From: a virus | DNA length: 39,179 nucleotides | Reading direction: 5' to 3' (one strand) | Virus record (IMG/VR): IMGVR_UViG_3300029479_000010 | In this document: positions 1-39,179 of the stretch, one piece after another | Layout of the letters: each line of letters opens with the position of its first letter | Position numbering within the stretch: position 1 is the stretch's first letter | Made by a program: the position numbers and the translations under genes | Notes under the pieces: generated by a model | What the model was told of the DNA's origin: nothing | Seen by the model: the letters and a program-made list of their open reading frames with translations, nothing else | Database searches by the model: none

Positions 1-110
1 AACAATATGTTCATCAATGTACTTATTGTTTCCTAAATGTCCCTAAATGTCCCTAAATGTCCCTAAATGTCCCTAAATGTCCCTAAATGTCCCTAAATGT
101 CCCTAAATGT
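1..110. repeat. Direct terminal repeat, left copy. Bases 1..99 are identical to 39081..39179. It contains tcctaaatgt followed by 7 copies of ccctaaatgt (31..110).
   Basis: Exact identity of the first 99 nt with the last 99 nt of the window. The 10-bp tandem unit was counted directly. Confidence 0.9.
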
Positions 111-200
111 ACAAAAAAAAGAGACATAAAGAGCGATAAAGACACACAAAGAGAGCAGACATAAAGAAACAAAAAGAGACAATAAGTAAGTTATTTTATA
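111..200. repeat. Purine-rich degenerate ~10-11-bp repeats (gacataaagag-like, 4-5 units) just inside the left terminal repeat
   Basis: Units seen directly: gacataaagag, cgataaagaca, cagacataaagaa, aaagagacaataag. They are related to the right-end gggacaataag unit. Confidence 0.6.
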
Positions 201-240
201 CTTATTGTCAACCTTAATGTCCCTGAAGGTGTACATATTG

Positions 241-510
241 TTACTTATCGTCACAATTAGACGTGTAATAGTTATTAGTCGTTGTCACGTTATTGCTATT
301 ACGATTATGTCTATTGCTATGTATCTTGATTGTGTCTTGCTCATTGACCAGAAACTCATGCAGTAATGCTCTTAATAGTGACGAGCTATCATAATCATTA
401 ATATCGCAATAGCTCTGAAATGCCGCTTTTTCGGCAGGTGTTAATCGTACTGTCAATGTTGCGGTACGCTTTTCCGCCCGTGCTTGTTCTTTGATTTTTG
501 CAGTATCCAT
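241..510 (-). CDS. Ribbon-helix-helix (Arc/MetJ/CopG-like) DNA-binding protein, candidate transcriptional regulator
   Basis: 89-aa minus-strand ORF. N-terminal TLTVRLTPAEKAAFQSYC fits the beta-strand/helix-A pattern of RHH repressors. The ATG at 510 is preceded on the minus strand by AAGGA. It is transcribed divergently from the early region. Confidence 0.7.
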   Translation of the reverse strand: MDTAKIKEQARAEKRTATLTVRLTPAEKAAFQSYCDINDYDSSSLLRALLHEFLVNEQDTIKIHSNRHNRNSNNVTTTNNYYTSNCDDK

Positions 511-576
511 CGTATTTTTCCTTTCTTATAAATAAAAACTATACCGTCATATAAAAATCAATAATTAGACAATGTG

Positions 577-760
577 TGACATCATGTGATACAGTGTAGT
601 CAGCAAAACGTAACACGGTACATTGATAACCACAGAGCCAATTATGTATGACAGTATAGTTACGCATGTATTATAACATGTCATACATAAGGCTGCAAGG
701 GCCGCTATAAATAGTGACAGTATCTATAGTGCTTGCAGTAATCGTCAGCATGGGGGCGTC
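577..760 (+). promoter_or_regulatory. Early (host RNAP) promoter region. The best sigma70-like candidate has -35 TGACAG at 649..654, a 17-bp spacer, and -10 TATAAC at 672..677. Related TGACAGTAT elements also occur at ~714 and ~590.
   Basis: Motifs and spacing read directly. The position matches the T7 A1-A3 early promoters upstream of the first early gene. A 9-bp inverted repeat tgtatgaca/tgtcataca (~644..688) brackets the best candidate. Confidence 0.4.
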
Positions 761-878
761 AGACGCATGCTAAAAGTTGCAATGATTTATGCAACAGCGT
801 GAGGCAACAACACGGCTAATTAATAACGTTGCACACATTAAGACAATTAATTATAATACAGGTATAAGGAGGCAAAAA

Positions 879-1160
879 ATGAGAAAAATTATTAACGGAA
901 AAGCTTATGATACAAGTACCGCAACATTGATTGGTACCTGGAGTAATGTGGAAAATGGTCGTGATTTTTATTATATTGAGAAACGTCTATATTTTAAGCC
1001 ACGTAAAAAGGAATATTTTTTGTTTTTAGACGGGGGTGCCGCTACAATATACGAAAAACCTATAATTAAGCCGTTATCAGTAGAGCAAGCACGGACGTGG
1101 GCATATAATAACTTAGACGCAGATGAAGCAGAGAAGGCCTTTGGGCGTGTGGCTGAATAA
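879..1160 (+). CDS. Early hypothetical protein (93 aa)
   Basis: ORF with ATG at 879 and SD AAGGAGG at 866..872 (6-nt spacer). The annotated 789 start lacks an RBS. Confidence 0.7.
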   Translation: MRKIINGKAYDTSTATLIGTWSNVENGRDFYYIEKRLYFKPRKKEYFLFLDGGAATIYEKPIIKPLSVEQARTWAYNNLDADEAEKAFGRVAE

Positions 1161-1177
1161 TAATAATAAGTAAAGAG

Positions 1178-1217
1178 AGAGACTGTAAAAGAAAAACTAC
1201 AGTCTCTTTTTTTTTTA
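1178..1217 (+). terminator. Rho-independent terminator-like hairpin: 10-bp stem agagactgta/ctacagtctc followed by a T9 run
   Basis: Stem-loop and T tract read directly, immediately after the stop of the 879..1160 gene. Confidence 0.65.
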
Positions 1218-1239
1218 TTACAAAATTAGGAGGGAAAAA

Positions 1240-1452
1240 ATGAAAAGAAAATACTATGCGGAACATTGCTTATATGGTGTCAATACAAGTTATGACAGTT
1301 TTAATCGTCATGCATATTCATTTTTCGTTTTTGACAGCAAAAAAGAAAGAGACGAATGGGTAGACAGAAATGCTTACGACCCGTACGGAAAATTGGTTGC
1401 AGCGGCAACAACGTTAAAAACGTTCGGTACTGCATGGGGCGAAATTTTATAG
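1240..1452 (+). CDS. Early hypothetical protein (70 aa)
   Basis: ORF preceded by AGGAGGG SD (1228..1234). Confidence 0.65.
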   Translation: MKRKYYAEHCLYGVNTSYDSFNRHAYSFFVFDSKKERDEWVDRNAYDPYGKLVAAATTLKTFGTAWGEIL

Positions 1453-1513
1453 TGCACGGTAACATTATCGTACACAGTGTTGACGATTTATATAAATAAA
1501 GGGGTGAAAAAAA

Positions 1514-1708
1514 ATGAAAATTCTAAAACTTTATAGGCAAGATTTCTCACCAGAGACTGTAAAAGAAAAACTACAGTCTCTTTTAAATTGTGCCGATTGG
1601 GACTTTATCGAAACTACATCGGCATTTGGTAACACAAGACGTATCAGCAGAGTACAACTTGCGCTGCTACTAAAAAAGAATTGCCGTATACACAATACAG
1701 TTTATTAA
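1514..1708 (+). CDS. Early hypothetical protein (64 aa). Its coding sequence contains a second copy of the 31-bp terminator hairpin.
   Basis: ORF with a weak GGGGTG SD. The repeat gagactgtaaaagaaaaactacagtctctttt lies at 1552..1584 inside it. Confidence 0.45.
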   Translation: MKILKLYRQDFSPETVKEKLQSLLNCADWDFIETTSAFGNTRRISRVQLALLLKKNCRIHNTVY

Positions 1709-1727
1709 GAGATGGAGGAAAAATAAA

Positions 1728-2072
1728 ATGTTTAGAGTTGAAAATATTGAAAGCCCGCGGTCAGGACGTCCCGTTGCTAATCAATTTGAAATAATTGTGG
1801 ATACTATAGTAGGTCGTGTTATCTTGTTTCAATCTTATAGCACACCAATTGCAATGTTAATAAAATGTCCAATACTCAGCACAGCTTATTATATTGCTAC
1901 AGATGAAAAATATTCTGTGACAACATCAAAATATCAAAAGATATTTTATGAAAAGCATGGAAACTATCTTGTTCATCAGTACAATGTGTCTAATTTTAAA
2001 GAATGGTTGGATGCCCTAAATAATCCAGCCTTTTTTAATGCTTTATTGTTACAAGAAAGGGAAAGAAAATGA
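1728..2072 (+). CDS. Early hypothetical protein (114 aa)
   Basis: ORF with GGAGG SD at 1714..1718. It overlaps the next gene by ATGA. Confidence 0.7.
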   Translation: MFRVENIESPRSGRPVANQFEIIVDTIVGRVILFQSYSTPIAMLIKCPILSTAYYIATDEKYSVTTSKYQKIFYEKHGNYLVHQYNVSNFKEWLDALNNPAFFNALLLQERERK

Positions 2073-2734
2073 AAATAAAGACAATTACACTATATAGCTT
2101 TTCGGAATTATCAGAACAAGCACAAAATAGGGTGGCACATAAATATCAAGACGTCATGCAAGATATCTATGAGGAAAAGGCCAATGATATTTTAGAGCAA
2201 AAAGCCGCTTATTGGACAAAAAGAACAGGAATACCTATTGACAAAGAAAATATATCTTATTCGGGCTTTTATACACAAGGGGACGGCCTAAGTTTTATTA
2301 CAGACGATGAAATAGATATGTCTATTCTTGTCCCTTATGCCCTCAAACAGCTTGAAAGGGGTACAAGAATAAGCAGAAAGGTATTAGAAATATCGCCAGA
2401 AGTATTGAATAAACTTTATGATTTATATTCTTTTTACATCTGCCGTTATCAAGGTGACCGTTATGCCCACAGTGGGACGGTATATTGTCATTGGGAATGC
2501 AATAGCATTGATAGCGTTTGTACAACCAGCGAATGGGATAAATATGATGTTTTAGCAGAAGAAGTGGCCGCCCTTGTTAATTATGTGAAAAATTTAATAT
2601 GTGCAGATATTTATCAAGCATTGCAAGATGAAAATGACTATATCTCTGACACAGAGCACATAAAAGAGTATTTCAAAGAATGTGATTTTTATGATTGGTA
2701 TGAAGACGGAACAATGTATATAGAAAGGAAGTAA
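2069..2734 (+). CDS. Early hypothetical protein (221 aa), acidic C-terminal half. Function unknown; candidate host-takeover or anti-defence protein.
   Basis: ORF with start coupled to the upstream gene. No motif recognised. Confidence 0.7.
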   Translation: MKIKTITLYSFSELSEQAQNRVAHKYQDVMQDIYEEKANDILEQKAAYWTKRTGIPIDKENISYSGFYTQGDGLSFITDDEIDMSILVPYALKQLERGTRISRKVLEISPEVLNKLYDLYSFYICRYQGDRYAHSGTVYCHWECNSIDSVCTTSEWDKYDVLAEEVAALVNYVKNLICADIYQALQDENDYISDTEHIKEYFKECDFYDWYEDGTMYIERK

Positions 2735-2739
2735 GAAAA

Positions 2740-3147
2740 ATGGAACTTATTGATTTATTAAGAGAGGGCACAATTCGTACAGGGCACAATCATAACTTTT
2801 TAGTACACATGCAGTTTACAAATGAAAATTACATTGCAGACACAATCGAGGAAGCAATACAAGTAGCAAATATGACAAAAGAACAGCAAGAAACGTTATC
2901 TGCTTATTTAGACGTATTCAAGGAGGTAAAAGATAAAACAGTTATTGCCGATATCTACAATGACCACATGTTTTTAACAGGAGATACAGACATGACAGAA
3001 TATGCAAAAGAGTGGCTGGCATATCACCTTCTAAATGATACCTATGAGGTTGTTGAAAACTATATGGACTTCAAGTCCTTAGGTGCGGCCTTTTATGCCG
3101 ATGGATGCTACATAAAGACACCTAAAGGCATCATTGAGCGTCTATAA
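2740..3147 (+). CDS. Early hypothetical protein (135 aa)
   Basis: ORF with AAAGGAAG SD at 2724..2730. Confidence 0.7.
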   Translation: MELIDLLREGTIRTGHNHNFLVHMQFTNENYIADTIEEAIQVANMTKEQQETLSAYLDVFKEVKDKTVIADIYNDHMFLTGDTDMTEYAKEWLAYHLLNDTYEVVENYMDFKSLGAAFYADGCYIKTPKGIIERL

Positions 3148-3424
3148 AATGTACCCACGCAAGATATATAAAAATGGGCTTGTAATTACTAAGGCACAGT
3201 TAGATAAAAACTACTGTGCTTTTTTAATTGCAGAAGTGCTACATGGGGCCACATGCTACTTAATGTTTCATAATAACACACTCTATGTCCTTGAACGCCC
3301 TTCAGGCACCTACATTACCCTTACAGACACCAAACCACCACATAGACAATTTCATATTTTCGTTGAAGACACTAGAGCTATTGAGAGTGCCTTACGCAAA
3401 GCCAGTTTCATTATATGCAAGTAG
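3134..3424 (+). CDS. Early hypothetical protein (96 aa from TTG 3134; alternative ATG at 3149)
   Basis: ORF. TTG 3134 follows an AAAGG SD. ATG 3149 lies 2 nt after the upstream stop. Confidence 0.5.
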   Translation: MSVYKMYPRKIYKNGLVITKAQLDKNYCAFLIAEVLHGATCYLMFHNNTLYVLERPSGTYITLTDTKPPHRQFHIFVEDTRAIESALRKASFIICK

Positions 3425-3451
3425 CTATTTTATTTCCTGGAGGTAAACAAC

Positions 3452-3577
3452 ATGTTCCCAATTGATAGAGACACCTTAGAAACATACATCGCCATAGGTA
3501 TGTTTCATGGGCTGTGTCTTGCTGTGTCTTTATTCATAGCATGGCTTTTATTTTGGATAATCGGAGGTTGCAAGTGA
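3452..3577 (+). CDS. 41-aa hydrophobic peptide (single predicted TM helix), translationally coupled to the RNAP gene
   Basis: ATG 3452 with GGAGG at 3439..3443 (8-nt spacer). Its TGA stop at 3575..3577 overlaps the RNAP ATG. Too short for the ORF track. Confidence 0.45.
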   Translation: MFPIDRDTLETYIAIGMFHGLCLAVSLFIAWLLFWIIGGCK

Positions 3578-6135
3578 TGAAAGATCTGGAACAAAGTCCG
3601 TTGTTTTTAGAAGAGCTTGAAATAGAGTACCAGTTTAAGCACCAAGCAGAAGAACAGCTTAAAAAGCATCTACAAGAGAAGACACGAGCAGGCAAGGCCA
3701 TAGAGACACCAATAGGCCGTGGCTTAATTGAATACCTTTATGATAACTTAGCGACTAACATTGAGGCATTCTTAAAGTATCAAGAAGAGCCAAAAGGAGG
3801 CGTTAAGGCTGCATACTATCCATTGGTCATGTGGTTGCTGGATATCTATAAAGACAATAGACAAGATTTAATTACCCTTTTGTCTTTAGCTACAATCACA
3901 GAAGCCGTCAATGCGGCACACACAACATTATCACTATCAAGCACCTGTCAGAATATACAGCAAGACGTCTTAGAAGAAGCACAGCTACAAGCTTTTTTAC
4001 AGGAGAACAAAGAAAAAGAGCTAAATACTTTGGTAGGGCTGTCAAGACGAAAAAGTAATTTTTATAGGCGTTATTTTATAAAAAATGTCATGAACCAGAC
4101 AGACTGGAAAGAAAAGCAATGGCCACTAAAAGAAACGGTGCTTTTTGGTGCAAAGCTATTAGAAATATGCATGCAAGGAACTGATTTATTTACCACTCAC
4201 TACAGGGTAAACTTTAGGGGCAAGGGCGTCGAGTGCATCGAGCCTACAGATGCTTTTCATAAGATATGGAACTCAAACACTTATTATTTATTATCAAGAG
4301 CCTATCAATCTTGTCCAATGATTATGACACCAGTACCATGGAAATCAGATTTAACAGGGGGCTATTGTGGCGAATTAAATGCTATTCATGGCTTTATTCG
4401 TACAGAGCGCTACCATACACAAGATAGACAAAACAATTTCTTTTTTAAGCAATATAAAGAGCAAGTAAAAGCCGCTGATTTAAGTAATGTCTTAAATGCT
4501 GTAAATAGCATTCAACAGACACCATGGATTATTAACTCTAAGGTGTTGCGGGTAGCAGAGCAGCTTGTTAATCAGGGGGGAGACATAGCAGGATTACCAC
4601 AGATGGAGCCCTTTTCAAAGCTACCAACGCTTGAAAACCCATCACAGGAAGAGTTAAAAAGACACAAGAAAGCAGCCAAACTTTTATACGAGAAAGAAGC
4701 CAGCAGGCGTGGAAAAGCCCTAAGAGTGCACATCAATTTACGCACAGCGCAGCGTTTTGAACAGTACGACAGGGTTTATTTTCCTCATAACATTGATTTT
4801 CGAGGGCGTATCTACCCAATACCGTCTTTTAGTCCACAGGGCGATGAACTGAATAAAGGATTACTGCTATTTGCAGAACCAGAACCACTGGAAAATGATG
4901 AAGACATCCAGTGGTTTTTTATTGCAGGTGCTGAATTTGCAGGAATAGACAAGGTGTCTTTTTCTGATTGTGTCTCTTGGGTAGAAGACAATAAAAGCAA
5001 CATTTTGGACACTGCTGCCCAACCATTAGACATGGTGGACTGGTGGGCTAACTTAGATGCCCCTTTTGAGTTTTTAGCGTGGTGTTTTGAATACCAGAAG
5101 CTCCAGAAGTACCTTGAAGAGCATAATGGTCACGCTAAAGGTTTCGTAACAGGCATACCGATTGCCTTTGATGGGACATGCAGTGGCTTACAGCACTTTT
5201 CTGCTATTTTAAGAGACCCTATTGGAGCCAAAGAGGTCAATTTAGCCCCTGGAGATAAACCAAATGACATCTATCAAACCGTAGCAAATAAAGTTAATGT
5301 TGTCTTACGGCAGGATGCCCAGACAGGCACGGGAGACACCACGGATGAAAAAACACAACAGATACGGTATGGCACCAAAACATTGGCACAAGGCTGGCTG
5401 TCTTTTAGAGTTACCAGAAAGGTAACAAAAAGACCCGTTATGACTCTTGCTTATGGTGCTAAACAGTTTGGTTTCAGAGACCAAATACTGGAAGACACAA
5501 TTATTTCTCATATAGGTGAGGGGCTATTTACGGCTGATAATGCTAACCAATATGCAGGATACATGGCCAAGCTTATTTGGAAAGCAGTACAAACCACGGT
5601 TGTTAAGGCTGTAGAAGGTATGGAATGGTTACAACAGGTGGCACGTATGGTCACTAAGAACGGTGAGGTCATACAGTGGACAACACCTATGGGCTTTATT
5701 GTTCAACAACCATACATGGTTTACAACGTTAAAACATACCAGATGAGGTTTTTACACATCACAAAACGTTTTTACGATATAGAAGTCACAGGTACAGTGG
5801 ATAGACGCAAGCAGTCACAAGCAATTGCACCCAATTTTATTCACAGTATGGATGCCAGCCATCTACAGATGACTGTAAACAGAGCAGCAGAAGCAAAAAT
5901 AACTAACTTTGCAATGATACACGACAGCTATGGTACAACCCTTGCAAAAGCGGGTTTACTGTTCCGTCTAATTCGAGAGTGCTTTGTAGAAATGTATACA
6001 ACCAATGATGTTTTAACAGCGTTTGAAAGAGACCTAAGCCCATTTATAGTGGGTAATCAAAAACTACCACCACAACCGACCAAAGATACTTTTGATATCA
6101 ATCAGGTAAAAGAAAGTTTATATGCTTTTCATTAA
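3577..6135 (+). CDS. Single-subunit DNA-directed RNA polymerase (T7 gene 1 homologue)
   Basis: 852 aa (T7 RNAP is 883). Contains DGTCSGLQH and HDSYGT motifs. ATG 3577 has GGAGG at 3563..3567. The track's 3514 GTG start lacks an RBS. Confidence 0.95.
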   Translation: MKDLEQSPLFLEELEIEYQFKHQAEEQLKKHLQEKTRAGKAIETPIGRGLIEYLYDNLATNIEAFLKYQEEPKGGVKAAYYPLVMWLLDIYKDNRQDLITLLSLATITEAVNAAHTTLSLSSTCQNIQQDVLEEAQLQAFLQENKEKELNTLVGLSRRKSNFYRRYFIKNVMNQTDWKEKQWPLKETVLFGAKLLEICMQGTDLFTTHYRVNFRGKGVECIEPTDAFHKIWNSNTYYLLSRAYQSCPMIMTPVPWKSDLTGGYCGELNAIHGFIRTERYHTQDRQNNFFFKQYKEQVKAADLSNVLNAVNSIQQTPWIINSKVLRVAEQLVNQGGDIAGLPQMEPFSKLPTLENPSQEELKRHKKAAKLLYEKEASRRGKALRVHINLRTAQRFEQYDRVYFPHNIDFRGRIYPIPSFSPQGDELNKGLLLFAEPEPLENDEDIQWFFIAGAEFAGIDKVSFSDCVSWVEDNKSNILDTAAQPLDMVDWWANLDAPFEFLAWCFEYQKLQKYLEEHNGHAKGFVTGIPIAFDGTCSGLQHFSAILRDPIGAKEVNLAPGDKPNDIYQTVANKVNVVLRQDAQTGTGDTTDEKTQQIRYGTKTLAQGWLSFRVTRKVTKRPVMTLAYGAKQFGFRDQILEDTIISHIGEGLFTADNANQYAGYMAKLIWKAVQTTVVKAVEGMEWLQQVARMVTKNGEVIQWTTPMGFIVQQPYMVYNVKTYQMRFLHITKRFYDIEVTGTVDRRKQSQAIAPNFIHSMDASHLQMTVNRAAEAKITNFAMIHDSYGTTLAKAGLLFRLIRECFVEMYTTNDVLTAFERDLSPFIVGNQKLPPQPTKDTFDINQVKESLYAFH

Positions 6136-6157
6136 TAGAAGATGGAGGAAAATAAGA

Positions 6158-6304
6158 ATGATAATAGATTGTCTTTCTTTATGCTTATTAAATTTTATGG
6201 GTGGTTATTTAGTAATCACTAATCCAGAGTTTTTCTACTACTTATCTCTATCTTTTGTCATTGCTAATCTATGTCTTTTATATTTAATAATAGTAAAGGA
6301 GTAA
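6158..6304 (+). CDS. Small hydrophobic protein (48 aa) at the T7 gene 1.1 position
   Basis: ATG 6158 with GGAGGA SD at 6145..6150. Within ORF 6122..6304. Confidence 0.4.
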   Translation: MIIDCLSLCLLNFMGGYLVITNPEFFYYLSLSFVIANLCLLYLIIVKE

Positions 6305-6310
6305 TTTAAA

Positions 6311-6418
6311 ATGTTATTTATATATATAGAAACCCCACTGAAACCACACTTATATTTGCTTTACTTATTCAGCTTATTCCTATTATTATTATTTTTATTA
6401 TTATGCCTTTGTGGATAA
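6311..6418 (+). CDS. Possible 35-aa leucine-rich hydrophobic peptide
   Basis: ATG 6311 with AAGGAG at 6296..6301 (9-nt spacer). The AT-rich context makes it uncertain. Confidence 0.25.
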   Translation: MLFIYIETPLKPHLYLLYLFSLFLLLLFLLLCLCG

Positions 6419-6462
6419 ATGCCACAATAACTTTTGAAGAAGAAGAAAAGAAAGAAAGATAA

Positions 6463-6554
6463 TTTGCAATTCATTCCTAAATATAGAGGTGATTGTCGCA
6501 CTTATATACAAAGTGGTGATTGTCGCACTTATTAGAAGAAAGAGAAAGAAAAAC
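6463..6554 (+). promoter_or_regulatory. Repeated ~92-bp module, copy A. It holds two tandem phage-RNAP promoter-like sequences: ggtgattgtcgcacttatata (6488..6508) and ggtgattgtcgcacttattagaagaaaga (6515..6543), followed by a purine tract.
   Basis: Near-identical module at 36270..36363. The third promoter copy is at 6757..6784. GCACTTATTAGAAGA resembles SP6/T7-class promoters (CACTATAGAAGA). The position matches T7 phi1.1A/phi1.1B. Confidence 0.6.
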
Positions 6555-6756
6555 ATAATGGAACATAAAGGTACATAATGTAACAATAAGGATACTAAAT
6601 GTTTCACTAAGTGTTTATTATTATTGTTTAACTAAATGTATAACTTATATGTTTAACAATTAATTACCTATATGTAACCTATATGATACATAAATGTAGC
6701 AGGTGCTTTGTGTCTTTAAAAACAAAACACAGCATGTTGTGCACACACCTAAAATT

Positions 6757-6784
6757 TTGATTGTCGCACTTATTAGAAGAAAGA
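6757..6784 (+). promoter_or_regulatory. Phage-RNAP promoter-like sequence ttgattgtcgcacttattagaagaaaga, upstream of the class II genes
   Basis: Third copy of the GATTGTCGCACTTATTAGAAGAAAGA core, 44 bp before the 6828 gene. Confidence 0.55.
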
Positions 6785-6827
6785 ACCCCTTTTTCTTCTA
6801 TTTTTTTTTGTACGGAGGTAGATAAAA

Positions 6828-7307
6828 ATGATAAGTGACAAAGACGCAAGGCAGTACATTTTGAAGCAGCTTTATGATGATGGTTATAGGTACCTTGCAA
6901 GAGATGCTACTGATAAGCTTTTTGCTTTTTGTACGTGCCCAGAAAAGAGAGAACAGTATGCTTTTTGGGTGGATAAACCAACAGACTTTAATGCAAAGCA
7001 TACGTTTATTGTAGATTGTTCATGTTTTAAGGACATAAAGTGGGCTGATGAAGAGCCCCTTGATATTGCAAAAGAATTAGGCATTATTGATTGGATAAAG
7101 GTACCAAAAGACACAAAAGTGCTTGTATGGGACGAACCAGGAGATAAAAAAAAGAAAAGATATTTTTCACATTATCGAACAAAAAACCATGCTTTTCCTT
7201 TTGCGGTTTATTGTAATGGAGCCACCTCATGGAATGCGACAGATGGGGTAGTTGATTATAGATATTGTGAACTCTTTAATGAGGTGGAGGAACAAGACCA
7301 TGACTAA
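6828..7307 (+). CDS. Hypothetical protein (159 aa), Cys-rich, at the gene 1.2/1.3 position. Not a ligase.
   Basis: ORF with GGAGG SD at 6814..6818. Confidence 0.75.
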   Translation: MISDKDARQYILKQLYDDGYRYLARDATDKLFAFCTCPEKREQYAFWVDKPTDFNAKHTFIVDCSCFKDIKWADEEPLDIAKELGIIDWIKVPKDTKVLVWDEPGDKKKKRYFSHYRTKNHAFPFAVYCNGATSWNATDGVVDYRYCELFNEVEEQDHD

Positions 7308-7542
7308 ATGTACCCCAGAGGAAATTCAGGAGCTTATAGGGCTCTATGAGGACGCCTTAGCGGATGACCTTAATTACTATGAGGATAAATGTGAGACACC
7401 CATTGAGCTTAGTGTCAACATGATGGAAGTCATTCAGGACTGCATGGAAGAACTGGAAGATAAGTTGATTACACTGCTGTTTGAGGGCAGAAGAGCTTAT
7501 AAGAAAAAGTTTGAAAATAAGGAGGCCATTAATGAAGACTAA
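7300..7542 (+). CDS. Small acidic protein (80 aa), paralogue of the next gene
   Basis: ATG 7300 with GAGGTGGAGG SD. Shares the pattern M(K)TKCT.E.I..LI...D.L.DDL...KL..LLF with the 7532 ORF. Confidence 0.7.
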   Translation: MTKCTPEEIQELIGLYEDALADDLNYYEDKCETPIELSVNMMEVIQDCMEELEDKLITLLFEGRRAYKKKFENKEAINED

Positions 7543-7744
7543 GTGTACAGTAGAGGACATACGTGCTCTTATTGAGGTCATGGAGGATGACCTTTTTGAT
7601 GATTTGTTGAACCACGTAAGTCATGCACAGACCACTTCAGACATTGTAGATGGCATGGAAGAGAGCATATGGGCACAGGGTGATAAGCTTTCTGAAAAGC
7701 TAATCCTTTTATTATTTTCAAGTGAGAAAGGAGGGAGTACGTGA
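7532..7744 (+). CDS. Small acidic protein (70 aa), paralogue of the previous gene
   Basis: ATG 7532 with AAGGAGG SD at 7519..7525. Similar to the 7300 ORF. Confidence 0.7.
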   Translation: MKTKCTVEDIRALIEVMEDDLFDDLLNHVSHAQTTSDIVDGMEESIWAQGDKLSEKLILLLFSSEKGGST

Positions 7745-7920
7745 CATTAAAGGCAAACGACAGGGTGATAGTGACCAGACCAGATGGCACCATATTTAAG
7801 GGTGTTTTTGCGTTCAGCACTGGCAAGAATTGTCTTATTTATGTACGTGAAGGTACATTTAAAGGCTTAGTAACCGTCTGTGAAAGCAGGGTAATAAAGG
7901 AGGCGGAGGAAGAAGAATGA
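7741..7920 (+). CDS. Small hypothetical protein (59 aa, GTG start)
   Basis: GTG 7741 preceded by AAGGAGGG. The stop overlaps the next ATG. Below the ORF-track length cut-off. Confidence 0.45.
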   Translation: MTLKANDRVIVTRPDGTIFKGVFAFSTGKNCLIYVREGTFKGLVTVCESRVIKEAEEEE

Positions 7921-8153
7921 GGAAGGTGGACGCTTATAATCCTGATTACTATGCCAGCATGCCCGTGCAGCCTATTATGGTTATGCAGGCTTGTCTGACA
8001 AAAGATGAATTTATTGGCTATTTACGCGGGTGTCTTATCAAGTACCAGATGCGCAGGGGGCGTAAAGAAGATGTTGAAGACACCGATAAGAAGATTTTGA
8101 GATACAAAAAGTGGCTTAATGAAATGTCAAAAAGTGGGAGTGTGACAATATGA
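7917..8153 (+). CDS. DUF3310-like phage protein (78 aa)
   Basis: The NPDYY ... KY..R.GRK pattern is typical of DUF3310 proteins, which are common in T7-like class II regions. Recalled from memory. Confidence 0.6.
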   Translation: MRKVDAYNPDYYASMPVQPIMVMQACLTKDEFIGYLRGCLIKYQMRRGRKEDVEDTDKKILRYKKWLNEMSKSGSVTI

Positions 8154-8365
8154 ACCTAAAAGAACTTCTTGACCGTGTGATTGATTTAGGGGGTTATATT
8201 AACCCAGAAGACCCTGTGTACTTTATTAATGAAAAGGGGAAGAACGTGCAGATACTAAGTTCTTTTAGTCTTTCAAATGGAGAGGGATTAGTTAGGAATG
8301 GCATATATTTTGTAGTAAAGGAAGTAGAGGATGTTACCAACACTAAAAATAAAGAAACTGTATGA
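8150..8365 (+). CDS. Hypothetical protein (71 aa)
   Basis: ORF with ATGA overlap to the upstream gene. Confidence 0.6.
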   Translation: MNLKELLDRVIDLGGYINPEDPVYFINEKGKNVQILSSFSLSNGEGLVRNGIYFVVKEVEDVTNTKNKETV

Positions 8366-8747
8366 GGGGGCTGTCATTCCCGAACATAAAAATAAACAGA
8401 CAGGATGGTTGCCACTGACTATTGATGAAGATGTAGTTATCTTTAGCCAGGACATATGCGAAGTTCATACAGGTATTGCTGTCCAGATACCAGCTGGATA
8501 CCATGGTGAAATTCACACTACGTCTTATTTGGGGCAGCATAGTATTAACCTGGCTAATAGTACAAAAATAATTGATGAAACATACATGGGTGAGGTGTGC
8601 CTACTGCTAAGGAATAGCGGGGCAGACGCCTGTCACCTGAAAAAGGGGCAAGTAATTGCTAAATTAGGTCTCATAAAAGACCCTGTTTTTAATATGACCG
8701 TTGTAGATACATTTAACAATGAAGAAGTTATGGAGGATGAAGATTAA
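8331..8747 (+). CDS. dut: dUTP diphosphatase (trimeric dUTPase family)
   Basis: 138 aa. Motifs HTGIAVQIPAGYHGEI and IIDETYMGEV fit dUTPase motifs II-IV. Confidence 0.75.
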   Translation: MLPTLKIKKLYEGAVIPEHKNKQTGWLPLTIDEDVVIFSQDICEVHTGIAVQIPAGYHGEIHTTSYLGQHSINLANSTKIIDETYMGEVCLLLRNSGADACHLKKGQVIAKLGLIKDPVFNMTVVDTFNNEEVMEDED

Positions 8748-8751
8748 CATT

Positions 8752-9363
8752 ATGGCAAAGACAGAATATACAAAAATTGTTACCAAAGCTGGAGAAGCTT
8801 TTTATGCACATTTAAGAGAACCTGAAACATATGAAGGCAAGGAATTGGGTTATAGCATCCAGCTGAAGCTGAATAAAGAAGATACCGATGAATTGATGGA
8901 CCAGATTGAAGCGGAACTGGAAAAAGCAAAATCAGAAATGAAGCTGAAGCCAGGCCGTAAGTGGTCTAAAGAACCCTTCATGGGCTTTAAAACAGACAAA
9001 GATGGCGATATTGTCTTTAAATTTAAGGTACCGTCTACAATTAAGACCCGTTCAGGAGAAGAACTGCCAAGAACTATTGGTGTCTTTGATGCTGCAGGAA
9101 ATCCGATTAAGGGAGACAATATTGGGAATGGTTCTACTGTAAAGGTTGCAGCAACATTGATACCGTTCCATGTTTCTAATGCAGTTAATGGTGTTTCTTT
9201 GCGGCTGAATGCTGTACAGGTGCTTAACCTTATTGAATATGGCCAGGGGGGTTCTGCTAAGTCCTATGGCTTTGGTGAAGAAGATGGTTATGTATGTGAG
9301 GAAAACACTGTGTCTGCGGACGAGAATGAAGATAACGTAGAATTGGTTGAAGGGGATTTTTAA
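8752..9363 (+). CDS. Single-stranded DNA-binding protein (T7 gp2.5 homologue)
   Basis: MAKTEY... N-terminus and acidic C-terminus ending ..EGDF (T7 gp2.5 ends ..DGDF). ATG 8752 lies in frame with the 8719 ORF. Confidence 0.8.
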   Translation: MAKTEYTKIVTKAGEAFYAHLREPETYEGKELGYSIQLKLNKEDTDELMDQIEAELEKAKSEMKLKPGRKWSKEPFMGFKTDKDGDIVFKFKVPSTIKTRSGEELPRTIGVFDAAGNPIKGDNIGNGSTVKVAATLIPFHVSNAVNGVSLRLNAVQVLNLIEYGQGGSAKSYGFGEEDGYVCEENTVSADENEDNVELVEGDF

Positions 9364-9366
9364 AAG

Positions 9367-9816
9367 GTGAGACGTTTTTCACGAAGAGGTGGATGGTCTA
9401 ATCATATCAACAGAGGATATAGGTCAGGGTTAGAAGATAACGTGGCCTTGCAGTTACAAGATGCTAAAATCAAAGTAGAGTATGAAAAATATACGATAGA
9501 TTATAGCATTCCAGAGCAAGTACACCATTATACACCTGACTTTGTGCTACCTAATGGTGTCATAGTGGAAACTAAAGGCATCTTTGATGTAGAAGACCGC
9601 AAGAAGCACATTTTAATCAAGCAGCAGCATCCTAATTTAGATATTCGGTTTGTCTTTTCATCAGCTGGAACAAAAATATACAAGGGCAGCCCCACGTCTT
9701 ATGCTGACTGGTGTAAGAAACATGGGTTCAAATATGCCACAAAATGGGTTCCAGAAGAGTGGTGGAAAGAAGATAAAAAAGATACAGGAGGCCTCATCAT
9801 GAAAAATAAAAAGTAA
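9367..9816 (+). CDS. Endonuclease I, Holliday-junction resolvase (T7 gp3 homologue)
   Basis: 149 aa, same as T7 gp3. Strong similarity, e.g. YTPDFVLPNGVIVETKG and IRFVFSSAGTKIYKGSPTSY. GTG start. Confidence 0.9.
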   Translation: MRRFSRRGGWSNHINRGYRSGLEDNVALQLQDAKIKVEYEKYTIDYSIPEQVHHYTPDFVLPNGVIVETKGIFDVEDRKKHILIKQQHPNLDIRFVFSSAGTKIYKGSPTSYADWCKKHGFKYATKWVPEEWWKEDKKDTGGLIMKNKK

Positions 9817-9821
9817 ATAAA

Positions 9822-10202
9822 ATGGGTAAATACGTAAAATATTTAAAACGAGAACAGACAGACTGTCTGATAATTGATAAAAGGGATGTAGAAGATAAGC
9901 CCTTACAAGAGATGTACTGTGAAATGAAAAGAAATGCACGGTTTGACACGGGCTACCACTTCATTATTCACAGGAATGGCAGTGTAGAAGAAGACCATGC
10001 TGCTGATGAGGTGGCGGGTATTCAGTTTAAGAAAAAAGCGACTGGCATTGCACTCTTAATTCCAACGGTTAGGGGGAAGATGACAGCTGCTCAAACAAAA
10101 GCCTTTAAGGCAATAGTAGCAAAATTAAAAGAGACCTATCAGGGGGTGACACAATCTTATCCCACATTTACTGATGGGTCTCTTTTAGCTATGGAGGGGT
10201 GA
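9822..10202 (+). CDS. gp3.5-like protein (N-acetylmuramoyl-L-alanine amidase/RNAP-inhibitor family) lacking the zinc-ligand residues. Probably non-catalytic.
   Basis: 126 aa. DTGYHFIIHRNGSVEE aligns with T7 lysozyme DVGYHFIIKRDGTVE. T7 His17 (FVHCSAT) is replaced (LIIDKRD), and the C-terminal AHHEVAPKACPSF zinc site is replaced by TQSYPTF. Confidence 0.65.
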   Translation: MGKYVKYLKREQTDCLIIDKRDVEDKPLQEMYCEMKRNARFDTGYHFIIHRNGSVEEDHAADEVAGIQFKKKATGIALLIPTVRGKMTAAQTKAFKAIVAKLKETYQGVTQSYPTFTDGSLLAMEG

Positions 10203-11821
10203 GAAAAATCGGTGAAATCATTAAAGCACATCTTCCTTGTCCCGATTGTGGGAGTCATGATGCTTTAGCCCTTTATGATGATGGGCACACTTATTGTTAT
10301 TCGTGTCATGCAACACACCATGAAACACAACCTAAAGAAAAGGGTGCTATGTATGACATAGAAGACTGGCCAATTGTTCCATTAAAAAAGCGGGGAATTA
10401 CCGAAAAGACATGCAGGTTATATTCGTATAAAGCAGGATTGCATAATGGACAACCCGTTCAGATAGCTTGTTATTTTAATGATAATGGTGTCTGTGTAGG
10501 GCAGAAGGTAAGGTATCCAGATAAGAAATTTACTACGCTGGGGAAGATAAGTAATCGTTTCTTTGGACAGCATTTATGGCCAGGAGGCGGGGGAAAAAAG
10601 CTGGTAGTGACAGAAGGTGAGATTGATTGCCTTACTGTGTCACAGCTGAATGGCAATAAGTATCCCGTTGTATCTATTCCTAATGGCGTCTCCTCTGCTA
10701 AGCGTGTCTTTAAAGAGAACATGGATTGGCTTAATTCCTTTGAACAGGTTATTGTCATGTTTGATATGGATGAACCAGGGCGAAAGGCCGTAAAGGATGT
10801 TGAGGGGCTCTTACAGCCTAATAAACTTTATGTAGCCACACTGCCCCTTAAAGATCCTAATGAGTGCCTTCTGGCTGGCAGAGGACAAGAAGTTATCAAA
10901 GCTATCTGGAATGCCAAAAAGTACACCCCAGACGGCATTGTGAATGGTGCCGACCTGTGGGAAGAAGTAAGTAAGCAGGAAGACACAGAACAGGGCTTTA
11001 TGTTTCCTTGGGACATCCCGCTGAATAAGATGACCTGTGGCTTGAGAAAAGGCGAATTAACTGTCTTAACAGCGGGAACAGGTGTAGGCAAAACAACGTT
11101 CGTGAGACAAGTTGCTTACGATTTGGGTGTCACAAAGGACCTTAAGGTAGGCTTATTGATGCTTGAAGAGAACGTGAAGCGCACCGCCCGTGGCTTGATG
11201 TCTATTGCAGCATCTAAGCGGTTATATATGAATAGGCAGGGTGTCTCTGAAGAAGAGTACAAGCAGGCCTTTGATAAGACATTGGGGACTGGACACTTTA
11301 TTCTATACGAGCATTTTGGGTCTTTAGATGGTGATAACCTGTTAAGCAAGATACGCTATATGGCTGTGGGAGAGCAGTGTGATTTTATTATTCTTGACCA
11401 CATCTCTATTGCTGTGTCTGGTTTGGAAGGCGACAATGAGCGAAAGCTTATTGACATCTTGATGACACAGTTACGTTCTTTAGCCGAAGAGACGGGAGTA
11501 GGTCTGATTGTAATTTCGCACCTGAAGCGTATTGAGGGTATGTCACATGAAGAGGGGGCGGCTACTTCTCTTTCACAGTTGCGGGGGTCTGGAGCTATTG
11601 CACAGCTGTCCGATACAGTCATTGGCTTAGAGAGAAATCAGCAGGCAGACGGGAAACAAAGAAATAGGGTTCGTATTCGTGTCTTAAAAAACCGCTGGAC
11701 AGGAGAGACAGGTATTGCGGGTTATCTCTTTTATAACAAGACTACAGACCACCTGGAAGAAACCAAACCCCTATCAGTAGAAGAAAGAGAGGAGGCAGAA
11801 GAGGATGATAGTCCTTTTTGA
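10199..11821 (+). CDS. DNA primase/helicase (T7 gp4 homologue)
   Basis: 540 aa. Zinc ribbon CPDCGS...CYSCH, TOPRIM region, Walker A GTGVGKTT, and a C-terminal acidic tail ending F. GTG start. An internal Met at 10349 (MYDIEDWP) may give a 4B-like helicase-only form. Confidence 0.92.
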   Translation: MRKIGEIIKAHLPCPDCGSHDALALYDDGHTYCYSCHATHHETQPKEKGAMYDIEDWPIVPLKKRGITEKTCRLYSYKAGLHNGQPVQIACYFNDNGVCVGQKVRYPDKKFTTLGKISNRFFGQHLWPGGGGKKLVVTEGEIDCLTVSQLNGNKYPVVSIPNGVSSAKRVFKENMDWLNSFEQVIVMFDMDEPGRKAVKDVEGLLQPNKLYVATLPLKDPNECLLAGRGQEVIKAIWNAKKYTPDGIVNGADLWEEVSKQEDTEQGFMFPWDIPLNKMTCGLRKGELTVLTAGTGVGKTTFVRQVAYDLGVTKDLKVGLLMLEENVKRTARGLMSIAASKRLYMNRQGVSEEEYKQAFDKTLGTGHFILYEHFGSLDGDNLLSKIRYMAVGEQCDFIILDHISIAVSGLEGDNERKLIDILMTQLRSLAEETGVGLIVISHLKRIEGMSHEEGAATSLSQLRGSGAIAQLSDTVIGLERNQQADGKQRNRVRIRVLKNRWTGETGIAGYLFYNKTTDHLEETKPLSVEEREEAEEDDSPF

Positions 11822-11827
11822 TTGACA

Positions 11828-13699
11828 ATGCTTTTATTTGATATTGAGAGCAACGGGCTTTTAGAGGATATGACAGTTATCCATTGTCTATGCATCTCTG
11901 ATGGGCATAAAAATATTATTCGTTATGGCCCAGACACCGTGGAAAGGGGCATTAAAAGGTTGCACAATGCCATTCGGGCTGGGGAGGGGGTATGTGGACA
12001 CAACATCATAAATTTTGATATTCCCGCTATTCAGAAGCTTTACCCCTGGTTCTCTATTGATAGGGCCCAGCGAAAGAATATTGTAGACACCTTGGTAATG
12101 GCACGTTTGATATATTCCAATATTGGTGAGTCTGATTATGGTCGATATCGGGCGGGTAAATTACCAGGAACATTGATTGGGTCTCATAAGCTGGCAGCAT
12201 GGGGTTATCGTTTAGGTGTCCTAAAAGGTACCTATGCGGAAGACACAGAGGATGCTTGGGCTGTCTTTAATGAAGAAATGCTGGACTACAACGAACAGGA
12301 TGTTGTTGTCACAGAATGTCTTTATGATAAGCTGTTGGAACAGAAGTATTCACAGACAGCTATAGAGCTTGAGCATAAGATAGCGTGGCTTATGGCACAA
12401 CAGGAACGCAATGGTTTTCCATTTAATGTACAAGAGGCTATAAAACTGGAAGGTGTCTTACGTGCCAGAGCAGCAGCACTGGATGAGGAAATACGAAAGA
12501 TGGTACCACCTATTCCTGATAAGGTCTTTATTCCTAAAAGGGATAATAAGACCCTGGGGTATGTGAAGGGTGTCCCTATTCAGCGTTATAAAGAGTTTAA
12601 TCCAAACAGCAGACAGCAAATTGAATATATAATCTGCAAACGTTATGGATATTTACCAGACAATGTGGAACTCTATGCGGAAGATGGGCGCCTTAAGATG
12701 GATGAGCAGACCTTTAAGTACCTAAAAGGTGACAAAAAAGCTCCTAAAGAAGTACAGGTGCTTGCCCCTTTATTAGAAGAACAGCTGATGATTTCAAAGC
12801 GTTTAGGGCAGCTGGCAGACGGCAGTCAGGCATGGTTGTCTCATGTGAAAGCTGATGGGCGCATTCATGGGCGTGTTAATCCTAATGGGGCAGTAACAGG
12901 AAGAGCGACACATTCGTCCCCCAATGTTGCCCAGGTGCCACATAATGGTGCTCCTTATGGCAAAGAATGTAGGGCGTTGTTTGGCGTACCAAAGGGGTGG
13001 ATACAGGCGGGGATAGACGCATGTGGTTTAGAGCTACGGTGTCTTTCCCACTTTTTATACCCCTATGATGGGGGTAAGTATGCTTATGAAGTTGTCCATG
13101 GGGATATTCATACGGCGAACCAGAAAGCAGCAGGTCTTGAAAAGAGAGATACGGCGAAAACATTTATTTATGCCTATTTGTATGGGGCTGGGGACGCTAA
13201 GATTGGTAAGATTGTTGGTGGTGACGCTACAGAAGGTAAGCGTCTGAAAAAGAAGTTTTTGGCAGCTACGCCCGCCATTAAGAACCTTAGAAAAGCTATT
13301 GAGGGTGTCTTAGTTAAAGAGACCTATCACGGCAAGATTACCAGATGGAAGCGTCATTATCTAAAAGGCTTAGATGGCCGACTATTGCATGTACGGTCTA
13401 TTCATTCTGCTTTAAATCTTCTGCTCCAAAGTGCGGGGGCACTGGTCTGTAAGTATTGGATAGTACGGACAGAAGAGCGACTGCTGGACAGGGGGCTGAA
13501 GCATGGTTGGGAAGGTGATTTTGCACTGATGGCTTGGATACATGATGAGCAGCAGGTGGCCTGCCGAACCAGACAAATAGCAGAGATAGTAGTACAAGAA
13601 GCACAGCTTGCGATGAGAGATACGCAGGCGTTTTTTAATTTTAGATGTCAGCTGGATACAGAGGGCATTATAGGTCATAACTGGGAGGAGTGTCATTAA
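11828..13699 (+). CDS. DNA polymerase (T7 gp5 homologue) lacking the thioredoxin-binding loop
   Basis: MLLFDIESNGLL matches the T7 N-terminus. Conserved Pol I motifs are present (RLLHVRSIHSALNLLLQSAGA, HDEQQV). It is ~80 aa shorter than T7 gp5 in the thumb-insert region. Confidence 0.92.
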   Translation: MLLFDIESNGLLEDMTVIHCLCISDGHKNIIRYGPDTVERGIKRLHNAIRAGEGVCGHNIINFDIPAIQKLYPWFSIDRAQRKNIVDTLVMARLIYSNIGESDYGRYRAGKLPGTLIGSHKLAAWGYRLGVLKGTYAEDTEDAWAVFNEEMLDYNEQDVVVTECLYDKLLEQKYSQTAIELEHKIAWLMAQQERNGFPFNVQEAIKLEGVLRARAAALDEEIRKMVPPIPDKVFIPKRDNKTLGYVKGVPIQRYKEFNPNSRQQIEYIICKRYGYLPDNVELYAEDGRLKMDEQTFKYLKGDKKAPKEVQVLAPLLEEQLMISKRLGQLADGSQAWLSHVKADGRIHGRVNPNGAVTGRATHSSPNVAQVPHNGAPYGKECRALFGVPKGWIQAGIDACGLELRCLSHFLYPYDGGKYAYEVVHGDIHTANQKAAGLEKRDTAKTFIYAYLYGAGDAKIGKIVGGDATEGKRLKKKFLAATPAIKNLRKAIEGVLVKETYHGKITRWKRHYLKGLDGRLLHVRSIHSALNLLLQSAGALVCKYWIVRTEERLLDRGLKHGWEGDFALMAWIHDEQQVACRTRQIAEIVVQEAQLAMRDTQAFFNFRCQLDTEGIIGHNWEECH

Positions 13700-13700
13700 G

Positions 13701-14177
13701 ATGAAAGGTGAAGATATTAAAGTAGGGCAAAGAGTATGCTGTAAGGGGGGTCCTGCATTTTTAGAAGGTTGGGTGGGAACCTGTACTTACATAGCATCAG
13801 TGAACCAGGTTGCAATTGAGTTTGATAAGGGGCATATGTCTTTACATACGTGTAGCAACCGTTGTAAAGAAGGCCATGGATGGTGGTGTAATCCAGTAGT
13901 GTTGCACCCTGTAGAAGAAGAGGTAGTTGATAACAGCATCCCGTGTGCACCAGCACCTGTAGATGTGACAGCACCCGATAGGGAAATGGCTAAGGACCAG
14001 GTAGATGTGCACGTAGCAAGACTGGAGGATGTTGTAGAAACATTTTTCACAATAGGTGTTTCAAGACAGGACATGCTTGAGTTATTTAATGATATAAGCA
14101 AGAAGCATTTTTCAGAAAAACAGCTTCGGGATAGAATTGCAAAAATAAAAGACAAGGTAAGAAAATGTCAGAACTAA
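13701..14177 (+). CDS. Hypothetical Cys/His-rich protein (158 aa) at the gene 5.3/5.5 position
   Basis: ORF with GGGAGGAG SD at 13684..13691. Confidence 0.7.
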   Translation: MKGEDIKVGQRVCCKGGPAFLEGWVGTCTYIASVNQVAIEFDKGHMSLHTCSNRCKEGHGWWCNPVVLHPVEEEVVDNSIPCAPAPVDVTAPDREMAKDQVDVHVARLEDVVETFFTIGVSRQDMLELFNDISKKHFSEKQLRDRIAKIKDKVRKCQN

Positions 14178-14386
14178 TACAGTTTTTAAAAGAGGTTCAT
14201 ATGCGTTCTCCAGCGTTGCAGAGTGATTTTGCCAGGGAGAATGCCTTTTTTATTGCCGAGGCAGCATCACGGGGGCTAATCTCTTCTGTCATTGAAAACA
14301 CAGCCTGTAACTATTGGACAGTAACAGAAAAGGGGCTATCCCTGATGTCTTATGGCGGAGGGGGTGGCTCTTTACGCTTACACTAA
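14165..14386 (+). CDS. gp5.7-like protein
   Basis: QSDFARENAFFIAEAASRGLIS aligns with T7 gp5.7 QSNYVRNNASLVAEAASRGHIS. Confidence 0.75.
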   Translation: MSELIQFLKEVHMRSPALQSDFARENAFFIAEAASRGLISSVIENTACNYWTVTEKGLSLMSYGGGGGSLRLH

Positions 14387-15129
14387 TTTTTGATGCGGAT
14401 ATGCTTGTCTTTGAAAGCGCCTCCAGCGTAGAGACACCTGTCAACTGGGATGGAGACCTATGGACACTTCATGCTAATGCATCGGACGCAGAAGCCCAAT
14501 TTGAGGACAGGGTGTCCCTTATTGTGGACAAAGTGTTAAACCATATGGACTATGAGGGTGAATATGGTCTGATTATGTGTTTTTCAGATCCAACGGAGAA
14601 TTTCCGAAAAGAAGTTTTAAGTACCTACAAGGGCAACCGTGCAGGAAAGTTAAAGCCTGTTTGCTATGGGGCAGTACGTCAGTGGGTGGAAGACAGATAT
14701 GACTGTGTCTCTTATCCAACCCTGGAAGCGGATGATTGTGTGGGGCTCCTTGCTGATAAGCATAAGGGGCATGAAGTACACATTTCGGGCGATAAAGATT
14801 TCAAGACAATCCCTGGTGTCTTTTTTGATTTTCTACATGATGAGTGGTTTGAGATTTCAGAAGAACAGGCTTATAAAAATTTCTTAGCACAGGTCATGAT
14901 AGGAGATGCTGCCGATAACTATAAGGGTTGCCCTGGTATAGGACCAAAGACAGCAGATAAAGTCTTAGAAAAATATGGGGTAGGCTGGAAGACAGTTGTT
15001 GACCAATTTAAAAAGGCAGGGTTGTCTGAAGGAGAAGCACTCCAGCAAGCACGGGTGGCGCATATTCTAAACAAAGAGGAGGAGTATGACGTATGCAAGT
15101 ACAAGGTTACGTTGTGGAACCCGAACTAA
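14314..15129 (+). CDS. 5'-3' exonuclease (T7 gp6 homologue)
   Basis: LIFDADMLVFE matches T7 VMDGDWLVFQ. Contains the ISGDKDFKTIPG motif. TTG start at 14314 with a 73-nt overlap of the gp5.7-like gene. The start is uncertain. Confidence 0.85.
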   Translation: MDSNRKGAIPDVLWRRGWLFTLTLIFDADMLVFESASSVETPVNWDGDLWTLHANASDAEAQFEDRVSLIVDKVLNHMDYEGEYGLIMCFSDPTENFRKEVLSTYKGNRAGKLKPVCYGAVRQWVEDRYDCVSYPTLEADDCVGLLADKHKGHEVHISGDKDFKTIPGVFFDFLHDEWFEISEEQAYKNFLAQVMIGDAADNYKGCPGIGPKTADKVLEKYGVGWKTVVDQFKKAGLSEGEALQQARVAHILNKEEEYDVCKYKVTLWNPN

Positions 15130-15593
15130 CAGTCTACATGGTGAAGCCAAAAGATACTACATATATTTATCAGGCACTTCATGCTTTTACAGAATGTGCA
15201 ATGAAAAATAAATACTGTGCACAATTTTATGCTGAAAAGAGTGCTGAAGAGGCTATGAAGGTTATGGCAGTAATGCGGTGTCTGGCAGCATTCCTATATA
15301 AGGGAGACGTTGTGGGGTATGTGGGGTATACCATTGAGAACCCATGGTGGATGAGTCAAGAAGTTTTTAGAGAGCTTTTTGTACTTTGTGTCAGCCCAAG
15401 TTTTCACGGCTTTGGGCGTGTAGCTGCAAAGTGGATGGAAGAGACAGCAAAGTTAAATCATATACCACTGTTAGAGACAGCAGCTGCCCTCCCTGAAGAC
15501 CCCCAGCTGGCAAAGAACCTGTATATGAAGAAGCAGGGGTTTACTTTAGAATACCCCTCCTTTGTGAAGATTTTGAAAGAGGGTAAAAGATGA
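15093..15593 (+). CDS. GNAT-family N-acetyltransferase
   Basis: 166 aa. VSPSFHGFGRVAAKWMEETAK (acetyl-CoA-binding motif A-like) and C-terminal LYMKKQGFTLE. Strong GAGGAGGAG SD before ATG 15093. Absent from T7. Confidence 0.6.
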   Translation: MQVQGYVVEPELTVYMVKPKDTTYIYQALHAFTECAMKNKYCAQFYAEKSAEEAMKVMAVMRCLAAFLYKGDVVGYVGYTIENPWWMSQEVFRELFVLCVSPSFHGFGRVAAKWMEETAKLNHIPLLETAAALPEDPQLAKNLYMKKQGFTLEYPSFVKILKEGKR

Positions 15594-15796
15594 CAATTAA
15601 TGAGGAATTGAAAACCCCCTATGTATCTCCACAGCTGATAGAGTATCTGGATGGTGTCTTTAATACCGAAGGTTTATTGTCTGGATTTCCTCTTACTATG
15701 GATGCCGAACGGCAGATAGGATACTTGCAGGGCGTTGTGGCTGTAAAAGAGCATTTACGGTCTGTAGCTTTTGAAAAAGAAGAAGAGGAGGACTAA
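15590..15796 (+). CDS. Hypothetical protein (68 aa) at the gene 6.5 position
   Basis: ORF coupled by ATGA overlap. Confidence 0.6.
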   Translation: MTINEELKTPYVSPQLIEYLDGVFNTEGLLSGFPLTMDAERQIGYLQGVVAVKEHLRSVAFEKEEEED

Positions 15797-16008
15797 TGTG
15801 CTTATGGTCTAAAGTAAGTATGCCAAAGATTAATACGGCAGGAAGAGACATTCTCCCGTATACACAGGCAAAAGACCCCGACTCCCCTATCTTTGGTGGT
15901 AGTCAGGATTATAAGAAGAAAATACGGGGAGCACAGGAATTAAAGATTGATAGAGATGAAGACGATGATGACACCCGTGGAAATTATGGTACGGGCTGGG
16001 TTTTATAA
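15796..16008 (+). CDS. gp6.7-like virion protein
   Basis: MCLWSKVSMPKINT resembles T7 gp6.7 MCFSPKIKTPKMDT. GAGGAGG SD. Confidence 0.7.
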   Translation: MCLWSKVSMPKINTAGRDILPYTQAKDPDSPIFGGSQDYKKKIRGAQELKIDRDEDDDDTRGNYGTGWVL

Positions 16009-16025
16009 AGCAGAAAGGAGACTTA

Positions 16026-16322
16026 ATGGGTAGCGTAGGTAAAGCAATTGGAAAATTAGTAAAGCACGCTGTACGGGGTGTAGGTAAGGTTGTTGGTGGC
16101 GTTACTGGTGGTCTGTTTGGTAGACAGAAACAGCCAGATATTAATGTAGAACAGCCAGCACAGGCAGCCGCACCCGCAGCACAGGAAAGTGGTCAGACAG
16201 ATGTCAACATTGACACAGCGGCCGATAAAAAGAAAAGAAAAGCAAAGGGCAAGAAAGGTCTGATGATCAATGCAGGCGCCAATGCTTCTGGTGGTACTAC
16301 AGGGACAGGACTGAATATCTAA
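16026..16322 (+). CDS. gp7.3-like tail/adsorption protein
   Basis: 98 aa. Lys/Gly-rich N-terminus, KKKRKAKGKK stretch, and ends GLNI (T7 gp7.3 ends GGGINI). Confidence 0.75.
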   Translation: MGSVGKAIGKLVKHAVRGVGKVVGGVTGGLFGRQKQPDINVEQPAQAAAPAAQESGQTDVNIDTAADKKKRKAKGKKGLMINAGANASGGTTGTGLNI

Positions 16323-17857
16323 TGGCAGAGACACAACGGACAGAAACAGCAAAAGCTCTTTATGAGCGCTTAGTGTCTGAAAGGTCTCCATATGTAACCA
16401 GGGCGGAAGAGTGTGCAAAGTATACGATACCCTCATTGTTTCCTAAAACGGGAGCAGGGGCGTCTACAACGTTTGACACACCGTACCAGTCTGTAGGGGC
16501 ACGGGGGGTAAATAATTTAGCGTCAAAACTGATGTTAGCCTTATTTCCTCCTAATGCCCCTTTTTTTAGGTTGTCTCCAGGTCAGGAAGCACAAAAAGAC
16601 CTGGAAGCAAAACCTGAATTAAAGACACGGGTAGAACAGGTGCTAATGCAAAAGGAGCATCAGCTGGCAGACTATGGAGAGACACATCAGTACAGGGTGA
16701 CCCTTGCTGAAGCCATAAAGGTACTTATTGTTACAGGCAATGACCTTTTGTTCCTTCCGCCAAAAGAAGAAGGAATGAAGCTGTATAAGTTAAATTCTTA
16801 TGTGGTACAGCGTGATGCCTTAGGGAATGTTATTCAGCTTGTTACTTTAGATAAGATAGCCTATGCCGCCCTCCCAGATGACATTCAGTCCTTGGTGGAC
16901 GGAAAGGGGCAGACAAAAAAGCCAGAAGATATCATTGAGGTTTACACACATGTTTACCGTGAAGATGATAAATTTTTGTCTTATCAGGAAGTAGATGGGC
17001 AGACAGTTCCAGGTTCAGAGCAGTCTTTTCCATTATTAAAGACCCCTTGGATACCACTGCGCATGGTAAAGGTAGATGGGGAGTCTTATGGGCGGTCTTT
17101 CGTGGAAGAGTATTTAGGGGACTTGAAGTCTCTTGAGGGGCTTTCTAAGGCCATTGTGGAGACAGCAGCCATTGCGGCGAATGTCTTGTTCTTGGTAAAC
17201 CCTAACGGGATTACAAGGCCATATAAACTGTCTAAGGCACAGAGCGGTGAATTTGTACCAGGCAGAAAAGAAGACATTCATGCTCTACAGCTGGAGAAAT
17301 ATGCAGATTTGCAGGTAGTTAATGCTACCATCCAGAATATTGAGTCAAGATTGTCTTATGCCTTTATGCTAAATAGTGCCGTGCAGCGAAACGGGGAGCG
17401 TGTAACTGCCGAAGAAATTCGATATGTAGCATCTGAATTGGAAGACACCCTTGGTGGTGTCTATTCTATTTTGTCTCAAGAGCTCCAGCTGCCTTTGGTA
17501 AGGCGCATGCTGGCACAGCTGGCTGCAACAGGACAGATGCCTGATTTACCAGAAGACCTGGTAGAACCCACGATTACTACAGGGTTAGAAGCCCTTGGAC
17601 GTGGACACGATTTAAATAAGCTGACAACATTTATGCAGCTGATTGCCCAGAACCCCGAACAGGCAAAAGCCATTAAGTGGAATGAAATGACCCTTATGGA
17701 AGCTAATGCGCTTGGTTTGGATGTATCTGGTTTAGTCAAGACTGAAGAAGAAATGCAGCAGGAATTACAACAACAGCAGATGGCCGAGATGGCTACAAGA
17801 GCAGCCCCACAGATGGCACAGGGGGCAATGAATAATGCACAAGGAGGTAACGTATAA
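16322..17857 (+). CDS. Portal (head-tail connector) protein (T7 gp8 homologue)
   Basis: 511 aa. Long colinear identity to T7 gp8, e.g. LNSAVQRNGERVTAEEIRYVASELEDTLGGVYSILSQELQLPLVR. Confidence 0.95.
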   Translation: MAETQRTETAKALYERLVSERSPYVTRAEECAKYTIPSLFPKTGAGASTTFDTPYQSVGARGVNNLASKLMLALFPPNAPFFRLSPGQEAQKDLEAKPELKTRVEQVLMQKEHQLADYGETHQYRVTLAEAIKVLIVTGNDLLFLPPKEEGMKLYKLNSYVVQRDALGNVIQLVTLDKIAYAALPDDIQSLVDGKGQTKKPEDIIEVYTHVYREDDKFLSYQEVDGQTVPGSEQSFPLLKTPWIPLRMVKVDGESYGRSFVEEYLGDLKSLEGLSKAIVETAAIAANVLFLVNPNGITRPYKLSKAQSGEFVPGRKEDIHALQLEKYADLQVVNATIQNIESRLSYAFMLNSAVQRNGERVTAEEIRYVASELEDTLGGVYSILSQELQLPLVRRMLAQLAATGQMPDLPEDLVEPTITTGLEALGRGHDLNKLTTFMQLIAQNPEQAKAIKWNEMTLMEANALGLDVSGLVKTEEEMQQELQQQQMAEMATRAAPQMAQGAMNNAQGGNV

Positions 17858-17859
17858 AA

Positions 17860-18675
17860 ATGGAGAATGATAATACCGTCCAGGTGGCGGATAGTGACAA
17901 TGGGTCTCTTTATGGTCCTAATGCGGTCACAGGGGGCGCAGAAGATGCCCTTAAAGGACACGAAGATGTAGAAATTAAGACATCAGATACAAAGAATGTC
18001 TCCGTTAAAGAAACGGATGATGAAGGCAACAAAAAGGAAGTAAAAAAAGAAGCTGACAAAGAGGATACCAAAAAGTCTCCAAAAGGTGACAAAAAGGACC
18101 CTAAAGAGAAAACAGTTGAGCAGCGCATTACAGACCAGAAACAGGCAGAAGAAGATGTCATTAAAGACCTTACTGCTAAGGGGGTTGATTTTGATGGAAT
18201 GTCTAAAGAGTATGAAGACAACGGTGAATTGTCTGAAGACAGCTACAAAGCCCTGGAGAAAGCTGGGTATCCGAAGAGTGTTGTGGATGCTTACATTGCT
18301 GGTCTGGAAGCAACGGTAACGGCATATAGGGATGCTGTCTTTGAAGCCGCAGGCGGTGAAGATGAATATGACCGCATTGTGGCCTATGTAGGTGGATTGT
18401 CTGATGCACAGATTAATGCATTTAATCATGCGATTGATGCAGGAGATGTGACACAGCTGTCCGTCATGTTTGAGGGGTATAAGGCACAAATGGAGCAGAA
18501 GTATGGTACAGCGAACCGTACTGTTCTGGGTGGTGGTAATTCTGGAAAGGCGCAGGAGGGATATGCATCGAAAGCAGAGATGGTAAAAGCAATGAGAGAC
18601 CCCCGCTATACCAGAGATAAAGCCTACACAGAAGAAGTACAGCGCAAGACCATGCACTCAAACTTCATTGGCTAA
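17860..18675 (+). CDS. Capsid assembly (scaffolding) protein (T7 gp9-like)
   Basis: 271 aa, highly acidic and Lys/Glu-rich, sitting between portal and capsid. Confidence 0.8.
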   Translation: MENDNTVQVADSDNGSLYGPNAVTGGAEDALKGHEDVEIKTSDTKNVSVKETDDEGNKKEVKKEADKEDTKKSPKGDKKDPKEKTVEQRITDQKQAEEDVIKDLTAKGVDFDGMSKEYEDNGELSEDSYKALEKAGYPKSVVDAYIAGLEATVTAYRDAVFEAAGGEDEYDRIVAYVGGLSDAQINAFNHAIDAGDVTQLSVMFEGYKAQMEQKYGTANRTVLGGGNSGKAQEGYASKAEMVKAMRDPRYTRDKAYTEEVQRKTMHSNFIG

Positions 18676-18694
18676 TACTATTTTTATTTTGGTT

Positions 18695-18743
18695 TAGGAG
18701 CAATATGCTCCTCTTTTTTATTGTAAAGGAGAATATTTAATTG
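18695..18743 (+). promoter_or_regulatory. Hairpin aggagca-atat-tgctcct followed by cttttttatt. An 11-codon mini-ORF (ATG 18705 .. TAA 18740) abuts the capsid TTG start.
   Basis: 7-bp stem and T run read directly. AGGAG sits 4 nt before ATG 18705. The stop codon is immediately followed by the capsid TTG at 18741. Confidence 0.4.
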
Positions 18744-19712
18744 CCGAACGTAACTGTAGCAGAACCTGGTAAAGGCCAGGGAGGGACAGACTCCCTTGAA
18801 ATGTACCTGAAGGTATTTGCAGGAGAAACAATTACAGCTTTTGAGAGAGCTTCCGTAACTAACGGGAGACACATTTTGAGAACGATTTCCAGCGGAAAAT
18901 CGGCACAATTTCCTGTGTTTGGGCGGGCATCCGCTGACTACCTGAAACCTGGTAAGTCTCTGGATGATATCCGTAAGAACATTCCTGGGGCGGAAAAGAA
19001 CATTCTAATTGATGGCCTTTTGACCACATCCCAGATGATTACGGACATTGATGAAGCCTTGAAGCACTATGATGTCCGCAGCGAATACTCCAGACAGATG
19101 GGTGAAGCCCTGGCGATGGCCGCAGATGGGGCTGTCCTTGCAGAGGCCGCTAAGATGGTGGTAGCCAACAAGGAGAACATCACTGGTTTGGGTAAAGGGG
19201 AGATTATGCAGCTGACCACAGCAGCAGACATCACAGAAGCCTTTGGTAAGGAACTGGTGTCTTCTCTGCTGAACGTCAAAGCGAAGATGTCCCAGAACTA
19301 TGTTCCTGCATCTGACCGCTATGTGTTCATGACCCCTGTGGGCGTAAATGCCCTTGTTGCGTCCCTTGTGGCTATTAATCGTGACTATGGGGCAGTAGCA
19401 ACCATTACGGAAGGAAATGTCCTCCGTGTGGCTGGTTTTGACATTATTGAAACCCCGCACCTTACGGCTGGTGGAGCAGCAAAGAATGATGGTGTACTCC
19501 AGGGAGACGGCCATGTATTCCCCGCAGCTTATGCAGCTAAGGCGGTTTACATTGCTATGCACCGTTCCGCAGTGGGCACCGTTAAGCTGAAAGACCTTGC
19601 ACTGGAAAAAGCACGCCGTGCTGAATACCAGGCAGACATGCTTGTAGCATCCTATGCTATGGGTCATGGTGGTCTTCGGCCTGAAGCGGTCTTCATGGGC
19701 GCAACGAAGTAA
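18741..19712 (+). CDS. Major capsid protein (T7 gp10A homologue)
   Basis: 323 aa. LKVFAGETITAFERASVTNGRHILRTISSGKSAQFPVFGR matches T7 LKVFGGEVLTAFARTSVTTSRHMVRSISSGKSAQFPVLGR. TTG start with AAGGAG at 18727..18732. Confidence 0.95.
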   Translation: MPNVTVAEPGKGQGGTDSLEMYLKVFAGETITAFERASVTNGRHILRTISSGKSAQFPVFGRASADYLKPGKSLDDIRKNIPGAEKNILIDGLLTTSQMITDIDEALKHYDVRSEYSRQMGEALAMAADGAVLAEAAKMVVANKENITGLGKGEIMQLTTAADITEAFGKELVSSLLNVKAKMSQNYVPASDRYVFMTPVGVNALVASLVAINRDYGAVATITEGNVLRVAGFDIIETPHLTAGGAAKNDGVLQGDGHVFPAAYAAKAVYIAMHRSAVGTVKLKDLALEKARRAEYQADMLVASYAMGHGGLRPEAVFMGATK

Positions 19713-19725
19713 GACACAGGTAACA

Positions 19726-19747
19726 GGAGGGAGCCTTAAATCCCTCC
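19726..19747 (+). terminator. Perfect 7-bp stem hairpin ggaggga-gccttaaa-tccctcc just after the capsid stop (T-phi-like position) and 5 nt before the tRNA
   Basis: Stem read directly. The tail AUUAUAGG is only weakly U-rich, so it may be a processing site rather than a terminator. Confidence 0.35.
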
Positions 19748-19752
19748 ATTAT

Positions 19753-19827
19753 AGGCCAGTAGTTTAATGGAAAAATGGTGGTCTCCAAAACCATAAGATG
19801 TGGGTTCGAGTCCTACCTGGCCTGCCA
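19753..19827 (+). tRNA. tRNA-Trp (anticodon CCA)
   Basis: Manual fold. Acceptor stem aggccag/ctggcct, D-loop with GG, anticodon stem ggtgt-like/acca with loop cuCCAaa (U33, A37), T-arm gtggg-TTCGAGT-cctac, discriminator G, encoded CCA. 75 nt. Confidence 0.75.
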
Positions 19828-19851
19828 TATTTAAAAGAAAAGGAGCAATAG

Positions 19852-20406
19852 ATGACAGAATTAGATGCTGTAAATGAAATGTTAGGTGTCATTGGGGAAC
19901 CCCCTGTGAACACATTGGAAGTAATTGAAAACGTTGATGTAGCAAATGCCTTGCGTATCTTACACAAGACAAGCCGCTATGTGCAGTCAAAGGGGTGGGC
20001 CTGGAATACATGGGCATCTTATCTTTTTAATCCTGATGTCTATACAAATAAAATCAGGTGGTCTGATAATATTTTATTCTTGGTAGGGACAGACGGAACT
20101 AAATATGTGCAGCGTGATGGGTATGTTTTTGATGTGGACAATCAGACAGATATATTTGAACAGCCTATAGAAACCACGGTAGTTCTTTATATTGACATCG
20201 AGAACCTACTTGACCCTATTGCACACTATATTGTAGCTAAAGCATCCCGAAAGTTTCAAAATGAGACATTAGGAGATGACAGCTTAGACAATTCTTTAGG
20301 GGAAGCCGAACAGGAAGCATGGGTGGCATTGCAGGAGTATGAGATGCAGATAGGTACCTATAATGCCAATAGAATGACCTATGTCCAGCAGTTACAGGGG
20401 AGGTAA
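19852..20406 (+). CDS. Tail tubular protein A (T7 gp11 homologue)
   Basis: ELDAVNEMLGVIGEPPVNTLE matches T7 [26 protein letters not shown] SD. Confidence 0.92.
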   Translation: MTELDAVNEMLGVIGEPPVNTLEVIENVDVANALRILHKTSRYVQSKGWAWNTWASYLFNPDVYTNKIRWSDNILFLVGTDGTKYVQRDGYVFDVDNQTDIFEQPIETTVVLYIDIENLLDPIAHYIVAKASRKFQNETLGDDSLDNSLGEAEQEAWVALQEYEMQIGTYNANRMTYVQQLQGR

Positions 20407-20407
20407 G

Positions 20408-22774
20408 ATGAGCAGAATATCACAGACAGTAAAGAACCTGGTAGCAGGTATTTCACAGCAGCCAGCATTATTGCGTCTCCCCGAACAATTAGAGACACAG
20501 GTAAATGGTTTTTCTACTGAAGCTTCTGGGCTACAGAAAAGACCACCTACATGCTATATTGCTGACTTAGGTGCTCCCTTTGCTAACCCTGAGCCACTGG
20601 TACACATTGCAAACCGTGATGAAGATGAGCGGTACATGATGATATTTGATGGTACAGGGGTGTCTATTTATGACCTTCATGGCAACAAGAAGACAGTCAA
20701 GTATGAGGGGAATGCACAGCAGTATCTGACGGTGTCTAAGCCTCGCACACAGTTGCGGCTGGTTACTATTGCAGATTACACATTTATTGTTAATCGGAAC
20801 TTTAAAGTGACAATGAGTGACAAAAAGGTATCTTCAACATGGGATGACCATGCTTGTCTCATAAATGTTAAATCAGGGCAATATGGGCGCACCTATACTA
20901 TTTTTATTAATGGAGAAAATGTTGCGTCTTTTACAACACCTAATGGGGATAATGCAGAGGATGCAAAGAAGATAGATACCAATTTTATTCGGGACCGCTT
21001 AGCAGAAAAGGCACGAGAAAAAGGGTGGCAGACACAGCTGGTAAATTCTGCATTTTACATGAGGAAAGAAGATATACACATAAACTCTTGTTCATGTGAT
21101 GATGGCTTTAATGGTAATGCCCTATTTGCTATCTTTCATTCAGTACAAAAGTTTACAAATTTACCAGTGACAGCTGTACAGGGATATACGGTGAAGGTTA
21201 TTGGGAACAGTGGCTCTGATGCAGATGATTATTATGTATCATATGACGCAACCGATAATGTATGGAAAGAATGTGCAAGACCTGGCATACTTGCAGGCTT
21301 TAATAATTCAACGATGCCACATACATTGGTCAGAAACGCAGATGGGTCTTTTACCATTAAAGAGGTTTCCTGGGATGAGCGAAAATCGGGTGATGATGAC
21401 TCAAACCCCCACCCATCTTTTGTAAACAACAATATTAACGATATCTTTTTATTTAGAAACAGGCTTGGTGTCTTATCTGGAGAAAATGTTATCTTGTCAC
21501 GTTCTGCCTCCTTTTTTGACTTTTGGGGGGCATCAGCAGTAGAAGTACAGGATACAGACCCCATTGATTTAGCGGTGTCTGATAACCAGGTGTCCATTTT
21601 GTACCATGCGGTACCCTTTTCAACAGACCTGGTGTTGTTCTCACAAAACTCACAATTCATTTTGTCTGTAGACGGCGTCTTATCCCCACAGAATGCTTCC
21701 GTGCCACATACCACATCCTTTGCGTGTGATGTGGCGGTTGCCCCAAAAACAGTGGGGAGACGCATTTACTTTATTGTAAAGAGAGCACTATACTCCAGCG
21801 TAAGGGAATACTATACAATGGATGATACCCGTGGGACTAAAGACGCACAGGACATTACATCACATGTCCCATCGTTATTAAAGAATGGTATTTATGATAT
21901 TTATTCTTGTGGCAATGAAAACATTGTATTACTGCCGTCTGTGGGGGATACCTCAAAATTATATGTATATAAATTCCTCTTTACAGACGATGAACGATTA
22001 CAGTCTTCTTGGTCTTATTGGGAATTTGATAAAGCCGCTGTTTTAGGTGGGGGCTTTATTGGGTCTGAACTGTACCTTTTATTAAACAGAGACAATCAAT
22101 TATTTATGGAGAAGGTAATATTTACTTACAACACAAAGGATTATGAAGATGAACCTTATAGGGTCTTTTTGGACAGAAAGGCAATTACTGCCCCCATTCC
22201 AGCAGCAAACTATGATGACATTAATCACCAGACTATTTTGCACCTTGGGGCTTCTTATAACCATGCTGTGCCTGATGGTACTTACTATGGTGTAGTAACC
22301 CCCGATAAGCACTATTTTGAGTTTTCCGCCGAAGACGTAAAGGCAGATAAATGTTACCTTCATGGGAACTACGTGGGACAAAAGGTGACAATAGGACAGG
22401 TTTACACTTTTAGAATTGATTTTTCTACTATTTACGTCAAACGTAAAACAGACGCAGGGGTTGTGGCTGATGATGAGGGCCGTCTCCAGTTGACCAATGC
22501 AAAGATAAATTTTGAAGAGACAGGAGTATTTGAAGTTAAGGTGTCTCATAAAGACAACAGGGCAGACAATAAATATTATCATACAGGGCGTGTCTTAGGG
22601 CAGGCTGCAAACAAACTGGGCATCATCCCGTTAGAGACAGGGGCGATGCTTTTTCCAATTATGTCTGTTAATTCAAATTGTATTATTTCAATTAGTTCCA
22701 GGGCGCCTACACCTGTTTCCTTAATGGAATGGACGTGGTCTGGAAATTATCAGAAAAGGACACACAGTATATGA
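20408..22774 (+). CDS. Tail tubular protein B (T7 gp12 homologue)
   Basis: MSRISQTVKNLVAGISQQPALLRLP matches T7 MALISQSIKNLKGGISQQPDILRYP. ATG 20408 with GGGAGG SD. The track's 20381 start is an upstream extension. Confidence 0.93.
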   Translation: MSRISQTVKNLVAGISQQPALLRLPEQLETQVNGFSTEASGLQKRPPTCYIADLGAPFANPEPLVHIANRDEDERYMMIFDGTGVSIYDLHGNKKTVKYEGNAQQYLTVSKPRTQLRLVTIADYTFIVNRNFKVTMSDKKVSSTWDDHACLINVKSGQYGRTYTIFINGENVASFTTPNGDNAEDAKKIDTNFIRDRLAEKAREKGWQTQLVNSAFYMRKEDIHINSCSCDDGFNGNALFAIFHSVQKFTNLPVTAVQGYTVKVIGNSGSDADDYYVSYDATDNVWKECARPGILAGFNNSTMPHTLVRNADGSFTIKEVSWDERKSGDDDSNPHPSFVNNNINDIFLFRNRLGVLSGENVILSRSASFFDFWGASAVEVQDTDPIDLAVSDNQVSILYHAVPFSTDLVLFSQNSQFILSVDGVLSPQNASVPHTTSFACDVAVAPKTVGRRIYFIVKRALYSSVREYYTMDDTRGTKDAQDITSHVPSLLKNGIYDIYSCGNENIVLLPSVGDTSKLYVYKFLFTDDERLQSSWSYWEFDKAAVLGGGFIGSELYLLLNRDNQLFMEKVIFTYNTKDYEDEPYRVFLDRKAITAPIPAANYDDINHQTILHLGASYNHAVPDGTYYGVVTPDKHYFEFSAEDVKADKCYLHGNYVGQKVTIGQVYTFRIDFSTIYVKRKTDAGVVADDEGRLQLTNAKINFEETGVFEVKVSHKDNRADNKYYHTGRVLGQAANKLGIIPLETGAMLFPIMSVNSNCIISISSRAPTPVSLMEWTWSGNYQKRTHSI

Positions 22775-23289
22775 TAGCTATTATGCCAGCAACGAAAGAA
22801 CAGCTGCATTATTTTGCACAACATATCCGAAAAGCGGATGCTCAAGAAGTTTTTCATGCTACGGGAATTTATGATAGGACACATCTTTATGTTACTTTAT
22901 GTCACTTAAAGGGTGTCATGGCTGTTACATTGTCTGATGGTTCTTTGTTGGGTATTGGGGGAATAGAAACAATTAATGAAGACACAGCAAAAGTATGGCT
23001 ATTACTGACTACAAACGTAGAGAAGCATAAAATAGAATTTATCAGGTGGTCTAAAGGTTTTAAAGAGGTTCTTTTACAGCACTACAGAGTAATTACAAAT
23101 GTGGTGTGGTTATGCAATTATACACATGTGGTCTATTTGAATTACTTAGGGGCCCGTTGGAGACGCTTAAAGGGCAACTGGGGTACATTTACAATTACAC
23201 GAGAAGAGAAGGTGAAAGACACAGATGTGCACATGGGCAGTCGCAGGACAGATGGCCTTACAAGCCTGGGGCATACGACAAAGGAATAA
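22771..23289 (+). CDS. Internal virion protein A (gp13-like)
   Basis: Positional homologue. ATG 22771 overlaps the gp12 stop (ATGA). It overlaps the gp14 start by 65 nt. Confidence 0.65.
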   Translation: MIAIMPATKEQLHYFAQHIRKADAQEVFHATGIYDRTHLYVTLCHLKGVMAVTLSDGSLLGIGGIETINEDTAKVWLLLTTNVEKHKIEFIRWSKGFKEVLLQHYRVITNVVWLCNYTHVVYLNYLGARWRRLKGNWGTFTITREEKVKDTDVHMGSRRTDGLTSLGHTTKE

Positions 23290-23926
23290 AGCAGCCGCAC
23301 AGGCCGCAAACATGAAGATGACAGGTGCTGTGCAGGAAATGAACTATGCTTTTCAAAACTATGAACAGGAAAGGCGAGACTCTTATGAGGCGGCTGTTAA
23401 TGATATTATAAAAACCCGTATTAATCAGATGCAGTTAAATTCTTCTGTCCAGGCGGCTATTGCAGAAGGCATGGCTGGGGGTGGAAGGACAGCTGACCGT
23501 CTGATTAGGGCAGGTGAAGCAGACACAGCCAGAGCCGTTGGGTCTATTCAGGATAACTATAGCCGTAAGAGTAATGAGATTGACTTGAATAAAGAAACCA
23601 CGGCTTTGTCTACTAAAGAATATATTGCTAACACCTATGCACAGGCTAAGCCCGATAAGATAGGTGATTTAATGTCTTTAGCTGCTACAGGCCTAAAAGG
23701 CTTTGCCGCACAGAAAGAAGCCGCAGCAACAAGTAATTATCGTAAAAACGCCACTGTGTCTCCTATTGAGACTACAAGGAACGCATTAGGTAACGATAGG
23801 GGCTGGGGTGATTATACAGGCTATAAATTGAAGACAAAGAAACAAAATGATTATAACTTTGCGTGGGAACCAAAGTATTCCAATTCACGCTTTAGAACTA
23901 TGAATAGGTTAAGGGAGGGGGTCTAA
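23225..23926 (+). CDS. Internal virion protein B (T7 gp14 homologue)
   Basis: MCTWAVAGQMALQA... resembles the T7 gp14 N-terminus MCWAAAIPIAIS. Confidence 0.8.
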   Translation: MCTWAVAGQMALQAWGIRQRNKAAAQAANMKMTGAVQEMNYAFQNYEQERRDSYEAAVNDIIKTRINQMQLNSSVQAAIAEGMAGGGRTADRLIRAGEADTARAVGSIQDNYSRKSNEIDLNKETTALSTKEYIANTYAQAKPDKIGDLMSLAATGLKGFAAQKEAAATSNYRKNATVSPIETTRNALGNDRGWGDYTGYKLKTKKQNDYNFAWEPKYSNSRFRTMNRLREGV

Positions 23927-23927
23927 G

Positions 23928-26234
23928 ATGCCTACAAACATAGCAAATGCTATTGGAACACAGCGGCAGTTTACTAAGCAGCCTGTAGCTACATATGTTT
24001 CCCGTTTAAATCCGCTACAGTCTTCCTCCCGTTATATAGATGCCCAGGCTATGCCAGGTAACCGTTTAGCCCATTCCTTAGGTATTTTTGGGGACGCTGT
24101 AGAGTCTTATATATCAGAAAGGGACAAACAGAAACAAGTAGATGCAAATAAGGTTGAGGCACTTTTAGGGGCTACCGACCCAAAATCATGGGCAACAGCC
24201 ACCTCTGCACAGCTTTTGGCACAATATGGGCAGTATCAGCTGGCAGACAACCCATATGCAGTGGCTTATATTGATAAGATGCGTGGAAAGCATATGGCCA
24301 TGTTGGCCGACCAGGAATATGCAAAACTGCGGGAAGAACAGGGAGAGCTCCCCACAGCAATGGAAGAAGCAGAGCGCTATTACTCCTTTAAGCAGTCTTA
24401 TTATCAGGATATGAAAGATAAGCTGCCTTTTGAAGTTAATATGGATAGCCTTGATGAAGGCTTTTATGAAAGCTATGAAAAGGGTCTGGTACAAAGCATC
24501 AGCTTGCAGGGTGCCCAGCGTTCAGCTAATTACAAAGCGGAGCGTGATGGCGGCTTTCAGGTGGCATTAGGGGATTTAACTCATCAGATGTCTTTGGGAA
24601 TGTCTAATGAAGATGCTACAGCAGCAGCTACCCAGAAGTTTTTAGCTATGGCTCTTAATGGTTATCAACCAGCCGAGTCTATTAAAATGGCCGAAGGCTT
24701 ACTGAAACAGGCAGCCCGTGATGTAGGGTCTCCTGATAAGATACAGGCACTGGGAGAAGCAACCTTGTATAGAGACCCAGAAACACTGGCTGATGTCAAA
24801 GTAAAAGACAAGATTGATTTACAAGACTATTTAGTCATGGCGGGGCAGTCTTCTTTTAATAAAATGAATAAATGGTCTATTGATAAGACATCTGAAATTG
24901 ATAACTTAAAGGCAGCGGGGGATACAGCGGGTCTTCAAGCTTATGCAGAAAAGTTGCAAAAGGACAGCCCACAGGGTTATCTTACACTTGAGTCTTATCT
25001 TCGCAAGGCCATAGACGCCGCCCCTGAAATAAAAGCACGTTTATTGGAAAAAGAAGCAAGGAATCATGCAAAACAGGTAAATGCAGACATAGGCGTCCGA
25101 ACAGCTAAAAAGGCTATTTATACCCTGTTGTCTGGTGGCAGGGCTGCTCTGGGCAATAATCTGACTGTACAGCAGTATGATGAGACAGGAAACATTGTTA
25201 CAAAGACAGTCTCAAAAGATGACCAGAACAGGGCAGCAGAAGAGGTATATATGGAACTCATGCAGTCTTCCGCAGACCCCGCTGTAAAAGCAAGACAAAT
25301 GATGGCTGTCTTAGACTTTGCGCCGCATGGTGCCCTTGCAGAAGGCATAAAGAACCAGGTGCATGAAGCCTTGATACACCCATCTGCATCGGCCTTAAAT
25401 GATGCTTTTTCAAAGAGCTTTGGGGGAATAACAACGGGTCTACATATGCTGGCAGCTGATACACCACGGTTTATGTCTATCTTTGGTGATGAAGACACAG
25501 CTAAAATTCAGACATTGCAGATGCTGATGGATATGAACCCAGACCCAATGAATGTAGAACAGCCTTTGGCTATGTTCATTAATGGGGCAGAAAAGCTGGC
25601 AGATAAGGTACAGAGACAGCTGTTCGAGGATGACTATATAAACATGGCCAATAACAATGCTGTGGAAACCTTAGATTATTCTACAGAAGACAATGAGAGC
25701 GTTAAGGCAGACAGGGCGTACCTTGATGACCCCTTAGTGCAGCCTTTAGCACACAATTTGTTCCTTTATGCCCGTGCATGTGGTATGGATGAAGACACAG
25801 CAACCCAGCAGGTCAATGATACAGTATCAAGAGTATTTATGACTTATAAGGGACATATTTTGCCTAAAGCGTTCTTTTCGGACATTTCGGCAGATGACAA
25901 GCTGGATGCAGGTGCTGCCACCATGAATTGGCTAAGGCATAAGACAGCTATCAATAATGCTGCATGGGGTGTAGAAGAAGACAATTTGTACTTTGAATAC
26001 AGCCGCTGGGACCATACGTTGGTCTTACGGTCTACAAATTGGGCACAGCCTGTAGCTGCCTATACCAAAGCACAGTTTACAGAGCAGTCCAATATTATGT
26101 CTGATGAATTAGCCAACGGTAATGCGACAGAGGCCACTATTATAGATAGTGAAACAAACACAGATGATACGTCAGATGATAATGATAGTATCACTGATGA
26201 CCTTTTAGATAGATTTAAGGGAATTATAGATTGA
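23928..26234 (+). CDS. Internal virion protein C (T7 gp15 homologue)
   Basis: 768 aa (T7 747), position conserved. AGGGAGGGGG SD. Confidence 0.85.
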   Translation: MPTNIANAIGTQRQFTKQPVATYVSRLNPLQSSSRYIDAQAMPGNRLAHSLGIFGDAVESYISERDKQKQVDANKVEALLGATDPKSWATATSAQLLAQYGQYQLADNPYAVAYIDKMRGKHMAMLADQEYAKLREEQGELPTAMEEAERYYSFKQSYYQDMKDKLPFEVNMDSLDEGFYESYEKGLVQSISLQGAQRSANYKAERDGGFQVALGDLTHQMSLGMSNEDATAAATQKFLAMALNGYQPAESIKMAEGLLKQAARDVGSPDKIQALGEATLYRDPETLADVKVKDKIDLQDYLVMAGQSSFNKMNKWSIDKTSEIDNLKAAGDTAGLQAYAEKLQKDSPQGYLTLESYLRKAIDAAPEIKARLLEKEARNHAKQVNADIGVRTAKKAIYTLLSGGRAALGNNLTVQQYDETGNIVTKTVSKDDQNRAAEEVYMELMQSSADPAVKARQMMAVLDFAPHGALAEGIKNQVHEALIHPSASALNDAFSKSFGGITTGLHMLAADTPRFMSIFGDEDTAKIQTLQMLMDMNPDPMNVEQPLAMFINGAEKLADKVQRQLFEDDYINMANNNAVETLDYSTEDNESVKADRAYLDDPLVQPLAHNLFLYARACGMDEDTATQQVNDTVSRVFMTYKGHILPKAFFSDISADDKLDAGAATMNWLRHKTAINNAAWGVEEDNLYFEYSRWDHTLVLRSTNWAQPVAAYTKAQFTEQSNIMSDELANGNATEATIIDSETNTDDTSDDNDSITDDLLDRFKGIID

Positions 26235-26249
26235 TAAGGAGGTGTCTAA

Positions 26250-29200
26250 GTGCCAGGTGATATGAAACCCTATATGGATTTGGCGGAGATAGCTGCACAG
26301 GAATTTCAAAATAAGACAGGTAGATATCTTGACCCTAATCTGATATGGGCACAATGGTACCACGAGACAGGTGGCTTTACGTCTGAACTCTTCCGAACAG
26401 GAAACAATTTAGGGGGCTTTACAACCACTGAAGATATGGGGGATGACTGGAGGCAGCCTGATGGAGACCTCTGGTATAAGCCTTTTTCTTCCAGAGAAGA
26501 AGGGGCAAGATTTGCTGGTGCTTATCTGGCAAATTATGTCGAGAACGGTATTGCAGATGCAACAGACCCTGTATCTTATGCACAGGCATTAAAGAATGGT
26601 GGTTATTATGGGGCGTCTGTAGAAGAATATGCTTCAGGGTTAACCCGTGCTTTAGGTGTGTCTCCTGATTTTCAGGTGTTTGAAGAGGCGCACCCAATAG
26701 GGCCTTGGGGAGAGACACCCGCACCTATTCCTGAAGACAACCGCCATCCGTCTTACTTTGAAAGAACATGGGAAGAAACAAAAGATAAATTTATTGATAA
26801 TGCAGTCGATGATGGTGCATGGGCTGTCTTAAGAAACCTTTGGGCAAACATAAATGCATCAGGAGTGTCCCACTTTCTGGATACATATAATCCATCTCAA
26901 GAAGAAGTAGAGATGGTTAAAAGAGAACTGCCAGATACAGATACACAAGGCAACAAGATAGCGGGAGCGTTAGCGGCACAGGAATATGTCTTAACACATG
27001 CATCCAGTGCAGAAGCCTTACAAGAGCTCCTCTACATGAAGCAAGAGGACATGCAGAGGAGGGCACGTGTTTCCCAGATGGAATATGGGCTATCTACATT
27101 GGGCTCTGTGGTGGGGGCTTTATTTGACCCTGTAACTATTGTAGCTGCGGGTGTCTCTGGTGGTACAGCCTTACTGGCAAAAGCTGGTAAGGTAGCTGCT
27201 TTAACTAAAAAGATTTCACTTTTAAAGAAACAAATGCGGGTGTCTTCGGCTATTACAGGTATGGATAATTTTGCCATTCAGTGTGGCACGAAAGTTGCTT
27301 TAGGCTCCGCAGTGGCTACAACAAACCGTTGGGCAGCAAAGAATTATGGGGGCTGGGAACCAGACTATGCTTCTGCTGCTTTCCTTGGTGGGGCCATTGG
27401 GGGCGCTATAGGCCTTGCAGGACGTTTGCGTAAAGCAGGTGTCCGTGGTAAGAAGATTAACGCCCTTGAAGACACCATAGAGCAGACTAAAAGAACCATA
27501 GTGGCACAGGCAGAGGATTATGTCTCCCCTATGTCACATAAAGGGCAGGTAGTAGACTACCTGTCCAAAGTAAACCAGAGGCGGCTGGCAGATGGCAGCA
27601 AAGAAGCACAGGAACTCATGGATGCTAATAAGCTCTTTATTGTGTCCAGAGAGCATGCAGAGAAATTGGCTGCCTACAATGGTATTTCTTTAGACAAGAA
27701 AGCAGTGGCCTTTACTGATAAGGCATCAGGGGTGTCTGTTCTATTATCCGATAAGGTGACACCTAAGAACATTAAGGGCTTAGTGGCACATGAGGTTGGT
27801 GTACATCAGGGTTTTAAGGCCATCGTTAAGGATAAAAAGATGTATGACAATATCATGGATATTGTAAAACAAAAGATGCAGCGGTCCTCTAACAAGGCAT
27901 GGAGACAAGCAGCAAAGCAGGCTGATACGCCAGAAGAGGCATTAGCTTATTGGGCAGAACACACTTTTAATAATAAAGATAGTTTATGGAAATATCTTAA
28001 AAAGGCCCTTTATAAAAATGAAGAAGACTTGTCTGATGTTGCTTTGAAGAAGCTGGTTCAGCAGAGTCTCAAAACAACAGGGTTATCTGCACTGGTAAAG
28101 CATCAACAAGCTTATCAGGACGTTGTTCATCTCATAGAAAAAAGACGCTATAATAAAGGTGCTATAAAATCTTATAGAAACTGGGAAAAAGCAAAGCAAC
28201 AGACAAAAACTACCGATGAAGCAATACAATATTGGTTATCTCATTATTATGATGAGAATGATAGAGTATGGCAGAAGCTTAAACGCAGTTTAGACACCCA
28301 GGGCATGCAAATAAATGATGCGGATATAAGAGATATTCTTGTAAGAGGATATGCGTTTAAAAATCAGCCCGTTGCATCCTCGCTTTCGGATGGGTCTAAT
28401 ATAGTTATGGATATTCATTATTCCAAAGACAATATGCTAACCCCTGTTCATGAGACCTTTATGGATACTAAAGGGGCTGTGTCTAAAGAAAATAAACACT
28501 GGTACCTTGATTTCCTGGGTCTTCATTTTTCTCCAGGGGAATGGCTGGAGGCAGGCTGGCTTCCTGGCACTCTTTATGGTAAGCTGGCCTCTTCCCGTCT
28601 GCCACGATTACGAGAAGCAGCAAATATCCTTTTACACGATGCACAAATGCGTGGCCATGAACGTTTTGGTATGACACAATCAACAGAGGACATTAAACGG
28701 TTTATGCAAGACCGCTGGCTGTCTATGTATAATGATTTTATGGATGACCGTATCAAATATACGGTAAAAACGTATGGTCATGTGGGGGCATTAAGGAATA
28801 AGTATATCAATAAAGTCAATGAAGACATTGTTAAATGTTATAACTTACTTAATGAAAACTGTGCGGCCCTGGGTAAGGCGGACACCCTGGCTAAATACCC
28901 TGCGGATATTGTGTCTTTAGCAAGGCGCATGAAAGCCATTCGCAAAGATATGATGGAATTTGGGGCAGCGGAAGGTGAAAAGTTAGGTGGACGAAAAGGT
29001 ACAGGAGCATATCTTAGTCATGATGGTCTCTTTAATGATGATGAGTTTTACCGTATTGTAGACATGGATAAGATGTATGACTATGTAGGGACACATTATT
29101 ATGGTGGCGCTAAAGGCTGGGATAAATTTCAGGATATGCTTACGGATTATGCAAGACGCAATGCAAATAGAAAAGTTATTAGAGAACAGCTTGAACATAA

Positions 29201-31145
29201 AGCCCAACAAGACTTTGATATTGCACGCCTCCAATATAACAGTAAACCTCATGGGCCTAAAGACGTCCCACCTGTTAAGACAGACGTAACCGATGAAGCC
29301 GTGGATGCCTGGATAGAGGAAAATGCTAAGGATTGGGCCTTTGGTATTAAGGATAGGCACATGTCTGATATGGAATTTATGGATGGCGATGTGTCTACTT
29401 TTAGAGACAGCATGGCCTCCTTTAATCACCGTTTTCCTATGGATACATCCGCTGAAATGGATATTGGTAACGGTGTTACCTTCTGTTTTGACCGAGATAT
29501 GCGTGATTTTGATATAGACAAAATTATGCCACAAATGATAAACAGAATGTCTGGTGATGTTGCCCTTCATGCAACCTTTGGAGAAGGGGGCACAAAAGAC
29601 TTTCTGGATACCTGCGCCCAAGAATTAGAAAAGAGCAAACATATATTGGGCAAAGGGGGTGCAGAGAGACAGAAAGATGCATTAAGACGTTCCATCCAGA
29701 TGATAAGAGGTGTGGGTGATTATAATACAGCCGACATGAAGAATTGGAACTTGCTGTCCAATATGATACGTAAGCACTCTTATGCAAACGTAGGTGGTAA
29801 CATGACCTTTGCACAGACAGGTGAAATTGGGTCTATGGTTGCTTACAGCGGCTTTCATTCTTTGCTGTCTGGTATTCCTGTCTTTGGCAAAACACTGGCC
29901 AGAGGCTGGCGACACATGTCTAATGGAGAACTGGCGTCTATAGCCGAAGCAGCCGAAAAGCATCTAAAAGGAGAGTCTATTGCGACCAAAGCGTGGCATA
30001 TGAGCTCCTCTATGACTAACCGTGCCTTTAGCCAGACCATGGCACATAATGATGACGGTTCACGTACCTTATTGTCCACAGTGGCCGATAGTGCTTACAA
30101 ATGGACGCATAGAGAGTCCTTATTGACCTCTACTGTAAACCAGATGACAAAGCTGACAGACGCTATGGAACAGGAGTCCCGCATTAGTGCCATTACAGAC
30201 CTTATAGACTGGGCAAATGGTAAAACATTTAGTGCCTTTAGGAACCCCGTAAGCGTAAAGAAACTGAAAGCAGCAGGAGTGTCTGATACGGTTAGCATGA
30301 AACGGGATATAAAGAAATACCTGGATGTTCCACAAGACCAGGTAGCAGCCTCCATGGACAAATGGATGCAGGAGTCTCCTGATACGTTTACATTATGGAG
30401 ACAGCTGGTTAGAAATCAATCACTGCGGTCTATACAGCAGCAAACTATAGGAAACACTGGGTACCTTAAAGATGCTAATTGGTTTACTAAACTGTTCTTC
30501 CAATTTAAAGATTTCACGTTCAGAACAATAAATGGACAGATGATGAGAGCTCTACAGTCCCATGAAGTGGACGATGGGATGGCATTAATGTTCTCTATGG
30601 GCACAAATGCTATGACTTACTATGGCTTGACAGTAGCTAGAGGATACGCTATGTACCCCAATGATACAGCTAAACGGGGCGCCTTCTTTGATAGAAACCT
30701 TACCGCACAGCGCTTAGCTTTGGCGGGGTTGACAAGAGCATCCTTTATGTCTATTCTGTCTGTAGGCACCGATGTAGCGGAAATGACTACAGGCTTCCAG
30801 GGCTTTAGAACTACAGTAGATAATACCTACAAAAAACCATATTCGGATATGTCAGTAGGCGGAAAGGCTGGGAAGTTTATTGGGCAGGCACCTGCTGCGG
30901 GTGTTATCGACAAGACCACATATGGGACAATTGGTGCTTATAATCTGGCAACACACCAGGGAGACACAAGAGATTTTGATAATCTCATGCGGTCTTTGCC
31001 GTTAGGCTCCTGGTGGGCTATGGTAGGTGTGTCTTCACTAATAAAGGATAATCTGAATTTGAAGAAACCCAGACCTAAGAAGGTAGCCCCGAAGAAACGG
31101 GAACATAAACAGAAAGGTCTTTTAGAAAAGCTGACAGGAGGTTAA
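26250..31145 (+). CDS. Internal virion protein D (gp16 homologue, 1631 aa). Its N-terminal domain is glucosaminidase/FlgJ-like (PF01832-type) instead of a soluble lytic transglycosylase (SLT) domain.
   Basis: Size and position. N-terminal AQWYHETGGF..NNLGGF resembles the ALESGWG..NNLFGIK glucosaminidase signature. GTG start with TAAGGAGG SD. Confidence 0.85.
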   Translation: MPGDMKPYMDLAEIAAQEFQNKTGRYLDPNLIWAQWYHETGGFTSELFRTGNNLGGFTTTEDMGDDWRQPDGDLWYKPFSSREEGARFAGAYLANYVENGIADATDPVSYAQALKNGGYYGASVEEYASGLTRALGVSPDFQVFEEAHPIGPWGETPAPIPEDNRHPSYFERTWEETKDKFIDNAVDDGAWAVLRNLWANINASGVSHFLDTYNPSQEEVEMVKRELPDTDTQGNKIAGALAAQEYVLTHASSAEALQELLYMKQEDMQRRARVSQMEYGLSTLGSVVGALFDPVTIVAAGVSGGTALLAKAGKVAALTKKISLLKKQMRVSSAITGMDNFAIQCGTKVALGSAVATTNRWAAKNYGGWEPDYASAAFLGGAIGGAIGLAGRLRKAGVRGKKINALEDTIEQTKRTIVAQAEDYVSPMSHKGQVVDYLSKVNQRRLADGSKEAQELMDANKLFIVSREHAEKLAAYNGISLDKKAVAFTDKASGVSVLLSDKVTPKNIKGLVAHEVGVHQGFKAIVKDKKMYDNIMDIVKQKMQRSSNKAWRQAAKQADTPEEALAYWAEHTFNNKDSLWKYLKKALYKNEEDLSDVALKKLVQQSLKTTGLSALVKHQQAYQDVVHLIEKRRYNKGAIKSYRNWEKAKQQTKTTDEAIQYWLSHYYDENDRVWQKLKRSLDTQGMQINDADIRDILVRGYAFKNQPVASSLSDGSNIVMDIHYSKDNMLTPVHETFMDTKGAVSKENKHWYLDFLGLHFSPGEWLEAGWLPGTLYGKLASSRLPRLREAANILLHDAQMRGHERFGMTQSTEDIKRFMQDRWLSMYNDFMDDRIKYTVKTYGHVGALRNKYINKVNEDIVKCYNLLNENCAALGKADTLAKYPADIVSLARRMKAIRKDMMEFGAAEGEKLGGRKGTGAYLSHDGLFNDDEFYRIVDMDKMYDYVGTHYYGGAKGWDKFQDMLTDYARRNANRKVIREQLEHKAQQDFDIARLQYNSKPHGPKDVPPVKTDVTDEAVDAWIEENAKDWAFGIKDRHMSDMEFMDGDVSTFRDSMASFNHRFPMDTSAEMDIGNGVTFCFDRDMRDFDIDKIMPQMINRMSGDVALHATFGEGGTKDFLDTCAQELEKSKHILGKGGAERQKDALRRSIQMIRGVGDYNTADMKNWNLLSNMIRKHSYANVGGNMTFAQTGEIGSMVAYSGFHSLLSGIPVFGKTLARGWRHMSNGELASIAEAAEKHLKGESIATKAWHMSSSMTNRAFSQTMAHNDDGSRTLLSTVADSAYKWTHRESLLTSTVNQMTKLTDAMEQESRISAITDLIDWANGKTFSAFRNPVSVKKLKAAGVSDTVSMKRDIKKYLDVPQDQVAASMDKWMQESPDTFTLWRQLVRNQSLRSIQQQTIGNTGYLKDANWFTKLFFQFKDFTFRTINGQMMRALQSHEVDDGMALMFSMGTNAMTYYGLTVARGYAMYPNDTAKRGAFFDRNLTAQRLALAGLTRASFMSILSVGTDVAEMTTGFQGFRTTVDNTYKKPYSDMSVGGKAGKFIGQAPAAGVIDKTTYGTIGAYNLATHQGDTRDFDNLMRSLPLGSWWAMVGVSSLIKDNLNLKKPRPKKVAPKKREHKQKGLLEKLTGG

Positions 31146-31146
31146 A

Positions 31147-31356
31147 ATGCATGAAGGGTATACAGGAGAATGGGATAATAATTGGGATTACTTATCCCCA
31201 GAAGAACAGAAAATACGGCTACGTATTTACGACACCATCCATAATGAGAGCGAGCTCTTCCAATATTATTCTTTAAAAGAGAAAATATGGGTAATTGTAC
31301 GGGGCTTTTTAGCTTTTTATGGCATTGCGGCTATCGTTGTACAGATATTAAATTAA
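31147..31356 (+). CDS. Hypothetical protein with C-terminal TM helix (69 aa)
   Basis: ORF with AGGAGG SD at 31136..31141 (5-nt spacer). Confidence 0.6.
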   Translation: MHEGYTGEWDNNWDYLSPEEQKIRLRIYDTIHNESELFQYYSLKEKIWVIVRGFLAFYGIAAIVVQILN

Positions 31357-31370
31357 TAGAGAAACAATGC

Positions 31371-31400
31371 GAGGGTCTTTATGGCCCTCTATTTTTTTTT
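31371..31400 (+). terminator. Rho-independent terminator-like hairpin gagggtc-tttat-ggccctc followed by a T9 run
   Basis: Stem (one G-U pair) and T tract read directly. Lies between the 31147 gene and the tail fiber gene. Confidence 0.6.
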
Positions 31401-31418
31401 GTATGAGAGAGGAGCCCT

Positions 31419-32921
31419 ATGGCTGACGAAAGAAAAACACAAGTGACATACCAGGGCAATGGGACACAACGGGTCTATTCTTTTTCGTTTGATTATCTTC
31501 GCAAGGCTTTTGTTAAAGTACGCTTGATAGATAATGAGACACGAAAAGAACTGGTACAGGGTACAGAATATACTGTAACAGATAAGCAAATTACCTTGGC
31601 GTCTCCCACTAACTTAAAGATAGAAATTGTAAGACAAACCACCACACAGCCTCTGGTAGCATGGAAAGATGCGTCTGTACTAAAAGCAACTGATATGTCT
31701 GTACAAGAAGTACAGCTTCTGCACTTGGCAGAAGAAACCAGAGATGAAGTACGTGATGGGGGTATGGCTTTGTCTGAAGCGGCACAGGCTTGGGATGCAC
31801 GTATGCACCGCATTATTAACCTTTTAGACCCTCAAGACCCCACAGATGCTGTTACACTGCACTACATCACAACAAATAAAGAGTCCTTTTTGAATGAACT
31901 GCAAACAAAAGGGCAGGAACAGGTGCAGGGTATTACACAAACAGGAAATACCTATTTAAATAGACTTAATGCTCTGAAACAGGCAGGGGAGAGTGCCGCA
32001 AGCGGTGCTGCCCAATCCAGCTTACAAGCAGCGGCCTCACAGAGCAAAGCTAAAGATTGGGCGATAGCAACGGGTTCTCCTGATGGACAAACCGATATAG
32101 AGTCTTCGACAGGTAAGACACAATCCAGCCGTTCATGGGCTTTAATTGCAAAAGACCTGTGGTCTCAATGCGTCTCTGTGCTAAATGAAGTAAAAAACCA
32201 CATACAGACTGCAATCAATAAGGCAAGAGAGGCAACTACAGCAGCCCAACAGGCTAATACTGCACAAGCAGTGGCACAACAGCAAGCAGCCAACGCAACC
32301 ACACAGGCAACACAGGCGGCACAATCTGCACAAGCTGCCGCAAAAAGCGCACAACAGGCTGCCACATGGGACCCCGATAATTACTACACTAAAGATAAGT
32401 CAGATGATAGATATTATCGTGAAGGTGTGCCCCTGCCAGTAACGTATGGTAACGAAGTTAATTTTGCGGGAAATGAAGAAACCATACAGTTCGGCTTTCG
32501 TGACCACAATATTAACACATATCGGTTTGGCAACGGCACGCAGGGCGGATTAGCTGATATTGTCGCAAAGGTATTTGATGGTAATTTGTGTTCTGGTACT
32601 TTTACTGGTACACAACAAATGAATGACTGGTTGCATCAGCACTATGAAGATGAGAACGTTTATGCTTGTCGTGTATACCGCGCCAATGAAATTGTGATTA
32701 ACGGCAATAAGCAATGGGGAACTGTTTTAATAAGTGCTTATCCAGTACATGACGAGCGCGCATTAACAATGCAACTGTTTTTTGCTAATTCTAACGGCTT
32801 GTTTTATCGCTATCTGAATACACCAGATGAGATAGATAATACAAATAATTGGTATCAGGTTGTGGGCACAAACAATGAGAATAAGCTAAAAATTGGTAAT
32901 AATTACATATGGTTTGCGTGA
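31419..32921 (+). CDS. Tail fiber protein (T7 gp17 homologue) with a divergent C-terminal receptor-binding region
   Basis: N-terminus VTYQGNGTQRVYSFSFDYLRKAFVKVRLI matches T7 LTYQLDGSNRDFNIPFEYLARKFVVVTLI. Ala/Gln-rich coiled-coil segment. Unique C-terminus. Confidence 0.9.
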   Translation: MADERKTQVTYQGNGTQRVYSFSFDYLRKAFVKVRLIDNETRKELVQGTEYTVTDKQITLASPTNLKIEIVRQTTTQPLVAWKDASVLKATDMSVQEVQLLHLAEETRDEVRDGGMALSEAAQAWDARMHRIINLLDPQDPTDAVTLHYITTNKESFLNELQTKGQEQVQGITQTGNTYLNRLNALKQAGESAASGAAQSSLQAAASQSKAKDWAIATGSPDGQTDIESSTGKTQSSRSWALIAKDLWSQCVSVLNEVKNHIQTAINKAREATTAAQQANTAQAVAQQQAANATTQATQAAQSAQAAAKSAQQAATWDPDNYYTKDKSDDRYYREGVPLPVTYGNEVNFAGNEETIQFGFRDHNINTYRFGNGTQGGLADIVAKVFDGNLCSGTFTGTQQMNDWLHQHYEDENVYACRVYRANEIVINGNKQWGTVLISAYPVHDERALTMQLFFANSNGLFYRYLNTPDEIDNTNNWYQVVGTNNENKLKIGNNYIWFA

Positions 32922-32931
32922 GGTGGTGTTC

Positions 32932-33150
32932 ATGGGTGTTTTTAAACATTTATGTTATCAGAAAGAAAACGGAGAAACAGGACAGTGTAATGTATATGAT
33001 GACCAGAACGAATGTCCAGACCCGCGAGCGTATGTCAATGTAGACGGAAGAGATGGCTATGTAAAACTGGGGGGGTTTAATGACCCGCAGGCAAGTCCTT
33101 TGCGATGTTATGTAGCCAATGCAGGACGAGAATTTGCTATTTTAAAATAG
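32932..33150 (+). CDS. Hypothetical Cys-containing protein (73 aa) downstream of the fiber gene
   Basis: ATG 32932 with GAGGTGG SD at 32920..32926. Confidence 0.55.
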   Translation: MGVFKHLCYQKENGETGQCNVYDDQNECPDPRAYVNVDGRDGYVKLGGFNDPQASPLRCYVANAGREFAILK

Positions 33151-33329
33151 GCGTAGAAGATAAGTATGTAAATGTTGTGCCTAAGACAGTTTACACCTTT
33201 CGCAAAATACGTATCTCAAAAGGGAATTATTGGCTGGTGGTCCTTGCGGGCGCCTCCTTTACTTCTTTATTTTTGGGAAAACAGCCCCTTGTTGTTTCCT
33301 GGGGGCCTGATATCAATAATCACACATAA
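33105..33329 (+). CDS. Possible small membrane protein (TM segment YWLVVLAGASFTSLFLG). Start uncertain.
   Basis: ORF only. No convincing RBS. Overlaps the previous gene. Confidence 0.2.
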   Translation: MLCSQCRTRICYFKIGVEDKYVNVVPKTVYTFRKIRISKGNYWLVVLAGASFTSLFLGKQPLVVSWGPDINNHT

Positions 33330-33339
33330 GGAGGAACAA

Positions 33340-33420
33340 ATGCGATATCACGATATGCTTACTTTTTGGTTTTTATTTTTATGCTTGCTTTTTGCATCCA
33401 GGTTGGTGGTGAAATTTTGA
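33340..33420 (+). CDS. 26-aa hydrophobic leader peptide ORF upstream of the holin
   Basis: ATG 33340 with AAGGAGG at 33328..33334 (5-nt spacer). Its TGA at 33418..33420 overlaps an in-frame TTG of the holin ORF at 33417. Confidence 0.4.
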   Translation: MRYHDMLTFWFLFLCLLFASRLVVKF

Positions 33421-33608
33421 GAACAGAAACATTTAGAAATGATGTTATAAAGGTTACGCCTTCAGCGGGTGTGACCTTTTCGACTTTTATGGGTTTTTCT
33501 TGGAACGAATGGGTCTACATACTGACCTGCATTTATACAGTAATTCAAATAGGTTGGCTGCTATACAAGATGTATAAAGCCATTAAAGAAGAAAGGAGAC
33601 ATGCATGA
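33417..33608 (+). CDS. Class II holin (T7 gp17.5 homologue)
   Basis: FSWNEWVYILTCIYTVIQIGWLLYKMYKAIKEE aligns with T7 gp17.5 LSLNEWFYVAAIAYTVVQIGAKVVDKMIDWKKA. The ORF spans 33366..33608. Alternative starts are TTG 33366 and ATG 33381. TTG 33417 gives a 64-aa product, like T7's 67. Confidence 0.6.
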   Translation: MRTETFRNDVIKVTPSAGVTFSTFMGFSWNEWVYILTCIYTVIQIGWLLYKMYKAIKEERRHA

Positions 33609-34078
33609 CACCTGATGAATTTATTAATTGGTTAGGGCCTAAAGCGGCCGCAGTGGCACATAAATGGAACCTTCCTGCATCCGTATTGATTGCACAGGGG
33701 GCTCTGGAGAGTGGCTGGGGACGGTATGTGATTGGTGATTACAACATCTTTGGCCGTAAATGGAACGGGACAGGCCCCTATATTGTCACAGAGACACAGG
33801 AGTGGTCTGATACATATGGCTACTATACGATTGAAGACCGCTTCCAGGATTACAATTCTTTGGAAGAAGCTTGCGAAGATTGGTGTATTTTGATGGCTGA
33901 AGAACCTGCATATGCGGAAGCATGGCAGATTTGGAGCAACACCTTTGATGTAGCCTCCTTTGTCTATGCTATGGGTAGTGTTTATGCAACCGACCCCGAC
34001 TATGCAAATAAAGTTTTGTCTATTATTGATGCAAATACACTGCAAGCTTACGATGATTATGGGGTGCATAACGCATGA
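33605..34078 (+). CDS. Endolysin, glucosaminidase family (mannosyl-glycoprotein endo-beta-N-acetylglucosaminidase/FlgJ-like)
   Basis: LIAQGALESGWGRYV...NIFG matches the PF01832-type signature. AAGGAG SD. Adjacent to the holin. Confidence 0.75.
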   Translation: MTPDEFINWLGPKAAAVAHKWNLPASVLIAQGALESGWGRYVIGDYNIFGRKWNGTGPYIVTETQEWSDTYGYYTIEDRFQDYNSLEEACEDWCILMAEEPAYAEAWQIWSNTFDVASFVYAMGSVYATDPDYANKVLSIIDANTLQAYDDYGVHNA

Positions 34079-34302
34079 TAAAAATTGATGAAAAGCTGAT
34101 AGACCAGATAGCAGAACTGGAAGTCACCGCACTGCTTGAAGGATTGAAAGACAAAGAGCTAAGAAAGAACCCCGCTTTTCTGGATAAGGTACGAAAGTTT
34201 CTTAAAGAAAACGATATGAAGACCACACCAGAAACTAAGGGAATGACAGAATTAAAGAAACAAGCAACCGAAGTAATTCCTATATTTAAAGACATGCGGT
34301 GA
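34075..34302 (+). CDS. Terminase small subunit (gp18-like)
   Basis: 75 aa, located immediately upstream of the large terminase. Positional homologue. Confidence 0.6.
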   Translation: MIKIDEKLIDQIAELEVTALLEGLKDKELRKNPAFLDKVRKFLKENDMKTTPETKGMTELKKQATEVIPIFKDMR

Positions 34303-34308
34303 TAAAGA

Positions 34309-36021
34309 ATGTGGACAGAAGAGCAGATAACAGAAGCAAGCAAAGATTTTCGTGTCTTTGTCTTCATGGTCTGGAAAAGTATTGGTCTTCCTGCCCCCAC
34401 GGCCATTCAATATGACATAGCAAAATACTTAATGACCCCACCTGGAGACCGCTTTATCATTGAGGGTTTCCGTGGGGTTGCTAAGTCTTTCCTAACTTGT
34501 GCCTATACGGTATGGCGATTGTGGAAAGACCCACAGCTAAAGGTATTGGTTGTCTCCGCCTCCAAAGACAGAGCAGATGCAAACGCTGTATTTATTAAAC
34601 GTATTATTATGCTGCTGCCTTTTTTGGAACCTTTGTTGCCACAAAGAGGACAAAGAGATACACAAAATCTTTTTGATGTTGGTCTTGCTGTCCCTGATAT
34701 TTCCCCGTCTGTTAAATCAGTGGGAATTACAGGCCAGATTACAGGGAGCCGTGCAGACCTGCTAATCGCCGATGACGTGGAGGTCCCAAACAATTCTGGG
34801 ACGCAAATACAAAGAGATAAGTTATCAGAAGCCGTCAAAGAATTTGATGCTGTCTTAAAACCGGGTGGTCAAATTATCTATCTTGGTACACCACAGAATG
34901 AAATGTCGCTTTATAATGAATTGACAAAACGTGGGTACAAAAAGATGGTATGGACAGTTACTTATCCAAAAAACCAAAAAGAACGCGAAAATTATGGGGA
35001 CGAATTAGCCCCCTTTATTGCCCAGAAGTTCGATATGAACCCCACAAGGTACAGTGGGCTGCCTACTGACCCTGAAAGGTTCGATGAAGACGAGATAGCA
35101 AAACGTAAGCTATCCTATGGGCGTGCAGGTTTTGCCTTACAGTTCATGCTCAATACGAACCTGTCTGACGCAGAAAAGTACCCATTGAAAGTAAAAGATC
35201 TCATTGTGGCTGATTTAGACCTTAATAGCTCCTCTATGAAATGGGCATGGTGCAGTGAGCCGTCTAAAAGGTTACATGATGTACCCTGTGTGGCACTTAA
35301 AGGTGATTACTTTTATGGAGCATTAAGTCGCTCTGAAGAGACAGAAAATTATACAGGAACAGTAATGGCGATAGATCCGTCTGGCCGTGGAAAAGATGAA
35401 TCAGCATACGCCATTGTAAAGTACCTAAATGGTTATTTATTTCTTATGGAAGTAGGAGGATATCGTAACGGTTATGCTCCTGAAACTCTTTCTGCTTTAG
35501 CTTTGAAGGCTAAATTTTATGGAGTTAATGAGGTTGTTATTGAGTCTAACTTTGGGGATGGTATGTTCTTACAGTTATTAAAACCCGTATTAAACAAAAC
35601 ACACCCTTGTGCTACTTCAGAAGTAAACAATAGGACACAAAAAGAACAGCGTATTATAGACACCTTAGAACCTGTTATGATGCAGCACAGACTTATCATA
35701 AATACCACAGTAATCATGGAAGATTATGGTGTCTATGAGGGCAACCCAGCGTACTCATTGTTTTACCAGATGACCCGTTTGTGTAACGAAAGGGGCGCAT
35801 TGGCACATGATGACCGCTTAGATGCTGTGTCTATGGCAGTAGCCCATTGGAAAGAAGTTTTGGATAGAGATGCTGATACGGGCATTGAAGAACACCTTGA
35901 AGAACAATTAGAAGCATGGTCTGACCCTGATAGGGGAATTACATATATTCCTGATATGGGTAAACAACAATTATCCACAGGACACTATCACCTTAAGAAC
36001 CTTGCTCCATATCGTTCATAG
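34309..36021 (+). CDS. Terminase large subunit (T7 gp19 homologue)
   Basis: GFRGVAKSFLTCAYTVWRLWKDPQLKVLVVSASKDRADANAVFIK matches T7 [45 protein letters not shown]. Confidence 0.95.
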   Translation: MWTEEQITEASKDFRVFVFMVWKSIGLPAPTAIQYDIAKYLMTPPGDRFIIEGFRGVAKSFLTCAYTVWRLWKDPQLKVLVVSASKDRADANAVFIKRIIMLLPFLEPLLPQRGQRDTQNLFDVGLAVPDISPSVKSVGITGQITGSRADLLIADDVEVPNNSGTQIQRDKLSEAVKEFDAVLKPGGQIIYLGTPQNEMSLYNELTKRGYKKMVWTVTYPKNQKERENYGDELAPFIAQKFDMNPTRYSGLPTDPERFDEDEIAKRKLSYGRAGFALQFMLNTNLSDAEKYPLKVKDLIVADLDLNSSSMKWAWCSEPSKRLHDVPCVALKGDYFYGALSRSEETENYTGTVMAIDPSGRGKDESAYAIVKYLNGYLFLMEVGGYRNGYAPETLSALALKAKFYGVNEVVIESNFGDGMFLQLLKPVLNKTHPCATSEVNNRTQKEQRIIDTLEPVMMQHRLIINTTVIMEDYGVYEGNPAYSLFYQMTRLCNERGALAHDDRLDAVSMAVAHWKEVLDRDADTGIEEHLEEQLEAWSDPDRGITYIPDMGKQQLSTGHYHLKNLAPYRS

Positions 36022-36158
36022 ATTGCAATGAAGGAGTCTATTTGCCCCTTGAAGGCACCTTAATGAGTCATATGTCATTCGAAAGAAAATAGAATAACTA
36101 ACAAAAATAATTTACACAGAATTTCCTTGAATGATAAATTGCTCATGAAAGATACAAG

Positions 36159-36192
36159 AGGGGTCTTCCTGACCAAAATAGACCCCTTTTTG
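36159..36192 (+). terminator. Rho-independent terminator-like hairpin aggggtct-loop-agacccct followed by TTTTT
   Basis: 8-bp stem and T run read directly, ~140 nt after the terminase stop. Confidence 0.55.
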
Positions 36193-36269
36193 AACGTTTT
36201 AAGAGCATAGGAAGAGTGGACTAATAATAAATAATAAAGACACTCTTTCTATTTGCTTTTCTTTTAGTA

Positions 36270-36363
36270 ATTTGCAATTCATTCCTAAATATAAAGGTGA
36301 TTGTCGCACTTATATACAAAGTGGTGATTGTCGCACTTATTAGAGAGAAGAGAAAGAAAAAAA
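36270..36363 (+). promoter_or_regulatory. Repeated ~92-bp module, copy B (phiOR-like position). Tandem phage promoter-like sequences at 36296..36316 and 36323..36351, then a purine tract.
   Basis: Three mismatches to 6463..6554. It is upstream of the two right-end + strand genes. Confidence 0.6.
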
Positions 36364-36485
36364 AAATCCAAACACGAGGGGGAAAGACAACACTTAGATA
36401 TACATATAAGTACATATATGTAACATTAAGGTACATTAAGATTCCTTTATGTAACAATATGTAACATTAAGGAGGCATATAAGTA

Positions 36486-36746
36486 ATGATTGATGATTAT
36501 AATAAAGACCACTTACCAGTACCTTCTTGTAGTACCAGGGTTATGAGACCTGGGAGAAACAAGCGTCCATATACACAATTACAAAGACGACTATCTAAGG
36601 TATTGTTTATTAGTATTATTATTATTTTAATATTGTTTATTAGCACATTCATAATGACCCTATGTGGCATCAATGTACCCAATATTAATTACTTATTGGA
36701 AGCATTGAGAGTCATAGGGGGATTATGGGGACAAACAGGACTCTAA
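36486..36746 (+). CDS. Hypothetical membrane protein (86 aa, central TM helix)
   Basis: ORF with AAGGAGG at 36469..36475. Confidence 0.6.
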   Translation: MIDDYNKDHLPVPSCSTRVMRPGRNKRPYTQLQRRLSKVLFISIIIILILFISTFIMTLCGINVPNINYLLEALRVIGGLWGQTGL

Positions 36747-36804
36747 CCAGTTTGGTCAGTTATGATAAACAATATCTAAACAATAGGAGGATATAATTTA
36801 TAAA

Positions 36805-37326
36805 ATGTTTATTATTTCAGAGCAACGAAAGAAGATATTAATTATAATTATAGCTATTATTCTTTTCTTGAGTGGTTTATTCATTGGTTATAAACTGTTT
36901 TCACCACCTAAGGAAGAAGCTAATTATGGTAAGTTTGCAACATCCGATAAAGATATTATTACTGTGACCAATACGCACCAAGTACGTCCTAAAACGTCCT
37001 TAACGTCCCCAGATGTTACTATAAGACAGCCTGAAGTGGTTGTACAGCTGCCCAATAAGGGTATCGTTAAGGTACCACAGGGGCACACTTTGGACAATAA
37101 GACACAATTAGATTTAACACCCGTCATTAAGGAGATGGCAAGTGAAAGATATAAAAGGAATTGGGAAGTGGGGGCTGGTGTGGGGTATAATAAAGAACGA
37201 CATTCTGTTTATTATCCTATTGCTGTACAGCGCAATTTCAGCTATGATAGAGCTATTGAGGCGATAGTAGGGGTAGATAAGCATGGTGTCCAGAATGTGT
37301 CTGTAGTCTATAAAGTTAAGTTTTAA
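36805..37326 (+). CDS. Hypothetical envelope protein (173 aa). N-terminal signal-anchor/TM, beta-rich C-terminus ending in Phe.
   Basis: ORF with AGGAGG at 36785..36790. Hydrophobic segment ILIIIIAIILFLSGLFIG. C-terminal VVYKVKF. Confidence 0.6.
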   Translation: MFIISEQRKKILIIIIAIILFLSGLFIGYKLFSPPKEEANYGKFATSDKDIITVTNTHQVRPKTSLTSPDVTIRQPEVVVQLPNKGIVKVPQGHTLDNKTQLDLTPVIKEMASERYKRNWEVGAGVGYNKERHSVYYPIAVQRNFSYDRAIEAIVGVDKHGVQNVSVVYKVKF

Positions 37327-37419
37327 CAATTGACACAAAATAGACACACGATACCCTGATTATTCAGCAAATATCGTATTTATTATTATTTTAAGCATTT
37401 TATTTTGATGTATTTAAGT

Positions 37420-37497
37420 GCTACAATTCTACCTCCGATTGTAGCCTTTGATAGAATAAGAATACAAAATGTGCCAATTAGTCACACTATTGGCACA
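37420..37497. terminator. Two adjacent hairpins in the convergent gap between the 36805 gene and the integrase. gctacaat/attgtagc is at 37420..37445. tgtgccaat/attggcaca is at 37470..37497, and on the minus strand it is followed by UUUUGUAUUCUU.
   Basis: Perfect 8-bp and 9-bp inverted repeats read directly. The second lies 10 nt after the integrase stop. Confidence 0.5.
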
Positions 37498-37506
37498 CAA
37501 TGGTTC

Positions 37507-38607
37507 TTATTTCTTGTTTATTAAATTGTTTATAAGGGAGGCAGCTTTTTTGTCTTCTTCCTGGACGGCATGGGTGTACCTATTGAGCGTTATAGAGACA
37601 TCACTGTGTCCTAAGCGGGCACTTACTGTCTTTGGATTGACACCTTTTGCTATTAACCAGGTGGCATTGGTGTGCCGTAAGTCATGAAAGCGCATATGGA
37701 GCCCTAATGACTCACTAAGGTGCTTAAAGGCTACAGAAATGGCTGTAGGGGCAAAATAAGATCCAATAGCATTCGGAAAGACAACAATATCATGCTTTTT
37801 ATAAGTGAGTAGTATTTTGATAGTTTGAGCATCTACTGCTATTGTTCTTTGTGCCTTCTGTGTCTTAGGTGTTTGTATAGAGGTGTCTGAAGCAATAGAG
37901 CGGTGGATAGTAATTGTATTATTGGCTGTGTCTATATCCGACCAGTGAAGACCTAAGACTTCACCACGTCTAAAGCCGCATTCTAAGCACAAGAGGATGA
38001 TAGGGTACCAGGGGATACCTGTATGTACCTTCATGTTCTTAACTGAATTTAGTAATAGCTGTGCTTCATTGATTGTTAAAGGTACTATTTCTTTTTGTCT
38101 TGTTTTTATATTTTCAGACAAAGATACAGGATTAGTAAAGATAAGCTCTTCTGCTATTGCTGTCTGAAATATCATACTTAGGACAGTCCGATAGACATTC
38201 GTAGTAGCACTGCTATAATTTTTATGTTGAATAAGAAAAGTATTTATATCTTTTGTCTTAATATCCTTCAGGGGTGTTTGATGAAAGAAGGGTATAAAAT
38301 GCTTATTTATATAATGAATGTAAGATTTATATGTTGTACTTTTTACTTTGCCTTCTTTGATTTCTAAGAAGTGATTACAGTAAATATTAAAAGGAGTCAT
38401 GCTATTAATGCTAAGGATACCTTTTTCTTTTTCATATTGGTATTGTTGCATTAGTTTGATGACTTCTCTTTTGTCTGTACCTGTGAAGGTTTTCCTGATA
38501 CGTTTTTGTGTCTGGGGGTCTTTACCGAGGTCTAAGAAGCCTCTATAGTGTCCCTTTTTGTACTCAATGATACTGCCTTCACCCTTTTGTCTTCGTTGAT
38601 GTTTCAT
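37507..38607 (-). CDS. int: Tyrosine-type site-specific recombinase/integrase
   Basis: C-terminal catalytic region ...RFHDLRHTNATWLIAKGVNPKTVSARLGHSDVSITLNRYTHAV (R..H-x-x-R...Y). ATG at 38607 with AAGGAG 6 nt upstream on the minus strand. The track's 38631 TTG start is less likely. Confidence 0.85.
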   Translation of the reverse strand: MKHQRRQKGEGSIIEYKKGHYRGFLDLGKDPQTQKRIRKTFTGTDKREVIKLMQQYQYEKEKGILSINSMTPFNIYCNHFLEIKEGKVKSTTYKSYIHYINKHFIPFFHQTPLKDIKTKDINTFLIQHKNYSSATTNVYRTVLSMIFQTAIAEELIFTNPVSLSENIKTRQKEIVPLTINEAQLLLNSVKNMKVHTGIPWYPIILLCLECGFRRGEVLGLHWSDIDTANNTITIHRSIASDTSIQTPKTQKAQRTIAVDAQTIKILLTYKKHDIVVFPNAIGSYFAPTAISVAFKHLSESLGLHMRFHDLRHTNATWLIAKGVNPKTVSARLGHSDVSITLNRYTHAVQEEDKKAASLINNLINKK

Positions 38608-38904
38608 TATGGTCTCCTTTAGGGGGCACAAAAATAAAAATATGTAAAAATTGTGAAATGTGGGTTAATGAATTACAAAATATAAAAATACCCCCATATG
38701 TCCCTAATTGTACCATATGTCCCATATAGTAATAATAAAGTAAATCTGATACATATAGGCCCTAATGTGCCCAAGGTGTGACTATAAAGAAACCATAAAC
38801 AATCTATAACGTTTTACATATACCTATAGGGGTATATGGTATACCTGGTGTAGCCCATAATTCCTCATTTTGTTTCCTTTTTGTCAGGATTTATGGGCGT
38901 AAAA

Positions 38905-39003
38905 GGGGACGTAAAGGGACAATAAGGGGACAATAAGGGGACAATAAGGGGACAATAAGGGGACAATAAGGGGACAATAAGGGGACAATAAGGGGACATA
39001 ATG
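38905..39003. repeat. Tandem array of the 11-bp unit gggacaataag: 7 perfect copies at 38916..38992 plus degenerate flanking units
   Basis: Counted directly. It is oriented inversely (GGGACA) to the TGTCCC core of the 10-bp terminal-repeat units. Confidence 0.85.
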
Positions 39004-39080
39004 TTACCTGTTTGTTGTTTAAATGATAACGTTTTTGTTATCAATAAGGGACATATAGATATTTTATCTGTTAGATATCG

Positions 39081-39179
39081 AACAATATGTTCATCAATGT
39101 ACTTATTGTTTCCTAAATGTCCCTAAATGTCCCTAAATGTCCCTAAATGTCCCTAAATGTCCCTAAATGTCCCTAAATG
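39081..39179. repeat. Direct terminal repeat, right copy (identical to 1..99). The window ends within the 10-bp array.
   Basis: Exact match to the window start. Confidence 0.9.

Follow-up and report, generated by a model that had tools for sequence, protein, structure and literature searches.

The complex of RNA polymerase and lysozyme was described to pause at the concatemer junction of T7, thereby starting maturation (PMC3276506). Furthermore, gp18 was reported to recognize PacB and gp19 to cut PacC (PMC9860248), and published work on the class II junction pause and termination site showed that its core, ATCTGTT, needs A, C or T in the preceding position. Landmark rules for such junctions were deduced from the terminal sequences of six phages whose ends have been mapped, namely T7, T3, RSB2, K1F, SP6 and gh-1. 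Their terminal repeats are 160–231 bp long, end 0–3 nt before ATCTGT(T/A) and are followed by arrays of short repeats. The repeat starts 7 nt after AAAAATCTGA in T7, T3, RSB2 and gh-1; variants of this left boundary are AAAAGTTTGA in K1F, also at +7, and AAAATTTTGA in SP6, located approximately 20 nt upstream. Moreover, a CCCCCATAG-like box is present 24–30 nt inside the repeat in all six phages, being represented in T7 by TTCCCCCATAGG at +25. To our knowledge, the function of the flanking arrays of the T7 type has not been established, even for T7 itself, and a search for named functions of the T7 flanking repeats found none in the literature collection covered. Temperate members of the T7-like group have also been described, in which the integrase gene is usually located upstream of the polymerase gene and is accompanied by a regulator of the MarR type (PMC10134795).

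The stretch of DNA analyzed in this study (IMG/VR virus record IMGVR_UViG_3300029479_000010; 39,179 nucleotides, hereafter referred to as the window) contains a junction of this known T7 type, here residing in a Dialister prophage, the arrays of which are real, biological features that are unusually regular and variable between strains. The region extending from approximately position 38646 through the contig join to approximately position 210 is interpreted as the concatemer junction at which the DNA of a temperate T7-like Dialister phage is matured and packaged. The arrays would represent its reiterated elements, and the 99-bp repeat at the contig ends a k-mer overlap. A probability of roughly 0.7 is assigned to this reading.

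Identity and Gene Content of the Phage

The window represents a complete T7-like genome with nearly all genes on the plus strand. It encodes a single-subunit RNA polymerase of the T7 type (3514–6135, plus strand), recognized by domain matches, as well as a family A DNA polymerase and a T7-type portal protein; the domain matches supporting the T7-type machinery are PF22530, PF00940 and PF12236. The large terminase gene (34309–36021, plus strand), whose product features the T7 RNase H-like domain (PF22530) and shares 56–58% identity with terminases of the T7 group, is directly preceded by a candidate small terminase gene (34075–34302, plus strand) showing a weak match to phrog_891 (E-value 1.6e-4). 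The genes for a T7-type large terminase and a single-subunit RNA polymerase, both expected for a junction of the T7 group, are thus present. The repeat region is flanked by minus-strand genes for a tyrosine integrase (37507–38607) and a ribbon-helix-helix (RHH) protein (241–510). A tRNA-Trp gene (anticodon CCA; 19753–19827) was additionally observed between the capsid and tail-tube genes.

Megablast of 25 kb of the genome against isolated phages retrieved no close relative. In the collection searched, 183 blocks have an index entry for the tube protein of the phage, including contigs of 69–589 kb. The results document a widespread T7-like prophage of the human gut that carries its packaging junction beside the integrase gene.

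The Repeat at the Contig Ends

The first 99 nucleotides of the window recur exactly at its end (1–99 = 39081–39179). This is the sole length at which prefix and suffix coincide, since no overlap of any length other than 99 was found. The original prediction had described this feature as the direct terminal repeat of the virus. The exact identity of prefix and suffix stood, whereas its interpretation as the terminal repeat of the virion DNA did not, given the k-sized length and a second assembly of the same genome having no end at this site. A value of 99 is a standard final k of de Bruijn assemblers. Furthermore, the same genome was obtained from a human gut sample as an independent MEGAHIT contig, k127_111815, with a length of 39,206 bp corresponding to 39,079 + 127. 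From the coordinates, this contig was predicted to open at approximately window position 23328, inside a gp14-like virion gene, which was then confirmed at its left end, where a gp14-like gene encoding 768 aa occupies positions 601–2907. The RHH gene, the full junction and the integrase gene are located mid-contig in k127_111815, and its junction is identical to that of the window, including the same 7 and 8 units. Likewise, nine prophage copies, among them seven IMG/VR contigs and a 578-kb Dialister scaffold, run unbroken through the junction. The contig ends are therefore not fixed: a genuine terminal repeat should have a length unrelated to k and the same ends across assemblies, and here the length is 99 and the k127 contig opens elsewhere. 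It was previously found that the terminal repeat of T7-like phages collapses in short-read assemblies, the contigs of which open at arbitrary positions (PMC10438801).

The 99-bp repeat nevertheless looked like a real end, because the window opens just 15 nt to the right of the right boundary predicted below, and a random opening within 50 nt has a probability of approximately 0.3%. If it were the physical terminal repeat, the virion DNA would extend from AACAATATG, 8 nt after ATCTGTT, to a point inside the 10-bp array, and the redundancy would consist of tandem units. An opening exactly at this position would be improbable if random, and the start lies close to the distance of approximately 8 nt downstream of its motif at which class II pausing occurs. 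Moreover, the heptamer with which the T7 and T3 repeats end, TGTCCCT, recurs in every 10-bp unit. However, besides the k-sized length and the k127 assembly of the identical genome without an end at this site, all six mapped-end phages (6/6) have their repeat to the left of ATCTGT and not to the right, and the arrays of near-identical strains comprise between 2 units and 13 or more, which would imply a repeat of 20–130 bp. A physical 99-bp terminal repeat is accordingly regarded as very unlikely. Equally little credence is given to the related proposal that the 10-bp array is, or overlaps, the physical end, with the terminase cutting after a TGTCCCT unit and a tandem-unit redundancy that is resized by slippage between strains. 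If this were true, terminal repeats would be made and resized in a manner unlike the fixed duplication of T7.

Since its length equals k and both the k127 contig and the prophages are continuous at this site, the 99-bp repeat provides no evidence of physical ends and looks like a k-mer overlap produced by an assembler that linearized a circular path. Other 'direct terminal repeats' originating from de Bruijn paths are likewise exact overlaps of length k, in line with the k127 assembly of the same genome opening elsewhere; unlike these, the opening here happens to fall within 15 nt of a predicted boundary. The likeliest cause suspected for this position is graph branching due to strain variation in a hypervariable stretch. 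For metagenomic data, this means that a 'direct terminal repeat' on the basis of which a phage genome is called complete can be nothing but a k-mer overlap.

Landmarks of the Concatemer Junction and the Predicted Terminal Repeat

All three landmarks known from the mapped-end phages occur once each in the window, in order and on the plus strand. The left-boundary landmark (38646–38663) consists of AAAAATTGTGA (38646–38656) plus 7 nt and is the counterpart of AAAAATCTGA-GTGACTA, which directly precedes the repeat in T7. It is invariant in seven relatives and also present in a sister clade (L127 and L128). The second landmark is a CCCCCATATG box (38691–38700), located 27 nt inside the predicted repeat and resembling T7 TTCCCCCATAGG as well as similar boxes in T3, K1F, SP6, gh-1 and RSB2. 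The third, ATCTGTT preceded by T (39066–39072), marks the predicted right boundary; it is the sole plus-strand copy in 39 kb and invariant in all relatives. It is embedded in a conserved block (ATAGATATTTTATCTGTTAGATATCGAACAATATGTTCAT..TACTTATTGT; 39058–39110, plus strand), the last 30 nt of which recur as positions 1–30 of the window. The window contains the composite landmark just once; among 1000 genomes simulated with a first-order Markov model, it arose in 3.

In the mapped-end phages, H-ATCTGT(T/A) is followed by short arrays; in the window, arrays likewise follow T-ATCTGTT within 38 nt. AAAAAT(C)TGA plus 7 nt and the CCCCCATAG box were found as well, although TCTC, with which the repeat starts in five of the six reference phages, is absent at the predicted left end. 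For this reason, the exact left cut is uncertain, and the start of the repeat is given to within approximately 10 nt. As another candidate for the left boundary, AAATCTGA at 38742 (sole plus-strand copy) was considered and dropped: it is T/A polymorphic among strains, and both the sister clade and the spacing to the CCCCC box favor AAAAATTGTGA.

From these landmarks, the true direct terminal repeat is predicted to occupy approximately 38664–39065 (402 bp, plus strand), which provides concrete positions for both ends, ~38664 and ~39065. Since a repeat of approximately 402 bp is longer than any short-read k, assembly into a circle is to be expected. The 11-bp array is located inside the predicted repeat; the 10-bp array and the ACATAAAGAG-type array follow outside, to its right. 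Because the 10-bp array is situated on the right side of ATCTGTT (39066–39072), it is the counterpart of the arrays located right of the repeat in T7 and not the repeat itself. Consequently, the proposal of a terminal repeat built from 10-bp units was not substantiated, the overlap from which it started being of k-mer size. The analogy to T7, on the other hand, was confirmed by the T7-like genome and by an order of elements homologous to that of T7, T3, RSB2, K1F, SP6 and gh-1. The three landmarks can thus be used for predicting the real ends of T7-like phages ranging from coliphages to an AT-rich Negativicute prophage.

Repeat Arrays and Isolated Core Motifs

The 10-bp array is composed of eight head-to-tail units of (T/C)CCTAAATGT (31–110, plus strand; TRF: 100% matches, score 158), and a second, partial copy is located at 39111–39179. 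A poly-A run separates it from the degenerate ACATAAAGAG-type array comprising approximately four units (116–186, plus strand; TRF matches of 62–74%). [quoted passage not shown] The eight 10-bp units, the degenerate units inside the left end and the seven perfect 11-bp copies had all been predicted correctly, the latter with boundaries (38905–39003) that were right within a few bases. Also confirmed was the opposite orientation of the cores: TGTCCC in the 10-bp units and GGGACA in the 11-bp units are reverse complements located on opposite strands. Isolated TGTCCC/GGGACA cores occur at 218, 38699, 38718 and 39048. These four copies in the non-array part of the junction compare to 0.31 expected (P ~3e-4), which substantiates the clustering noted previously.

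Further motifs were observed in the junction. A perfect inverted repeat, GACAATAAGTA(10 nt)TACTTATTGTC (178–209), is followed by a T-rich run on the minus strand, is conserved among strains and represents a possible terminator of the RHH transcript. The motif ACAATAAG is common to this inverted repeat and the 11-bp units. Altogether, ACAATAAG/CTTATTGT was counted 16 times in the genome, with 10 of the copies residing in the junction (20–29, 178–188, 199–209 and 38919–38992). Apart from the copies within arrays, these include conserved single sites that immediately precede the 10-bp array or belong to the 178–209 hairpin, and the motif may constitute a second class of protein-binding site. Rfam and tRNA scans of the junction detected no RNA gene.

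When viral contigs were searched for the 10-bp unit, matches were obtained in unrelated elements only. An unrelated siphovirus group (L003, L004, L005 and L007; positions 2650–2690 in L005) carries three CCCTAAATGT units at the 3' end of a gene that precedes terS by approximately 1.4 kb, and approximately 31 units are present in a giant-virus contig (L006, 9250–9560) beside NCLDV capsid and VLTF3 genes. The CCCTAAATGT unit includes the telomere-like sequence CCCTAAA. The idea that the 10-bp unit represents a shared host-factor site was rejected, all matches in viral contigs being located in unrelated elements.

Variation among Strains and in the Sister Clade

The window was aligned with seven relatives, and conservation was expressed as the fraction of relatives identical to the window. 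The left-boundary block (38608–38760) reached values of 0.98–1.00, the pause block (39058–39110) 0.90–0.99 and the region 128–217 values of 0.86–0.98, whereas the arrays are hypervariable, with fractions of mostly 0–0.5. The ACATAAAGAG-type array (116–186) varies less from strain to strain than the 10-bp array. In the latter, the number of CTAAATG units ranges from 2 to at least 13. The upper value refers to the prophage scaffold, which has a gap inside the array with 12 countable units, approximately 6.5 and 6, around it, so that at least 13 are present. The CTAAATG core itself is kept, and the three bases between the cores vary (CCC, TCT, TAC, GCC). The 11-bp array is represented by 1–4 degenerate units in other strains, and the predicted terminal repeats of the relatives measure 311–402 bp. 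The hypervariable arrays are usable as strain markers and offer a natural deletion and expansion series for studying array function.

The sister clade, whose terminase is 75–76% identical, shares the left motif, the C box and ATCTGTT; it carries arrays of its own CTCTTAAAG type and lacks the integrase and RHH genes at the junction. Its ATCTGTT block was observed to be duplicated, as a 59-bp tandem at the contig end in L127 (9040–9183) and as two copies 89 bp apart in L128 (5340–5460); the L127 contig also breaks at the junction. Moreover, a 45-bp segment, TGAAAGTTATATATGTGTCTATTTATAATAAATATGTTATAGAT, is absent from the window (39053–39060) and from L016, is present in L017 (3670–3725) and occurs in a related form in other strains. 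Its absence apparently resulted from a deletion between two TATAGAT repeats.

Integrase, Attachment Site and Prophage State

The tyrosine integrase gene (37507–38607, minus strand; 366 aa, domain match) is located between the last late ORF and the junction. Seven IMG/VR contigs of 38.5–40.2 kb encode an integrase that is 98–99% identical, and all of them stop just past the integrase stop codon, host flank being kept in one of the seven. In the 578-kb scaffold, the integrase stop codon is followed by host rpsO and an ABC transporter. Comparison of the window with the prophage placed the approximate attP crossover at 37383–37395, where host DNA on the rpsO side joins phage DNA. The counterpart of the crossover was observed in L017 at 5180–5460; the prophage is integrated downstream of rpsO, and the IMG/VR relatives are trimmed prophages ending there. 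The S15 protein encoded by the flanking host gene shares 93% identity with its counterpart from an uncultured Dialister, and the host was assigned to Dialister on account of this match. An integrase scan of species genomes gave no match.

The opposite-strand position of the integrase gene behind the late genes means that the prophage holds the packaging junction internally, beside the integrase gene. Since the sister clade has no integrase there, the attP-integrase module was evidently inserted just left of the junction. This proximity might suggest that the arrays serve as arm-type or accessory attP sites for the integrase and an excision factor: the integrase gene starts approximately 300 nt from the 11-bp array, and approximately 80 N-terminal residues of the enzyme lie outside the Pfam catalytic and SAM-like matches and could form an arm-binding domain. 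Arm-type sites should lie within a few hundred bp of the crossover, however, and the crossover at ~37385–37395 is on the other side of the integrase gene, approximately 1.5 kb or more from the arrays. In addition, arrays and landmarks are found in the sister clade, which has no integrase at this position, and in virulent phages of the T7 group. A function as attP arm sites is therefore considered extremely unlikely.

The RHH Gene and Its Possible Operator

The minus-strand gene at 241–510 encodes an RHH regulator (RHH_9/DUF6290, domain match) that is likely a lysogeny regulator. Together with the region 510–700 it forms an exchangeable cassette. In L008, L009 and L013, a different RHH-like gene, encoding 113 aa, is present, and the adjoining stretch 245–700 was exchanged jointly with it; L011 contains both types. 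The RHH beta-strands of the two alleles differ, reading DYIRFRLS and ATLTVRLT. The region separating the RHH gene from the early genes contains a perfect palindrome (TTATGTATGACA..TGTCATACATAA; 642–690), each arm of which measures 12 bp.

Proteins of the RHH type are known binders of tandem short repeats, and the original prediction had pointed to omega and ParG as models for an RHH protein acting on the arrays. In this case, the arrays would be iterons bound cooperatively by the adjacent RHH protein, thereby controlling integrase or early transcription or silencing the prophage junction. The distance of 130 nt between gene and arrays, the phasing of the units at 10–11 bp and the binding habits of the protein family agree with such a function. 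It would be expected, though, that the units co-vary with the beta-strand and belong to the same module. Strains with the other RHH allele, which also have a different divergent promoter region, retain the same CTAAATG and ACATAAAGA cores, and array copy number is independent of the RHH type. Furthermore, the exchanged cassette stops at the RHH stop codon, thus including 510–700 and the palindrome and excluding the arrays, and a conserved hairpin with a T-run is situated between the RHH gene and the arrays. Arrays also exist without an RHH gene nearby, both in the sister clade (L128) and in the T7 group. These findings do not support the iteron proposal, which appears highly improbable, and the 642–690 palindrome is a better candidate for the RHH operator than the arrays.

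Candidate Promoters and Origin-Like Arrays

A family of candidate phage-polymerase promoters, GGTGATTGTCGCACTTAT, is represented by five copies on the plus strand versus none (0) expected. An 80-bp block is duplicated at 6466–6545 and 36274–36350, each copy containing two tandem GGTGATTGTCGCACTTAT motifs, and the fifth copy, with two mismatches, is located at 6756. The pair at 6488/6515 immediately follows the polymerase gene, a location resembling that of the T7 phi1.1A/B origin. Contigs of the phage in the Logan assemblies (L113–L118) measure approximately 29.8–30.5 kb, which equals the spacing of the two duplicated blocks; because of this match, the Logan assemblies probably break at the promoter-block duplication.

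The tandem candidate promoters at 36296/36323 (36296–36340, plus strand) immediately follow the terminase gene, where phiOR is found in T7, and are directed towards the junction. No plus-strand terminator was found between this pair and the junction. The pair is 2.7 kb upstream of the junction and must read antisense through the integrase gene, compared to a distance of approximately 0.9 kb in T7.

AT-rich arrays with a period of approximately 10 bp were observed after each promoter pair (6552–6660 and 36400–36470). Their units and those of the junction arrays belong to one motif family (ACATAATGG, ACATAAAGG, ACAATAAGG, CTAAATGT and ACATTAAGG), and the AT-rich arrays may be origin regions. Accordingly, it could be argued that the junction arrays serve end replication instead of packaging, either as clusters of primase sites or as AT-rich iterons of the origin type, with the last lagging-strand primers thereby being placed by the repeat. 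The T7-origin-like layout of same-family arrays (ACATAAAGG, ACAATAAGG, CTAAATGT, ACATTAAGG) behind both promoter pairs speaks for this idea, as does the presence of GTC or GAC, the T7 primase core, in every unit. T7, T3 and RSB2 moreover show the expected GTC strand bias around the repeat. This bias is missing in K1F, SP6 and gh-1, however, and the 10-bp array of the window is biased in the wrong direction. Furthermore, no phage promoter adjoins the junction arrays. A role in end replication is accordingly deemed unlikely.

Proposed Maturation Pathway and Comparison with Known Systems

For the concatemer junction favored here, a pathway modeled on T7 is proposed. Replicating, excised or integrated DNA would contain a single copy of the approximately 400-bp terminal repeat. 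The phage RNA polymerase, starting from the promoter pair behind the terminase gene, would transcribe across the repeat and pause at ATCTGTT (39066–39072). The small and large terminase subunits would then recognize the junction, cut at both boundaries and duplicate the repeat, as in T7, so that each virion DNA would end with the repeat on both sides. The arrays would most likely provide the maturation complex, presumably its small terminase, with repeated sites for contact or phasing. Under this model, the 7–8-nt array cores would be constrained, and the copy number would drift by replication slippage.

The junction of the window and those of T7 and T3 share the same order of elements, i.e., AAAAAT..TGA plus 7 nt, the repeat with its CCCCCATA box, ATCTGTT, the arrays and the early region. 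The similarity extends to the unit sequences, CCTAAATG corresponding to CCTAAAG of T7 and ACATAAAGAG to ACATAAAGAC of T7, and to the T7-type terminase and RNA polymerase with a promoter pair behind the terminase gene. Several features differ. In the arrays of the window, units of 10 and 11 bp follow one another head to tail in perfect tandem, whereas the 7-mers of T7 recur in imperfect periods of 12–13 bp. Furthermore, one array is located inside the predicted repeat, in contrast to T7 and T3, and the predicted repeat, with approximately 310–400 bp, is longer than the 160–231 bp of the mapped-end phages. Also in contrast to T7 and T3, the junction is bordered directly on the left by an attP-integrase module and has an RHH gene on the right, and the host is a Negativicute. 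The combination of a T7-like genome, a tyrosine integrase and an integrated state is shared with LUZ100, Pasto, HTVC019P, P-SSP7 and the prophage of P. putida KT2440 (PMC10134795). Compared to these known temperate T7-like phages, the integrase gene of the Dialister phage is located on the opposite strand behind the late genes and is accompanied by RHH regulators.

Follow-up and report, generated by a model that had tools for sequence, protein, structure and literature searches.

A ribbon-helix-helix gene next to the integrase of a temperate T7-like Dialister invisus phage, a candidate for its immunity repressor

T7-like phages were long held to be strictly lytic, and temperate members are known now. 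The switches of these temperate phages have so far been hypotheses built around MarR-like regulators. The original prediction, made from a viral sequence of 39,179 nt (IMG/VR record IMGVR_UViG_3300029479_000010; hereafter the window), was that a short minus-strand gene, here called RHH1, is placed to repress the early promoters from which it diverges.

A temperate phage with a ribbon-helix-helix gene beside its integrase

The ends of the window are a 99-nt overlap (1-99 = 39081-39179), and a tyrosine integrase (37507..38631, minus strand; PHROG integrase, E 7e-75) lies downstream of RHH1 on the same strand. As had been anticipated, the two genes are contiguous in the circular or concatemeric form: a circularly permuted assembly, a concatemer-like contig and prophages all show them side by side. 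The junction between rpsO and int was found in at least four independent contigs, relatives are inserted between rpsO and pnp of Dialister invisus with the right prophage junction facing pnp, and the attP core TTAAGCAT (37391..37398) is common to the phage and to the left (rpsO-side) and right (pnp-side) junctions. With an integrase, a chromosomal insertion and a shared att core, the phage is demonstrably temperate, and therefore a repressor of early transcription is required; the locus also firmly ties an uncultivated phage group to D. invisus. RHH1 and the integrase are the sole credible leftward genes, in agreement with the earlier statement that RHH1 is the only other gene on the minus strand, as all other minus-strand ORFs of at least 100 aa sit inside plus-strand genes and the minus-strand ORF at 16056-16436 covers tightly tiled small plus-strand ORFs. 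Searches of deposited phage genomes by megablast (with 1-4000) and tblastn (with the RHH protein) returned nothing, and scans of genome contigs for RHH relatives and for an unoccupied attB site gave no result either.

RHH1 (241..510, minus strand; 89 aa) starts with ATG, and a Shine-Dalgarno sequence, AAAGGA, is found 8 nt 5' of this codon. The dN/dS over codons 1-57 is 0.068, indicating purifying selection on the core, so the ORF is a real gene, and its product is a ribbon-helix-helix protein. It passes the cut-off of Pfam RHH_9 (27.4 bits, cut-off 23.4) and falls just under that of DUF6290 (26.6 bits, cut-off 27), and in profile searches its homologues also match RHH_1/CopG, RHH_10, RelB and NikA-like families. 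A single-sequence search of the PDB gave noise only; by profile, the best solved relative is SvtR (2kel, E 0.0025), with 52 aligned residues and the domain covered whole, and the Foldseek matches to the RHH1 model are nearly all RHH proteins, ParD, AtaR and TacA among them. On this evidence the RHH-class assignment of the original prediction stands, and profile searches, which it had named as a check, place RHH1 among RHH proteins and not in a non-DNA-binding family, with a ~45-residue beta-alpha-alpha module of the Ribbon-helix-helix (Arc/MetJ/CopG) superfamily recognisable by profile. The AF2 monomer model has a core pLDDT of 88-93 and the order strand-helix-helix, with the beta-strand TATLTVRLT at residues ~16-24, helix A at residues 25-38, helix B from residue 42 to about 60-68, and an Asn/Thr-rich tail (residues 58-89) predicted to be disordered. 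Across clades, R22 in the beta-strand, K28, F31, C35 and, in helix B, R47 are invariant, and the alternating T16/T18/T20/R22 together with the invariant R22 would be consistent with the antiparallel beta-ribbon of a homodimer lying in the major groove.

Predicted promoters, palindromes and leader RNA around 511-878

A plus-strand promoter scan of the region returned two sites. The first, which we take as the predicted early (lytic) promoter P_R, lies at 566..595 (TAGACA-18-TACAGT, TG-extended; predicted start ~602), and has counterparts at the matching relative position in the relatives L006 (TTTACA-17-TATCAT, 10/12) and L023 (TACACA-17-TATCAT, 9/12). The second is a sigma-70-like site at 830..857 (TGCACA-16-TATAAT, 10/12) just 5' of the first early gene; it is specific to the first-gene cassette of the window and is missing from relatives with other first genes. 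On the minus strand, the predicted RHH (lysogenic) promoter P_L occupies 670..698, with TTGCAG (698->693), a spacer of 17 nt, TGtTATAAT (678->670) and a predicted start at ~663; unlike the scan-returned P_R, P_L was read off the sequence in the window, and its counterpart TTTACG-17-TATACT with TG was returned by the scan in L006 and L023. The two predicted promoters face each other with starts ~60 bp apart, and the pair recurs in three cassette types, where the calls are matches to an E. coli-type consensus in phages of a Negativicutes host and the number of hits is not above that in shuffles. When the distant P0033 clade was scanned, this P_R/P_L arrangement did not reappear. The claim that RHH1 diverges from an early region read by host RNA polymerase is borne out, with no copy of a phage-RNA-polymerase promoter in 511-878.

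The leftward transcript would end at a probable intrinsic terminator (160..209, minus strand), in which UCUUUUUGUUUCUUU comes directly after a perfect hairpin of 11 bp (209->178). The hairpin (-23.3 kcal/mol, z -3.75) was as stable in 0 of 200 shuffles, and it is kept in relatives of the RHH1 and RHH2' types.

Two palindromic elements accompany the predicted promoters. P1 (569..597; ACAATGTGTGACAT c ATGTGATACAGTGT, 11/14) covers P_R from -35 to -10 and contains two ATGT-N3-ACAT-like sub-sites 12 bp apart. It is the best palindrome with 14-nt arms in 511-878, yet 8% of shuffles equal it, so that it is not significant alone; equivalent palindromes occur in L006 (14 nt, 79%) and L023 (16 nt, 88%), and P1 is the best candidate RHH operator. 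P2 (642..690; TTATGTATGACA ... TGTCATACATAA) has arms at 642-653 and 679-690, 25 nt apart. Among perfect inverted repeats with loops of up to 60 nt, none in the whole window is longer, and only 1 of 1000 dinucleotide shuffles of 511-878 reaches it. The inverted repeat reported from the sequence at first reading is thus real, although its perfect arms are 12 nt rather than 9. It had further been held to bracket the best -35/-10 pair, and this part does not hold: the pair in question, ATGACA-18-TATAAC, has no T in position 6 and is not among the sites given by the scan. Judged from these matches, the 12-bp repeat encloses a conserved leftward extended -10, likely that of the RHH promoter, and an early promoter inside P1 is better supported than one within P2. 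P2 may be a second candidate operator, a hairpin of the early-leader RNA, or both. The centres of its arms are 37 bp apart, an unusual distance for an RHH tetramer that counts against an operator role, and its pairs show few changes, one compensatory and three one-sided.

The repeated elements noted at first, TGACAGTAT, proved to be repeated only in part as supposed: exact copies occur at 649 and 715 only, and the one at 715 makes up the loop in an RNA hairpin described below. One-mismatch copies lie at 541 and 447 on the minus strand, and the whole genome holds 19 one-mismatch matches against 10 +/- 3.3 expected. The first copy is contained in a 15-mer, TATGACAGTATAGTT (647..661, plus strand), which overlaps the left arm of P2 and whose other copy, TATGACGGTATAGTT (537..551, minus strand), is complementary to 661-647 in the minus-strand RNA. 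Even at two mismatches the 15-mer has these two genome matches only, and we propose that 537-551 and 647-661 pair into a helix of 15 bp where the leader of the RHH mRNA has its 5' end. The terminal arrays of CCCTAAATGT and GGGGACAATAA are poor candidates for RHH operators, because their copy number (1-13 and 0-7, respectively) is independent of the regulator present. No Cheo-type LexA box was seen by eye in 511-878.

Downstream of P2, comparison among relatives points to a leader RNA. At 693..738 (plus strand) lies an 18-bp hairpin, interrupted by a bulge of 3 nt, whose conserved apical loop GUGACAG (714-720) holds the second TGACAGTAT; 95.6% of cells are paired, against 21-47% in slid controls, and 10 of the 18 pairs have compensatory changes. 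It is followed on the same strand by HP1 (747-771, loop GGGGCGUCAGACG), HP2 (776-795) and HP3 (796-817, with bulged G815), in which 10 of 20 pairs are compensatory and G.U pairs are allowed on the plus strand only. Taken together, 693-817 is predicted to be an undescribed, strongly covarying four-hairpin leader RNA of the early transcript, previously unannotated. Over 1-1300 and with E up to 10, Rfam gave no match to the leader (642-817) and four weak, below-threshold matches at 1100-1250, presumably by chance. A conserved early promoter of the form GTGACA(714-719)-N17-AGTAAT was considered first and then dropped, because GUGACAG is the loop of the 18-bp covarying hairpin; likewise, a local hairpin at 691-703 was superseded by the long-range helix 693-699/732-738. 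In the P0033 clade, the resemblance of a hairpin with a GGGG loop is a matter of inspection and one fold, and a covariance model of HP1-2 failed to detect this look-alike. Stem variation as a sign of co-evolution with RHH was considered and rejected, since the phages concerned do not differ in their RHH beta-strand. A broad metagenome pattern scan gave mostly chance matches, and matches lacking a complementary stem were discarded. Further downstream, a strong intrinsic terminator (1178..1215, plus strand; z -4.61) lies after the first early gene and before the RNA polymerase gene, and an identical 33-nt copy (family D6) is found at 1552-1584.

Cassette exchange among relatives and the proposed switch

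Three clades keep RHH ahead of the integrase, with both genes divergent from a T7-type RNA polymerase gene and the other early genes. The RHH proteins of these clades share only 26-32% identity with identical position (P0033, P0040); the RHH slot always has the integrase on one side and, on the other, the divergent early operon with the phage RNA polymerase gene, and the gap from RHH to int is ~550-700 nt in all three. A full HMMER scan for distant RHH homologues gave 7 matches only, one of them spurious (an Ig-repeat protein), and for P0028 and P0029, also distant homologues, viral contigs hold no relatives. At closer range, phages with 97-99% identical integrases carry RHH1 only, RHH2' only, RHH1 with RHH2, or a tandem pair of full modules, and every regulator cassette has its own P1/P2 sequences. 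The DNA exchanged along with the RHH gene is that on the promoter side, while that on the int side is common to all regulator types, and in L059 the recombination breakpoint falls immediately past P2. By this comparison the regulator and its flanking palindromes are swapped as one cassette, resembling an immunity region.

Since the synteny is kept in three clades, the regulator and palindromes are exchanged as a cassette and no other regulator is recognisable, we favour the reading, with a probability of about 0.55, that RHH1 serves this temperate T7-like D. invisus phage as its lysogeny (immunity) repressor, DNA binding and repression being what we infer. No other DNA-binding domain was found in 19 early or small ORFs. 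Apart from the limits of the promoter and palindrome matches given above, three observations count against this repressor reading. A gene and its flanking DNA are also expected to be inherited together by simple linkage; phages of the L006 type have an intact RHH1 without the type-1 15-mers, though they still hold one TATGTATGA half-site; and no induction route was recognised, RHH1 having no cleavable domain and the early ORFs no antirepressor domain in Pfam or PHROGs.

If RHH1 is the repressor, it would be transcribed leftward from the extended -10 promoter P_L (698->670), its transcript ending at 209->160. RHH dimers would bind P1 (569-597), which sits between the two core elements (-35, -10) of P_R (566-595), the rightward early promoter for host RNA polymerase, and occupancy of P1 would close the sole path to the phage RNA polymerase gene, hence to all middle and late genes. 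Because P_R and P_L face each other, with starts ~60 bp apart, repression of P_R would also lift interference on P_L, and P2, inside the P_L spacer, could provide autoregulation. Transcripts that escape P_R would bear a structured leader of ~175 nt (642/693-817) before they reach the terminator at 1178-1215. The full form of the proposal is speculative and on balance improbable: an RHH domain of ~60 residues would be the sole, freely exchangeable immunity repressor of a whole clade of temperate T7-like phages of Negativicutes, and would work with a new cis-acting leader RNA, for example a put-like processive antiterminator that lets only transcripts from the regulated promoter pass the early terminators to the RNA polymerase gene. 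If true, the repressor, the opposed promoters and the leader RNA would make up a lysis-lysogeny switch not described before. The locus itself is a compact (~370 bp), well-delimited test bed, with a single protein of 89 aa, a pair of palindromes and two promoters predicted to oppose each other.

The conserved order RHH -> int in all three clades is also in line with a protein that mainly serves the integrase, as a recombination directionality factor or a regulator of int, possibly dual like Apl/Cox, the early promoters being silenced otherwise. The regulator and integrase of LUZ100 are co-transcribed, and Apl of phage 186 is excisionase and switch regulator at once. Here, however, co-transcription of RHH and int is not obligatory, because a stable hairpin and U-tract lie directly 3' of RHH; the attP core lies beyond int, with ~1.9 kb of the circular map between it and the RHH gene and no copies of P1, P2 or the 15-mer around it; the DNA that is swapped with RHH is on the promoter side and not the int side; and most known excisionases have a winged-helix and not an RHH fold. 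We consider a main role at the integrase unlikely.

The presence of RHH1 besides RHH2 in L006-type phages fits extra repressors that widen immunity, and SvtR, the best match among solved structures, is a viral repressor that acts in timing and on its own gene, so RHH1 might regulate lytic-cycle timing or superinfection immunity without being the factor that maintains lysogeny. On the other hand, prophages with RHH1 only or RHH2' only have one regulator per slot, no further repressor candidate was found, and leftward genes beside int hold the classic position of lysogeny genes, so that we give such a role a slim chance.

A comparably slim chance is given to the reading that the repeats and palindromes of 511-878 are no more than RNA structures (early leader and RHH 5' leader), with RHH acting at other sites. 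The strong covariation at 693-738 and 747-817 speaks for RNA, as do the one-sided changes of P2, all G.U on the plus strand, and the 537-551/647-661 helix, in which every change gives a G.U pair on the minus strand. P1, however, has a centre of 1 nt, which makes a poor RNA hairpin, and coincides with the promoter core in three cassette types; RNA and DNA roles can coexist, and the copy number of the terminal arrays does not follow the type of regulator.

That RHH1 is an orphan type II antitoxin, as database names would have it (an nr record titled 'MAG TPA: antitoxin', NCBIfam RelB_antitoxin at 19.5 bits, far under its cut-off of 50, a weak DUF6290 match, and ParD, AtaR and TacA among Foldseek matches), is very improbable, given no adjacent toxin gene in ~20 loci, where the sole same-strand neighbour is a paralogous RHH, a C-terminal tail that is variable, swapped between paralogues or missing in homologues of 61-63 aa, and a PADLOC run that returned nothing.

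Comparison with known regulators

The preferred reading, a repressor of early transcription, had first been likened to Arc/Mnt of P22, an analogy that needs replacing, as Arc and Mnt control the antirepressor and not the primary early operon. Like RHH1 in the proposal made here, Arc and Mnt are small RHH repressors of a phage that act at overlapping, opposed promoters, and Arc binds Pant at an operator set between its -35 and its -10, comparable to the position of P1 within P_R. Homology was not recovered, with no match to the Arc/Mnt Pfam families at E up to 10 and Arc at Foldseek rank 29 (E 8.6); unlike in P22 immI, no ant-like gene was recognised, and the operon here leads to an RNA polymerase gene. 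Closer analogues, as we see it, would be the MarR-integrase modules, F55 of SSV1 and the face-to-face switches of P2 and 186.

In the temperate T7-like phages LUZ100, Pasto and HTVC019P, a MarR-like regulator lies upstream of the integrase (PMC10134795, citing Boeckman et al. 2022). As in that module, a small regulator is found here directly upstream of a tyrosine integrase, on the same strand, in a T7-like genome, and the proposal made for the MarR-like regulator, that it silences the phage RNA polymerase gene in lysogeny, is the one made here. Unlike that module, the regulator has an RHH and not a winged-helix fold, neither RHH1 nor any early ORF giving a MarR/HTH match; the module lies on the far side of the genome junction and on the strand opposite to the early genes, a predicted terminator parts the regulator from int, the RNA polymerase gene has no phage promoter in front, and the host is a Negativicute. 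A gut Negativicutes lineage may thus have met the same need with a different, minimal DNA-binding fold, used as a swappable immunity cassette.

Among RHH proteins, F55 of the Sulfolobus virus SSV1 is a lysogeny repressor of ~6 kDa that binds repeats at early promoters and its own (PMC5569661); it is from an archaeal virus with archaeal promoters and tandem-repeat operators (ATAGATAG), unlike the locus here, and the likeness is one of analogy. SvtR of the rudivirus SIRV1 is likewise an RHH protein, its dimer repressing its own and other viral promoters; unlike RHH1, it comes from an archaeal lytic virus and has other targets, and the similarity is marginal. The RHH antitoxins RelB, ParD, CopA and AtaR have the same DNA-binding fold and a disordered C-terminal tail, as RHH1 does, which differs in being without a toxin partner and in a tail that is not conserved.

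In P2-like phages and 186, the lytic and lysogenic promoters stand face to face, 40-60 bp apart (PMC7498355), and heteroimmune relatives of P2 are near-identical phages with differing repressor/operator cassettes (PMC1904268). The present locus differs in having an RHH protein in place of a CI/C-type HTH repressor, with no counterpart of Cox/Apl found. As in P2 and 186, the predicted promoters face each other at ~60 bp with a candidate immunity operator over the lytic one, and, as in the heteroimmune relatives of P2, near-identical phages differ in their regulator cassettes.

RHH1 and the integrase of a T7-like prophage

The window holds a complete T7-like podophage genome, with the replication, portal, tail and terminase genes of T7 type all on the plus strand together with a single-subunit RNA polymerase (RNAP) gene (3514-6135, plus). 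Bases 1-99 equal 39081-39179, and this 99-nt identity indicates that the ends are an assembly overlap within a tandem array, which makes the map circular or terminally redundant. As the original prediction had it, only one minus-strand gene accompanies the tyrosine integrase (37507-38631, leftward; PHROG integrase, E 7e-75): these two are the sole credible leftward genes, the other being that of RHH1, an 89-aa protein with a good ribosome-binding site (241-510, minus). The ribbon-helix-helix (RHH) class claimed for it is upheld by Pfam RHH_9 (27.4, above the gathering threshold of 23.4), by an AlphaFold monomer with a confident core (residues 21-50, pLDDT 88-93; extended 16-24, helices 25-38 and 42-68, tail disordered), and by a full-length match (E 0.0025) of the family profile to PDB 2kel, SvtR, an RHH repressor from the archaeal virus SIRV1 that also controls its own promoter (PMC5569661). 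DUF6290 fell slightly under the Pfam threshold, and homologues additionally match RHH_1/CopG, RHH_10, RelB and NikA-like families. Foldseek listed almost wholly RHH proteins (ParG, CopA, AtaR, TacA, ParD, AmrZ, NikA, ORF56, Arc), with E-values that carry no significance for so small a domain. R22 in the beta-strand, K28, F31, C35 and R47 are invariant across clades, and the core dN/dS is 0.068 among 11 close relatives.

Long contigs of Dialister invisus MAGs carry near-identical RHH genes, and at least four independent contigs run from host rpsO through leftward integrase (int) and RHH genes to rightward early genes and RNAP. The attP core TTAAGCAT (window 37391-37398; L006 ~12050-12070; L149 ~1490-1500) is common to all three sequences compared, and its presence at the junctions shows that the phage integrates between rpsO and pnp; the right-hand junction, judged by eye, faces the apparent pnp start. 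The prophage sits just past the rpsO terminator of the D. invisus rpsO-pnp intergenic region, splitting rpsO from pnp. The expected contiguity of RHH and integrase is borne out by these prophage contigs, by a concatemer-like contig and by a 39.2-kb assembly that is independent and circularly permuted. A profile search recovered 61-63 aa RHH homologues (P0033 and P0040, 26-32% identity) from other T7-like elements, where they are placed likewise: the early operon, with the RNAP gene last, runs away from them in the opposite direction, and on their other side come ~570-610 nt, an integrase and then either host genes or the right end of the phage. This T7-like phage is demonstrably temperate, and the gene that occupies its lysogeny position, RHH1, encodes a regulator of the RHH family. 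No RHH homologue was found in deposited phage genomes, the integrase shares only ~30% identity with Firmicutes phage integrases, and in 19 early or small ORFs Pfam detected no further DNA-binding regulator.

Opposed promoters and candidate operators

We favor, at a probability of about 0.55, a role of RHH1 as a lysogeny or immunity repressor of host-RNAP early transcription, in which the palindrome P1 (569-597) would be the likeliest operator and the inverted repeat P2 (642-690) a second site. TGATTGTCGCACTTAT, with T/A as next base, occurs five times (6489, 6516, 6757, 36297, 36324), and these copies are likely phage-RNAP promoters; none lies in 511-878, therefore the early operon relies on host RNA polymerase, which agrees with the predicted divergence of RHH from a host-RNAP early region. 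The blocks 6460-6559 and 36268-36367 (~100 nt each) are 94% identical.

Promoter calls are pattern matches to an E. coli-type consensus, with hits no more numerous than in shuffles. The scan places a predicted early promoter at 566-595 (plus; TAGACA-18-TACAGT, TG upstream). Scans of the relatives L006 and L023 gave exactly two sites apiece, homologous between both: an early-direction site inside P1 (TTTACA-17-TATCAT, 10/12, in L006; TACACA-17-TATCAT, 9/12, in L023) and a regulator-direction site inside P2 (TTTACG-17-TATACT with TG). The best early-promoter candidate had been proposed within the inverted repeat; the scans favor P1 instead, and the site predicted inside P2 is regulator-directed. 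A predicted RHH-direction promoter of the window (698->670, minus; TTGCAG at 698->693, 17 nt, TGtTATAAT at 678->670) is absent from the scan list because its -35 matches 3/6 despite a perfect extended -10. The predicted start sites, ~602 (plus) and ~663 (minus), are face to face and ~60 bp apart; P2-like phages have the same geometry, their lytic promoter being overlaid by the immunity operator (PMC7498355). In the P0033 clade the scan did not recover the opposed pair.

P1 is symmetric at 11/14 and extends over the rightward promoter from -35 to -10; taken singly it is without significance (8% of shuffles reach it), and its weight comes from its recurrence in three cassette types. P2 was correctly noticed, with arms put too short at 9 bp: they are perfect over 12 nt (642-653/679-690), forming the longest perfect inverted repeat of the genome among those with loops of up to 60 nt. 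When the intergenic region was shuffled 1000 times, only one shuffle reached this length. A 15-mer, TATGACRGTATAGTT, lies at 537-551 (minus) and 647-661 (plus), with no further copies genome-wide at 2 mismatches allowed. In its mode of action RHH1 would resemble F55, the RHH repressor of SSV1 (PMC5569661), and the modules of MarR and integrase that have been put forward for temperate T7-like phages (PMC10134795), but it belongs to neither family. Within the searchable literature, no paper was found that unites T7-like, ribbon-helix-helix, integrase and RNA polymerase.

Regulator cassettes and repeat arrays

Among phages with integrases 97-99% identical, the regulator slot holds one of four arrangements: RHH1 alone (window, L001, L003, L005, L009, L056, L059), the paralogue RHH2' alone (L022, L023, L141, L131), RHH1 and RHH2 in tandem (L002, L006, L122), or two complete modules in tandem (L004). 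RHH1 and RHH2 share 52% identity over the core of 33 residues. Two palindromes, constant in position, differ in sequence according to which regulator is promoter-proximal, and the L059 breakpoint lies directly past P2. Such exchange is the pattern of an immunity region, supportive rather than decisive because simple linkage gives the same correlation. A role confined to lytic timing or exclusion is improbable. In some relatives (L006 9656-9985; L004; P0020-P0023; P0036) RHH2 (109 aa) precedes RHH1 by 15 nt, and C-terminal tails are shuffled between paralogues, ...KKTEKEEIIFDYDLT occurring on RHH1-like and RHH2-like proteins alike. Early gene sets also differ between relatives in a mosaic manner; the early ORF 2740-3147 (L006 counterpart 6919-7350) has a weak, under-cut-off match to anti-restriction ArdA (Pfam E 0.0075).

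An integrase-linked role of RHH1 is unlikely, if slightly less so than one in lytic timing. The int-side DNA, including terminator and arrays, is common to all regulator types. Between RHH and int lie tandem arrays of CCCTAAATGT (period 10; 31-110/39111-39179), a degenerate GAGACATAAA-like unit (111-190) and GGGGACAATAA (period 11; 38900-39000), the window breaking within one array, whose true length is thus uncertain; lone ATGTCCCTAA copies are dispersed across the spacer. The 10- and 11-bp arrays vary from 1-13 and 0-7 copies among near-identical relatives, independently of regulator type, which argues against arrays as RHH operators. They are reminiscent of the short-repeat arrays beside T7 terminal repeats.

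RNA structures of the early leader

The region right of P2 (693-817) is, from its covariation, RNA and not operators. A plus-strand hairpin at 693-738 (18 bp, 3-nt bulge, invariant apical loop GUGACAG) pairs in 95.6% of cells, against 21-47% in slid controls, with 10/18 pairs compensatory among 15 distinct sequences. Repeated TGACAGTAT elements had been predicted; two exact copies exist (649 and 715), the second being the loop of this hairpin, so GTGACA was rejected as a -35. Three further plus-strand hairpins follow (747-817), where RNAalifold found 10/20 pairs compensatory and G.U pairs occur only with the plus strand as RNA. The first, HP1 (747-771), has an invariant loop, GGGGCGUCAGACG, on a stem in seven sequence variants. 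Since these phages do not differ in the RHH beta-strand, the stem changes are not co-evolution with the protein. This strongly covarying four-hairpin RNA (693-817, possibly from 642), between predicted early promoter and first early gene, matched nothing in Rfam, and a leader RNA without annotation is the least expected item of the locus.

P2 may be a fifth hairpin of the leader: one of its pairs is compensatory and three changes are one-sided, each yielding G.U on the plus strand, a count that is not significant. In every type-1 relative the minus-strand segment 661-647 pairs with 551-537, and the one-sided changes are all G.U on that strand; the helix would lie at the very 5' end of an RHH mRNA that begins near 663, in agreement with the predicted leftward promoter. 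That the palindromes are purely RNA is as improbable as the lytic-timing role, and that RHH1 is an orphan antitoxin highly so; no toxin gene lies near RHH in ~20 loci, and PADLOC gave no match.

Past the RHH stop codon there is a hairpin with a U-tract (z -3.75), and leader and RNAP gene are separated by a strong terminator (1178-1215, z -4.6). A terminator hairpin sequence of 33 nt is present in two copies at 100% identity, intergenic past the first early gene (1178-1210) and within ORF 1514-1708 (1552-1584). The leader is duplicated in one relative (L004/L025), and a separate regulator module precedes each copy. In the P0033 clade (L012-L015), ~200 nt upstream of the RHH start and downstream of two ATAGTG(TG)ACA repeats, a look-alike hairpin (9-bp stem, GGGGACA loop) precedes a second (z -3.45); a covariance model did not detect the look-alike, leaving homology unproven. 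The P0040 clade (L016-L018, 6470-7005) has a GC-rich intergenic region of 530-580 nt, which contains several inverted repeats of stem-like form and does not resemble the leader of the window. Finally, metagenome contig L129 (SKET01017906.1) carries a CRISPR array of 32 repeats (ATTTCAATCCACGCACCTCGTGTGAGGTGCGAC), at least seven of whose spacers match this phage with 0-4 mismatches (738-771, 3089-3123, 10788-10822, 3532-3565, 3888-3921, 317-349, 2818-2851), 6/7 in the early region; one matches HP1 without mismatch, and a further spacer is similar to the CCCTAAATGT terminal array.

Follow-up and report, generated by a model that had tools for sequence, protein, structure and literature searches.

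What does a homologue of T7 lysozyme (gp3.5) do for a phage when the zinc ligands of the amidase are missing? The question is raised by a short ORF in the window, by which we mean the whole 39,179-nucleotide stretch of viral DNA analyzed here (IMG/VR record IMGVR_UViG_3300029479_000010). With about 39.1 kb and ends that overlap by 99 nt, the window represents a complete genome of T7-like type; a comparison with 50,697 deposited phage genomes revealed no close DNA relative.

T7 lysozyme is the textbook moonlighting protein of phages, and its inhibition of RNA polymerase (RNAP) underlies expression control with pLysS and LysY. In T7, once the lysozyme is bound to RNAP, class III promoters are used at the expense of class II promoters, and both replication and packaging benefit. 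Our overall reading, which we hold to be probable, is that the product of the short ORF (the target) is an amidase-dead gp3.5 homologue acting as a pure brake on the phage's own RNAP. The target would be a pseudo-enzyme descended from a T7-type lysozyme, with the Amidase_2/PGRP core and the N-terminal arm kept. Expressed alongside the DNA-metabolism (class II) genes, it would bind the phage single-subunit RNAP away from the active site and damp initiation, while lysis would be left to a holin and a GH73 endolysin encoded at the other end of the genome.

Homology to T7 lysozyme and genomic setting

The target ORF encodes a real T7 lysozyme homologue, with a similarity far above chance. When the target was compared with all PDB sequences by phmmer, the best match was chain L of 1ARO, which is T7 lysozyme (E=5e-4), and this chain and 1LBA were the sole significant matches. 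A profile of the short gp3.5 family described below matched 1ARO_L with E=9e-20, the next amidases following near 1e-9, and its match to T7 lysozyme ends at residue 121. Identity between the target and T7 lysozyme is about 21-25%, depending on the alignment. PHROG 822 'amidase' matched the target with E=8.5e-11. The Pfam profile Amidase_2 (PF01510), which a preliminary description of the locus had named as a check, matched below threshold (23.6 bits against a gathering score of 26), and a precomputed Pfam assignment is absent for all database members of the short family.

That description had recognized a T7 lysozyme fold from the GYHFIIHRNGSVEE motif, and the fold is indeed the one predicted. 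With an AlphaFold2 model of the target (pLDDT 92.7, pTM 0.84), the top Foldseek matches in PDB were 1ARO_L (E=4.5e-9, TM 0.76) and 1LBA, the lower-ranked ones being phage amidases and PGRPs. The target belongs to the Amidase_2/PGRP alpha-beta fold, and T7 lysozyme is its nearest member by both sequence and predicted fold.

The target ORF lies within a tightly packed class II-like (DNA-metabolism) block, which also holds a dUTPase, a gp2.5-like SSB and a DNA polymerase (Table 1), and its stop is overlapped by the GTG start (10199) of the primase/helicase gene. It occupies the slot known from the order gene 3 - gp3.5 - gene 4, between endonuclease I and primase/helicase, as in T7, KP32, Katbat and JELG-KS1, and does so in a phage that has its own RNAP, like T7. 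The 126-aa protein has neither a signal sequence nor a TM segment.

Table 1 Positions of the target ORF and of the other features discussed, in the coordinates of the window
Feature	Position	Strand	Remark
T7-type single-subunit RNA polymerase	3514..6135	+	873 aa; PHROG 414, E=4e-238
dUTPase	8331-8747		ORF in the target's block
gp2.5-like SSB	8719-9363		ORF in the target's block
Endonuclease I (gp3 homologue)	9367..9816	+	Upstream synteny anchor; PHROG 945, E=3.8e-54
Target, short zinc-less T7 lysozyme (gp3.5) homologue	9822..10202	+	ATG start, 126 aa
Primase/helicase (gp4 homologue)	10199..11821	+	Downstream synteny anchor; PHROG 239, E=3e-197
DNA polymerase	11822-13699		ORF in the target's block
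T7-family class II holin	33366..33608	+	Pfam PF10746, E=3.2e-15
GH73 endolysin	33605..34078	+	157 aa; Pfam PF01832 Glucosaminidase, E=3e-23
Tyrosine integrase	37507-38631	-

The former active site in the target and its family

Active-site residues were compared in a MAFFT alignment with gp3.5 of T7, KP32, Katbat and JELG-KS1, and in an alignment of 53 gp3.5 sequences, 44 of them short and 9 canonical. The zinc ligands His17, His122 and Cys130 as well as Lys128 are all present in the 9 canonical proteins. In the target, both alignments place Asp19 at the T7 His17 position, just as the preliminary description had read it, and the HCSAT loop has lost 3 residues. Ile stands at T7 His68, and the segment bearing T7 His122 is deleted. 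T7 'KACPSF' has become 'QSYPTF', with Gln for Lys128 and Tyr for Cys130, which agrees with the earlier reading of TQSYPT in place of the AHHEVAPKAC region. The C-terminal helix of T7 lysozyme is absent. What the target retains of the old active site is Tyr46 and His47 (GYHF motif), and it keeps Pro131 and Phe133 as a vestige of the C-terminal segment, the whole of which is missing from most members of the family.

Among the 44 short proteins, His17 is found in 4, Cys130 in 1, and His122 and Lys128 in none, and the Tyr46 column has Y in 31 and F in 10. Deletions of T7 residues 20-22, 85-90 and 121-139 are common to the whole short family, in which about 30 residues of the catalytic cleft and the C-terminal helix are gone. 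The canonical invariants Cys18, His36, His68, Asn73, Cys80 and Asn94 are likewise lost. The 53-sequence alignment has no other conserved His, Cys, Asp or Glu column for a replacement metal site, and the original claim that the zinc site is gone stands, no alternative conserved His/Cys set rebuilding it in the alignments. With the zinc site, Lys128 and the C-terminal helix lost, the target is predicted to be unable to hydrolyse peptidoglycan, and we regard the short gp3.5 protein as very probably non-catalytic.

The extent of the family was traced in several collections. An exhaustive phmmer search over 1.84 billion representative proteins yielded 41 matches at E<1e-3. The family members are nearly all 103-138 aa long, and the HCSAT and H...KACP motifs are both missing from all 35 short sequences retrieved. 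Copies of the target with 97-100% identity are borne by 14 IMG/VR contigs, and distant members (28-35% identity) by 6 further ones; 8 more loci with short members were reached through RNAP matches, and one Logan contig also bears a member. A search of a further word-indexed protein set with the family profile gave 5 proteins, and a scan of genome contigs with the target protein gave no relative. When deposited phages were searched by tblastn, the family HMM consensus found no match, probably owing to low-complexity masking, and the target and a central family member found only canonical ~150-aa lysozymes or partial matches. Judged from the aligned sequences, zinc-site loss is the state of the whole short family, not a peculiarity of one phage.

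At every family locus, the short gp3.5 gene is flanked by endonuclease I and primase/helicase. The neighboring genes are 52-73% identical to those of the window and the short gp3.5 is 28-36% identical; the gene is thus positionally fixed but fast-evolving.

Loss of catalytic residues together with a C-terminal truncation looks like gene decay, and the ORF could be taken for a decaying, functionless remnant of gene 3.5. However, dN/dS (Nei-Gojobori) is 0.01-0.15 between the target and 14 near-identical metagenomic alleles of the same species, and 0.17 between the target and a 73%-identical relative. In a second lineage (L150-L155), dN/dS is 0.06-0.28 in 14 of the 15 pairwise comparisons, the remaining one being a near-identical pair with 6 differences (1.37). 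These values effectively refute the remnant, and the ORF is moreover intact and syntenic in every relative examined (RNAP identities 38-49%), with some residues invariant and the fold predicted confidently; decay is hardly credible. Such strong purifying selection argues that the short gp3.5 gene has a non-enzymatic job.

A truncated protein from cultured phages bears on the question of residual activity. Two proteins emerged from a fold search of BFVD viral structure predictions: A0A8S5T7U2, a metagenomic 'Lysozyme' of 113 aa, and Lys 17, a 'lysozyme' of 104 aa encoded by Aeromonas phage PZL-Ah152 and likewise by PZL-Ah8, T7-Ah and vB_AhaP_PT2. Like the target, Lys 17 is a truncated gp3.5 homologue that lacks His17 and is encoded in the gene 3.5 slot. 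It scores 60.9 bits with the short-family HMM, and directly downstream of its gene lies a Peptidase_M15_4 gene for another cell-wall enzyme. Unlike the target, Lys 17 is homologous to gp3.5 over its N-terminal ~68 residues only. Given this different architecture and the canonical gp3.5 of the related phage JELG-KS1, the truncation of Lys 17 is probably an independent event.

In a 2025 study, Lys 17 was expressed as a lysin; neither by itself nor together with holin did it act on the cells, and viable counts were reported to fall only after pre-treatment with EDTA or citric acid (PMC12817945). The readout was viable counts, not peptidoglycan hydrolysis, and RNA polymerase was not considered (PMC12817945).

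The drop reported for EDTA- or citrate-treated cells (PMC12817945) would suit the view that the target is still a cell-wall hydrolase, relying on other residues or independent of metal, and serves as a second lysin beside the GH73 enzyme. So would the retained Tyr46 and His47, and the amidase or lysozyme labels given by PHROG and UniProt-style annotation. This view, however, has to contend with the family-wide deletions and the loss of all three zinc ligands and Lys128, with the lack of any conserved His, Cys, Asp or Glu column to rebuild a metal site, and with the sub-threshold Amidase_2 score. In T7 lysozyme, K128Y or deletion of 130-135 alone already abolishes the activity (PMC5732464, PMC2680503). 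Lys 17 itself was inactive alone and with holin, and viable counts are not an enzymatic assay (PMC12817945). We therefore consider a residual hydrolase very unlikely.

Lysis genes at the other end of the genome

The dedicated glucosaminidase endolysin beside the holin, which the preliminary description had claimed, is found there. Its ORF directly follows the holin gene and precedes that of a gp18-like small terminase. The Pfam Glucosaminidase score is 83.3 bits with a cut-off of 30.2, and NCBIfam FlgJ/GsmA-type hydrolase domains match as well. ALESGWG and YATDPDY, which we take to be the catalytic-Glu and YATD motifs of GH73, are readable in the translation, in which no signal sequence is evident. 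A further ORF of gp3.5-like or Amidase_2 type was not found within the window.

Relatives of the window's large terminase (terL; 64-74% identity) occur in contigs of chromosomal scale from Dialister, Phascolarctobacterium, Veillonella, Pectinatus and Megasphaera, and the Dialister copy encodes a 56%-identical GH73 endolysin. These chromosomal relatives in Negativicutes, together with the integrase of the window, indicate that the clade consists of temperate T7-like phages that infect Negativicutes and stem for the most part from human samples.

GH73 homologues with 54-58% identity are located in the same slot in relatives and in the Dialister prophage. Among the matches listed, the late slot in terL relatives holds GH73, Amidase_2 with intact ligands, GH25, Peptidase_M15_3 or Amidase_3, and none of the listed matches of the terL scan (IMG/VR) is one of the short-gp3.5 contigs identified beforehand. 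Both genome ends could be linked for three contigs, via the RNAPs of loci having terL plus RNAP. All three bear a short gp3.5, and the late-cassette endolysin is GH73 in contigs 058335 and 037856 and Amidase_2 in contig 3300014039_000046. The linked contigs and the interchangeable late endolysins indicate that lysis in this clade belongs to a mobile late cassette, with gp3.5 being enzyme-dead.

The arrangement had been attributed to subfunctionalisation. The part of this idea that survives is that gp3.5 lost one of two functions; duplicates are lacking, as the late-cassette enzymes are non-homologous or distant. As far as gene content and homology tell, the lytic role was taken over in a non-orthologous displacement by late-cassette enzymes, and gp3.5 then lost its lytic function.

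A gene of Ralstonia phage RsoP1EGY annotated 'endolysin; inhibits RNA polymerase' was considered as a precedent for a paralogue and rejected. Pfam finds a dATP/dGTP diphosphohydrolase domain in it, so the annotation of this second gene is wrong.

RNA polymerase and other candidate partners

If the target is not an enzyme, its conserved parts may tell what it binds. Only Arg8 and Thr11 (T7 numbering), both in the N-terminal arm, are invariant in all 44 short proteins. The arm is full-length, with Phe5 in 70% and Lys6 in 55% of the short proteins, and reads V-K-Y-L-K-R-E-Q-T in the target. Strong conservation is also seen at Phe5, Lys6, Gly40, Asp43, Gly45, His47, Gly54, Glu57, Arg60 and Gln99, positions that are mostly common to canonical gp3.5 too. 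Identity between the target and T7 lysozyme is 33% over positions 3-60 and 15% over positions 61-120, and the information content is 2.18 bits in the former range versus 1.81 bits in the latter.

In T7 lysozyme, the domain that interacts with RNA polymerase comprises residues 2-52, and RNAP inhibition does not depend on zinc (PMC5445346). In lysozymes of Pseudomonas phages, inhibitory strength is set by the N-terminal tail (PMC10138996). The K128Y mutant of T7 lysozyme has no amidase activity and inhibits T7 RNAP fully (PMC5732464), and the T7 mutant AFK136 with codons 130-135 deleted has lost lysis and kept RNAP binding (PMC2680503). The pattern seen in the short family fits these mutants, in that the family would have lost the parts that are dispensable for RNAP control and kept those that are needed. 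Because RNAP inhibition is known as the other function of T7 lysozyme and the N-terminal arm is conserved, we infer RNAP regulation as the most parsimonious function for the short gp3.5.

LysY (K128Y) and AFK136 lack the same active-site elements as the target and may serve as a functional model for its proposed role. Both are laboratory derivatives of an enzyme with two functions, each carrying one lesion, and RNAP inhibition or binding is retained in them. The natural family, unlike them, has lost the entire site and about 25 residues and is old enough to have diverged to <30% identity, and its RNAP binding is a matter of inference.

The likeness to T7 lysozyme itself lies in the genome slot, the F-K-x-R-x-x-T arm motif, the GYH motif and the alpha/beta core. 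The differences are the missing zinc ligands and Lys128, three deletions, a length of 126 versus 151 aa, and the assignment of lysis to a separate late gene in the phage of the window.

Non-catalytic PGRPs have the amidase fold, have lost zinc ligands and act through binding only. PGRP-SA, PGRP-LC and PGRP-LE share the fold superfamily with the target. Whereas the peptidoglycan groove is intact in these receptors, which are either secreted or anchored in a membrane, the target has its groove segments deleted, is cytoplasmic, and has the polymerase as its proposed ligand; neither an intact groove nor an extracytoplasmic location is found for it. By analogy, the target family can be seen as an ancient LysY of natural origin, and as the phage equivalent of the non-catalytic PGRPs.

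We examined whether the polymerase side of the interface is recognizable. The phage RNAP is 34% identical overall to T7 RNAP. At the T7 RNAP positions reported as lysozyme contacts (307, 309-312, 720-736 and 844-855), 1 of 17 is identical in the phage RNAP, and two of the three contact segments contain indels. This result is compatible with a co-evolved interface as well as with none; if the RNAP interface is kept, it would have co-evolved beyond recognition. Since the contact residues are not conserved, the case for RNAP binding rests on ancestry and the conservation pattern.

Poor conservation of the contact residues would also be compatible with recruitment of the non-catalytic target to a partner other than the phage RNAP, with the amidase fold as a binding scaffold. 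Candidate partners are co-expressed replisome proteins, the host RNA polymerase, and a host defence or cell-wall precursor ligand. In favor of such a partner, the gene is part of a tight replication operon and overlaps the primase/helicase start, the family evolves faster than its neighbors, as expected if it tracks a changing partner or host target, and the non-catalytic PGRPs, which are among the fold matches, are pure binders with the same fold. On the other hand, conservation in the short proteins is highest in the N-terminal arm, a part that T7 lysozyme uses specifically for RNAP inhibition. Binding of a muropeptide is disfavored because the deleted parts are the very elements that line the peptidoglycan cleft, and the lack of a signal sequence also speaks against another partner. 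Parsimony favors a retained second function of the ancestor. A different partner is thus possible but, in our judgment, not likely.

A brake on the phage RNAP, the function we prefer, need not be essential throughout the wider group. In the related contigs L084 and L119, the gp3.5 gene is absent and endonuclease I is directly followed by primase/helicase, so the regulator is dispensable in some lineages. Canonical gp3.5 is present in L073, L116, the human-gut phage MT835557, Ralstonia RsoP1EGY and Bordetella BB8.

A broader proposal, which we offer as a speculation with rather little weight, is that the short proteins make up a large unnamed family of LysY-like governors of phage single-subunit RNAPs that arose at least twice by active-site decay. 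In temperate phages of Negativicutes, such governors might also silence or throttle the polymerase in lysogeny or in the lysis-lysogeny decision.

If the RNAP reading is true, the clade amounts to an evolutionary experiment in which the non-lytic role of gp3.5 is the one under selection. The family would then also provide a pool of non-toxic, amidase-free candidate inhibitors matched to orthogonal phage RNAPs, of use in synthetic biology. The locus further adds to the scant knowledge of those temperate T7-like phages in the human microbiome that infect diderm Firmicutes.

The short gp3.5 also exposes a systematic annotation error. PHROG 822 'amidase' matches 35 of 36 short-family members, so pipelines will mislabel them, and PHROG-based or UniProt-style annotation names such proteins 'amidase', 'lysozyme' or 'endolysin'. 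At least one published enzybiotic study made a fusion with a protein mislabeled in this way. A literature search, which included the comparative paper on JELG-KS1, found no paper recognizing a zinc-less short gp3.5 family.

Also in favor of the RNAP reading, the phage has a T7-type RNAP, and promoter-like 20-mers of the TGATTGTCGCACTTATTAGA type are repeated in the window directly after the RNAP gene and after terL.

Three states of gp3.5 among T7-like phages

A truncated, zinc-less gp3.5 homologue of 104 aa, with a Peptidase_M15_4 gene after it, is present in cultured Aeromonas phages. Under the name 'Lys 17', the truncated homologue of one of them, PZL-Ah152, was presented in print as an endolysin (PMC12817945). 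Of the two genes, Peptidase_M15_4 seems the more likely to encode the endolysin of these phages.

Another label was examined in Ralstonia phage RsoP1EGY (L042, RefSeq NC_047946.1), where 8451-8891 is annotated 'endolysin; inhibits RNA polymerase'. Pfam gives a dATP/dGTP diphosphohydrolase N-terminal domain there (1.4e-25), and the endolysin label is probably an annotation error.

In two IMG/VR T7-like contigs, primase/helicase directly follows endonuclease I (L084 10214-11562 and L119 20950-21599), and nothing resembling gp3.5 lies between the two. Thus, gp3.5 is canonical, short or absent across T7-like phages.

Candidate lysis-related genes outside the holin-endolysin pair

At its N-terminus the gp16-like internal virion protein has a GH73 glucosaminidase domain whose score, 30.2 bits, equals the Pfam cut-off; T7 gp16 has a lytic transglycosylase there. 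The GH73 domain did not arise by recent duplication of the window endolysin.

No Rz/Rz1 pair was seen. Homologues of a 173-aa protein lie within the holin-endolysin cassettes of two relatives (L062 and L067), and also 3′ of terL in Negativicutes prophages. The 173-aa protein may act in lysis by disrupting the outer membrane in the manner of a spanin.

Prophage relatives and lifestyle

Large contigs of Dialister, Phascolarctobacterium, Veillonella, Pectinatus and Megasphaera contain terL relatives with 64–74% identity (L125-L137). Together with the tyrosine integrase at the right end of the genome, these relatives inside Negativicutes contigs indicate that the window clade is one of temperate T7-like phages of Negativicutes.

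In the integrated copies of Veillonella sp. CHU740 and CHU110 (L129 and L131), the RNA polymerase gene lies ~5 kb or less after terL, and the circular order of the two genes is that of the window, so integration did not take place in the interval from one to the other. Among the prophage loci examined, no tRNA adjoins the prophage.

Accessory genes, repeated elements and genome ends

Neither the GNAT acetyltransferase-like ORF nor the dUTPase of the window has a counterpart in the T7 gene set; a tRNA gene is also present.

Features located in the window and in a cultured phage
Feature	Locus	Position	Strand	Remarks
Zinc-less truncated gp3.5 homologue (104 aa), then Peptidase_M15_4 gene	L159	1495-2143		Aeromonas phage PZL-Ah152, MW671054.1
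AGAGACTGTAAAAGAAAAACTACAGTCTCTTTT, hairpin + T-run, 33 nt	window	1178-1210, 1552-1584		two identical copies; early region
AGAGACTGTAAAAGAAAAACTACAGTCTCTTTT, third copy	window	3192-3224		diverged
TGATTGTCGCACTTATTAGA, 20-mer	window	6517-6536, 6758-6777, 36325-36344		three exact copies
Two TGATTGTCGCACTTATTAGA variants	window	6483-6516, 36291-36324
dUTPase	window	8331-8747	+	5′ of SSB
GNAT acetyltransferase-like ORF	window	15093-15593	+	PF00583, weak (9e-05); 3′ of exonuclease
tRNA-Trp (CCA)	window	19753-19827	+	between major capsid and tail tube genes
gp16-like internal virion protein, 1631 aa	window	26250-31145	+	N-terminal GH73 domain
173-aa protein	window	36805-37326	+	N-terminal transmembrane segment; beta-rich C-terminus ending VYKVKF
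Tyrosine integrase	window	37507-38631	-	PF00589, 2.3e-27

Exact copies of TGATTGTCGCACTTATTAGA, of which none would be expected in the window by chance, sit shortly after the RNA polymerase gene and 3′ of terL, a placement resembling that of T7 phi1.1A/B and phiOR. We regard these repeats as candidate promoters for the phage RNAP. The AGAGACTGTAAAAGAAAAACTACAGTCTCTTTT hairpin elements are possibly early terminators or processing sites.

The first 99 nt of the window are exactly repeated at its end (1-99 = 39081-39179). The cause is either a true direct terminal repeat or the overlap left when a circular or concatemeric genome is assembled. On either side of this terminal overlap are short tandem arrays, CCCTAAATGT x8 and AATAAGGGGAC x8, at 31-113 and 38890-39009.
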